From Stylophora pistillata (lineage: Eukaryota): a stretch of 64,000 nucleotides of DNA. Of the stretch, positions 1 through 64,000 are shown one piece after another; within the stretch, counting starts at the first letter, position 1; each line of letters opens with the position of its first letter. The stretch spans positions 145,912 to 209,911 of the forward strand of contig NW_019218234.1 of assembly GCF_002571385.2 (NCBI RefSeq), given 5' to 3'. The notes below the pieces were generated by a model that was given only the letters and a program-made list of their open reading frames with translations, ran no database searches and was not told the origin of the DNA. The translations under genes and the position numbers were made by a program.

Positions 1-2141
1 ATTGAAATTTTGCTTCCAGAGAAATACGAATGTACTCTCACTGACGAAGAGCGTCGACAACGGTGACATGTCCGGTTGAAAAGTTAAGTTTAAGCTATAT
101 AGGTACGTCCCGTTCCAAGAGTATAGATTTTGACCATCTCGGTCTGAAATAGGGTGTTGTTTTTTAATTTGAAGCCCTTCTCAAGAGTTTACGAAAACCG
201 TTAACAAACTGTTATCGCAAATCCCGGGTCCACCCCAACTGGTCTGAAATAGTTGAAAGCTATCGAATTTTAGCTCAGGTCGGCAGGGAAAATTTGTAGT
301 TAGATTAATTAAAATTGGAATTGAAATTACTTACCAAATGTATCCGTCCCCATTGCGCAGATGGCGAATGAGACGCATTGCATTCCTACAATTCGCGCAG
401 TTGACATTTCTTTTCAGTAGTCTGTTCCTTTGCAACCAAGTTAGAAGGCGGAGTTTTTCTCTACTACGACAAAGAACTTCTCGAAAAAAGTGGGGCATTT
501 TAGGAAGCTTGGCTTTTGATATACAATGTAAATCGAATCCCTTTTAGCCTGCGTAGCTTGCGGTATTGTAAGCGCGCGCGAAATAAAGTTTTGCCGGCGA
601 AGCCCCCAGAAGTGAGCGGCGAAGCCGCGAGAAATACCGCCTGCCAGAGAACTTGGGTATTTTGAATGCCGCCCACCTTTATCGCCTCATTGACAAAGAT
701 TGACAGGCCACACTGATTCTCTTCCTGTGTGAAAACATGTATAGAACCTTTTAGAGTTTTGTTGAATCAGACTTTTGCTCTCACGAGCATGTCTAAGGGA
801 TTTTCTTCTTTTAAAGGATATGAGTGGTAGTTTTGTATTAAATGCCATTTTCTGTGTAAACCTTCTTTCAAGTTTGATACTGATCTGATTGCTGGTGTAG
901 TGTTACAAAAGATAAATCATCTTTTTTTAATTTCAACGAAACTCCTTTTTGGCGAGTTTGATTTCTGATAGTAGTTTTGCTACCAAGGTTGGAGCCAGGT
1001 TGAACCTTCCGTTGAATAATACGCAAAGAGTCGCCGCATTGCGTCGCCTTACGAGCTGTAGGTATGGTCGGGCTGGAGCATACTGTGTGTCAAACAACCC
1101 CAGTACCCATCTCACTCTTGGAGGCCGACGGGAACAGCATGACAGCCCTTGAAGTACGTGTGCAGGACTTTGATAAACCACGAACAGCGAGAGGCACCAT
1201 GTCGCAAAATCCCCCATTGCTCTTGTACTTCATGACCGAGACCAATGATCAGAACGTATTTTCATAATCATTCAGGTACAATGAAATAAGCCCAGTATTG
1301 CAGGCCCAAAGGAAAAACTACTAACAAGAAAAATTGAAATTGCCTGGAAACGCAAACTGAAATTGATATAAGTTTTGCATCTGTTCTTTGTTCACAAAAT
1401 CCAACACCCAAGTTTGCGGCAAAAAAGTAATTAGCGCGGAAGATAAGTCCTTTGAAGAGTTCGCAAGTAATTGAACCATGTAACTTTTACACTTTTGTAA
1501 TGTGAGAATTTCAGACAGAAGAAATTTTCTTGGAGACATGCCACTTTCCCACACTCCATGATATCGACCCCAAGAGCGACACGGGATAAATGTATATAAC
1601 TCTCAGCGAAGAGGATTCGTTGCAGTTGCATTAGGTGTATTCGAGAACATTAAAGCGTTATGGCTGCACGACAAAAGACATGTATGACACTCTGATGGAC
1701 TGCCCTTACCGCTGCGAGTTTTGCGGCGTATCGGTGAAAAATTGTGAGTGCCATGATTCTAGTATTGTAAGCAGCGTTTTGGCGTTGGAGATCCCTGAAA
1801 AGGAGGGCATAAGGACCGAAACGTCAACATCAACACCAGCACCGCCACAAGCAGCCCGTGAGAAACGTAAAGGAAGTACCGATGACTTATAAGCAAACTA
1901 TCCCTAATTATAGATTTCGTTTGCAAATAGTATATGCAGTAAAATATATGGATTATTGGAGGAAAAATATAGATAGCTATGGCCGTCGTGCAAGATTTAA
2001 AATCGAAATTTATCCTTATCAGTTTGTGGAATTATGAACAGGCGAACTAGTCTATAAATGGAGCAAAATTATAGATAGCCACTAACTCCCTAACGAATAG
2101 GCCTTATTTCTTACTTTCGTACTTTCTTATTGCATTTACAG

Positions 2142-4976
2142 GTGTGGGACAAGCAATAAAAGTGGACAAAAGAGGCCAGAAAAAACAGTGCCGGAAAAGA
2201 TATTCAAAGAAGCCAAGAATGACCTGCAGGCTGCTATGAAGCAATTGAAAAGATCGGAAGAAGTCAATAGGAAGAAGGAGGAGGATTATCAGGAAACGAT
2301 CGCTGCCTTGGAAAGACGCATCGAAGAACTTAAAGGTATGTAGAATTTTGTGCACGGTTTCTTGTCAACGCTATTGGTCCTATTGTCCGAGAGTATCTCT
2401 GAATTATGCATGATCATGTTTGTCGTGATTTGGCGCTATTTGGTGTGTAAGACTATTATTTCGATGCTTAGACTATATTTTCGCCTGCTGACAGGTGCTA
2501 GAAAGGGAAGGGAGAACAGTAGGAATTGGACGCGGGGAAAAAGTGTAAACATTGTTGGGAAATCAAAAATTTTGAAATTCGGCGTTCTTTAACAGGAAAA
2601 TATCTCTTTTCAATTTATTACATCTATCTTTCTACTTTGGAAAAGTTGCGCGCAATGTTTCCTGCAACAATTCTGGGGTGGACATACCTTGCAACATCGC
2701 TCAAAGAGGGGGTCATAAAGGGGGTCCCCGCATAAATACGTTAAAACAGTAATACCGCATCGAGTTTTATCAGAATGCACGGAAACCGCAAACCGCATAG
2801 TCTTGTAAAACTACAAAACCGCAATATAAAACGAAAATGTTCGCAAAACCGCATCCAAAATACCGCAAAAATCGCATCACCGCAAACTCTTATGCCCCCT
2901 CCTCAAAACTTCAAATGTTGCATTTTCTGTTCACCGCAGGATGGTTGCACACCAAAATGGAGCGCCAGTTATCCGAATTAAAAAGACAGAGTATTTAGTA
3001 GAGATGTAACACGCTGCAACTTCGTTGTCAACGATGCGAAGATGCGGTGTAGAACAGAGATGCTCAGGGGCGTAGATACCACATACGCACGTCCGCATGT
3101 GTGTACGGCTGAAATCTGAGAATTTCTTTTCAATCTGACAACAACATTATTTTCTATTGCCTGAACGCGTTCTTATCTTTAGATTGGCTGATTTGAATTT
3201 ATTTCATATATTGTTTCTTTTTTATTTCAGTTGGCTGATAGATAAATTAAAATAAACAACTAACTACTGCGTTTCACTGAAGTATTTATTTCTTGTAATA
3301 TCCCACGGAAGATGCAGGAAATGGCATTTCCGCCAAAATTTGAACATTTACAGACCCCCCCTAGTGGGGAGCCTCTGCCACTCAAAATAGTACCCTTCGG
3401 CGTATAGTTACAAAATCGCTAGCTACGCCCCTGATGCTTTCAGGGTCTTTCTGTGATGCATGCTGCTCTTGATTCAACACTGCCGTTTAGTTTCCCTCAA
3501 GCTAAACGCACCGCACTTTTCGAAAACAAAAATACGCCTTAAAAACATTGCAAAGTTAAGCGTATCAGGAATTTTTAATCGACAATTGCAAATTCTATCG
3601 TGGTCTAATAGTTTGGCCAAATGCTAAAGAAACCATTTTATTCGATCCTCAAACCGTACATGCAACTGAAAATGCAATATTTTTTGTACAGTTGGTTAGC
3701 ACGGGCAAGAGTGAACAAAAATCAGCTGCAACTGAAAGGGACACTGACGATGGGACAGACCAAACGTCTGATACTGACATTGGGGACGACGATTTCATCG
3801 AGGACGATAATTGGGAAAAGGAAACAAAAGACTATGAAGAAGGAGCAGAGTGTGCTAAAAAAAAAGACTAAAGGTTAGTTCGTGCGCATGACTGAACAAT
3901 TAGTGGATCGTGGCTGATTTATATACGAGTCGAATCCAATGACACTTCCCCCCGGGTATTTGACTTGCTCTTAAATAAACTGGTCAAAATCTCCAGTGTT
4001 CGGGGCCACAATATCTTCCACACTTTGCAGACTAAGGATTACCTTAAAATCGATTTTGAAGTTTTGATCATTAATTTGCATGGCCGGGGAGGGGGAGACT
4101 CTCTGATACAAATGACGGGGTTGCTCGTGGGAAATTTTAAATTTACCCCTAAAGGAGACCAATCTGGGCGTGGCTCTAGGTTTATGGACCCCTAAAAGAT
4201 ACCAATTTTTAGCTGTAGGTATCTTGATTTCCTTTTTCAACGACTTAGACAACCAAAACTGAATGACAGCGGGTTTCTTTATTGAAATTTATTCGCAAGC
4301 AGCCTCAAAAGATAGCTTGACGGCCAGAAATGTGAGATTTCACTCCTGAAAAACGTAAGCGAGACGACAATCCCTGATTTACCCCTAAGCAAGACGACGA
4401 TCGTCCCCGTCATTTTCATGAGAGTCCCTCCCCCCGGGTTTGCACGATTAGGATCATCCGTAGCCTGCTGTCTAGCATGCATACCGGAACAGAAAGGGGA
4501 GCGAGAGAGGGAATATCCCTCGCGTTTCGCACGCGTCCCACGCGCTCAATTGCGCCGTCAATAAGACCTGTTGACCAAACATGACCTTATCCCTGGGAAT
4601 CGATATTTTCCTTAGATAATGTCGTAGTCAAAACCCATTGTGATGTCAGGGAATAACCATATCACATTATAAACATTTAAATATTATTTCACAAACAAAA
4701 AAGGTTACATTCACCGATGACTGAAATTAAACTACTCCACTTTTTTTCAGAATTACCGATATCAGGATCAAATCTGGAAGGCATTCATCGAAGATATAAA
4801 GGCGTCCTCACAATTTTACAAAACCATCACTGTTCTTTAACAGAAGCTATGCGACGCTTTGGCATCGCACGAAACACGTTAAGAGACTACATCGGCTTGT
4901 GTGAACTCAAGAGCGTGGACCCCAAGAGATATGAAAGAATTCTGGCGACTGAGCGTGAGAAGACAGGGAAAACAAG
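2142..4976 (+). CDS. Partial spliced CCDC106-like gene (coiled coil, acidic linker, CCDC106-type C-terminal domain); possibly a pseudogene; truncated by the N gap
   Basis: AG/GT-bounded exons 2142-2335 (…KEAKNDLQAAMKQLKRSEE…ALERRIEELK) and 3692-3873 (acidic), plus an AG-preceded exon 4751-4976. The last reads GIHRRYKGVLTILQNHHCSLTEAMRRFGIARNTLRDYIGLCELKSVDP, resembling the CCDC106 pattern RYKKIL..F..SMS.AF….DRNT….IAEL. An A9 run at 3857-3865 is one base too long for the frame, and the phase between exons 1 and 2 needs a missing exon. Confidence 0.5.
2707..2900. mobile_element. MITE-like element with internal CCGCA repeats
   Basis: Imperfect terminal inverted repeats GAGGGGGTCATAA / TTATGCCCCCCTC; many ACCGCA units inside. 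Confidence 0.5.
3065..3433. mobile_element. Non-autonomous DNA transposon (MITE)
   Basis: 11-bp TIRs CAGGGGCGTAG / CTACGCCCCTG, flanked by the 5-bp direct repeat ATGCT (3060-3064 and 3434-3438). Confidence 0.75.
4084..4438. mobile_element. MITE-like element
   Basis: Imperfect TIRs CCGGGGAGGGGGAGACTCT…AAATGACGGGG / CCCCGTCATTTT…AGAGTCCCTCCCCCCGG. Confidence 0.6.
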
Positions 4977-5203
4977 NNNNNNNNNNNNNNNNNNNNNNNN
5001 NNNNNNNNNNNNNNNNNNNNNNNNNNNNNNNNNNNNNNNNNNNNNNNNNNNNNNNNNNNNNNNNNNNNNNNNNNNNNNNNNNNNNNNNNNNNNNNNNNNN
5101 NNNNNNNNNNNNNNNNNNNNNNNNNNNNNNNNNNNNNNNNNNNNNNNNNNNNNNNNNNNNNNNNNNNNNNNNNNNNNNNNNNNNNNNNNNNNNNNNNNNN
5201 NNN
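4977..5203. other. Assembly gap (227 N)
   Basis: Run of N. Confidence 1.
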
Positions 5204-5269
5204 CTTAAAACACGTCCATACGGTCGACAATAGGTAAAATGCCATTGAAGCATCACTTAAGTGTCAGTG

Positions 5270-5705
5270 AAGTATCGGTGAAGCATCGGCCAAGTGTCGA
5301 CCGAGTGTCGGCCAAGTGTCGGCCAAGTATCGGCCAAGTGTCGGTCAAATATCGACCGACTGTCGACCGATATGTCGACCGACTATCGGCCAACATACAT
5401 CGATCGACATATCGACCAACATGCCGGTTGACAGTCTGCCGACAGTCGGTCGACCGACTGTCGACCGACTGTCGACCGACTGTCGACCGACTGTCGACCG
5501 ACTGTCGGCCGACTGTCGACCGACTGTCGACCGACTGTCGACCGACTGTCGACCTACTGTCGACCTACTGTCGACCTACTGTTGACCGACTGTCGACCAC
5601 TATGGCGACCGACATGTCGACCGACATGTCAACATGACCGACATGACCGACATGTCGACATGGTGACCGACATGTCGGTCGCCAGGTCGGTCGACATGTC
5701 GGCTG
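5270..5705. repeat. 11-bp minisatellite (CTGTCGACCGA)n with degenerate 11-12-bp variants
   Basis: Near-perfect CTGTCGACCGA units at about 5447-5598, with degenerate CGGCCAAGTGT and CGACATGT variants on the flanks; explains the repetitive ORFs in 5239-5797. Confidence 0.9.
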
Positions 5706-7384
5706 ACACTAACTATAGTAAAATTGATCCCGCATTTTTAAGAAAAAAATCCTTAATTCAAGGTATCTGGAAACATACAAACTTAACAGTGCACTAATAA
5801 CATACGCATACACAGTGCGAGTTACACCATTAAAGAAACAGCATATCGATTGATTGAACTTATGCTTGAGCTTCTTTCAATGCAGTTCCCAGTTGTGAAC
5901 CACTTTCCAACGTTGATACAGCTCCAGGAATACCAAACAAGCCTCAAACAAGTCACTTTACGAGCAGTTGGCCGTGAGCGATACTTCCATATCGGACTAT
6001 CGGCGAGAAGCGACTCGAGTCATTTGAGCCCGCGGTTGAATTACCAAAAGATCAGCGTTTTAAATGTAAAATTTATATTTACATAAAGTTTCAACTTAAG
6101 GTGTGAGGGAGTATCCGTGGCCTTACGGTATAACGCAAGGTGATCCATGAGATTTTCAGGGTGGCGACGTGGGTGGTTCAAATCCGCCGTTCTCAAGTAA
6201 ATCACGGGTTTTGCCTAACTTCCTTCTTTGTTTTCTTTTTCGGACACAATAATCATTTTCCTGGATGCATACATTTAAAAATAGAAGTATTGATGCCATA
6301 AATGAAATATACGCTGCAAGAGATAAAAGTGTATTCGGAGATTGGGCAAGATTGCAATTAATATTCACAATTGAAAAACGTATACTTTTTTACTCTTTCA
6401 AGATTATCATTGGCTTCTTTTTCACTCCAACACTATTCTTAGCGACAAAAGTCGCCATTTCGTTTGTTTATCACTCGCCAAAAACTATCAAATGCATTCA
6501 AAAGCCTAAACTAGGAAAAGGTTGCAGGAATCGACCAATCGAGCGAGCGAGCGAGCGCCATTCATCACGTCATACCTACAACTCGCTCTTGCGCATGCGC
6601 GCAATTCACGAGTTAAAAAGGTCTAACTTTAACTGATCGCGACTCCTTATATATCTTTTACAAAATGTTCTAGAATGTTTTAGGGATCTGTAATGAAACT
6701 ATTCTTAGTATCATTACATTACTATTGCATCATAACAAAATATGCTAACTAAGGATTTTAGAAAGTTCCATTAAAAGTTCTCAATGAGTCAGCATGACTA
6801 AGCGTTCTAGAAACTTCTTCAGTTCTATTTTCAGCAATTCCGTAACGTAACGCATTCTCCATAACACTTGCTATTGTTGTTGTTGCTGCTTTTTACTTTG
6901 CAATGGAGCTTTGGAATGTGGATAATATTGCAAATACAGAGAACTGGTCAGCACTGGAAATATTCCCTCATGTGTGGCTTGTCAGCCTTTATTCATGTGT
7001 GGCTTGGGCTCTCTCGCGAAGTTTTTTACATTGGGTAAAATATTTCCTCGTGACAGTTTACAGCCTGAGCATTCACTCCTTCTTGTTGTTCAGCTTACCA
7101 AAATAGGAAAGCTTTTAACACTACTGTAGTTTCGTAAGAAATCATCCTTAGGAAAGTTTCTCCCGGTACATCGAGATGACTATAAGTAATCTGCATCAAT
7201 CGATTACATCCCGCATCATTTAAGGCCCTTTACTAATTAATCAAATTTAAAGCAAGTCCATTCAAGCAAATAAAATAGATGTAGTTGGGATCGATTTGGT
7301 TTCCTGGGCTTTTAATTGCGCATGTAGGCTCCTGACCAACTAGACAAATTGAAAGTATGTCCTTTGAAAGAAATGAAATAATTA

Positions 7385-8520
7385 TAGTTTGGATCAGTTT
7401 TTTTTTCCAGGGCAATTTATTGAAACTTCAAGGGAATCAAAAACTTTGGCGCTAATTTTATTTCAGGATTATAAAACATTGTCGTTAATTTTACTTGGCT
7501 TTTCGTTGTTCGACGGCGGAAATTGCGAGATTGCCTGTGTCTTTAACAAAGAAAAGCACACCGACACCTTTGTAGCCTTGTATTGTTTCGCTGTCACTTT
7601 TTTAAATGTGAAAATTACAAATTGCATATATTTCACTCCTACATTCGACTTTGAATAGTACGTTTGCTGATAAGAAACTTTTTTGAATCCACTCTAATCT
7701 CTACTATTCCTAGCTATTCTTGTTCCTTAGAGCGAGAAACTAGTTTGGTTTCCAGAGACAGCTCATTTTGAGACAGGTGACTCAAAAGGTTTTGCGTTAG
7801 CGCTAAGGTTAGGACTAAGTTTGAAAACAGTACAAATGCATGTTGTATTAGAATTAATTATAGACTTGATCTGCTTGTTTTCCAGGGCAATTTATTGAAA
7901 CCTATAGGTGGTTTGCAACCAATCTCTAGAGACACAGGTAGCAATATTGAAAGGAACAAATGCTGGTGGGCGAACAAAAGGAGCTAATGAGATATCTATT
8001 GTTTACGTCCACTAACATAGCGGCAATGACGTAGCGTGCAAACCACCTATAGGAGATCAAAAACATTGGCGCTAATTTTATTTTCAGATTATCAAAAATT
8101 GCCGTTAATTTTATTTGCGTCTCCCTTGTTCAACGGTGGATATTGTGAGATTGCAGATGTTTCTGACAAACTAAAACAACCCTGACTCCTTTGCAGCCTT
8201 GTATTGTTTCGCTGTTATTTTTTTTTTAATTGTGAAAATCGCAAATTGCATATATTTCATTCCTACGTATTAAGAAGCATTTGACTTTGAATAGTACGTT
8301 TGCTCAATAAGAACAATTCTTAAATCCGCTCTAATCTTTACTGTTCCTAGCCATCCTTATTCCTTAAAGCGAAAAGCTAGTTTGGTTTCCAGATTGAGTT
8401 TATTTGGAGACAGGTGACTCAGAACATTTTGCGTTAGCGCTAACATTAGGAGTAAGCTTAAGATTAGGACTAAGCTTGAAAACAGTACAAATGCGTGTTG
8501 TTTTAAAACAAAATTAAATC
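7385..8520. repeat. Diverged tandem duplication (about 475-bp unit); the second copy carries a MITE
   Basis: TTCCAGGGCAATTTATTGAAAC near 7405 and 7880; TTTGAATAGTACGTTTGCT, AGACAGGTGACTCA and TTGAAAACAGTACAAATGC each occur twice in the same order. Confidence 0.8.
7902..8052. mobile_element. MITE (AGGTGGTTTGCA family)
   Basis: 16-bp perfect inverted ends CTATAGGTGGTTTGCA / TGCAAACCACCTATAG; absent from the first copy of the duplication; a related copy is split around 53775-55832. Confidence 0.8.
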
Positions 8521-8609
8521 CGTTCTTGACTTTCTTTATATGTATAAACACCATCACACTTGAAGGTTTCATTATCGTTGCTGCTTATCACGACTTTTTC
8601 TAAATGCGA

Positions 8610-8892
8610 TGGCTCCTCAAAAGCCGTTAATCAGTTCTCCGAGGTTTCTGTAATTCTGTAACCACCAGAGCCGTGAAGGTTAAACGCTTTTGCGTTTCAA
8701 AACGTAGAGCATATCCATTGCGGTAGCGGTCTTTCGTTTAGCATGATGGGCGCAGTTCACAGCATCAGGGATATCTTTTTCCGAGAAAACACAAAAATTG
8801 CCCAGAAATGCAATGAACACCGTCCTGCCCCGTCGGATTGCTGGCTTCATGATCATGATTGCCTGGATGTTGTCTCGTAGGATGTTTCCATA
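8610..8892 (-). pseudogene. H4: Histone H4 pseudogene (orphon) with remnant 3' stem-loop
   Basis: Minus-strand frames give ILRDNIQAI..KPAIRR, GVHCISG, VFSEKDIPDAVNCAHHAKRKTATAMDMLYVLKRK and LHGSGG. H4 has VLRDNIQGITKPAIRR…[34 protein letters not shown]…LYGFGG. Frameshifts are present. AACGGCTTTTGAGGAGCCA lies about 30 nt downstream. Confidence 0.85.
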
Positions 8893-10039
8893 GCCCCCCT
8901 TAAAGCTTAACTATATAAATATATATAACTCAACTATAACTATAACTTAACTTAGCTTAACTATATAAATACTTATACTAGAAATACCTTAATGGCAGAA
9001 TGCACTAACCAAAAGTCTTTAAGCTGATATCGTTGTATGGCTTGGTAAAATGCTAGTAGATAGGGGGCTACTTTCTTCGGATAAAGGTGAAGTCCTTGGA
9101 GAAAAATCCGGGGCTATGTCATACATCTAAGGATGAAATTTCATGATATATTTTTGGTAGCATAAGAGTTCATTGTGGATTTATAGTGGTTAGGGTTAGG
9201 GTTACAATGCTCAATAAAATTGCATTAAGAGAGTTTAATAATGTAAAACTGCGTTTCGTAAGAGAAGTGAAATCTCGCGTCAAAGTCGGTTCTTTGCTGT
9301 TTTCTCCGCTTGACCTAAAACGTTACATCATCATTTTTTCATCATTTGAATCTATACCTTACTACCTTTACATCAAAAGCAATGGAGAAATTTTCTGAGA
9401 GAAGTCGTTATCTTTTTTGTATTCATCTCCGATGTGGATCACGATTTTCTTACTATCCTCTGTGACCTATCTTCGATCGTGTCTAAAACACCCCGAGTAC
9501 ATGATGCAAGTAATTTTAAAAATAGAGGATTTCACTCTCGTACCAGTATCTGTACGCTTTCGTATGCGCTCGTCTGTCACTCGTATGCCACTCGTAGAAC
9601 TCGTGGGGTGTTTAAGTGACGATCGCTATCTTCCGGAGTTAAGGTTGACTTGATACCAACATCATCACCAAAGTCAGTGGAATCAGCGGTCAGAATACTC
9701 GACCCCAAACATGCAGACGCTTTTAGTGGAGCGCTTAGCCAAACTAACCAGACCAAACAAACAGCCAAACTACCAACAGCCAAACTACCAACAGCCAAAC
9801 TACCAGACCGTAACATCATGAAGCTTAAACGACTGAAAGCACAGGTAGCCCATGCTCACACAATAAGCCCTGTAAATATCTAAATATGTTATGTCGCACA
9901 ATGGGCGGGATGTAAGGGTTTAAGTGGGAATAAACGGTCGCATTCTTAAACTAGCTGGAAAGAAATTCAACTTCGCCACGCTTTAGTACTTTTCCCTTTG
10001 AGTCTTGGGGGTTTTAGTGATTCTGGAGGTAAAAGCAAT

Positions 10040-10420
10040 GGCTGGATGTTGCCGGTACGGGTAAGTGACGTTTCTACAATCTTAGCGGAAGTCATCTTAT
10101 GAGTTAACTGTAAAGTTGTTATCAGTCGAATGCTGAAAGTGCGTTTGTCGTGAGCTGATCGGTCAGTTTTGTGGTAAGATGAAGTGGTGTAAGGTGGTAG
10201 TGATTGGTAATTTTTATTTTTCGCTTGGTAATCTTAGGTTGTTCAGATTGGTTAACTTGTTTTTTGCAAATGTACCCATCACTCCGCTACGCCATTTTCC
10301 AATCAACAGAGACGAACCGAACAACAAGATCAAGTGCTCCGACCGCCACATCTCCTTCATCGGGGAGACCGCCAAGTGCTTCAAATAAGACTGATTAAAG
10401 TCGACAGACGAAACTCAGAG
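10040..10420. mobile_element. Penelope-like element remnants (GIY-YIG fragment, degenerate hammerhead motifs)
   Basis: Plus frame PITPLRH…DEPNNKIKCSDRHISFIGET resembles the PLE GIY-YIG motif YKIKCxxCxxxYIGET; CTGATTAAAGTCGACAGACGAAAC at 10391-10414; minus-strand AAGATGACTTCCGCTAAGATTGTAGAAACGTCA near 10064-10100. Confidence 0.65.
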
Positions 10421-10509
10421 GATATCCGCAGGATATGAGGGGGATAACTGTTTCATTATTCAACACATTGATCGCAAAGTGCTAGATAGATAGCTCTATT
10501 GAAAATCAC

Positions 10510-11210
10510 ATGGCAGCCCACTAAGGCTGAATTGCATGATTATTTACAATACAATACTGGCTAAGATTATCAATTATATTTACAGAGCATATTATTTACA
10601 AGAATAATACAATGATAATACAGAACCCATTGCCTACACATGGCTGGTAAATATGTCTGGGAGAAACGCTTGGTGCACATCATTGGGTTGAAAAACTGAC
10701 TTTGATTTCTAAGGTTATAAGTAATATGGTTCTTCGGTGGCAAAAAATGACGAGGCGTGTGCTCGGTATTGGACACTATTGGTTCGAAAATTTTATTTCA
10801 TAGCTCGATACGTCTATCCTTCAGTGAGTTCAGGTTAAACAATGAAAAGTTGTAGCGATATCATGATAGGCCTGGTCAAATTACAGACATGGCACGTTTT
10901 TGAACACGTCGTTGCTTAAATAATCAGGCAGTGCATGATGGTAAAGAGGGGCACAATATTCGAGTATAGGTCTAATATAAGTAAGATAGAAACTGATGAT
11001 ATCACGAGCCGGAACTTCGGCGCGCTTAAGCAATGTGAAAAAGAACATCCGCTTATTAGCCTTTTTTGGTACCTCAGAAATATAACAATTCCATCGGGGC
11101 TGGCTATTGTTACGCTTAATTTCATTTCACTATTTTGTGTAACTACAAATTTCAAGTAATCGAAATGGGTACCGAGAATTTGTGATAGTCCTTTAATATC
11201 GTTTCTAGTC
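10510..11210 (-). mobile_element. Decayed LINE (CR1/L2-like) 3' fragment
   Basis: Minus ORFs …ILGTHFDYLKF… and LPPKNHITYNLRN…CTKRFSQTYLP, typical of the end of a non-LTR ORF2. Confidence 0.55.
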
Positions 11211-14200
11211 AAGGACTGATCGCAAAGCGAAATGCCCCCGCGAAATGTTTTAATCGCCTTTCTTTAATTGCTGTTTGCTTGCCATGCAAAACCTGATTGT
11301 GGCTTTTCAACAATTACTTCTGGTTTTGTTTGGAAGGATTGGGCGGCTTTTATGGATCATGGAGACTTAAACTCAACTGCTCAACAGACGTCGACGCCGC
11401 CGTCGACCTGTAGAATCCTGGTTTGAAATTGTAACTTCCATGAAGTCTTTTTCCGTAGACATTTGACAATGAGGAGAGAGTTACTCGACAACTTATTAAC
11501 ACTACGTTCAATTTCGAGATATGATGGCCAGTTGAAGGGTATCTGTCAAGGAAAAATAAAACTGTGAAGTTTGGTGGCACTTTCAAAAATTTTGGTCGGT
11601 CAAAAAATTCGTTAGCAGTGAAAATGGTGTCGGCTTGACAGATTTCTTTTGCAAAACAAACGAAATTTTGCGTAGTGCGAACAGGCCCTGAGCTTCGTTT
11701 CAAAACTTAAAAATTCTTTTTGCACCTGTCGATGGGTAAAGACCGTTAATATATTTGTACTGTGCGGCGTTACAATGTATTAAAGAAATGTTACAGTGAA
11801 GTCCTGTGTTTTAAAAGTCTTTTTGTTGTCTTTTAAATTTTCTCACAAATTTTTGTCCCAATAAAACTAAAATAAATTTTTAGTTGGAAATTTCCATATC
11901 ATTTTGTTTTTGTATAATATGTTAGCTTTAAATATGAAGTGCTTCTGGAAGTAATTAATGGGCTGCGTACGTCATTGTTAGAAAGTACTTGAACTTTGCT
12001 TTCAAATCCTCTGAGGATGACATCACTGCATTTTTAATTACGAACTGCTCGTCTGTGACGGCTTCCACATTAACAGGACGTTCGGGCCCTTTTTCTCCTA
12101 GCCTTAGGAATGAAAAGACTTATTTGCAAAAGTAGCGCAAACAGAGAACCGACCATCAGAGAAAAAGATACGAGGATGGATTTCAGCGTAGACATCTAGT
12201 TGCCAGTCCCCGAGGACTAAAACAAAGTGGAAAGCATTTAACGAAGAACTAATCGAGGCAGCTATTCAGAAATTTGATAAATGTCCATGGGGGTCCGTAT
12301 CCGCTAGCGGATTTGGAACGGGGGTCCAAATCTAGGGGGATCTAAATCCGCTAGGACACCGGTGCCGTGGAAACTACTAGTAAGTCCAGGATCTAGGTTA
12401 GCATGTGGTCCTGGGTTATGGATATCGTTGCACTGTAGCACAAACTGCACCAAATATTGCTGCTGCTCCAGACTGGACCAAATACGCCATTACACTAACT
12501 ACGCAAACTACTCCAGTTACACCAACATTTTCAGATACAAGAACTATACCTGAAACAATTTAGCCAGCCTGGCTATTTTCGCGCAGCCCAGGGACCAGAT
12601 TATGACTGGGAGCTAAAAGCTATGTGCCGAAAGTTTAGAGGTGGGGTGGGGTAGGTTTTGTACCCTGAATCAACTGGACGCTGCTCTTAGGTCATAGGGG
12701 CTTCTTGCAAAATATCACCTTCGTTCCCTTATGTTTTTTAAAGTATATTTTACATGACCGGCAGTCAGGCTTATGCCCCCAGATAGCTCAGCCCGTGGGT
12801 TCGGACTTCATTGCTCGAGGACTGTCAAGTGTCTTAAGAAGTGGGTTTGGAAGGGGCTGGAGCCGAGTTGACGCTGCCGACTCCAGCTCGCTAGCAGTAC
12901 GCCAATCAAACGTTTAGCAAGAAGATCAATCTCGACGGCCATGTGCCAGTTTCCCACAATAAATTTTTAAAGAAAAAATAACAAACAACCACGTCGCGCA
13001 AAATATGGAGGGTGTAACTGCAGTAATCGTAACCTCACAACACCACAATCATAAAGACGATTTATTCGGTACGAATGATGTTGACGGTATGTGGGTTGAA
13101 ACTTAAAACAATAAATGAATACGAAATTAAACCAATTTACTAGTAAAAGTGACAGGAAAGAAATGCACTGAACGAACTCGAAATGACAATACGTACATTG
13201 TTACGATTTCTACGAAACTGCTGGACAAATATAAACTGCCCAAAGGCGAAATAAGGATAAACTGGAGTAACTGCTCAAAGCGAACTACTGCATGGCCAAC
13301 GGAAGACTAAAACTCTGAACTGAGAAAGACTAAGTTTTATATGCGAAAACGACTAGCTAACTTAAAGTGCACTTAACGCCAATATTAAGAAAGAAACTAA
13401 GGAACAAAAATACGTGGCATAGAAACAACAGAAGCTAAATAACCAGCGAAAAAATACTAACGAACGACGAGAAACAGCGACAACACAAAGAGACCCCCCA
13501 ATGATTGATTGAATGAGAAAAACAAAAACAAAAAAAACATTCCGCACGCTAAGACCCTTCAGAGGGGTGCACATAGAAACGTTCATAGAGTGAAACAAAA
13601 GTAAGGAAAAGGAAGAATTTAGCACATATCTTATTTGACTACGGGCATTCTATTGATTTACCATTTCACAGTTTTGAGCTTTATCAAAAATTTTGTATGC
13701 TTTTGAAACATCGTGACCTATGTAGCTCAGGTATTTGCTTCTTACAACCTGAAAGCCCCTAGCCACGACCCCACAACTTTTGCACTGACTTGTAAAGACA
13801 TTTGACTGCTGTGTCCCGGCTAGGTCAGTTTTCCCTCGATGTCCGCCTTCAAGCCAGCCAGCCGGTCGCTTAAAATGATAGGACAGCAAGCAGGCAAGAA
13901 ATTGCCACACTGGAGGATGGGTTGTTGTCAGTTAGTTTTGTAAAGCTCAGGGTTGAGGAGGGGAGGTTTTGCTCACATTAGTCACTAAAGGTGTCTGTTA
14001 GGAAGAATTCTCGGACTGTCTCCGGCGCTTGATTCATGGTAAGCTTCGTGCCCTGTCGTAGCTCAAAATAAAGAGTGGGCTTGGCCATCGTGGCTGGGAG
14101 ATGTCGAGTTTCCAAAGTTGGGGGGCTTACAAAAATGATTCGAGTTTGCTGTACTCTTTGATATGTTTAGGCGAATTCCCACAGGTATGCAATTGTCATT

Positions 14201-15349
14201 TAGGCTAGAGCCCAAAGAAGGAGCAAGAAAAAATCATCCAGTTAAAATATCAAGCTCCCCTCGCTAGTTTCTATTTACACAGAAAGCAAAATCTTACAAA
14301 GCCATGCAAATTCTCGCATGTAACAGCATCCTGTCCACAATGATTACTCAACCACTTGATATACCATGAAAATACAAATATACCACGCGATCTCTCGCTT
14401 TCACTATATCTGTAGCTTTGTCTCCTAAAGCTACTCCACCAGCTCATTGCTCTCTTAGAAGCTATCAAGCAGCCCATACAAGGAAAAGAATCCATTCCTA
14501 AAGTTGTAGTCTACTTACAACTGTCCCCTTCCTGCCTCAGTAATATCGATTTCCGCTATTCTTGGCTTACTTTTTTTCCCAGCGATTGAGGCTGTGGTAG
14601 ACGGATTCATGCATGCAAAAACTTAAAAATATTGTGCAATAAATTAAAATTATACATGTCGTTACTAAGCACGTCATCACCTGCGAAAGAACGATGTCGG
14701 AGTCGGCCAATAATATTGTTCAGAAACTACTTAATGTCATACGAACCACTTTACGACGCTCAGGGAGAGGTTAAGGAGGACATTTGTGCGGAGTATTTTT
14801 TTCAATTCTTGTCGATGATTATTGAATATTGTATACGTCATATTAAAGAAATGTAGCAAATAGAAAACTTTGTGAAACTTTGTGTTTGCTTAACTATGAA
14901 GATACCTATTTTAACTGTTGTTGTTTTGTACGTACAAGACTACCCTGGACAGTATGTAAATCAGGTCTTAGCAGGTTAATCAAGTATGATAAACCACGAG
15001 AACAACTCGAGTGTTTCACAAGCTGTACATGAACGTCTTGTTAGAGGGACTAACCTGTTCGTGTGAACTTCCTTATTAGATCAATCAAGACAATTCCTAC
15101 TTTCCTAGATGAGCGAATTTTTTTATGGTGTTCGCGAGGAAGACCTGGATGGCAGTAAGGGATTCAAAGGTTTACTGGTGCTGCGTGAAATCTTTCAAGT
15201 AATTTTTGACGAGGGTAGTTAACGCGTGTATGTTACCCAAAGACTTGAATTTTCTTGGGTTTGTCAACTGGTTTCGGGGAAGCATTAAAGGAATTGCAGT
15301 ATACTTGTTGACTTGTATTTGAAGCTCAGAAACGAAGTCTGGATAACAA

Positions 15350-15925
15350 ATGAAGGAGGAAGGGGTTACAAATTCACTGATGGCCACCAATAGTGAGAGC
15401 TGCTTCGCTTCTCGCGGATCCATTTTTGCCATTGTTGACAACATTCACTGGGCGATCGCCAGCGCCAAGCACAATAAAGCTTATGTCCTTCGATTTGTGC
15501 CTGTACTCAAGCAGATTACCAAAGTTTTGAACGGGGCAGATGTGAAATTCATACGCCGCGCCGAATTCTACAGCGATCTGAAAGAAACCCTACACAAGAT
15601 TGAAAACCATGTTAAGGAAAGTTCAACTCGTGGAAAATGGATGAATAAGTTGATGGCTAAGAAGAATCAAAAAAGTTTCGATGAATTTGAGGAGCATGTG
15701 GATCATCTCATAACACGAATCGTTTTTTCGTTCGCTCAGCGAGTTCAACTGCTGAACATGGCTCGGCAAAAGAAGAAAGCGTTGCCAGAGATACCAGAAG
15801 AAGATGAATTGAGCGAAGGCAAGATGGACGAGGAACGCGCTTGTTTGTTAGCAACAAATGATGATACTCCAAGGAAGGAAATTTCTTTGGCAAGCCAGGA
15901 AGATGATATAGCTGGAGAAAGATAA
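15350..15925 (+). CDS. Single-exon 191-aa protein resembling the MLKL N-terminal four-helix bundle (HeLo-like) plus brace helix, with an acidic tail and no kinase domain
   Basis: Uninterrupted ATG-TAA ORF in an AAATG context, with a candidate 5' UTR acceptor near 15109. IFAIVDNIHWAIASAKHNKAYVLRFVPVLKQITKVL and YSDLKETLHKIENHVKESSTRGKWMNKLMAKKNQKSFDEFEEHVDHLITRI match by eye the helical pattern of MLKL ([36 protein letters not shown] / [51 protein letters not shown]). Confidence 0.7.
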   Translation: MKEEGVTNSLMATNSESCFASRGSIFAIVDNIHWAIASAKHNKAYVLRFVPVLKQITKVLNGADVKFIRRAEFYSDLKETLHKIENHVKESSTRGKWMNKLMAKKNQKSFDEFEEHVDHLITRIVFSFAQRVQLLNMARQKKKALPEIPEEDELSEGKMDEERACLLATNDDTPRKEISLASQEDDIAGER

Positions 15926-17127
15926 ACGTTCAGTTGCATTTTTATCTTCTAAGACAAAATCAATGCTAACATTATTCGAAAAACGTGCATAAACAGTTGA
16001 AAATTTAGCTTGTTGGTTAACCATCTTGATTTATCACCTCCAGAATAGTTGATAAAAGAATTATTCCGATTGAGCTTCTCGGAGAAATATTCAATTGTTG
16101 ATTAGAGTAGTGTGATAGTAATTTTGATTTTGAGCAGTTAGTCTTGAGTAGGTAAAGCTGGACAAACTCGGCTACGTTTTGGGGGTTAGCCACAAAGTGC
16201 ACTCTGAAACTAATTACTTATGCAAAGCTTGTGTAAACAATCATAACGCACAAACACGCACTTAATTGTGCCGTCGTTGTATTATACATGGGTATTGGAC
16301 GCGAGGGTATTGTTTTGAAATATTCGGAGGCATGAAAGTGTTTTATATCTCTATATTTAAGAAGTGTCAAGTTCTTCGTGAATGTTATATTACATGTATA
16401 TACATGTAAGCAAATTTGGGCACTTCTGAATTATGGGAATTTTTCAATTGTTTTAGCTCTTTATATGGTTTGTGAAGTACTGAACAAGATTCCAATTGTT
16501 TACGATTTAATGGCAGAGCATGGGAAGTTTGTTCCTCTTTTCTTGTCACAAGTGACAATACATACAGTAGAACCCCACTAACTTGCAAAAAATGTCAGTC
16601 GGTGGTTTGAGCTAACAAGTAATCATGTTTATCATTCATCGGTTTAGTAAAATAAATTTGCTTTCTGAGGCGTTTTTTTTTTTTTTTTAAGAATCTTTAG
16701 TTTGGGAAGTTTAGCTGAAGATTGGGACACATTAATGAGCTATGTTCTGTCACTTTGACCGTTATGGACCTATGATTTTATTTAAGTTCAAGTTGTCTGG
16801 ATAAATATTAGCCAAGGGCAAGTAGAATCACTTTGAGTTGGCAGGTAATTTGAATTTAAGTTAGCTGATAGTAAATGACTGGAAAAAATGGGAAATTGCA
16901 TCTTGTTTGACTCGGTGAGGTTTAAGGTTAATCAGGGGGCTCTACCGTATTTCTTGTTAAAAATATAAGCTTTATTGATTCTTGTCGGGTAAACTTATCA
17001 ATGATGAGTATAGCTATGTGCTTGAATGTTGTAAGCTTGTCTTGGGGGACATCTGGACTAAAACTGTAAGTGAAGTAGATGTAAACTGTGTATTCAACTT
17101 TTAACAAATATATGTATTTGTGCCCAA

Positions 17128-17455
17128 TCCTTGCAGTAAAGAGCACTATTTGAGTAATAGTGAAAATCAGACCTGAAAAATTCAGGCCAGTACGGGATTT
17201 GAACCACTGACCTCTGCAAGACTAGTGCAGCACTCTACCAATTGAGCTAAAAGGCCAACTGGGAGCAGGTCATCAAGTTAACAGGCCTGAATTCTACAGG
17301 TCTGATTTTCACTATTGCTTAAATAGTGCTCTTTACTGCGGTGATCGTGGTGGTTTACGTGCGGTGATCGTGAATATTTCTATAACCGCAGTTCAGATAC
17401 ATGAATTTCATTTATTCATTGTGTTTGATTTATCATCTTACAGGTTTATGTCAAA
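17128..17455. mobile_element. Older fold-back copy of the tRNA-Thr-derived repeat
   Basis: GAAAATCAGACCTGAAAAATTCAGGCC…GAACCACTGACCTCTGC…GAGCTAA followed by an inverted partial copy (CAGGCCTGAATTCTACAGGTCTGATTTTC…). Confidence 0.8.
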
Positions 17456-17760
17456 TTAAATATTAATTGAATGCAACAAATTTAGAAAACACAAACAAAA
17501 GAAAGAAATCTTTAAGTCTCAAAACTCTAACAATCAAACCAAATAATTTTATTTTACATGTTCATAAATACTATTGCTGCCTGCTGGGACTGCCCTGCCT
17601 TCTGTATCAAGTCACAGAAGAGAGGAATTCTGTAAACCCAGCCAAACATGGCAGTGTGGCATTAAAAGTGTGGAAAGCTCTCCATCCTATTGCCAAATGT
17701 GGGCAATTGCTGCTATGCTTGAAAGGCACTGATGAACAACAGTGCCAATCCTTTTCATGT

Positions 17761-20700
17761 TTACTGTCCCAGACTTGTTGGTAAAAAATTTTGTTTTTCC
17801 TTGAGTAACTGACGATCAAGTAGTACATGTCCCAACATTCCTCTTCTAAACCTTTTGAGGAAATCAACATGAGCTCTGCGATAATCTGGTACTCCACCTT
17901 AAAAAATAAAACAGTCACAAATTTGACAAAGCTACAACAAAATAATTCACAATTACAACAATTAAAACAAGTCTTGTGCAATCAAATTTAAGAAAGAAAC
18001 TGTAAGTATAGAAGATTGAACAAAAAAGTTGATTGGAAAGTGTGTGAATTTTTATGATGTCAATAACATGCTAGACGTCTTTGAAATATTTCTATTGTTT
18101 CCAACATACCCGATATTGTAGCATCTAGTTTGTTAGCCCACTGTCTCATGACAAAGTTCACATTATCACTAGGGTTCATGAGGCCAAAACTTTCCACATA
18201 TCTAGGAGAACAGTAACATTTCTAAAATGTTACAATTTGTCATAAGCATCACTACTTTAATCACCAAATTTATGTTTGCTGTAAGCAAAAAGATCACAAT
18301 TACATATGTTTGGAGATGAACTAAAAAAGGGTGCATGTCAAGTCAAATCTCAACTTCTGGACAGCTGCCTATGGCAAAGAGCACCCAACTACCTCTGAAC
18401 ACACCCTTAACCCATAAGAAGGTAAAAGAAGATGGCACAAAAGCAGAAGAGAAAACAGACCTACAGTAGATAGAAAACTTAAATGGCTTTTTCAGTTTAT
18501 TCTCACCAGTGAGACTAAACATGGTATGAACATGTACACCTGATCCAGTTTTCCTGAATCATTTGAATTCTTTCTTGTAATTGTAATTCCTTCTCCTTGC
18601 TCCTTTGTACCCTTGACACCCATTAGTTTCTTATCTCTGGTTAACAATTAACCACACTGTCAATGGAGTTAGGGGTGGGAACGGGAAAGGTGGTGGTTGG
18701 AAATAGGGCAAAACAGTTTTGGAATTCAATGCAAGTAATCCTAACTGTAGTATGTATTTTAACAAGTGTACCCTTTGCTAAGGTTCTTTCACCCCAAAGC
18801 TCCTCATAACTAAGTTTAATTTTCATATAGGGAGTTTGTTACTTGTACTTTTAGAAAGACCCAAAAGATATATCATGTTGTAATGTCTTTTTCAATATTA
18901 CTGGTTGATGCCTTTTTTATTTTTAGATATTCAGAGAAAACTTTAGTTAGTAGTCATGTAATAATACTTATTCATACACTACACCAAAACAGTCACTAAC
19001 TGTACTCTACAAATCTTAGGTAACACCATATGGAACTCACTCAAAACGTTTTTCTTTGTTCAAGGTATACAACAGATAATCAGCAATCAATTCCTCACCA
19101 ACAATATGATCTTTAAAGCAACCTTCAATAACATGGAGTATTAGAACTGATTTATCTATTACTATAAGACATTTTAAAAGTGTTTTGTACCCTGGAAGCT
19201 ACGTGTAAGGGGTAATGATAACTATATGGGGAAAGTCATTGCAATAATCAAAACTCAACAGTCATCATCGAGGGGCATACTGGTAATTATTGGGATGAAC
19301 CCATTATCTCTAAAACTACACAATCTATCAAACAGTAAATGTTTAAACCACAACAATTGGTCATAATGACTGACAATGACACTTGGTGGTGGGAGCCACT
19401 GACACTTTGACAACCTGAGCAGAAGTCATCATCAGTCAAGAGTCATTAATTTTGTTGATGCCATAGTTGATTTGATGAGCTGGGAAACTTGTTACTGAAT
19501 AACTTTCAAGGATTTTGGTATACAGAGAAATTGATGGATTGTTAACTTCAGTTAAAACGACTATCAGTAAGTTACTTGACTTTGGTGGAAAAATTGACCC
19601 AAACAATTCAAGGTAGCTTTATGATGAGGTGTGTTATCAACACATTTTGATATACCAGTACATTATCATTGGGTAACAAACACTGTATGATCATAAAATA
19701 ATAATTGTACAGTATAGACTGGCTGAAACCCAGCAATGCTCTAATAATTATGCTTTAAATGAAGCCATACCTATTAATGCTAGCTTCATTCCTACTTCTG
19801 CAGTTGGTATATATGGAGCCACCACACCTGAAAAAATGAGAAGCATTGTAAGTAAAAAAGTAGCATTCTGCTGATCTACATGACTTTGTATTATCAGCCA
19901 ATCATGTAAGTTAACTGACTGAGATTACTTAACTACACGGGTTACCTGGAGTGTCAATCATGTATGTTACTGGCTCATCACAAACCTGCAAGATATAATT
20001 TCAATACCAAAAATGCCTTTCTAAAAATCAGTTATTGTGCAATGAGTGTAACTAAGGTCAGTAGTGTATACAGTTGTAGAAATGAATCCATAAGAGCCAG
20101 AGTTCCTATCGTTAGCATTTTTAATTTACATCAGATAGTTGCATGTTTTGGTTTTACATAACAAAAAGATTAGGAAACAGACAGAAAGAAAAGGAATAAC
20201 TTGTACAATATAAACTGTTCAGTTTTACCCCAGAGCCTTACTATATCAAAATTATTATCATTTTATTTTATTCTTGTTTTGGAGAATGAGTGGCTATATA
20301 ATCAATAATGATGATCAGATGAAGGAACAGAAATATGGAACTAACAAAAAAATTGACATCATGGCACATACATGTAAAAGGGGAGAGCAGATGCCCTGAA
20401 ACTTCATATTTGAAGTGTATAGGTCATTTAAGTATGAAGGCAATCTTCACAGTGATGAACACTACTTCAGCAGTAATGAAAATAAGGCCTGAAAAAAACT
20501 TCGGGACTGTACAGGATTCGAACCCATGCACCTCTGCGATACCAGTGCCTATGTGAAAATCGTATAATGTCAACTACATAATTTATATGAACAATAAACA
20601 TCCACTCATCACCTCGCAGGTTTATTACAAACTAACATAATGACCAGTTCCCATTTGGCTTGTTAGCTCAGTCGGTAGAGCAATGCACCTGTATCACAGA

Positions 20701-23700
20701 GGTCATGGGTTCCATTCCTGTCCAGGCCTGAATTTTTTTCGGGCATTATTTTCTCTACTGCTTAGGTAGCATTCATCACTGCAAAGATCGCTCTCATACT
20801 CATTTCTTTACCACAGTTCACATAATTACATGATTTTGATATATTCACAAACTTTGTATAGTTCACATTAATTAAAATAATTATACCATTATAGAACAAT
20901 GAGTAAACAGCCAGGGTAAAAAAAAAAAAAGAAAGAAACTACACGTGTTTCTGAAATTGCAACTTTTCAAACTAGTTAAGTCAAGACCATTGAAAATAAG
21001 GATTGTTTAGGGTTACAAAGTTCCTTTTTAATGCTTTTCACCTTTCAAAGAAAGCAATTTCAATTTCTTGAGCTGATGCACATGGAAAAATGTTTACATA
21101 CAGTGTGTAGATAAAGTTTGTAAGCACCTTAATTTTCTCTTGTATGGATCTTGTTATCCCTGGAACAGCACCCACTCTGGTTGCTTTGCCTTCACACAAA
21201 CCAAGAAAACAATATGATAACCATATTTTAATAATAAACAGTTTAAATCAAATGTTCCACAAATTCACAAAGTATTTGCCACTGGAGGCAGGAAAATTAA
21301 ATTACAGTAACTACACTTTGTCTCTCAAATGTGCATGTGTTGTGGGAGAGCAACATTCAGAACCATTACCATGGTACTCTTCATTGCCTTTTTTGCACTT
21401 TTCTAACTCTGCATTTAATATACATTAATTTACAAGACATTCCTTTCACCCACAGATAGCAAATGCTAATCCACATAGGTCATTTTTTCCCTCAACTAAC
21501 TTAATGTAATTACCCTTTAAATTAAAATGAAGATGAAGAAATGCAACATAAAAAGACACACTAGAAAAGAAACTTAGGAGAATTAAAGAAGTTCATTGTT
21601 GAGGAGAAAAAATCCAAGTGTTTCTAAGTGCATGAAACTTACTGCTGAACTGGTTCAATTTAGTTCAATTTTGCTGTTTAAATTTTATTTTAGCATTACC
21701 GGCATCTCATCAGGCTCCATTTAATAATTTCTTAGTACAGGGAGAAGGCTGAAGATTGATGAAAAATTAAAAAAATACCTTTTCGCATGTATTTTCTTCG
21801 GAGTGCATTTACCAAAGACGACTTTCCAGTATTTGGCAAACCACAGATCAAAATATTGTAAGGCTTGTCTGGATTCTATATGCAAAAGTTGAAAGACAGT
21901 CACTTTTTTCAAAATATTTGATATTCCTGAGAGATATTTATGCTGCTTGGATTGCAATTTATAGACAGGAAAGTTGAACTGCTAACGTCATTGTAGGCTG
22001 GTGTTCACTCTGATTTTTTTCATTTACTGTTGGTGTCATGGGTCAGGTCTAGTTATTAAATATACTTTCAGAAGAATAATTAATTTAATGAAAAAAGTCA
22101 TTCTTATTCCAATGTTTGGGAGTTTTAGTTATGATAATCAATTATTACAAGATTCTCTCTTTAGTTAAAGTAAGTAATAATACTTCACAATAATTAACAT
22201 AATTATATGTGACCCTCAGAAATATTATTGATAATTTATATTGGTGCAAGGGAAATAATTCATTACATGGTTAACATACTTCACCACTGATTACAGATTT
22301 TTTTCATTTGATTTTGTGATTGAATGAATGTAAACTGAACAGTCTTTCAACTCAGATTAGTCCTGTTTTCACATTAAATAGAGAGTGGGTCAAACCCTTT
22401 TGACATATTTTAACAAACTAAGGATCCTGAGGCAATTTTGCATGACTATTTCAGACCCAGGACACACATTTCAGGGTGTTACTAAATTGTGGGTTAGCAG
22501 ACCACGGATATTCTGGAACCTGTGGAACCTCTTATTTTTAATGAAAAGCAAAAATATGAAAAAGAATTAAAACAAAAAACCCCAATCTGTTAGAAATTTC
22601 CTTTACAGGTATACGAACCATTTTGTTAAAAGAGGAAGATACTATTCATGCCCTTGATGTCCAAGTTTGGTCCAACTAGAAATTATAGACAAGGGTATGT
22701 GTAATGTCATAAGGAGCAATTACAGCCATCACCAACCCAAAATGTAAGTAAATTGTACAATAATTTAAAAGCTCCACTGGTTTGGTACTGCAATCTAAAT
22801 ATAACACGTCTTCTGGAGGCTCTTAGTGAACCTTTGGAATGGGGAATAAAAATGTTATGGCTAGAATTTCAGGGTGATTTCAAGGGATTATATTGCTACT
22901 TTATTCCCATTTTAATATAAAAATTACTGCACATTCCTTAACTTGCAGAGTAATTTTATAAAGAAACATTTTTGAAATATCAATAACCAAAGATATCTAC
23001 TGACTGATCTAATATATGTTCCTTCATATTCAGCATCCTTTACTGCTTCAAGGACAGCTGGTATAACCTGTAAAGCAAGTCAATAATGATATTAATAACT
23101 TGTGAATTACCAGTAATATTTTAAAACACAATCAATTTTAGGTTCACCATTGACTTCAGTGAACTTTAGGAAGCTGGATATGTATATCACAATTTCTACT
23201 GTTGCAATCTAATTTCCCCTCTGTACTACAAGTAAATTAATTCACTAATGTTTTGTCCAATATATCTATCATTAATGAAGCTTGCCTGGTCAGGGTTGAT
23301 GAAAAGAGTCTAATTCAATGAATTTATTTGTGTTTTCTATTTAATTATTTTCAATGTTGGACAGGATGGCCCAGTCCAGCTTTGAAGCTGGTTTGAATGG
23401 GGGACCTGTATAACCAATTACAAGGCCACAACACAAAAATAGATTATATTTTGTATTACCTGCACTATGAAAAACAACAAGATGATAGCAAAAGAGATGT
23501 TATCAAATGAAGTCATTATTAGTGTAAACTAACTGCAATATGCTCATAAACAAATCACATGTTTAATCTCAAACAGGTGTATTTGACCATATTTTTTTGT
23601 TTACCCTTTTAATGCTGTAATGATATTGTGATTTACTGTCAGTAAGCACAGCTCTAGTTCCCTCACTTTCCAGTTGCCTCAGGATCTCCTACAATTTAAA

Positions 23701-26700
23701 GGCTATCATTGTTGTTATCAATCCCTGTTTAAGAAGCTAGCATCTACATGTTCAGTCTTCAATTTTCCCTAGCTTTGCCATTTCTTGCAAACACCAGTTG
23801 AAAACAGTACATTAGTCTTTTAACTATCATAGGCATGACTACAGCACGAATAGATTTGAATGCATTCTTTAATACTGATGACTTACTAAATAGATTACAG
23901 CATAGAAGGTGGAATGTAATGAAGACTGAAGTGAATAAGCAAGGATGAACAGAAAAACAGAAAGAAAGGAAATGGTAAAATTGAAAATATATTAATTATT
24001 TTGTACAGTAAATATATTACAATGTTCACTGATTAATTACCGGTACTTTAAAGTTACAAAACGACTTGAAGAAAATAAAGAAATTAACTATGGAAACTAG
24101 GGGACATAAGCTAAACTTACATCTGTTGCCATGCTGGACAAAACTGTTGTACTGGTGTGCACAAAGGCAACCAATAGAAAGAAATGTAAACTGTTGAAGC
24201 CAATGGCCCAGTGGGAAAATAAAACAAGAAAATATAATCTGTAGCAGCCAAGGTGAACCATAAAAGAACAACTAAGCAAGAACAACCCAATAGCAATGGG
24301 TTTTCTAATATGCGATAAAAACATCATAGCTGGACGGGGAATTTTCACTAGCCCCCTGATATCCAACAGCACTTTTGTTGCACCCTGCAGAAGGCTACTA
24401 ATACAGCTGTCTACCTTTGGAGTAAAATAACAATAATCAAACCCTTTGCTTGGCCATTCCTATGAGATCCATCTTGTTAAGCACAAGTACATGTGGCCTG
24501 CTTGATAAATTATTTTGAAATTTGGGATTTCTCCCAGTAAAGGGAATTTATACCTCAGTCAAGGAATATAAAAATGTACCTTTGATGAGAAGTATATTCA
24601 GAAACTGAAAATAAACTGAGAAGGAGTTGTATGGAATTCTAGGACAACCATTAGTAAACATATATTAGGTGTCTTAATATTTTATCAACATTAGAGCATC
24701 AAAGTATGTTCCAGAGAACTTCAATCAAAAAACCTAGAGAAACCCTTAAAGTTATTCAGTACACTTTGCCATAGCAACATTCCTAGAAAAGTCAATAAAC
24801 TTGAAGAGGAGTTATGTTAAAAAGTCACAGACTACATATAGGGGCCTAAGAGATAAAAAGTCTTGTCATGCTTTTAATGTACCTAGAGTAAAGAAATAAA
24901 TTTCACATTTTTGTCAATCTTCTTGGGTTTTAAAATTTTCCAAAGAATGTTCTGTATAGAATTTAATGCTGACCTCAACCTTGATTGACATGGGTATGTC
25001 TGCAGGTGCATGGGTATGCACTGTGTGTAGGAGGAATATTTGTGATGAAAAAGACAGGCACAAGTGGGAGAGAAAGACTGATGATTAAGTTGAATGTTGA
25101 GGTGCAAAATAAATGAAACGTCCTTGACCCACTGTGGTCAATCAAGATCAAAGTAAAGGATATTCTTGCATCATGAACTTCCACAACACAGTCACACTTT
25201 GGAAGCTTTAGTTGCATCTTTCGAAAACCTAACAAGATAACCACACAACATTCTTGCATGTTAAGGCTTAACTTTCATCACAACTCAAGGCACAATATAA
25301 TATTCCCACAAGAACCTGCAGCCTGAAATTTGCCTTCAACCTTTAACTCATGACCCATTTTTACAGGAATGAAAAGAGCTCTGCACGTCTGTCACATGAC
25401 AGTGATATTTAAAGAATGGCATAACTTGTAAGAGAAAGCTGCTGGATGACAAGTTTTTGCCATCCAATAAAATGTTGAATTTTAAAACTATCCTGAAATC
25501 TCGGGCTTAAATGTTGTTGGCAAGTTGTGTGATTCCTTTCAATTTATTTTGAGAATGAGATGCACCATGTATGTACATGTACCACCTTATAGGGAATTGT
25601 ACAACGAAAACTTTCCCATAAAAATTCTAAAAATTTATGGTAAAGTAACTGGCTTTTTTTCCCTATTCAACTTTTGTAATATTGTATGGTCCTCAACATA
25701 ACCTTCTAATTTGAACCTCTTACAGAAACACACATGTACTTGTCAAAATAACGTGTGGAGCTAAATATAGTGCTCACATGGTGTCCTAATGTTTTGCAGT
25801 GTGATAACCTTAATTTGTTCCAATCAACATTAATGGTCTCCATGTTGCTTGTTCTACAAATTTGTATCATTATAATAATCTCCTCCCAAATTCCCAAAAT
25901 TACCGTTATTTCATTCTTATCAACCACTGGTGCCCTAAGCTCTTTCAGAAAGTAGGTTACATGTTAGACTGCATCACAAAACATCAAACATACCTTTAAG
26001 TACATGCATCTGAAAGGGATTTCAGGTCATTTTCCCACCAATGTAATCATGTGAACAATTTTCCAATGAAAAAGTCTAACTCTCTTTTGACTGGCTCATG
26101 CTTATTCCCTTTGTTGTTATTTTCCCCATGTAGTATAATTTAAGCAATTTTTTTTCTTCATATTTTTCCTTTTATAAGGAAAGGTACATGTACAATACAC
26201 AACATGCCAGTAACTATCTACAGTAGTATGAAAACTGTAGAACATATGCTGAGCAGTTTACAATCTGGCTGGGCAGAATTTTTATGTGAAGACTTTGGTA
26301 ACGACCTTTGGCGATCAACAAGATTAATTCCCTCTTCTCTCTCACTCTCAAATCTCTTTGGTTTTTCCGCAAAATTGATTTCGAAATAAATTTTGTGGTA
26401 CTACATTTGTTTTTAAAAAGATTGAATCCTGGCCTAAACACAATTTGTTATTTAATAATCCTTCACAAAAAGTAATTTAGAAAGTTAAAACAAGAGGTAA
26501 TTATAGATAACAATTACATTAATCAGTGTGACTCTCATTCATTGTTACCTTTGTTACCTTTATGTTTCGGTGAAAGCTTTTTCTTTAATTTGAATAACAT
26601 CTGTTTTCTTTATCATCCACTTGCTAAAAAATTGTTAAGTTTATGGCCTAAGTCCTAAATCATTTGGGTTCTTTGGGCAACCACTTTGTTAAGTGTCAGA

Positions 26701-29700
26701 AGAAAATAAAATTTGTTATCCACCACCATAAGTTGGCCTATGGCCTCAGATGGTATCCAAGACCTTTGGCACAGTTTTTCCCCACACATGTATATGCTAG
26801 ATTTTAATCCTTCAGCAATAATTGATTGATTATTGTTATATACCAAGATAAGCATGTTGCACAACTATTGTAATTAGCACCTCAACACTGGCACCTTTGT
26901 TATTCACACCCACCAACCACAATACATGTAATTACCATATCTGCACCTGCACCCGTATATACCTGTGGACAAGCTCATTAAAAGTGCAGTTTTGAACACG
27001 ATAAGTAACGGTCAACATGGTGGCAGCGGTGCTTGTCTCTTAATTTCACAGTCAAGAAGATTCAAGCCGATGAGCGATATGGCCTCAAACACTCCCTTCT
27101 AGTAATTCAAAACAACGGGGGATGATAAACACAATGTGGAGGTCTACATCTAAGACTTAGTTAACTACTGTATTATGCAAAACTGGTTTGATCCATCCAA
27201 GGAAACAGAAGCAGCGAAGTGGACGAAACCAGAGAAAGCGATGGTATGTCTTCGAGCATCGTTATCCCCTACAGCCAGAGCGATCTACAAATACAGTTTA
27301 GGATTGTCTGAAGAAGATCAGAGCAAACCGCACACGGTTATCAATGCTCTGAAAGAGTACTATGGCGCTAGCATCGGGGTCTCAGGGCGAGAGGCAAAAA
27401 TTCCTTTCCCTGCTACAAAATGAAGAGGAATCCATCGCATCTTGGGAAACAAGGATTCGCAATCAAGCTGCACAGTGCGAGTAAGAAAACTTCACTGATG
27501 AATTGATGAGAAATCAGTTCATCGCGGGATTAACATCTGAATCTCTCCGCGTAAAACTGATTGGGAAAGGCCACAGGCATCGAGATGCAGCTCAATCAAA
27601 AGTCACTCTACGAGAAGTTGTTGAAATAGCCAAAAGCCATGAGACAACCACATTTGCAAACCAGTTAATGAAAAATGCCTGAGGCAACCAGCAGGAGCAG
27701 GTAAACTTCACAAAGAAGACAAAACCCGAATACCGCAGCTCCAATACCTTAACAGCGGCCTGCTTCTGGTGTTGCGGTGAACATCCCAGCCCTTGTCAAC
27801 AGCATTGTCCAGCGTTTGCGAAACGGTGCAACAAGTGTGGAATCATTGGCCATTTTGCTCGTGCATGCAGAGGAGGAACGAGAATTGGTAGAAGACGACA
27901 GCAGTGATCGATTTTTGTTGATGATGACCCTGATGAAGAGGCATTTGTTATCAATGATCAGGCAGCGCCAGTCGGTGCAAAGAAATTCTTCACTCACCTG
28001 CACCTCATCCATGGGAGGCAGTCGAAAATTGTTAAAGCTCAAATCGACTCGGCGTCGACCTGTAACACTATGCCAGGTTCAGTATTAAGCCAGCTATTCC
28101 CGAATTTGAAGATCTCAAAGACAAAAAGCAGAATCAACACCTACGGAAGCCAAACAACGAAACCAGAAGGTCAAGTAACCCTCGTGTGTGAAAGGAAGGG
28201 CAAATTCCACACAATTGACTTCCTAGTGGTGAACGTTCCAGATGACAAGCCTCCACTTCTTAGCGGACGAGAGGCACAGGCTTTAAAGTATTTGACCATC
28301 TATGCAGACGAGACAAACGCAGTCGAAGAGGAGACCACATGAAACACACAGAAACTGCCTGCACTCGGCAAATTGACTTCAGAGGACATCCTAAAGCACT
28401 ACCCCAACGTTTTTAAACAAGGACGCAGGAAGCCTCTTGGGAGCCCCATGCACATTGACTTGGACCCATCAGTCACACCTGTTCATGCCCCTACTCGCCG
28501 TGTTCCAGTGGCAAAATTAAACAGGGTCAATGAAGAGCTGAAAAGGCTCTGTGAAGAAGGAATTATAAGGCCGGTAACCCAACCTACCGATTGGCTGTCC
28601 AATATGCTGGTTAAGGAAAAACCTAATGGCAAACTTCGCATCTGCATCGATCTAAGCCAAACCATAAACAAGGCAATCAAAAGGCCCCAATACACCATAC
28701 CCACAATCGAAGAGAGGCTACCGCTTCTGACAAACGCCAAGGTATTCACCGTCGTTGATGTTTCTGAGGCGTTTCATACTATTGAACTGGATGAAGACTC
28801 TTCCCTTCTAACAACTTTCCGGGGGCCAAATGGTCGCTATTGTAACAATCGGATGCCCTTTGGTATTGCCTCAGGACCAGAAGAATATCAGCGGCGACAA
28901 CATGAATTTCTGGACGGATTGAATGGGGTAATCAACATCACAGATGACATCTGTGTTTATGGCTGTGGCAACACTAAGAAGCTGACATTGATCATGACCG
29001 AAATCTTATCCATCTAGTTGAGAAGTGTAATGAACATGATCTTCGACTCTCCATGAAAAAAATTCAATTTAAGTCCAGCTCTGTTTCATTTATGGAGCAC
29101 CGACTTACCAAAAATGGAGTACAGCCGGATCCAAGCAAAGTAGCTGCGATCACAGGAATACCAACCTCAGCAGATAAGGCCGCATTGCAACGTTTCCTAG
29201 GAATGTGCCAGTACTTGTCCAAGTTCTGCCCAAACCTGTCCCAAACAGTCCTTCCATTGAGGAAACTAACTAGGGATGACACTGAATTCCTTTGGTCAGA
29301 AGTCCATGAGCCATGAGGCAGCCTTCAACTCAGCCAAAACTCTCGTAGCCTCAACAACAGTATTGCGCTATTATGACGTCAGCCTTCCTGTGACTCTTCA
29401 AGTAGACGCATCTGACAGTGCCATAGGTGGGGTCTTACTTCAGGAGGGCCATCCTGTCTGCTTCACGTCACACACCCTCAGCGCTACAGAAAAGAATTAT
29501 GCTCATATTGAGAAAGAGTGCTTGGCAATTGTGTCCTGTATGGTGAAATGGCATCATTACCTTTATAGAAAGTGAGACATGATGGTCCACTCTGATCATC
29601 AGCCTCCCGAGACAATTTTCAAAAAACCTCTGAGCAGAGCTCCACGCAGGCTTCAGAGAATGATGCTGAGACTTCAGAACTATCAATTCACTGTACAGTA

Positions 29701-32700
29701 CTAGAAAAGAAAAGAGCTCTTCGTGGCCAACACTCTGTCTCGTGCACCTCTCAATGGTGGAACCCAGTCCCCCTCCAGAATGACGCAAGACTACGATGTG
29801 TTTCATGTGAATCTCACACAAATGGACCTGTCAACATACCTTGTCAAACCCGGTACAATGAACCAGATCAGAAAGGAAACTGAGAAAGACCCATCACTGA
29901 TGACACTGAACAACAAGGTACTTGGTGGCTGGCCCCACCAAAAGAGTGAAGTACCAGAGGAAATCAGAGCATACTGGGACCTCAGAGATGAGATTTCAGT
30001 ATATGATGGAGTGCTTTTCAAATATCATCAAGTCATTGTTCCCACATCACTCAGACCCGAGCTCTTACAGAAGATACACAAAGCACACCAATTAAGGTGC
30101 CAACAGTAGTATACGAATAGCCCAGGAATCCGTTTACTGGCCGGGAATGCAAGCAGCAATCAGGCAAACATGCTCCTCATGAGGTGTGTGTTCTCAATAC
30201 TTAAGTGAATGGCCCCATGAACCCATGCAGTCACATGCCATACCATCTCGGCCATGGGAAAGAGTGAGTCCAGATCTGTTTCAACTAAATGGCAGTAACT
30301 ACCTTGTGCTTGTGGACCACTACAGTGACTATATTGAACTTGGGCCTTTAAAAAACACATCAGCCGTTGCAGTCATACGAGCCTTGAAGCGAAACTTCGC
30401 ACGTCACAGCATTCCTGACGAATGCGTGACAGATAACGGTCCACAGTTTGTCAGCCACGAATATGCACGCTTTGCACGTGAATACGGATTCACCAGCATT
30501 AGATTATCTCCCTACCATAGTCGAGGAAATGGCAAAGCCGAATCTGAAGTCAAGATTGCCAAAAATATTCTGAAAAAATTCCACTTTGAGGACCCATATC
30601 TGGCTCTTCTGGCCTATCGAAACACGCCACAACAGGGATACCAGTACTCACCAGCACAGCGACTCAAGTCCCGGAAACTTCATGACATCATCCCAACAGC
30701 AGCAAGCCAGCTACTCCCACAAGCTGCATCAGGACAGGTTATAGTGAGAAACATCGAAGAAAGGAGAGCCCGATCAAAAGCCCATTACAACAAGAGGGCA
30801 TCAGGCCCGCTGAAACCATTTGCCCCAGGAGAAGAGGTATTTCTCAAGCCACGACCAACAAACAAGTCTCAGCCATGGATCTATGGGGAGGTGATCGAAC
30901 AACCCACATAGAGATCCTGCATGATCAAGACGGCAATGGGACCTATTCAACGAAACTATGCCCAAATCCGAGAGGCTAGAACTGAGCCAGCTGAAAGACA
31001 CACCACCGGGATGAACCAGCTTGAAATCGCATCCACACACTCTGAACAGGAGCAGGAAAGACAACCAGCTGACCTTGAGCAAATGGAGCTAGAGAACAGA
31101 CTACCTCGAGGAGAAGGCGGACTTCGCCATCCACATATGGAATCAGAAAGCGCGCCATCTAGTCCAGATGAGTGTGGACATTGCCGTTCACAAAGGACTC
31201 GCAAACAGCCGTCAAGGTTCAAAGACTATGCCGTGTAGGCTCACAAGCGAGATAAACTGAACTATAATTGATTAGTACACTTATTCATTTATTTATCAGT
31301 CCTCTTTCCAAGAGAGAGAGGGTGTTGCACAACTATTGTAATTAGCACCTCAACACTTGCACCTTCGTTATTCACACCCACCAACCACAATACATGTAAT
31401 TACAATATCTGCACCTGCACCCGTATATATCTGTGGACAAGCTCATTAAAAGTGCAGTTTTGAACATGATAAGTAACGGTCAACAAGCCCTGTGATTGTT
31501 TGATTCTTAGGGATGACTGCCCCTAATCAAATTACAATGTATCCTGACCGTGATACAATTGCACAGTTATTGCCCTTATGCTGAATACAACAGCTTGTTT
31601 TTGTCACATGATTGTTTATGAGAAAGTCTATGTAATGTTTTGATAGTATTGTTTACCAGAAGTTGTGTTTGCAGAAGTTCTCGGACAGTGTAAACATGCA
31701 AAGGATCATGGATGGTTGTGTGGGCCATGCTTTCTGGGTTTCATGGCTGCTGAATAAAGTGTAGTTTCTTTTTATAGTTATATCTGGTTTATTAAATAGC
31801 CATCCGAGTGACATCGTTAAATTGGCGACAAGGATTCAATTCGTTTTGTGAGGTAGTGGATGTTTTTCAAAGTCATTTGCACGGAAAGTCCAGGCATATT
31901 CTCAGAAGATGATGGACAATAGAACCAGTTTGAGTACAACTTCAAGTTCACAAGCTTCGCCAGCTGCGATGTTTGTTCCTCTTCTTGATGTGGCCAGCCT
32001 TACTCCCTTCAATCCAAAGGAAGATCCAAACACACTTGCAGTTCACTGGAAGTTGTGGAAACACTTGTTTAATCTGTATGGTGGCAAAAGGTATTACACA
32101 GGATGAACAGAAAACTGTATTGCTGTTGCATACTCAAGGGTTGAATTTACAGGAGCTTTATTACACATTATTGACTGGTGCAGATATCAAGCCATTTGCT
32201 GAGAGTATGGAGTTGTTGGATAACTATTTTGCACCACAGTTGAATGTTCCATTCAAAAGACATCAGTTTAGGCAAATGGAGCAAGCATCAGGAGAGTCAA
32301 TGGATCAGTTTGTTTGTCGGTTGAGGCAGAAAGTGATCTCATGCGAGTTTCAAAATGTCGATGAGGCAATAAGAGATCAGCTTATTGAGAAATGCAGGGA
32401 TCCCAGCCTTCACCCTAAGTTTCTTGAGAAAGGAAATGCTACTCTGAAGGATTTACAAGATTTGGCTTGTGTGCAGGAAGCAGTGAACATGCAGGTCAAG
32501 GCTATGGATCAGTCATCCAGTCAGGTAAATACTGTTTCTGGCAGACCTCACAGCAAAGGAAAAGGAAAAAGGGCAGCACAGGGTAGAGGCAGAGGAAATA
32601 AGCCCAGTAAACAGTCTAGTGGTTCTCAGGAGACAAAAGTGAGAGGCTGTTTTCGCTGTAATTACACTGACCATATGGCATGTGACCAGAATTGTCCTGC

Positions 32701-35700
32701 CCGTAGCACGAAATGAAATGCATGTGGCACGATTGGACATTTTGCAGTCTGTTGCAAAACAAAGGAGTGAAAACCCTTTGCAAGGGATCACGAGTGAAGG
32801 AAACATACATGGGGGAGAGCTTACCAACTATCAGAGGATTCAGCCACTGGCCAACAAGATCATTATGCATTTGCAGTTGGAGTTGGTCAGCCTACACGTG
32901 GTAGTAAAGTAGATTTAAAGATTGTAGGAGTGATGCTACCCGCAGTATTTATTGACTCTGGCATGTCATGCAATGTGATCGACCAAGCAACCTGGGAAAT
33001 TTTGAAGAAGAAGAGTGTCCAGTGTGAATTCAAGAAATCAAGCAGAAAGTTGTTTGCTTAAGGGTAGAAAGATCCTATTGAGGTGATCAGGACATTTGTG
33101 TCTGAGATTGTATGTGAAATCAGTGGTATCAGTTGCGTGGATGAATTCACAGTGGTTAAAGGTCAAGGAAGACCTCTACTCGCAAAGAACACTGCAGAGA
33201 AGTTGGGCATATTAAGGGTCGGCCCTGATGTGTGTTCATTAACTACTGAAGGAAATGATGCCGAGATTTGTGAGAAGTAAAGAGAGGTTTTTACAGGGGT
33301 CGGGAAACTGAAGGATTTCAGCTGAAGTTACATGTAAAAGACTATGTCAAGCCTGTTGCACAACCCATACTGAGACTGCCATTTGGGTTAAGAGCCAGGG
33401 TTGACGAGAAGTTGAATGAGCTGTTAGCAAAAGACATCATCGAGGAGGTGTCACACAACCCAACTGAGTGGGTCGCCATTGGTTGTTGTCCCAAAGACAG
33501 ATGGTGACATTCGGATTTGTGTGGACATGCACAGGGCGAATTCAGCAATAGAGAGGGAAAGACATCCTATCCCTATAATTGAGAAAGTCTTGTACGACCT
33601 TAATAGCTCAACTCTTTTCTTAAAGCTCAACCTCAAGTGCAGCTTCCACCAGGTGGAACTTGATGAAAGACTGCACGAGATCACAATGTTTGTTACACAC
33701 CGTGGTTTGTACAGGTAAAAGTATTTGATCTTTGGGGTAACATCGGCACCTGAAAAGTACCAGAAAATTGTGGCAGATGTTTTGCATGGTTGGGAGGGAG
33801 TGGCTAATTTGGCAGATTTGATTTGATTGTGCATGGTTGTGGCATAAAGGAACATGACAGGAATTTACATGCCGTACTGACCCGATTGAAAGAGAAAGGA
33901 CTAACTTTGAATGGGGACAAATGCCACTTTCGTCTTCCCAAGCTGACATTCTTCAGTCATGACCTGAGCAGGCAAGGTGTTGCACCCAGTGAAGAGAAAG
34001 TAGCTGCCATCTTAAAGGCAAGCCCTCCACAAGATGCTTCACAGGTCAGATCATCTTTTCAGCTTGTACAGTATTCTGCAAAGTTTCTTCCCAACTTTGC
34101 CCAAAAAACAGAACCACTCAGGAGCCTCTTGAGGAAGAATGAGCCTTTCATCTGGGGTGAAGCACAAGAAAGATCCTTCCACAACTTGAAACAGCTCGTT
34201 GCACAGGCCACTTCGCTTGTATATTTCAGAGGAGACTGTAACACGTGTATTATTACCGATGCAGATCCACAAGGTTTAGGTGTGGTGCTGACTCAACTTT
34301 AGGATGGCGAGTGGCAAGCAATCTCATACACGTCCAGGAACCTCACTAAAGTGGAACGGAGATACAGTCAGACCGAGAAAGAGGCCGTTGCCGTAGTATG
34401 GGCTCGTGAGAGGTTCAATATTTATGTGTACTGGCAGAAATTTGAACTTGAAACTGATCATAAGCCACTCGAGTGTATTTTTGGCAGGCTTTCAAAACCT
34501 TCAGCACGTATCAAACGTTGGGTTCTGAGGTTACAGGGGTATGACTACAGAGTGGTTTATTGGCCTGGCAAAGCAAACATTGCAGACTCTCTCGAAAGAC
34601 TCAATCAATGTGAACCTAAAGACTAAAGTGTGAAATTTGATTTTGTCAAGGCAGTCGCTGAGGAAAGTTTACTTGTTGCTCTGACAGCGAAACAAGTTGA
34701 ACTGGCTTTTGATATTAACCCAGAACTTGCTAGCCTGAGACAGTACATTTTAAGTGGGGACTGGTCTCAATGTAAGATGACAGCTTATGTGTGTGTCAAG
34801 GATGAATTGCGTGTGTTGGGCAAACTCATTTTGCATGGTACAAGAATTGTTGTTCCGAAGGCTTTATGGGGAGAAGTCTTGCGTCTTGCCCACGAGGGAC
34901 ATCAGTGCATCGTAAAAATGAAGGCACGTTTAAGGACAAAGGTTTGGTGGCCAAAGATTGACTCAGATGTAGAGTGAACGTGTAAGTCTTGTCATGGATG
35001 CCAAGTCGTAGGTGAATTTCAAGTTCCTGAGCCCATGAAAAGAGTAAAGCCACCTACTGGACCCTGTCAAGACATCGCCATAGACTTGATGGGTCCTCTT
35101 CCCACTGGAGAAAGTTTGCTCGTAGTCGTAGACTATACCGGTCCCAAGCTTTGGAACGATTTACCATATTCCTTGAAAACATCTGAATCTGTTGCAATTT
35201 TCAAGAAGAACCTTACAACATACTTGTTCAAAGACGCTTTTTAATTTACGATTTTTTATAATGTAATTGCTATGTTAATTAGTCTATAATTTTGTAAAGC
35301 GCTATGGAGAACTAGTCGAGCTTAGCGCTATATAATTGCTTTTTATTTTTATTATTATTATTATTATTACAGTAGATTCTACGAGGTAGTGATCATGCGC
35401 TCAACAGCAGCTAAGAGAGTGGTGGATGTGCTGACACAGATATTCTACAGATATGGATTTCCATTTACACTCAAATCTGACAACAGTCCTAAGTTTTGGT
35501 GTGAGGAGTTTGAGAAGTTTCTCTCTGATCACGGAATCAAACACTTGACATCTCCACCATTCTGGCCGCAGGCTAATGGACATGTCGAAAGACAGAATAG
35601 AACTCTGCTTAAGTCTTTGAAAAATGCTCACATCGAGGGAAAGAACTGGCACGAAGAACTGCAGAAGTTTCTGTTAGCCTATAGAACCACACCGCAAACA

Positions 35701-37032
35701 AGTACTGGTGTTACTCCTGCATTCCTCATGTTTGGTAGAGAGTTGAAAACAAAACTTCCAGAGTTAAGGTGCACTGGTAACCTGTTGGACAAGGGGCCAG
35801 AGATCGTGATTGGAATCACAAGTTGGTCCACAAAGAACATGCTGACAACAAGCGGGGTGCCGCTGAAAGCCCTGTAACACCTGGGGATCTGGATTTAGTG
35901 AAGAACATGAAAACGTCTGGCAAGCTAGAAGCAAATGTTGAGAGTGAGCCATACACAGTGCAGACTAAAGGAGGCAGTGAGGTGACTGTTAGGTCCAAAG
36001 AGGGTGTGGAACATAGGCGGAACAGTGCATTGGTTAAGCGGTACAACCCACCAGGGGAATTACCGGAAGCCACAGAGGCCATTTCTCAAGACGCTTCCCT
36101 TCCACCATAGGAGAATATAGCAACATCAAGACCAAGGCAGACTGTCAGAATGCTGGAGAAGTACAAGGACTATGTACTTTATGAACTGAACTCTGTTGGC
36201 ACGTTGGACTTATGTTGACGTCTGTTAGATGCGGTTTCATGTTACTAAATTTTATTGAACAGTTTTCATGCAGATAGATTTTTTTTTGCTGTTATCTGTT
36301 TGTCCCTAAGGAAAGGAAGGGATGTAATGTTTTGATAGTATTGTTTACTGGAAGTTGTGTTTGCGGAAGTTCTCAGACATTGTAAACATGCAAAGGATCA
36401 AGGATAGTTGTGTGGGCCATGCTTTCTGGGTGTCATGGCGGCTGAATAAAGTGTAGTTTCTTTTTATAGTTAAATCTGGTTTGTTGCACGGCCATCCAGG
36501 TGACATCATTACAGTCTAAATATATAGCAAAGCACTTAATGTATGGTCCCTTGGGAAACTAGTTAGTTTTATTTTCCCAAGAGTCCTGATGTTTGCCTCG
36601 ACTTTGTCTTGGGGAACATCAGGACTCTCTGGAAAACACAGCTAACTGTTTCCCTCAGAACCATACATTAAGTGCACATTTATTTGTACCAGAAATTTAA
36701 TTGAATAAAAACAATCATTTTTGTCCCACTTTGATTCTTCTTTTTTTACTTCCCCATAGTTTTGGCTCATAACTCCCAAAGGATTGTGGTCAGATAGACA
36801 GGGGAGGAGTGGGGGTGAAAGTACTGTCCTCTTGGCAATCTGGTGGCAATCATTCATGCAAATTTTTTCGAAGAAATAGAGGTTTGGAACACTTCTCACC
36901 TTTTGCCATGTGGCCTGGAAACCATTTCAAAAATATGCTAGGATGAAAATGTACTGGAAGGCGAAAAGATGGTCGGAAACTTGCATTTGCAAGCCATAAC
37001 TCCGTGCGGTTCACGTAAAGGCTCACTGCCAT
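17761..37032 (-). CDS. MTG1: Mitochondrial ribosome-associated GTPase 1 (RbgA/YlqF family circularly permuted GTPase), 12 exons, 338 aa
   Basis: Exons (minus): 37032-36900, 25228-25164, 24547-24443, 23688-23605, 23067-23005, 21875-21779, 21189-21128, 19985-19946, 19827-19771, 19122-19041, 18201-18110, 17897-17761. They total 1017 nt with consistent phases and no internal stops. Motifs: [24 protein letters not shown]4 LVLNKMDL, G1 [10 protein letters not shown]2 PGITR, G3 [27 protein letters not shown]. Start context AACATGGC. Confidence 0.95.
20430..20850. mobile_element. Older inverted pair of the tRNA-Thr-derived repeat in MTG1 intron 7
   Basis: Partial minus-strand tRNA-like copy (about 20503-20548) and plus-strand copy GGCTTGTTAGCTCAGTCGGTAGAGC…CCAGGCCT (about 20657-20729), with inverted flanks. 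Confidence 0.75.
24548..25163 (-). other. U12-type (minor spliceosome) intron with AT-AA termini, MTG1 intron 2
   Basis: 5' site ATATCCTTT (25163-25155); branch point TTCCTTGAC (24566-24558); intron ends GGTATAA; the join restores HDAR|IPFTGRNP. Confidence 0.9.
26855..31485 (+). mobile_element. Full-length decayed Ty3/Gypsy LTR retrotransposon (element 1) in MTG1 intron 1
   Basis: 163-bp LTRs TG…CA at 26855-27017 and 31323-31485 (5 mismatches); PBS TGGTGGCAGCGGTG (tRNA-Leu-like) at 27018; polypurine tract AGAGAGAGAGGG before the 3' LTR; imperfect TSD AGCA/AGCC; domain order gag, protease, RT, RNase H, integrase. Confidence 0.95.
27070..31238 (+). pseudogene. Disrupted gag-pol of Gypsy element 1
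   Basis: CCHC knuckle ([14 protein letters not shown]), protease [10 protein letters not shown] ([30 protein letters not shown]), RNase H ([14 protein letters not shown]), integrase ([21 protein letters not shown]); many stops and frameshifts. Confidence 0.9.
31909..36110 (+). pseudogene. Disrupted gag-pol of Gypsy element 2
   Basis: gag ([30 protein letters not shown]), protease IDSG, RT ([12 protein letters not shown]), RNase H ([21 protein letters not shown]), integrase ([18 protein letters not shown]); many stops. Confidence 0.9.
35137..35367 (+). mobile_element. 5'-truncated CR1/L2-type LINE inserted in the integrase of element 2
   Basis: [34 protein letters not shown], then a 3' UTR and (ATT)n tail; removing it restores the integrase VVVDY|YSRFYEV. 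Confidence 0.85.
36532..36675. mobile_element. Palindromic MITE
   Basis: GCACTTAATGTATGGT / ACCATACATTAAGTGC ends and an internal inverted repeat AGAGTCCTGATGTT / AACATCAGGACTCT. Confidence 0.75.
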
Positions 37033-37200
37033 GTTGGATAACCGAAGAGAGCATGCTGGGACTACATCGAATGCCGCTGGAACAAGAAGACCGCAGACGG
37101 ATAAACAACGCGTTGCGTGAGTCGTTCGTCGTTCAGTCGTCCAGTGACTGACAGGACAACTAACTCCCAAGTGAGATACGTCCATCATACGTAACTCCCA
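37000..37200. promoter_or_regulatory. Candidate CpG-rich bidirectional promoter shared by MTG1 and the dystrophin-like gene
   Basis: Divergent ATGs at 37032 (-) and 37053/37071 (+); local CpG enrichment inside CpG-poor flanks; GCATGCTGGGA (reverse complement TCCCAGCATGC, ZNF143/Staf-like) at 37051-37061. Confidence 0.55.
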
Positions 37201-40200
37201 AGTGTAAAACTTAGAAATGTCGTAGCCATTTAGCCCCTTGTCTGTACCCTTCAAAGTGAAAACATAATGCCTGGGGTCACAAGTAAGTTCATGGGGAAAG
37301 ATATCATCATTAAAGTAATGTAGATTGGTGTAAAACACATCTAGCTGTGGCGTGTTGTTGTCCTCAATCAAACAAAATTCTCTTTGGCGTTGTCTAGGGA
37401 AGAAGAGTAAAGGTCTATTTTACGCAAAGCCTGTCTTTCAAATTTCCAGGTAAATTACCAGATGGCTGGGAGCGTTCTGAAACAGCCAACGGAATTCCAT
37501 ACTACGTAAAGTAAGTTCATAATTTGCATGGATGTTTTGTTTTGTGGAAGTTTCAGTCGGCATTATGTACTGTGAAATTTGATTTCATCTGAAAAAGTAA
37601 TTGTGGAGGTGAAAACTGGAATATGTTAATACTGATTTCTCCTTTGAAAGCTAAAATTCACAACAACAAACTAATGGTCTCTAGAAGTGTTTAAGTAACG
37701 AAAGAGGTAAGATTTCCGCACAGCCCCATACTTTATTATGCATAGAGTTCGTTGATAGAAAGAAAACGATGGTCTAAGCAACAGATTGGCATTGGAGCTT
37801 CGTCTTTGTTTTAGAATAGTATGGGACTGTGTGGAAATCTTTCCTTTAGGAGAAATTACGCATTGTACTTCTGAGAGAGAAAAGGTTTATTCGTTAACTG
37901 AAAAAAATTTAGCTCATAAAATTAAACTTGTACTTTTAAATAGGACTGTCTTGGATGGTAAAGCTAAATTAGTGAGTTAAAAGGTTGCGAATTGGCCACT
38001 TTTAGCTTATCAGTTCATTCTAGAATTTTTTTGGTGTTCCAAAATGTTTCCACACGTAACCTTTGTTACTTATGGATATAAAATGATGTTGGTGAAGTAC
38101 CTTACATGCAGCTGTTTTCACTTGCTGACTATTGCTCGTAAGGATTTTCATAACCTGGTTGGAGAGGAAATGAATTGATTAGTGTTTGAGAGTACTTCTC
38201 ATTATAACTTAAGGAAATCACTCAAGGTAACTAGACCATTAAAGGATTGGGTCCAAGAACCTTTAGACTTAGAGTTTCAGTTGCATAGAATTTGATACCT
38301 GATGAATTTAGGGAGTGCAACAATAAGATAAATTGCAATGATCGCAGAAAAACATTAACAAGGACACTGATTTTGAAAAAGAGAGCTCTACTCTCTGTTA
38401 ATAGAAGCTAATTTTAATTATTGTTCATTTATTTGTTAATTATCACATAAGTTTCACATTCCATAATTAAGGTTTTTGAATTTCTCTAGATTAATTTTTT
38501 TTTATTTAGTAACACTAGGTTAATAACATCAGCTGTAAAGTTGCCAATTTTGTTGTGACTTGGTTGTTAACATATTTATACATGTTTATTTGACAGAATC
38601 ATCACTAGAGCATGACAAATAACATTTTGATATTTACTTGCACACACAGACAATTGAAGTAACATACAATACATTTTTCTCTTGTGGCAGTCACGAAACT
38701 GAAAAAACCCAGTGGGATCATCCAGAAATGGTCAGTCTACTGGAGGAGACAGGTGAAAAAAATTATAATCATTGTTGTGTGTTAAATTGAAGTTGATTCT
38801 TGATTCCTTGCTTCTAAAATGGTGAAACACAGTAATTCAGCTAAGTGAGCAGACTATTCACATTTTGTATGGTTTTTTTTGTGCCCAAACCAGCTCAGCC
38901 TAATGCTTTCCTTAGAATGTTTAATTTAGATATTTCTTATAATATTAATATAGTTAAGTAATGGCTCTTTAATTTGTTTCACATTTTTAATGTTTATTTT
39001 CTTGTTATTAAACTGTCATCATTTGCTTAATCCAGTTAGAGACATCTGGTGAGAATTTATCAAAATCGAAACATTTAAATTCCCCCTATGATATTGGAAA
39101 AAATCTGGGGTTTATAACATGAATTTTCATAACTGTGATATTTTGTTTATCTGTTGCAGAGAGTTTCAGTAACATTAAGTACGCTGCGTACCGAACAGCC
39201 ATGAAGCTTAGGGCTATTCAGAAGAAAACTCAATGTAATTTAAATTTAGTTAGTTGAATGTTCTTTTTTTCAATTATTTATTTTTAAAGAACTAGAACTT
39301 ACTACAACACATTCCCTGACTGGACTAAAGTTTAACATCTCTGGATATCAAATGTTGTTAATTATCAAAAGTTCAATGACCTTATACACCGGTTGGCAGT
39401 TGATGGGGTACTTGCATTGCAAATCACCCACAATGAGAAAAATAAAGTAACACTAGCTCAATTTCTAGACACTTGTAACACTTGATGGAAATAATTCTTT
39501 CATATTTATCTCAAGTAGTCTCTGAATCAACTGAAAGTAGATGTTTGGCCTTTCTTTTTACACATAGTTCAAAGAATTATATATCATTGTTATTACAACT
39601 TTAATAATTGTAGATTTAAACAGATAGATGTGTAGCAAACTTTGTCAGTACAAACAAAGAAATCACTCAAGTGGGCTGATTTAGTCATGTACAGTTTGGG
39701 GAAGTGCTTTAAACAGTACATGCACCAAAAGCAACATGGTGGCAATTGTGTACCAAAATCATTGTGAGAGAATGATTATTTATCAAGGCAAAGGTTTCAT
39801 GTTACATTTTCTACTTACAGTCATCCTATTGTGTTGCAAAGTTATTTGTTTGCAAATTTGAAATTAACCCCAAACATTACAGTTAAATTGTAGACATTAT
39901 AGCTCTCACCATTCTTTTCTTGTTCAGAGTCCAAAAGAACTATAGATAGATGAAATTTAACTTTTTTTTCCCTTTTTATTGCAGTGTATATGGTTGATCT
40001 GCATGTAGTCAGGTTGTCTCTCAGTGATGAAGGAATTAACAATGGATATGTGGAAGGGAACTTGTCTGTAGCAAAACTATCCAAAATCATCACTGCTGTA
40101 TTTGTTAATCAGAATGGAGATCGGAATGAATTTATTGATGTGTCTTTAGCAAGTGAACTGACTCTTAACTGGATCCTCAATGTCTATGATCCGTGAGTAA

Positions 40201-43200
40201 TTACATGACTAACAAAAAATCTGATGTGCTTAACACTTTGTTTCTTTAAAAGTCAAGCATTGATTAAAACTTGATTAAAAGAAATAAACAAATATTGAAA
40301 TTTTCTGCTACCCTGCATTCCCTTTTCAACAGTGTCGTAGCAAGGCATCTTTAATGCTTCCAATGCCCTTATAAGGTAATATGGTGTAGTAATAGAATAG
40401 TAACATGGAATATCCCACTTGTCACTTGTATCTCATGGCACACAAACTTGATTAAGTGCCCATGTGTTTACCAAGAAATTACAAATGACTTAGAATATTC
40501 TCTGGTATACCACTTCAAAGCACTGTACAACTAGTCTGTACTTGTATATCTCTAAGTTATACACATTTAGCACCATCACCAATCCCTCAATGTTGTGATT
40601 TCTTCCATTATTGTTTCTGTCATTGTAGGGAGAGAAAGGGATATGTGCCAATTCTTTCTTTGAAAGTCTGTCTTTCCATCATGTGCTCTGAAAAGATTCA
40701 AGAAAAATACAGATGTAGGTTTATTTTTTATTATTATTTTGTAACCGTATTTAAGATATTCCTCCAGCAAGAGATATAACTTGTCAGTCCTAATGATTTT
40801 TTTTTTTTACCTATACAATTATTTGGAAAGCTGAGACAGTAATAATTTAATCGCAATGAAAATAATACAAGTCTTAAAGCAGGATATGCCCATCAAAAGC
40901 AAAACATAGTTTCAAATTTGAGTTTTAAAAATGAGAGTAAAATTGATATTTCTTTGGAACACACACGGAAGGGTCTTGATAGAACTTGTGCAGGGCATGG
41001 TAGGTATCAGTCTGTCCTAACAAGTCCAGCTTGGCATCTGGTGTAGAGTTAAAGAAAAAAAAAAAAAAAAAGAACCTGTATAAGAGTACTTTCAGATTAT
41101 AGCCATTTGAAAACTTTTTGGTGACTTCAAGTTACTGGGACTAACACTAGATGATGAACTTAGTTTCAGTACTCATATAAGTGATATTATGTAAAAGGGC
41201 AAGTAGGAAAGTTGGTGTTCTAGTACGTCTCAGAAAAATGATTCCCGGAGAAGCCAAGTTACGATTGTACAAATCAGCAATTCTACCTAACTTAACATTA
41301 TTGTCACATAGTGTGGCATTTTTGCAAAGCATCTGATGCAAGAAAATTAGAAAGGGTACAAGAATGGGCATTACGTGCTGTATATAATGATAGAAACGCT
41401 ACGTATGAGGAACTCCTAGAAAGGGAAGACTCTCTAGTCTTGAGAACAGACGGTTACAAGATATACTAATTTTAATGTCTAAGGTTAAAAATTCACTAGC
41501 TCCAGAGCATGTATGTAATATGTTTTTTCAGCAAGATAAGCATGATTGTAACTTTGGAAGTGATTTTTCCGTTCCAAGATATAATACTGTTAAGTATGGC
41601 AAGCACAGTATCAGATATTTAGGCCCACACATATGGGGCAAGATAAGCCAGGAACTACGCAGTAAGACCAGTCTTCAGGCATTCAGGAGAGGGTTGCGTG
41701 CTCTCAATGTGCTTGGCTTGCTTGATGGCATGTGTGGCTGCTGTGCATGCTCATCTTAAAGAGGTGGGTATGCATATTGGCTTTTGCTGTGCGGCTGCCA
41801 GGTGTATTGGGAGTCTGCTCCCCTATCCTCTATTAAATTTGTCTTATTTAAATTTTCTAGACTTTTGACTTTCTAAATTCTGTATATACATTCTATTGCT
41901 GCTTATATGATTGTCTGTAACAATTTTATATATTGATGCTTTTTATATATATTAATGATATTTTGAGAATATATCCTTAATATTTTTACGTATACTCTAT
42001 TTAATCCTATATTATACTCATGTTATTCATTTATAGTGTCCACAAATAGCTTTTAGCTAAATACCTTGACACTTCAATAAAGTTTATGTATGTATGTATG
42101 TATGTATGTACCAGATGTCATGAGAATGTAGGCAAACAAATATTATTTTAAATGGTAATAATTGCTTTACGTTCTATCACTTGTTGGGATTGTTTCTTGA
42201 TTTTCCCATGTAACTAACCTGTTTTCTCTTTGTTCTTTTCAAGATTTGTTTTCGCAACTTTGTAATAACCAGGGATTTTTGGAAAGAAAGAGGCTTGATT
42301 TGTTCCTTCAAGAGATGTTGCAGGTAATTTTTGTTTTCATTCTTGTTTAAGGACTAACATTTCTCTTTGCATTAGTTTGACTCATTACTTCATACATGTA
42401 CACATGCATTGTATGCAGTTTTACAAAATGCAGAATTAACTGAATTATACAGAATTATATACTGTACCTCTGTCTTTAGCCTTTACTAGAGTATTGAAAT
42501 AGGAAATTACTTCAATATTTTTTTTTTTGGAGGCGGGGGGGAGGTTGTTAGTCATGATGCATATATTAATCCAGTTAATTTTGTGTAGATTCCCAAGAAC
42601 ATTTTTGAGGGCGGATTCTTCAGTGGGTCAAGTGTGGAGCCAGCTGTGAGAAACTGCTTTGAAAGGGTATGATGTGATGGTTTTGCACTTTCTGTTCATT
42701 CCGACAGTGCAAAATTTGAGGTGACGCTAGAAAACATTTAGCGTATAAGGATTTTGACCAAGCAGAGCTCCTGTTTCAGGGTTCTTGTTAAGAGACGGTA
42801 ACCGGTTATTTTTACCAGCTGTTCAAGTAAATTTTACCAGCTATTTCACTGAGACCCGGGACTGAAATATTTACTAAAGTTATTCAACGATTTTTTTAAT
42901 TTTTTTGGAAAAATTTCTCTTTTCTCCTTCCAATCAATGTTGTGAAGATATCTATCGCATGTTACCGGTTGGAAAATACACAATATGCTAAAGAAATCCT
43001 GCTTTTTTGACCAAATTCGTTCCTCGCAGTCACCTCGTGAAATGGCCTCTGCCATGTTTTCCATGTCATTCTTACGGCCAAGCGAAAAGGCCCAGCATTT
43101 ATTGAGAAACGTCACGGTTGGCAACATGGTGTCCACACGTGGAAAACCTACCCCTAGACCCCGGTGGGGGCCTATGCGGCCCGCACACCCCAGCATGGGG

Positions 43201-46200
43201 GAAGGTAACAAAGTCCCTGCTATTTCTTATTTTTTACCTCCTATGAAAAACTTTAGCAAGAACTCTGTGTTTTTTTTTTCCCCAAGGTCAATCGGCGAAG
43301 TTAGGCCGACAGTGAGGCCCTATTCTACCGGCCCCTATTTAAAGAAAACCTCTGCTGCTGGTGCAATTCGTCATGAAACTATCAAAAATTATTTTTAAAG
43401 TTAAAGCTTTTTCCATTGTCGGTGAATGGGAATAAACTTTATCCTTTGGGACAAAATCGAAGGAGAAAGGGGTGACAATGAAACTGGACGACGAGATTAA
43501 CCTTAACTACCGGGTATTCACAGTTGAATGGCCTTGACCGCGCTTTCTGTATAATAATATTGCAAAAAGTATTTATGGTGACGTAAAATCGTCACCTAAA
43601 CGAAGGCATGTTAGTATTAGAACTCAAAGAATAATATTCAGAAGGTTTCTTCAAATAACTTGGGAAAGTTACTTTTCAAGCCTGCTCGTAAGATTTAATT
43701 AGTCGAAGTTCGCTCTACATGATTTGCCGTTATATTCGTCTTGTTTCATTTTCCGGTTTTTGCTGAATACGACTTCTGTTTGAAATCAACTGCTTTTTGG
43801 ATTTAGAGTGAACTGAATTTCGGTAAATAAAGATAAAGAGATGTAGATCAGCCAATTTTAAGTTGCTGAAAGTCGCAATTTGCAATGCGTTGCCATTTAA
43901 CGAATCTTTCTTCACTTTCTAGTGAATCTAATTTGCGTAGAATCGCGTAATCGAGTAAAATCTCACATTCTGATTGGTTAACGAAGCGAGGTATTTAGTG
44001 CGGAATTGTGAGGCGAAAACGAGGCTAAGTGACAATGTTTCGCATCTCTGTTGCGCTCCGGATAAAAACTAAAAACACTACTGCTATTTCCTTTTTCCTT
44101 ATTTTTAGTCAATTCTGCGATTTAAGGAAAATCCATTACTTGATTCGTGAACTCCCCGTTAAATTGCAAACATCATCCTTTACCACCCGAAGGATGTTTA
44201 TTTTCTGAGGGCCAAGGTGACGCCTTTTTAGATTTTATGAAACTGCCAGTGACGTGTAGAAGTGGAATCAGTGCATCTTAGTAAAGGCCCCTTAGATACA
44301 TAAGCTTGTGTATGCTAAAGAACTCCAAACTACCCGAATGTCAATGGCTACAGTAATGTTCTTACAGATCTTCATTTTACTACTTTTGGAAACTGAATAA
44401 AAAGGGTTTTAGTATTTAATGCCACACTTGCACCGTTCCATTTTGTCAACCAGGTGTCCATTCCTGATAGAGCGTCAGCTGGAGAGTTCATCGAATGGAT
44501 GATTGCAGAACCACAAACAATTGTTTGGCTACCCACACTTCACAGACTAGCTGTCTCAGAGACTGGTACGTATATATGTTGACTTGAAAAAAGTTAGTGA
44601 AACACTCCCTTAGAGTCGCTCTTTATGGACATCCATGACATAGGACTTATGAAAGAAGATATGTGTCGTTCCTATACCTGTTGTGTTTTCCGCCTTTTAA
44701 GTTAAACGGGATTTTAATTAAAGAGACGCTACTAAATGTATATCATCCTTGGAATGAGACCGTCCTGCTGTGAGTGGGTCTGTTCATTGACAAGAGAGAG
44801 TGAGATCACTTATGGGTGATCAGCAGCTACCCCTGGTGCCTTAACAGGCCTACATCCAGTGTCACACCCATGAATTTTAATCAAGCGCATCTTTGCAGGG
44901 AAAATGTGAATTTTAGATGCGTCAACATCATCATCATCGTTATTATTTGTCACCAGTATATGTACTATTAGTTTACATGGGGTTAAAATTTTGAGAATAG
45001 CGTAGATTAAAATAACTCAATGTTTCGACATCGTGATATCATTCTCAAGTGAAAGTTCACACAAACGTAATCTATTTAGACAAAAGTACTTGTTAGGCCT
45101 ACTAACTTAGGAGATTGATCATCCAAGTCATTCAACTAATAATTTACAAACATCTGTTCTCCTTTATTATTTGGCATGAAACTTTCTGACACTCTATCAT
45201 GCTTGTTTCAGGCGATAGCAAACGACGCTATGGTACCGGCGGGCATGGGTCGTTACGTGACCCAGCCCTAGACGTTTTTGATAGAACTCTGACTCAAGTA
45301 AACTGAAAGCGACAAAATCAACGATATTGCTCATAGGAAAACTTGGCGTGTGACCTCTCGGTTACCCTTTGATTTATTTACTATTGCGCCGATTACCATT
45401 TCGCTACGTTGCACTAACTGAACGCGTGTAACGGGCTATCAGCTTGGCTGTTTCTTATCTTTAATTTTCACATAGCAATGTTATCATGTCGTTACTTTCA
45501 TCCTTATTATGATTGCAGTTCTTATTCTGCAAATTGTTTTAATTATTTTTATTATTTAAATTGTTGTTACTATTGTTAAAACTCCACAATTCACAAATCT
45601 CCTGTACAAGTAGTTGATCAACTCATGCTTTTAAACGCAATTGTCTACCTTTCTCCTTAAGAGTCTCGCAATGTACGTTGTCATTGTTCACATGATTTTG
45701 GGTTGTAACATGGAAAAGAAATAAGCGAGCTAATTGTGATCATCCTTGCTACCTTTTGTTTTTAAGTAAAACACGAGTCCAAATGCAATGTATGTAAGAT
45801 GTACCCTATAGTCGGCTTCAGGTGAGTGCAATGAAGAATTTGTTTCATTTACTTCTTGGTCAAAGTGCCTTGGATGTATTTGATTTGCCTTTACATGCTT
45901 TTTAGAAAAACAGAAAGAACTTGCGAACCATGCACTTCAACATAGAGCATGCTCCCAAGGTTTGATAACCTGTTCCTGCTAGTCTTGAACAGTCATTACT
46001 GTGTGTGAAACCTAGCTAAGGAAAACAACAGTTTCCTACTTATGTCCAGTCCTCAGATGCATTTAGACCTTTAATAACAGAGCCAAAAAAGCAGGAGAGG
46101 AGAAATCGAAATTTACCGAAGAAAGTCAATTAAAATTACTTCAAAAGTCGCACAAACTTCAAGAAGAGACATGTATGGTTTGAAACTCAAAGCTTTCATC

Positions 46201-49200
46201 TTGAGCAACTTACGTTTCACACCCACGGCAATTTTCTTCCCCGTCGCCGAAAACTCTTTTGCTCTAAAATTCTCCGTGAAAACTCTCTCTCAAGCGTCAG
46301 ATGTCGATCCATCTTCAGCGATTTCTTGTATCGACCTTATGACGTTTGTATTCTACGTTTTTGCTCTTCCTTAGATACCGCTGCTTAAAATGTTTCAACT
46401 TCGACATGTGTCAGGTGAGAATTTGAGGGTATTTAGTTCTGTTAAGTGCTCAAGTAAGTGGTATACTAGTTTGTTTCTGTCAAGAACATTCTGGATAATG
46501 GCTGATTTGTTGTTTGAATCCTTTGTACTACGACTAAGCTTCCTATGTCCGATTTTATCTTATCTTGTTTTCATTTGCATTTGCTATAGATGTGAGTTTT
46601 GACGAATATGGCAAGAGACGGTTTTCAAAGTGTTTTGATATTTTTGCCAATGCTATCAGTTATAATGCGGTGTTACACATTTATCCCCTCTTTATAACCA
46701 AGAATACCTCAATTATTTTACGACCCCCGAATTGACAAAACTTCCATGAAAACCTCGTTATCGAAGTCTCGAGTCTCATTCACTAATGATCTATACCTCC
46801 AACCAACGCAAAAGGGACAGAACAGTAAATGTTCCACCGTCTTGTTTCATAAAGGGATGCTTCTGGTCTGGTAGAGTGAGTAAACAACACAAAATCGGTC
46901 ACCCCACACAGGAGTACTGTCTGGTGGTAAGTGTTAACATAACTATCTTGGTTGCCTACAAATCACTTCGGAAAGTAAGAAAGTAGCTTCTGTCTCTATT
47001 CTTGTTTTAATCTTAATATATAACTGTGGGAATTTGTGCGCGTTTGTTAGTTTATTAGTTTGATTGTTTCTTAAATTTCACCCAGGCGTGTCTATGTTAC
47101 TCAAAAGTTACAGTGTCTCAGAATGCTCATAAGTTTGTTCCACTGACATAAAGCTCCACCAACTACTTTCACTTTCATGGCCACCATTACCCAAAAAATC
47201 ATACTAAACGACCGATGATTTTTAAAGGAGAACATAACTGTCAAGAGTATTCCCTAGTAGCATTCGTAAATTCACTCCTACCTGCTTTGACTGAGTCCGT
47301 GGATGAAAACAATAACTTTACTTTTCTTGAAATCTCGAAAGTCAACACAAAAGGAGGACATGAAAGACTTCGCCAAAGTAATGCGAAATAAAGTGAGTAA
47401 GAAGAAGAAAAGGCAAAAAGACCCGTCCAAGGGAAGGTTTATTCCAATTGAAATGAAAGATGCTGCCCCTTCTGATGGCGAAGATGAGTAAGTCATTTTT
47501 AAAATGTTTTATTCTGTGTTATGAAAAAGACAGCCTTCAATTCCGTTGCTGATAATGTAGAACAGAGACAAATTCTGAGTGTGTTATTGTGACTGTGTCA
47601 AATGACCTTGTGGTATCAGTATATTTTAAATGATTGTCATTAATTGATGCAACTTTATCATGGAAGAGTAATTTTTTCTGAAAGCTTAGGAATTGTAGAT
47701 CACGAAGGTGTATTCACTTACGGCAAAACTTTCAGGGTGTTCAAATTTAAATCCAAAAGTGTAGAGGTCCCTGATCGAGTTCGTTTTTGGTCGGATGTGA
47801 CACTCTTTTCCTCGATGTTGTCTTCTGTGCACTTGCAAAAGGAGTTGAACTTTGGTGTTTTTACTTCCAGGACAAAACAAGTTTAAACTTACAATACTTC
47901 AGCGAAAACTTTCGAGGCGCGTCGTGGAAGACTCTACACAAACGTGTGATGATAACAATTTACTTCTCATGATTAACAGCTATCAGTTAGAGAGAATAAA
48001 TGGACAGAAACGTTTCCATTTGTAACTCTATTAAGAATCAATCTTTACAACTTCGTTCTTAATCAATTTTTCGAACGAAAGGTCTTATTGAGAACCATCA
48101 GAACATTCCACAAAATATGGCTTATTTTTAAAAAATTGTTCGATTTTCAATGTTTAGGGATTCTGTGGATTTTGGTACCCCGGGGGAAGTTTTACCAGGT
48201 TCAAACGTCAAGGAAAGAGACGACGCGGTTAGGTTAGTTCGTAAAGGAAGGCGTGATATTAATGTTAAATGGAAATATTGAGATAATAATGATAGTAGCA
48301 TAAATAATAATAACAACAACAATAGTAACAACGATAATAACCGGAATGGATTGAAGAGATCAGATGCATCCAGAGGTACCCAGAGGTAGTTTGAAGCTGG
48401 ATGCGGATAAAGTTGCAAAGGTCATCTGTAGAAGACAAATTGGAATGCACTTAGTCCAGATGGCATTTTAAACTACGGGTGGAAAAAGCGCGTGTTTCAC
48501 ACTAGGGTGTGGTCAGTAGGTTTTAGGCCGTTGGGAAGTACGAGCATGAGTTTCCTCTGTGCTTCTCTGGTGGAAAGACGAGATAAATACTGAAGGCAGA
48601 TGGATTTTAGAGTTACAACTGATGTTCTATTACGTTTTGCGTGGCATCACCTCTCGAAGTATGCTCCGACGCATACAATCACTGGTCTTCAAGAGATCTA
48701 CCGTCAGCTGTACTGACGAAGGTATACTAACACTGACAGGAAGACAGGGTCCGATCCGAACGAAGACGAAAGTGTGTGGCAAAGGGCCGGAGAGTGTAGC
48801 TCATATCCTGGCAGGCTGTGGCGTATTGGTGCAAACCAAGTACATCGAAAGGCACAACAACGCCCTGAAGACCTTATTCTTCGAGGTGATCAGATCACTG
48901 TATAACAGCTACACAGCATCCATGGTACACCAAGTCAAGCCCAAGCCAATTTATGAGAACGAGCGAGTCGGTGCGTTTTGGGACGTTCTGTTATTTGCAG
49001 ACAACACCCTGGTCAAGGCAAACAGGATTGTTCTAGTTTCACAAGGTAGATCCATATATACAGACAAGGTATTTTAAGTGCTTCAGTAACTAGGAACTTT
49101 TCCCATTTTGAAGAATCATATCAGGTCTACATATTTTAACAAGTAGGGTTTTCGTATATTTTTAATGATATTGGTCTTAATCTCTATCACGAATGGCTAC

Positions 49201-52200
49201 GACTCGCGCCGCCCAACTACCTTGCTTAGGATCTGGGTGTCCTGAAGTTTTGCACTGCAGTAATAACAACAAGAGGAGAAGGATAGAGTTGAAATGAATA
49301 GCAGAATGGAAAAAAAAAACTCTGTATGGCCAATTTTTTAGCTAAAAGTTCTGTAGTGGGTGCATAGGGAAGAGAGCTTGAGACAATGTCGGAGGCCCTC
49401 ATCATTGCTGTTCAAAACCATGCAATACGAACAAATCACATAAAAGCAAATACCGACAAGTCCCGAAAGAACGTCGTTCCCAGAATGTTTTATCTGATAA
49501 AAGAACAATTAGCCACATTGTGAGTGATTGCCCTGAATTGGCCAAAGTTGGAGTGTACGTGGAGGCGTGGCAACATAATAAAGGTACTTGAACTTGGCAG
49601 AAACATGCGGTTTCAGCGGGGGGAGGGCAAGCTGAACATACTGCCGGCCAATTATCTGTGATGGTCAACACGAAAGCTAGTTCTTCATTAATTTTGATAA
49701 CCGATGAATCACATATTATGAGAGTTGCATAATGAGACAACAGAGTGTGAACTTTAGGCCATACCGTATTTTACTCGAATAAACGCCGCCCTCGATACAA
49801 TGCCGTACTCAATTGGTGGACTGTTGTGTTTGTTCGAGTTGTCCTTGTTTGCAGTTTTGTCCACTCCCTTCATTATTTCTCTCTTTTCTCTCCTCTGCCG
49901 TCCTTGTACTTTCACCCACTTCTTTTTCCCTACACTTTTTTGGCGTCGTTTTCATCTAGTAATTTCTTTAGCAGACCAGAAAGTCATGAAACAAGAGAAG
50001 AAAGGAACGCAATCAGGGAAAAGCCTTCAATGACTCGGCCCATTGTGTGAGTTGAAGTCTAGGGAAGGTTGAGCACCTTCATGTGTGTTTTGTATCAATC
50101 CGTTGTCAATACCGCACTTTACTTTAGTGCTACTAATGGCAAACGTAGATCATTCCTCATTTGACATAAAATCGTTTTGGATTTTTATGATTTTTTTTTC
50201 TTTCTTCCCTTTGAAATTGGTTGGTTTTTTCTTTGTTTCCTAGCAGGGATGATGAACACGGTCTGATACAACATTATGCAAAGAGGTATTATACCTATAA
50301 CTAACTTTGTGTTATTTTGAGATACAATGACATATATGAAGTTCATATATTTTGTACTGCGGTATTAGATACATATGATGCACGATCCTTGCAGTAGATA
50401 GCGCTATTTAAGCAATAACGAAAATCAGACCTGAAAAAAATCAGGCCTGTACGGGATTCGAACCACTGACCTCTGCGATACTAGTGCAGCGCTCTAGTAT
50501 CGCAGAGGTCAGTGGTTCGAATCCCGTACAGGCCTGATTTTTTTCAGGTCTGATTTTCGCTATTGCTTAAATAGCGCTATCTACTGCGAGGATCGTGCAT
50601 CATATGTATTTGTGTTATTTTGTTGGTTAAAGCGGTTGAAGAGAATCTCCAAACCAAATAGATTTTTTCGAAAATTCCAATTCTGTCTGGTTTTGACGAT
50701 TCGCACGCACTTTTATTCAATCTCCAGGTCAGTTATCAATATTACATTAGCTGACCCGCAATTAGCCATAGCTCTTTTAAAACTGGTCGGGACAGGTAGC
50801 CCCATGTACGAGTGGAAAGGATATTTTTTTTTCTCCCGAAAAATATTACTCTATTATTTTCTACGTGCAAGCGACCGACAGGACAATTCTGTCAACGGTA
50901 AGAGGGGACGCAAATTCATTGTTTGACACCCACAAGCTTTGGCGGTCATCACATGAGGTTGAGGAAAGTGCTTCGTAGAACTGAGAGATGTCCTCGTCAC
51001 AGAATTATTCCTCTCCTAGCTTAAGGACTGCGTTCTCAGTGCCAAAGGAAAAAGCAGCTGCCAAAAGCTGCTTCATTTAGCCATTTGGGACCAACCGGTC
51101 GAAATTGTTAGCTTTCGTTTTCTCGCACTTGCTCATTGCTTCAAACGCGTAGGAAATCGCCAGCCACGCAGGCTAAGTATTCGATGACTTGGGTCACTAG
51201 AACAGGGGCGTCGAAAGGATTTTTCAAGGGTGTACCCCACCTTTCTGGGCCCTGTGTACTTACCTGGCTGTCCTGTTGGGTGAGGATTGAGTAATGCCTC
51301 CCATTTATATCCTTCTGATTCGCATTCTTTGTGTCAGGAATGATGAGGTTGGCTCAATGTTCATCTTATAACTGAGTGGGTTCACAGGACTCTTTCTAGC
51401 TACGCCTTTGTGCAAGGTCGAAAAATAGCCCATTTGTCCCAGAGAAATTCATTTTAGTTTTGATTGTTGCGTGGTTTTCTCAAAATGAACTGTCTTAAAG
51501 ATAACTTAGCACTTGTCTTTATTGTTTCACTAATTTTAAATGATGTTTTCTTCTCTCACTCCTTTTTTTCCTAGCTTGACCGGCGAACCAGAGTCAATGG
51601 TAGGTGTTTCAGAGGAGTTGACTACTGACTTCTTACTGCCATTGTAATTTTTTTCGAAGTTTCGGAAATTAGGCGCACCTCAGCAAAATATAGTAAGTTT
51701 TTCGTTCTGGTCTCAGCTGGGAATCACGTAAACTAAACCAGAATGACTGAAATTAAAAGGAAGCTGGTCGTTATTTGATGTCGCATGCGTAAGCGATGAT
51801 GAAAGATCGAATCCAACTTTTTTAATTTAACATTGCCCATGGCTATTCGAGCTTTGAAACATTTTTAAAGTGCGACCTTGTATAGCGTTCATTGATATGA
51901 TTAGGACAATGTTTGCACATAGACCGGAGAGGTTGTAATCCTAAAGTGTATATTATGTCATCTTTTCAGTCTCCCGGTTCTGCTCAAGTCGCAAGAGACA
52001 GAGATAGTCAAAAGAAGGTAGAATTGGAGCATCTGATCAAAAGTTTGGAAAACGATAACAGGTGTGTTGGCATGCACAGGTGTCTGCTCACTCTCGTCCT
52101 AACGCATTCTTTCTCCAGAAATTCTGCACGCTGAGGTGAAAGTGAAATACCATATACGTTGTTGTGGTGCGTACGCCTTTTGTAAGAGTATTCCTTACTA

Positions 52201-55200
52201 TAATGGTTTGAATTTGCATTACTTCTTCTCTTAAGGCATGTGCCATTTGTAAAGGTATTCCTTATTAGAATTGTTGGCATTTGCTTTACCAGTCCTCATG
52301 GATTATGCGCCATTGGTTAAGTATCCTTCATGAGAATGGTGTTAGTTTCCCCTAGTTTTTCTCATAGATCGTGCACCATTTGTGAAAGTAACCTTTATCA
52401 AAACATTCGCGTTTTCTCTTGTAACACTTGTAGAGTTTGGGTCATTTGCTTAAGTACTCCATAATTAAAAAATGGTTTGAGTTTGCTTCACTAGTTATCG
52501 TCGAACGTGCACCATTTGTGTAAGTCTTAGTTTCATTCCGTTTCTTCAACTTGCAAGTTTGGTAAAAAAAACTCAGATTCAGGGGGAATGCTGTTTGAAG
52601 TAAGGGTGGTTCTATCTTTTCTTTCTGTCCAGGGCCTTACAAGGCGAAATCGATAGTATATATCAACTTCGACGTCAGCATCAAAGGGAACCTATCGTTC
52701 CTGTTGAGGACCCTTCCAGAGAGGCCAATTTACGACGCAAGAGGGAACGTTTGGAGGCACGTGAAGAAGTTCTCGAGGAACATAACTATCAGTTGCAAGT
52801 TCAGCTTCATCGTTTAAGGATCCTTCTTCAACAGGTACAGGCAAAGGTTGAGGTACAACGCTCGCAGGATTGGATCTAGCTTAAATTACCTAGGAGCAAT
52901 TAATGAACTACTTCCTACAATGTTGAAAGATTACCGGCCTAACTTGTGAAGAGTAAAAAGAATGTAATCATACAGACGAAACTGTCTTGAATAAGCAAAT
53001 TCTCAGAGCTGCGATACAAAAATTCAGCGGCCGTCTGTTAGGAATGGTTAAAGGGAAATTTCAGTTTTGCCTTAAATGGTACATGCGTGTCGCGATTTGA
53101 TCGCATCTTTTTAAGCGCTGCAATTTTGGGTGGTATGTGATGCCGACAGATGTGATTTGTTTACATGTAGCTGTCTTGAATTTGGGAAAATGTTTATTAA
53201 CTTTATGTTAGTGATGAGATTCGTATTTCTTTGTACACAAAAATAACTAAGTTCCTTTATAGTCATTATATGTGTTATATAACAGCAGAAACCTGTGTAA
53301 GTAGGACTCCTGGGGACAAATTCGTTCAGAAGTAATCCCTAAGATTTTTTCATCAACTTTAAACGGAAAAATACTTTTTTCTCAATTTTAAGATTTCATA
53401 ACCCAGTAGCATTTAAAATGAAATTTAACACGGGAAAGTAACTTTAATTTTGACGTCAAAACCTTGAGCACCGTAATCATGTTTACCGTAGCAGTACGAA
53501 ATGAACTTGATATATGATTGTATGCCCTTTGTTTTATCATCAGAAAGGTTTTGACTGATCAAACTCAGAGGGAATTTGTTACCAAACGTAACAGTAGCTT
53601 CTGCCCAAGTTTTTAAATTTTTTGTCTCGACTTAATATTACTTTGCCCCTTTCAGAGGCTGAAGTGATGTTTTTATTGTTCATCTTAAACACGAAGGCGC
53701 GCTATATAAGGAAGTCTTCCCTGGGAAGACCTAGGCTCATTTGTCACTCACCGTTGACGTGTGCAGTTCAAATTTAAATGCTGGTAGACGAACAAAGGGA
53801 GCTAATGAGATATCTATTTACGTATGATGCACGATCCTCGCAGTAGAGAGCGCTATTTATGCAATAGCGAAAATCAGACCTGAAAAAAATCAGGCCTGTA
53901 CGGGATTCGAACCACTGACCTCTGCGATACTAGTGCAGCGCTCTACCAATTGAGCTAACAAGCCAACTGGGAGCAGGCCGTTAAGTTGATTCGTAATAAA
54001 CCCGTGATGATAAATCAGATACAATGAATATATGAAGTTCATATATTTTGAACTGCGGTATTAAATACGTATGATGCACGATCCTTCGCAGTAGATAGCG
54101 CTATTTATGCAATAGCGAAAATCAGACCTGAAAAAAATCAGGCCTGTACGGGATTCGAACCACTGACCTCTGCGATACTAGTGCAGCGCTCTACCAATTG
54201 AGCTAACAAGCCAACTGGGAGCAGGCCGTTAAGTTGATTCGTAATAAACCCGTGATGATAAATCAGATACAATGAATATATGAAGTTCATATATTTTGAA
54301 CTGCGGTATTAAATACGTATGATGCACGATCCTTCGCAGTAGATAGCGCTATTTATGCAATAGCGAAAATCAGACCTGAAAAAAATCAGGCCTGTACGGG
54401 ATTCGAACCACTGACCTCTGCGATACTAGTGCAGCGCTCTACCAATTGAGCTAACAAGCCAACTGGGAGCAGGCCGTTAAGTTGATTCGTAATAAACCCG
54501 TGATGATAAATCAGATACAATGAATATATGAAGTTCATATATTTTGAACTGCGGTATTAAATACGTATGATGCACGATCCTTCGCAGTAGATAGCGCTAT
54601 TTATGCAATAGCGAAAATCAGACCTGAAAAAAATCAGGCCTGTACGGGATTCGAACCACTGACCTCTGCGATACTAGTGCAGCGCTCTACCAATTGAGCT
54701 AACAAGCCAACTGGGAGCAGGCCGTTAAGTTGATTCGTAATAAACCCGTGATGATAAATCAGATACAATGAATATATGAAGTTCATATATTTTGAACTGC
54801 GGTATTAAATACGTATGATGCACGATCCTTCGCAGTAGATAGCGCTATTTATGCAATAGCGAAAATCAGACCTGAAAAAAATCAGGCCTGTACGGGATTC
54901 GAACCACTGACCTCTGCGATACTAGTGCAGCGCTCTACCAATTGAGCTAACAAGCCAACTGGGAGCAGGCCGTTAAGTTGATTCGTAATAAACCCGTGAT
55001 GATAAATCAGATACAATGAATATATGAAGTTCATATATTTTGAACTGCGGTATTAAATACGTATGATGCACGATCCTTCGCAGTAGATAGCGCTATTTAT
55101 GCAATAGCGAAAATCAGACCTGAAAAAAATCAGGCCTGTACGGGATTCGAACCACTGACCTCTGCGATACTAGTGCAGCGCTCTACCAATTGAGCTAACA

Positions 55201-58200
55201 AGCCAACTGGGAGCAGGCCGTTAAGTTGATTCGTAATAAACCCGTGATGATAAATCAGATACAATGAATATATGAAGTTCATATATTTTGAACTGCGGTA
55301 TTAAATACGTATGATGCACGATCCTTCGCAGTAGATAGCGCTATTTATGCAATAGCGAAAATCAGACCTGAAAAAAATCAGGCCTGTACGGGATTCGAAC
55401 CACTGACCTCTGCGATACTAGTGCAGCGCTCTACCAATTGAGCTAACAAGCCAACTGGGAGCAGGCCGTTAAGTTGATTCGTAATAAACCCGTGATGATA
55501 AATCAGATACAATGAATATATGAAGTTCATATATTTTGAACTGCGGTATTAAATACGTATGATGCACGATCCTTCGCAGTAGATAGCGCTATTTATGCAA
55601 TAGCGAAAATCAGACCTGAAAAAAATCAGGCCTGTACGGGATTCGAACCACTGACCTCTGCGATACTAGTGCAGCGCTCTGCCAATTGAGCTAACAAGCC
55701 AACTGGGAGCAGGCCGTTAAGTTGATTCGTAATAAACCCGTGAACTANNNNNNNNNNNNNNNNNNNNNNNTGAGATATCTATTGTTTACTTCTACCAGCA
55801 TGGTGGCATGAGGTAACGTGCGAACCACCTAATTCGATCACAAATTTATCGCCAGAAATAAAGACAGTTTCCATTGGAGAAAGGAAATACAAATCTAAAA
55901 AATTCTTGTATTGTGATGAAGACATAAAACAATTTTGAGGAATGCGCCCGCTGTTCACTGCTTTGGAGTAGCTGTAGCTCAAACTGACTTGACTCTAAGA
56001 GTTGTACATCACACGACGGTTGATTGACAAATGGTCCAGTGGGACCTAAGGCTTTTTTTAGAGGGCGCCTTCGTGTTTAAGAATAGGTGAAGTGCATATG
56101 CCTCATGCATCACATCACCTCTCTGGAGGAAAAACGAAAGGAATTATCGCGCCGAGTTGACTATAGCCAACATCATGTCAAACGTGTGCTCTTGGAATAA
56201 TTTTGATATTAATTTCTCTTCATTTCGATATTGCTGTGCACGTCTACAATTTGCGTTCCCTCTCAAAATTTTTGAAATGAAAACAAAAGGAAGTCTGTGC
56301 TACTTCCGACCGCTATCAGTGCATAGTAATCAAATGACGTTGGCATTGCTATGCGTCCAGAGCTGAATTAAAACCAAATGTTAAGGAGTTTACCCAGCCG
56401 GAACTGAATATTTTAACAAATAAAAGTCTTTTGAAATGAAAGAAACGTTTAAAGGTACGAGATACAATACTTTCGAGACAAACATTAAAGTCTGTTTGAG
56501 TTCCCTCTCATGCGGCGAGAAGCAAAAATATTGTGCGCAGTTTGTTCAGGCGTTTTGTTTTGTGATGAAGCGTTGACTTCAAACCAATGTAACAATAGAA
56601 AGTGCAACTCCAACCGTTACTGAATGTTGGAATTTTAAGCTTTAACGTCAAATTCTGCTCGTGCGGGAAAAAAAACCTGCAGTGTAATGATCGCTTCTTG
56701 CATGAAACTCGAGTTACAACTTTACTGTCAGCTTTCGATTTCAACGTTTTTGAGAAGATGTAAATACATACCAGCATGTGAATAAACTTCAACAGAGATT
56801 TTGATACCCACCTGTTAAGTAAATCTCTAGATATAAACTTAACATTTACAGTATGTTGCGTAATGAACAGCAATAATTGTAAAATTAAAAGTAAGCTCAA
56901 TTCAACCATTGTTGTCGCTTTATCTATCTGTCATAGGAGGAAAATACATTTTCCGGTCTTCTTGAACACGAGGAGAAAATGGCCTCTATTTTTGCCTTAG
57001 TTAGCTTCAGATACTAATCACCAACCCCAAACGGTAGTGTACCCCTGTTTTCTATCAGAAAATCTCAAATGTACTTCTAAATCGATAATTTTGGTTTCTT
57101 TTCATCTTTTTGAAGGCTTCGTTAAGTGTTTTAACGTTCATTTTAATTGAATTAGAAATCTAAATCTCTATTACCTCCTTAGTACAGATTTCAAAACAAA
57201 TAAATGAATAGTAATAATGAACAAAAAAATATTACATTTTGCAATACTGTAAATATAATATGAAAACACCACTCATTCTTAAACATAATCCTTGTACACA
57301 GAAACAGCTTGTGAACTAAAGCGCCTCAAAAGGTGTTGATTTTGCTCCGTTCCTATCGAGTTTAGTCTCCACACAAATGTACATATATTTCAGGGAAGGA
57401 GTATTTCTTTCAAAATGATAAATCTATTATATTTACGAACGCGTAGTTTAGCATCCGTAGAGTATGAACTGTTTTTTTCTTTTTTTCTTTTTTTTTGTTT
57501 TTTTGTTTTTCTTTTTGCTGCATACCATTCGTTATTCATAAATCAGCATTACGATTGAGGAAAATCCACTGTCTGACTCCTAAATCACAAAAAAAAGTGA
57601 AGAATCGGCTTTACTGCACTGAACTTATCAATTTTACGAGCCACATGCAAATGCTCTACGTTCCATGCCGGGGTTCGAAGTTACGTCACTCAAACCTTCT
57701 AACCTCCATTGTAATGGTTGCGATAGTTTTTCGTAGGGTAAAACGAACAAGAAATGTTTTTTAAATCAAGAGGCAACTGATTAGCCGACCTGTAGTAAGG
57801 GAAGCCTATCGTGATTAAATCTGTTACAAATGAGCGCGTTAGACGAATCATTAATGACTCCAGCATTCTTTTTTACTTACGGGAGAACACAGAACGAAGG
57901 CTTAACAACATTCATAACTTTTCTTTCATGTGTTTTGTCGACCTCTTTTCACAAAAGCTTTGAAATGAAGCTGTGAACGGTCTCATTTACACCAATGGAG
58001 GCGACATATATTTCTAATGGAATGTACCGCACAAATAAGTGCTTTTCGCGCGCGTTGATTGGCCATCTTGATGGTAATTAGCCAACTACTACTCACATCC
58101 GAACAGCTGACGAGAAGCAAAAATATAAATGGCTTCCCATTTCACTGTAATTTGCGGAGGGAAATTTATTAATAAGCGAGGTCTTACCCAAGAACTAAAC

Positions 58201-61200
58201 ACAAAATGAGAACAAAGTTTGGTTCCTAAGTATGTAATGGTTTGTAATGGTAAGATGGTTTATCTTTTTAATTTCAAATTTTAGGACAAAATATCAGTAC
58301 CTCGTTTACGAAAACCAGGGAGCACTATATTTGCTACGTAAACAATAAAACATCTCATGTTGTGCCGCATGGTTTCAACAACGAGGCGAATTTCTCACAG
58401 CATAATGTTAAACTGAATGAACTAAGTTCCTCGGACGGATCAGCTAGTTAAGTGCCTCCGGATCAAGTCAATAAGTTCTTCCAAATGTTTTGTAAGCGTT
58501 GATATGCCGTTCCCGGGAATCGAGATATTTCCCAGCATTGTTTGGTGTAAACTAAAATAACAGATCATCTCAGTGCTGGTGGGCTTGATGGTGAGTATCT
58601 ACCTCCACTTCGGTTAATAATTGAGAAATACGTTCAAGTCCTCTTTACTCGAGCGCTTGGCTTTTATAGCTTTCCTATATCGCGAAATTGTGGCCATTTG
58701 TTCAAGTGTGGGGTTTTGAAAAGGCAAAACTCTAATCCCTCTCGGGATGTCTTGGAGTCGCAACTCTCGACCAGTTTGAGCTTATTCTCAGGCTAATGAG
58801 AATCTTTTGATGAAAAAAAGAAGCGTTAGATAAGATGTAAGATAAAAAGATGCGATATGTCGTTTTATACTTCATTACAGGATGAAGCCATGCAGCTCTC
58901 TTCGCCAGAAAAACCATCTGTTCATCCTTCTTCTAAGCCTTACAGAACTGCGTCACCCTCAGTCGCAACCATTGCTTCTCCCTATACGGGTTCTGAACCG
59001 AACAATACCATGATTTCATCGGAAGTTAATTTTTCTGGTGGCATTAACCAACCTCCTTCCGTGCCAGGCGTGTTACCAACTCACTCCTCAAGCCAACATT
59101 CGTCTGTTCCACAAGCAACATTTCTCACATCAAGTCCATCAATGCAGCTAAATTCTCCTCGGTACTCCTTGTCACTTGGGCATCCTTACCAAAAACCACA
59201 GTTCGGGGAGTTCCAGAGATCCTTGGCAAGTAATCCTTTTCTTCCTAAAACAGCTGCTGAGTTGGGCGTGGCAGGTCGATCCGTCATTTCTCGCGAAGGG
59301 ATTGAGCTCAGTAATATTGTCGATAGAATAACTTCTACTTTCCCTTTGGATGCTCACTCAGGTAATTGTTTCTACACTTCTGTGGAAATCTAGAGACAAC
59401 CTTTGTCGATGACTGTGAGTTAGAGTGTGTAAAAAGTTGTGGATGTGTCGATACTATTGAAGCGCGATTTTGGACACTTTATGCCCTTATGGCCGGCACT
59501 TGGCGGGTGCAAAGCGCAGAATTTGCTAATAACTCATAGAAAAAAAATTATCTAGTCGTCCGAGAACCAAGAGAAATATTTAAAATGGTCAGTACAATTA
59601 GTTTAACAACCACTTTTCAGGTACGCTGCAGAAAGTAAAATTCAACCAAAGTACAATAAAAGCAGCGAGTGGTCGAGTGGTCAGCGTGTCGGAGCTGCGA
59701 TCCGCCGCTCCCGGGTTCAAGTCCCGCCCTGGCCACTACCTGGATTTCTTTCACGGTAGCCCCGAGTTTCAAATCCTCGGCCATGCTTGTAATATAGCCA
59801 ACTGGTTTGCCTTCGTCCAGTTGGGATTCTTAATAATGTTATTTTCAATTTGAATTATTTGTTTCGGTTGTTTGGTGGAAAACCTGTAAACTAGCTTCTA
59901 GCTAAGTGTTTCTCCACGTTAAAAACTGTTTATTATTATTTATTTTTACAGCGTACTAAGAAGTATAAAATCTTGAAATTATCTATATTAAGATTAAGAA
60001 AGATCTATGGGTTTTAATTCAAGATACCTAAAACTGGCAATATATCAATGTTTTGACTGCTGAATAATTTTTTGTAGACTTGCCAGTTGATATACACAAC
60101 GATATTTTTCTTGCTGCAAGTATTATTGGCGAAGCAATGCAGTGTATGGTCACTGAAATGTCGCGGAACACGGGTAAGCAAAGACTCCCAATTTGGACGG
60201 ATATTTTGCAGGACCGGTGTTGGGTAAGATTTTCTCTAGTTTTAGAGTCTTTACACCCGACAGATTCCTATCATACATGTTATTTCCCCTTGTAATACAA
60301 GTTAAAATTGGTTTGTGAATGAAAACATACACTTTCCTTTTTCGTCTGTTTTCATTAGTTTCTAGCATTTCGAATTCTTGTGTACATTTAACGAGCATGA
60401 GACGAGTTGAATTGGTTGATTATCGTTTATTGAAATTGAACAACAAGATGATGTGGGGTTCCCAAAAGAATCAATCTTTTTTCCGAGTTACGTAGAGTAT
60501 TTATCAAGTCATGTTCGTTGCATATGACTTGCTGAAAGCTGGAGGCAATTCCTGTGGGAAGGTTGGAGGCTATCATAGGGACTTTGTGTAAAACTGTTAC
60601 CACAGCTGGCCAGGGAATTTTACAACTATCAATAAAGTAATGGAAAATTATGGAATTTCACAAAACTATGACGGTGGTAACCATGAATCTGTTTTATTAC
60701 ACTGTTGCAATTGCGTTAATTTGCACTACTACTATTTTAAGGTCGATTAAATCTCCATCAATCTACAAAATAAATTTCATCGATTAAAGGTCGAAATTTC
60801 ATCGATTAAGGTCGATTAAATTTCCATCAAACTACAAAATAATTTGTCCCTTTTTCTCACTGTAAAGAATCTGAGAAAGCGGGACTGGAAGCTGGCAGAA
60901 TATTGACTCGAGAGAATGGCGGGACTGACTGCGGTGGGAAGGTAAATGGCTACAGCTTTGAGGCTGGGCACATTTTGGACTGAGTAAAAGAGACGAATGC
61001 TTTGCGAATTATACTGTTTCTTTCAGAATTAGTAAATTAAACAAGGCTTGGAAGCCTTGTCTGTAGTCATATTGACAGATTGGGAGAAGACAGTTATCAT
61101 TATTTGTTCGTTAATTTAAATTTCGTTTACAACATTGTCACCATTATCTGAGGTACTTGTGTGTAATCTCAACCATATTTCGTCATCAGATAATAACTGC

Positions 61201-62111
61201 TCTGATTCGCGCAGTTTTTCGAACATTATACCTTAGCTAAAACCTCTATTGAAACCTCAGATAAATAATTGTAAAAGGTTTGAGTGAAGCGGAATAAAGG
61301 GAGTAATCTGACGATCTATTCCAATTGGGCCAATTTCGTTGGCCCTAGCGAGCTCGCTTACCTGCTTAATTTTTGTAGTATCATTCTCGACGACAGTATA
61401 CCTTTCGTATCCAGTCTTTCTATGTCAATAGCACTCAGTAAAATTGTTGCAAACTATGGAGAAAAATATCAGAATGAAAATCATTGAATCATTCAATTTT
61501 GATTTACAAGCTGAACCTGGCCAACCTACGCATTAATTATTTTCCTGAATTTGAGTGGCAAGCATTAGTGAAATGGTTATATTTGATTGACAAGCAGTAT
61601 TTAGTGTTGATTTTACGTGGATTTTTTATCTGTACAAATTGATCCGTTCGATTACAAGAAGCTTGAGTTCGGACAGGCCAAATCGGACTATTTGTTTCTG
61701 CACCAGCCGAACTAAATAACTAGTTCGGAATGTTAAGGATCAATCATCCCCAAACAGTTCTCGTGGTGTACAGTAACCTTTACGTTATGTTGGAAGAGAA
61801 CGACAGATCTCTTCTCCTTTTCATGTAATTTTCTCTTGTTTCACTTTCGAACAAATCACTTTAATTTTTGTCTTTGTCAGGAAACTTTCCCTGGCGAAGG
61901 ATGTCCTGCAGGAGACTCTTATAAAAGATTTTCAATGCATAGGTACGCGTGACTATTGCTTTTATTGCTTAGTCGAGTAAGTGAGGTAAAGGTGAGGATC
62001 GATTAAGGGTTGGTGGAAAAGATGTTTCCTTTGTTTTGTTTCAACTTCGTTCTTCTCTGCTTCAGTGTGGTCGTTCTCACGATCGCTTCTCTGGAAAACC
62101 AGATTAGCTGA
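37053..62111 (+). CDS. DMD-like: Short dystrophin-family protein (WW, EF-hands, ZZ zinc finger, two coiled coils, C-terminal helix), about 23 exons, about 777 aa
   Basis: Exons: 37053-37116, 37450-37510, 38691-38752, 39160-39234, 39985-40192, 40629-40714, 42244-42323, 42589-42666, 44454-44565, 45767-45821, 46375-46414, 46855-46926, 47342-47487, 48158-48232, 50244-50285, 51575-51599, 51970-52061, 52633-52834, 58881-59361, 60078-60173, then less certain 60868-60941, 61881-61942, 62066-62111. All are GT-AG and phase-consistent, 2334 nt in total. Motifs: [121 protein letters not shown]. Confidence 0.9.
41127..42109 (+). mobile_element. 5'-truncated CR1-like LINE
   Basis: LDDELSFSTHI…KLRLYKSAILPNL…RKLERVQEWALRAVY…PRYNTVKYGKHSIRYLGPHIW with frameshifts; ends AATAAAGTT(TATG)n. 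Confidence 0.85.
48750..49030 (+). mobile_element. Fragment of a non-LTR retrotransposon with a restriction-like endonuclease (R4/NeSL-like)
   Basis: KVCGKGPESVAHILAGC….YIERHN….FWDV….KANR, the CCHC and RHN region that precedes such endonucleases. Confidence 0.65.
49390..49610 (+). mobile_element. Second fragment of the same non-LTR class
   Basis: EALIIAVQNHAIRTNHIKANTDKS…RTISHIVSDCPELAK. Confidence 0.6.
50320..50608. mobile_element. Young fold-back copy of the tRNA-Thr-derived repeat with 14-bp TSD
   Basis: 116-bp near-perfect inverted arms at 50369-50484 and 50494-50609 with a 9-nt spacer; direct repeat TTTGTGTTATTTTG at 50306-50319 and 50609-50622. Confidence 0.9.
53819..55747 (-). repeat. 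Tandem array of a 248-bp unit (at least 8 copies, runs into a gap), each unit carrying a tRNA-Thr(AGT)-like sequence
   Basis: Units start at 53821, 54068, 54316, 54564, 54812, 55060, 55308 and 55556 and are almost identical; TGAGATATCTATT is duplicated at 53806-53818 and 55771-55783. Confidence 0.95.
53892..53964 (-). tRNA. tRNA-Thr(AGT)-like pseudogene (first of 8 array copies)
   Basis: 73-nt cloverleaf GGCTTGT TA GCTC AATTGGTA GAGC G CTGCA CTAGTAT CGCAG AGGTC AGTGG TTCGAAT CCCGT ACAGGCC T. Acceptor and D stems are intact, A and B boxes are present, and a T7 run lies 2 nt downstream. There is one anticodon-stem mismatch and two T-stem mismatches. Confidence 0.7.
55748..55770. other. Assembly gap (23 N) at the end of the array
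   Basis: Run of N. Confidence 1.
59662..59945 (+). mobile_element. tRNA-headed SINE
   Basis: A box TGGTCGAGTGG, B box GGTTCAAGTCC, body of about 200 nt, (TTA)n tail. Confidence 0.8.
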
Positions 62112-63717
62112 AGGTAACCTTCGACTTGATTAAAACTATTTTTATCTGTTTGTTTTATATTAAAAGTGCCTCAGGATCTGATTAAGGATACCTCTGATTC
62201 GAAGAGGCCTGGACTGGAATTATAGAGGGGAGATTGCTGGTGAAATCGAGCCTGTATTCTACGAGATGGACATAAACACTTTACTGAATACTCAAACTAG
62301 TTTGAGACTTTCGTTTCATAGAAAATTAATGTCTACTGTCCAAGTTTTAGTGTCAGTTAATACTGCTCCCTGTTAATAGCTTTGGTTATGATAAAGATGT
62401 CAAAGATAATTTATAAAACTCTATCTTTTATCAGATTCAAATTAACTGCTATACATCCTGTCTTGTGGGGAGGGGGGTGTGTAATTCAGAAAAAAGAACG
62501 GTTTTTAATCTGAGCAATAAACTAGACCACGAAGGCCTGGAGAGGAATCGCAAACCAAGTTTGTCCCTTTGTCCGTTGATATGGAATCCTCCTAATTCAC
62601 TGAAGAAAATATTCTCTGAATCTTTTATAATTGTGGGATAGATTTGGATTTTATTTTAAGCGTCCGCGTGTGCCATTAAAAAATTAAACAGAACTTTTAA
62701 AAAAGTTGCAATAGTAATAGACGCGAGGAGTAAAGCGTGTAAAGCCTCCGTACCTCCTTTGTACCAGATGTTGTGTACTGAAAAATTGGGAAGGCAGGTC
62801 AGGTGAACCGGTGTCGAGCACCAACTTTCGTCACTCGAGGGGTAATATATTCCAGGGAGCAAATAGCAAACAACTACCCGTTCGAACAACAATAGTGTCA
62901 AAATTCCACCGCATCAGCCCCTCTTCATGCACTCTGACGTAATTTTTGCTTTGCCATCAACCTCCTACTACGGGATTCAAATGTTGAAATATAGCTTGGC
63001 GACAGTGTCTGATAAAATAAAAGATAATCTCTCAGAGGAGGGTTGCTTCTTTTGTCCCATCGCAGTACAACACCTTCCGGGGGGTCGATACGATCAGTTC
63101 GACCTGAAACAATGCGCCCCGTGTCTGTCAACTGGAACCCAAACACCTGTTCAAAACCGAACCCACGAGGAGGAGTGACAATTTACAATTCATGTTTAAT
63201 TTAAATTTGTAAGGATTTCTGTGACCGTTTTGTGCAAATCGGAAAACTTTGCACCTCGTACACAAAATGTAAATCGGCCGAACTTTTCTGTAGGAGTTGC
63301 GAGGAGGTATCTACTTGTCAGTAATAGAACGTTACTTGCACGTTGGGACGGAGCTATCAGCTAAAGATGAGTGCGGAACTTAAGAGTCAACGGTCAAGCT
63401 AGTGGTTCGTTTCAGTGTTGCTTACATGAAGTTATGTCCATTGACTCCCAGTCACACGATGGAAGTTTAGTGCATTTGCATCTACTCCACCGCCAGCCTA
63501 TCTTGCTATTTTACTGACAGGTAAAAAAAAATATAGATTTAGCCGAGCCTAAAAGCGGAGCTCCCAAGTTCGTAATATTAATGATAACATAAAAGATGTA
63601 CATTTGCCAAGACTCGCCTGAGTCACCCCTTCGTTTTGATAGTCTCCCCTACCCTACCCGTGCAATCTGAGTGCACGTGCGTACGAATGTACGCTCGGTC
63701 AGTCACGTGACAACCTA

Positions 63718-63894
63718 ACCACTTTCATAAATGGCTGCCGGATTAATATTCTTTTGTTTAAATTTAAATTAGCCTTTCTGGCCTCGTTTTCCAGTACAAA
63801 ATTCAAAAGAATACATCATCTCAAGCGAGGCCAGAAAGGCTAATTTAAATTTAAACAAAAGAATATTAATCCGGCAGCCATTTTTGAAAGTGGT
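63718..63894. mobile_element. MITE with about 69-bp TIRs, nested in another repeat
   Basis: ACCACTTTCATAAATGGCTGCCGGATTAATATTC…GGCCTCG and its reverse complement CGAGGCC…GAAAGTGGT. Confidence 0.85.
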
Positions 63895-64000
63895 CAATAT
63901 TCCATGGGTATGAGGTTCTGCCCCAGGCGCGCTTCGCGCGCGTTGGAGCCCCGTTATTATTAGACATGATATGGTCAAGAAAAGATACAAAAAATGCACT

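What the first reader, a model, noticed from the sequence alone, without database searches (positions are those of the whole stretch)
24548..25163. MTG1 intron 2 is a minor-spliceosome intron with rare AT-AA ends
Seen: the conserved peptide EVHDAR|IPFTGRNP can be joined only by removing a 616-nt intron. It starts ATATCCTTT (perfect U12 5' site), has TTCCTTGAC with 11 nt between the branch A and the exon, and ends …GGTATAA. The only nearby AG lies about 5 nt past the branch A and would give GTA TAA (stop). Established: U12 introns are normally GT-AG or AT-AC, and AT-AA is a rare tolerated variant. Inference: expression of a mitoribosome assembly GTPase depends on minor splicing of a non-canonical intron that gene predictors would likely mis-annotate.
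Basis: partly seen in the sequence, partly recalled or inferred. Interest (0 to 1): 0.8.

Follow-up and report, generated by a model that had tools for sequence, protein, structure and literature searches.

The report
Coral MTG1 AT-AA minor intron
The second intron of a coral's mitochondrial-ribosome GTPase gene (MTG1) is really removed at AT…AA ends by the rare "minor" splicing machinery, but this is the coral version of a minor intron already known at the same spot in human and mouse MTG1, so it is a well-documented ordinary case.

Summary
Observation confirmed. A 12-exon MTG1 gene lies on the minus strand (ATG 37032, stop 17761). Ten introns are GT-AG. Intron 2 (25163..24548, 616 nt) starts ATATCCTTT, has TTCCTTGAC with 11 nt between the branch A and the exon, and ends AA.

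RNA contigs from four runs in four studies join exon 2 to exon 3 exactly as predicted (GCAAGA|ATTCCC). Intron-bearing contigs in the same runs show no difference at the AA end, the branch site or the donor (the donor seen in X4 and X9 only), so it is not an assembly error.

The genome has U11, U12, U4atac and U6atac genes and a CENATAC/CCDC84 gene. Human and mouse MTG1 are listed minor-intron genes with an AT-AC intron at the same codon boundary (HDAR|IP). The human intron is retained in ZRSR2-mutant cells.

Of 22 orthologous introns (this one plus 21 from metagenome contigs), 8 are AT-AC, 10 GT-AG, 1 GT-AT and 3 AT-AA. The AT-AA ones are this coral and two coral-like contigs.

AT-AA is the commonest non-canonical minor-intron terminus in the literature. 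Verdict: a real U12-type AT-AA intron, a new member of a known kind, of modest interest. The scan noted other minor introns in this genome (UTP25, PEN-2), not this one.

The parts
36900..37032 (-). MTG1 exon 1 (ATG at 37032..37030; ends ...TGG TTT CCA GGC CAC ATG GCA AAA G, phase 1)
   Evidence: Motif WFPGHMAKG found, sequence. Its 3' end is seen joined to exon 2 in contigs of four runs (loose ends at 25230).
25229..36899 (-). Intron 1, GT-AG, 11,671 nt. It carries broken retroelement pol pieces on the opposite strand.
25164..25228 (-). MTG1 exon 2 (65 nt...[21 protein letters not shown])
   Evidence: Contig piece 25152..25230 with flanking exon 1 and exon 3 letters (tables 7 and 8).
24548..25163 (-). 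Intron 2, 616 nt, U12-type with AT-AA ends, phase 0
25155..25163 (-). U12-type 5' splice site ATATCCTTT
   Evidence: The first eight bases (ATATCCTT) match the human and mouse MTG1 donor quoted, and the full nine match 10 orthologous metagenome introns.
24558..24566 (-). Branch-site motif TTCCTTGAC (branch A inferred at 24559; 11 nt to the exon)
   Evidence: It can pair with the GAGUAAGGAA stretch of the coral U12 snRNA, with G-U at the R position and the A bulged (inference). Orthologues have 9-15 nt.
24548..24549 (-). Terminal dinucleotide AA of intron 2
   Evidence: No differing letter at 24548-24566 in intron-bearing contigs of X1, X4, X7 and X9 (tables 3 and 8).
24554..24555 (-). Unused AG, 4 nt after the branch A. 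Its use would add GTATAA (in-frame TAA).
   Evidence: No contig with that junction was listed (contigs show presence, not absence).
24443..24547 (-). MTG1 exon 3 (105 nt; [35 protein letters not shown]; carries the G4 NKxD motif)
   Evidence: Solved MTG1 chains, residues 59-92, E 3e-8. TIGR03596 YlqF positions 33-65. 107-nt contigs 24442..24548 in all four runs.
17761..23688 (-). MTG1 exons 4-12: 23688-23605, 23067-23005, 21875-21779 (P-loop GLPNTGKS), 21189-21128, 19985-19946, 19827-19771, 19122-19041, 18201-18110, 17897-17761 (includes the stop). All flanked by GT-AG introns.
   Evidence: open 1017-nt reading frame. Joints of introns 3-6 appear in all four runs, and the E7|E8 junction as a loose end. 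Exon 6 hits MMR_HSR1 and YlqF.

Best explanation
Intron 2 of the coral MTG1 gene (window 25163..24548, minus strand) is a U12-type (minor-spliceosome) intron of the A-type (AT-AN) class with AT-AA ends.

Inferred mechanism:
- U11, and later U6atac, recognise the donor /ATATCCTTT.
- U12 snRNA pairs with TTCCTTGAC and bulges the A at 24559 as branch point.
- The 3' cut is set mainly by distance from the branch (11 nt), not by the identity of the last base. So AA is used, and the AG only 4 nt from the branch A is ignored.

Splicing joins ...HDAR to IPFTGRNP... in phase 0 and is required for the 338-codon reading frame of this circularly permuted YlqF/RbgA-type GTPase.

The intron is the orthologue of the AT-AC minor intron at the same codon boundary in human and mouse MTG1. 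In the coral lineage the last base is A instead of C.

Shown: the sequence motifs, the exact mRNA junction, the AA in independent data, the presence of the minor snRNA genes, and positional orthology. Inferred: which spliceosome acts in the coral, the branch point used, and the cut register within the four equivalent positions.
For: Sequence:
- The donor is 9/9 to the consensus and the branch motif is 9/9 to TTCCTTRAY, 11 nt from the exon, with no pyrimidine tract between them.
- Chance expectation is 0.9 and 1.4 copies per window.

RNA:
- In X1, X4, X7 and X9 (four studies) contigs lying on 25152..25230 continue with 17 letters that are exon 3, and on the other side with exon 1.
- The two mismatches in the 25152-25163 overlap are exactly those expected for exon 3 read over the intron start.
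- One 144-nt contig in X7 (depth 259) spans E1-E2-E3.
- Intron contigs covering at least 24519..25123 in all four runs (X4 to 25191, X9 to 25182) show no change at the AA or the branch site, and those of X4 and X9, which reach the donor, none there.
- Their depth is 8-17, against 105-197 for exon 3.

Gene model: 10 GT-AG introns plus this one give an open 1017-nt frame.

Single copy in the assembly, no retrocopy.

Machinery: U12 97 bits, U6atac 108.6, U11 87.9, U4atac 63.4, and CCDC84/CENATAC exons.

Orthology:
- Human and mouse MTG1 are listed as minor-intron genes with donor ...CGG|ATATCCTT and acceptor ...CAC|ATCCCA, i.e. HDAR|IP.
- The human intron is retained in ZRSR2-mutant cells (PSI 0.028 to 0.125, adjusted p 0.008). 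The human AT-AA introns of PIGB and MSH3 respond too.
- All 21 environmental orthologues with both ends have U12 donor and branch motifs at this position.

Literature: AT-AA is a recognised minor terminus (PMC1557818 Table 2; PMC10639083; PMC8280824).
Against: - No experiment in a cnidarian shows that this intron needs the minor spliceosome.
- The data are assembled contigs, not raw reads. Rare alternative junctions (for example the AG at 24554) or a minor AC allele could be hidden, and the branch point is not mapped.
- RNA data cannot separate the four equivalent cut registers.
- The coral U6atac has the 'CC variant' box (GCCGA for AAGGA). It pairs poorly with ..CCUUU, so the textbook U6atac-donor pairing is not fully applicable here. 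This is a known unsolved point (PMC2396436).
Confidence: 0.92

Rival explanations
1. The same mRNA is made, but the chemical cut lies in another of the equivalent registers. For example, an AT-AT intron (25161..24546), or AA-TA or TA-AA.
For: The base before the donor and the last intron base are both A, and the first two intron bases (AT) equal the first two exon-3 bases. Registers -1 to +2 therefore give identical mRNA. AT-AT minor introns exist (PMC1557818 Table 2).
Against: Only the AT-AA register puts the cut immediately 5' of ATATCCTTT. That is where it lies in the orthologues whose ends are unambiguous: AT-AC and GT-AG, and human and mouse. In the AT-AT register the donor would read ATCCTTTAC, which does not fit the consensus.
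Confidence: 0.03
2. The intron is removed by the major (U2-type) spliceosome, or by some other route, at non-canonical sites.
For: Rare U2-type AT-AC introns are known (PMC1557818).
Against: - The donor and the branch motif both match the U12 consensus perfectly.
- The branch site is only 11 nt from the 3' end.
- There is no pyrimidine tract and no AG.
- All orthologues carry U12 motifs.
- The human orthologue responds to ZRSR2 mutation.
Confidence: 0.02
3. The AA is an assembly or sequencing error, or a private allele, and the usual state in this species is AC.
For: Single-base errors occur in draft assemblies. Contigs can drop rare variants.
Against: Four runs from four studies (2014-2023) have intron-bearing contigs across 24519-25123 or further, with no differing letter at 24548-24566. 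They do show other polymorphisms in the intron (table 3). Two other coral-like contigs (L021, L031) also end AA.
Confidence: 0.02
4. The joined contigs come from a processed retrocopy in DNA rather than from spliced RNA.
For: The tool warns that RNA libraries can contain DNA, and two of the runs are only guessed to be RNA.
Against: - The region is single copy in the 398-Mb assembly.
- X1 and X9 are recorded poly(A) RNA-seq.
- Exon contigs are roughly 6-25 times deeper than the contigs of this intron.
- A retrocopy would in any case prove the same splice.
Confidence: 0.01

Closest known systems
Human and mouse MTG1 minor intron (AT-AC), listed in the minor-intron catalogue of Olthof et al. 2019 (PMC6717393, supplement) and in Datasets EV1-EV3 of de Wolf et al. 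2021 (PMC8280824)
   Same: Same gene, same codon boundary (..HDAR | IP..), same phase 0, same donor ATATCCTT, and a branch motif close to the 3' end.
   Different: The mammalian intron ends AC and the coral one AA. The branch motifs differ (TACCTTAAT or GCCTTAAC versus TTCCTTGAC). The length is 385 nt in human, 1812 nt in mouse and 616 nt here.
Known AT-AA U12-type introns (for example human PIGB, MSH3, RASGRP4; 3 in human, 4 in mouse, 1 in Arabidopsis in Sheth et al. 2006, PMC1557818). This is the 'A-type' AT-AN class of de Wolf et al. 2021.
   Same: AT start, AA end, U12 donor and branch motifs. The human examples are retained when ZRSR2 is mutated. MSH3 shows the same AT-AA/AT-AC switch between species.
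   Different: Different genes. This case is in a cnidarian, whose U6atac has the CC-variant donor-pairing box (PMC2396436).
YlqF/RbgA-MTG1 family of circularly permuted ribosome-assembly GTPases (TIGR03596; solved MTG1 chains 9e9c_z and 7o9k_C)
   Same: Exon 3 aligns to MTG1 residues 59-92 (E 3e-8). The G4 motif NKMD (exon 3) precedes the P-loop GLPNTGKS (exon 6), which is the permuted order. Exon-wise hits to TIGR03596 and PF01926.
   Different: Nothing notable. It looks like an ordinary MTG1 orthologue of 338 residues.

Membership tests
U12-type (minor-spliceosome) intron | Extended 5' splice-site consensus /[AG]TATCCTT | tested here: met
   ATATCCTTT at 25163..25155.
U12-type (minor-spliceosome) intron | Branch-site consensus TCCTTRAY close to the 3' end (about 10-20 nt), without a pyrimidine tract | tested here: met
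   TTCCTTGAC at 24566..24558, with 11 nt between the A and the exon. The stretch in between (CTGAGGTATAA) is purine-rich. Orthologues have 9-15 nt.
U12-type (minor-spliceosome) intron | Canonical terminal dinucleotides AT-AC or GT-AG | tested here: not met
   The ends are AT-AA. This places it in the recognised non-canonical AT-AN subclass (PMC1557818, PMC8280824, PMC10639083), not outside the family.
U12-type (minor-spliceosome) intron | The organism has U11, U12, U4atac and U6atac snRNAs | tested here: met
   All four are above the Rfam gathering scores in G000. The U12 gene contains GAGUAAGGAA.
U12-type (minor-spliceosome) intron | Positional orthology with an accepted U12-type intron | tested here: met
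   Human and mouse MTG1 AT-AC intron at HDAR|IP. 21 environmental orthologues have U12 motifs.
U12-type (minor-spliceosome) intron | Splicing depends on minor-spliceosome components | not testable with these tools
   Only the human orthologue has such data: ZRSR2 mutation, adjusted p 0.008.
U12-type (minor-spliceosome) intron | The intron is actually removed at the stated boundaries | tested here: met
   E2|E3 junction contigs in X1, X4, X7 and X9.
MTG1 / YlqF (RbgA) circularly permuted GTPase | Sequence similarity to family models and to solved MTG1 | tested here: met
   - Exon 3 versus solved MTG1 chains: E 3e-8.
- Exons 3 and 6 have TIGR03596 as best family, at profile positions 33-65 and 117-142.
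- PF01926 scores above its cut-off on exon 6.
- The full-length cut-off could not be tested because only single exons were searched.
MTG1 / YlqF (RbgA) circularly permuted GTPase | Permuted motif order: G4 (NKxD) before G1 (GxxxxGKS) | tested here: met
   NKMD is in exon 3. GLPNTGKS is in exon 6.

The most novel reading that the evidence does not exclude
The C-to-A change at the last intron base is not a private quirk. It would be an old, stably kept state of stony corals, shared by lineages whose intron bodies have diverged beyond alignment (the window versus L021/L031). This would be a clade-wide AT-AC to AT-AA subtype switch in an intron that predates the cnidarian-bilaterian split, in animals whose U6atac carries the CC-variant donor box. 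It would give a natural system for asking whether the 3'-terminal base of A-type minor introns is neutral or tuned.
Probability: 0.5. Interest if true: 0.35.

Novelty: new member of a known kind. Interest (0 to 1): 0.22.

Why it matters
Practically, it matters for annotation. A predictor that allows only GT-AG, GC-AG or AT-AC introns will break or distort the coral MTG1 model at this point. The correct model is given here with RNA support.

Biologically, it adds one well-supported cnidarian example to the known AT-AN class. It also shows that the MTG1 minor intron is old (shared by corals, insect-like and other invertebrate contigs, and mammals), while its terminal dinucleotides have switched several times: AT-AC, GT-AG, GT-AT and AT-AA.

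It does not reveal a new mechanism.

Tried and rejected
- **Assembly error.** Rejected: four independent runs read AA.
- **Second copy or retrocopy.** None found in G000.
- **Other U12 introns in the window.** The other ATATCCTTT and TTCCTTRAC matches, for example 50816-50824 and 48207-48215, showed no exon-like context on reading. Dropped.
- **U6atac oddity.** I took the changed U6atac donor box (GCCGA for AAGGA) for a possible new finding. López et al. 2008 (PMC2396436) already describe this 'CC variant' for cnidarians.
- **A third cnidarian-like lineage.** L010, L018, L022 and L034 carry the same donor, but exon 3 is not on those contigs. A loose regex hit in L010 ('AT-GT') has no tblastn support and was discarded.
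- **Public annotation of this junction.** Not tested. The spliced model may only be searched exon by exon, and the protein search accepts only hits of 0.55-1.75 times the query length. The joined step was left out.
- The computation was redone from references.
- **Handling limits.** The N runs (4977-5203, 55748-55770) were left alone. The short human and mouse motifs quoted come from paper supplements and were not sent to any search.

Full report
**What is in the sequence.** The gene lies on the minus strand.
- Exon 2 ends ...GAA GTT CAT GAT GCA AGA at 25164 (EVHDAR).
- The next nine bases, 25163..25155, are ATATCCTTT.
- TTCCTTGAC lies at 24566..24558 with its A at 24559. Eleven bases (CTGAGGTATAA) follow up to 24548.
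- Exon 3 starts at 24547 with ATT CCC TTT ACT GGG AGA AAT CCC (IPFTGRNP).
- The only AG nearby (24555-24554) would add GTA TAA, an in-frame stop.

One refinement is needed. The base before the donor and the last intron base are both A, and the first two intron bases equal the first two exon-3 bases. Four cut registers (AA-TA, AT-AA, TA-AA, AT-AT) therefore give the same mRNA. None is canonical, and only AT-AA puts the cut in front of the U12 donor consensus.

ATATCCTTT is expected 0.9 times and TTCCTTRAC 1.4 times in both strands of the window. Their presence exactly at the two ends of the homology gap is not chance.

**The gene.**
- Exon 1 (37032..36900...WFPGHMAKG) was found 11.7 kb upstream.
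- With the junctions seen in RNA contigs, the model has 12 exons and an open 1017-nt frame of 338 codons. It has ten GT-AG introns and this single AT-AA intron. So 'intron 2' is the right number.
- Exon 3 alone matches solved structures of mitochondrial ribosome-associated GTPase 1 at residues 59-92 (E 3e-8).
- Exons 3 and 6 have the YlqF model TIGR03596 as best family. Exon 6 passes the Pfam MMR_HSR1 cut-off.
- The G4 motif (NKMD, exon 3) precedes the P-loop (GLPNTGKS, exon 6), as in circularly permuted YlqF/RbgA/MTG1 GTPases.
- Exons were searched one by one by reference. The joined model was not sent to any search tool.

**RNA evidence.** One look-up found 20 runs that hold the region. The organism labels show a coral. 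Contigs of four runs from four studies (X1, X4, X7, X9) were laid on 20900-25400.
- Introns 3-6 appear as clean GT-AG joints in all four runs.
- For intron 2 the aligner did not call a joint, because the first 12 bases of exon 3 resemble the first 12 bases of the intron (two mismatches).
- Instead, each run has a contig lying on 25152..25230 that continues with the 17 letters AATTTGGGATTTCTCCC (plus strand). These are exactly exon 3 bases 13-29. On the other side the contig continues with the end of exon 1.
- In X7 this is a single 144-nt contig (depth 259) with exactly two differing letters in the overlap, as predicted for GCAAGA|ATTCCCTTTACTGGG...
- Each run also has a 107-nt contig 24442..24548, which is exon 3 bounded by the two branch points.

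The junction 25164|24547 is thus present in all four runs.

The same runs hold intron-bearing contigs from 24519 to at least 25123 (X4 to 25191, X9 to 25182).
- They show several polymorphisms inside the intron, but none at the AA end or the branch motif. The X4 and X9 contigs also cover the donor and show no change there (tables 3, 4, 8).
- The region is single copy in the 398-Mb assembly, so a retrocopy does not explain the joined form.
- Intron-2 contigs have depth 8-17 against 105-197 for exon 3. With the tool's caveat about depth, this suggests efficient removal.

**Machinery.**
- The genome holds U12 (97 bits), U6atac (108.6), U11 (87.9 and 83) and U4atac (63.4) genes, all above Rfam thresholds.
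- The U12 gene contains GAGUAAGGAA. This can pair with UUCCUUGAC, with a G-U pair at the R position and the A bulged (inference).
- Exons of a CCDC84/CENATAC gene are present. In human cells this factor promotes splicing of A-type (AT-AN) minor introns (PMC8280824).

**Comparison with what is known.**
- MTG1 is already a catalogued minor-intron gene in human and mouse (supplement of PMC6717393).
- The flanks quoted in the datasets of PMC8280824 show the human intron follows ...GAT GCC CGG and precedes ATC CCA. That is the same HDAR|IP boundary in phase 0, with donor ATATCCTT and ends AT-AC.
- In ZRSR2-mutant patient cells its retention rises from PSI 0.028 to 0.125 (adjusted p 0.008).
- The human AT-AA introns of PIGB and MSH3 respond even more strongly.
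- AT-AA was counted 3, 4 and 1 times in human, mouse and Arabidopsis (PMC1557818).
- It is the most common non-canonical minor terminus in animals and plants. Non-canonical ends make up about 3.8% of conserved animal minor introns (PMC10639083).
- Switches between AT-AA and AT-AC between species are documented, for example MSH3.

**Orthologues from metagenomes.** A pattern for EVHDAR followed by RTATCCTT found 33 contigs. For 21 of them exon 3 is on the contig. Counting the window, that gives 22 introns:

| Ends | Number | Loci |
|---|---|---|
| AT-AC | 8 | includes duplicates |
| GT-AG | 10 | |
| GT-AT | 1 | L038 |
| AT-AA | 3 | the window, L021, L031 |

- All have a U12 branch motif, with 9-15 nt between the branch A and the exon.
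- L021 and L031 are coral-like: their exon 3 peptides are 100% (21 aa on the contig) and 94% identical to the window's.
- They resemble each other (92% in exons, 81% over 89 nt of intron).
- They differ from the window by 13-22% in exon bases, and their intron bodies no longer align with it.
- The AA end is thus shared by at least two well-separated coral lineages. With only two effectively independent lineages and an A+T-rich intron, this is weak evidence for constraint.
- A third cnidarian-like group (L010, L018, L022, L034) has the same donor, but its 3' end is not on the contigs.

**Verdict.** This is a genuine, efficiently spliced U12-type intron with AT-AA ends, the coral orthologue of the known mammalian MTG1 AT-AC minor intron.
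- Still inferred: the use of the minor spliceosome in the coral, the branch point, and the cut register.
- It is a new member of a known kind.
- Its value lies in correct annotation and as one more data point on subtype switching of an ancient minor intron.

**Limits.**
- All read evidence comes from assembled contigs, which can hide rare isoforms or alleles.
- The public annotation of this junction could not be checked under the exon-by-exon rule.

Noticed in passing
G000:C133:450103-450230 (L003:1501-1628, +): The only U6atac gene found in the assembly reads ...AUGAGCCGAGAGAAGG... where the Rfam consensus has ...AUGAAAGGAGAGAAGG.... That is three adjacent changes in the box thought to pair with the U12-type donor. 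No canonical-box copy exists within two mismatches. This is the 'CC variant' already reported for cnidarians by López et al. 2008 (PMC2396436). How such a U6atac reads an ATATCCTTT donor remains an open question in the literature. The MTG1 intron here is an efficiently spliced example.
   Followed up: yes
window 23688-23690 and 36900 (run X9, table 7): In one of four runs a contig joins exon 1 directly to exon 4, skipping exons 2 and 3, the two exons that flank the minor intron. This shifts the frame and gives a stop after 8 codons. It looks like the unproductive exon skipping around minor introns described in mammals.
   Followed up: partly
L038:~5400-6861 (-), contig WLWD01000709.1: The orthologous MTG1 intron in this environmental eukaryote contig has a GTATCCTTG donor and a TTCTTTAAC branch motif 10 nt from the exon, and it ends AT. 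It appears to be a GT-AT minor intron, another rare terminus at the same position.
   Followed up: partly
window 28373-35877 (+), inside MTG1 intron 1: Fragmented pol pieces of LTR-type retroelements lie antisense to MTG1: reverse transcriptase 28373-29014, integrase 30186-30908 and 35389-35874, RNase H 33823-34299. They are split over separate short frames, so they are broken copies. They explain the G+C-richer block and the 11.7-kb length of intron 1. Described only.
   Followed up: partly
window 17184-17256 (-) and about 20500-20770 (-): A tRNA-Thr(AGT)-like sequence sits in the 3' flank of MTG1. A similar tRNA-like, SINE-looking element with shared flanks sits in intron 7 (seen on reading). 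It is probably the same element family that the scan noted at 53806-55783.
   Followed up: no
window 36900-37116: The MTG1 start codon (37032) lies close to a divergently oriented gene, as another note of the scan says (s1-784548). An upstream out-of-frame ATG at 37054 precedes the MTG1 ATG.
   Followed up: no
G000:C22:68122-83007 (+), L041-L044: Exon-wise matches to Pfam CCDC84 (CENATAC), the human factor that favours A-type minor introns. The last matching exon lies 14 kb from the first three.
   Followed up: no
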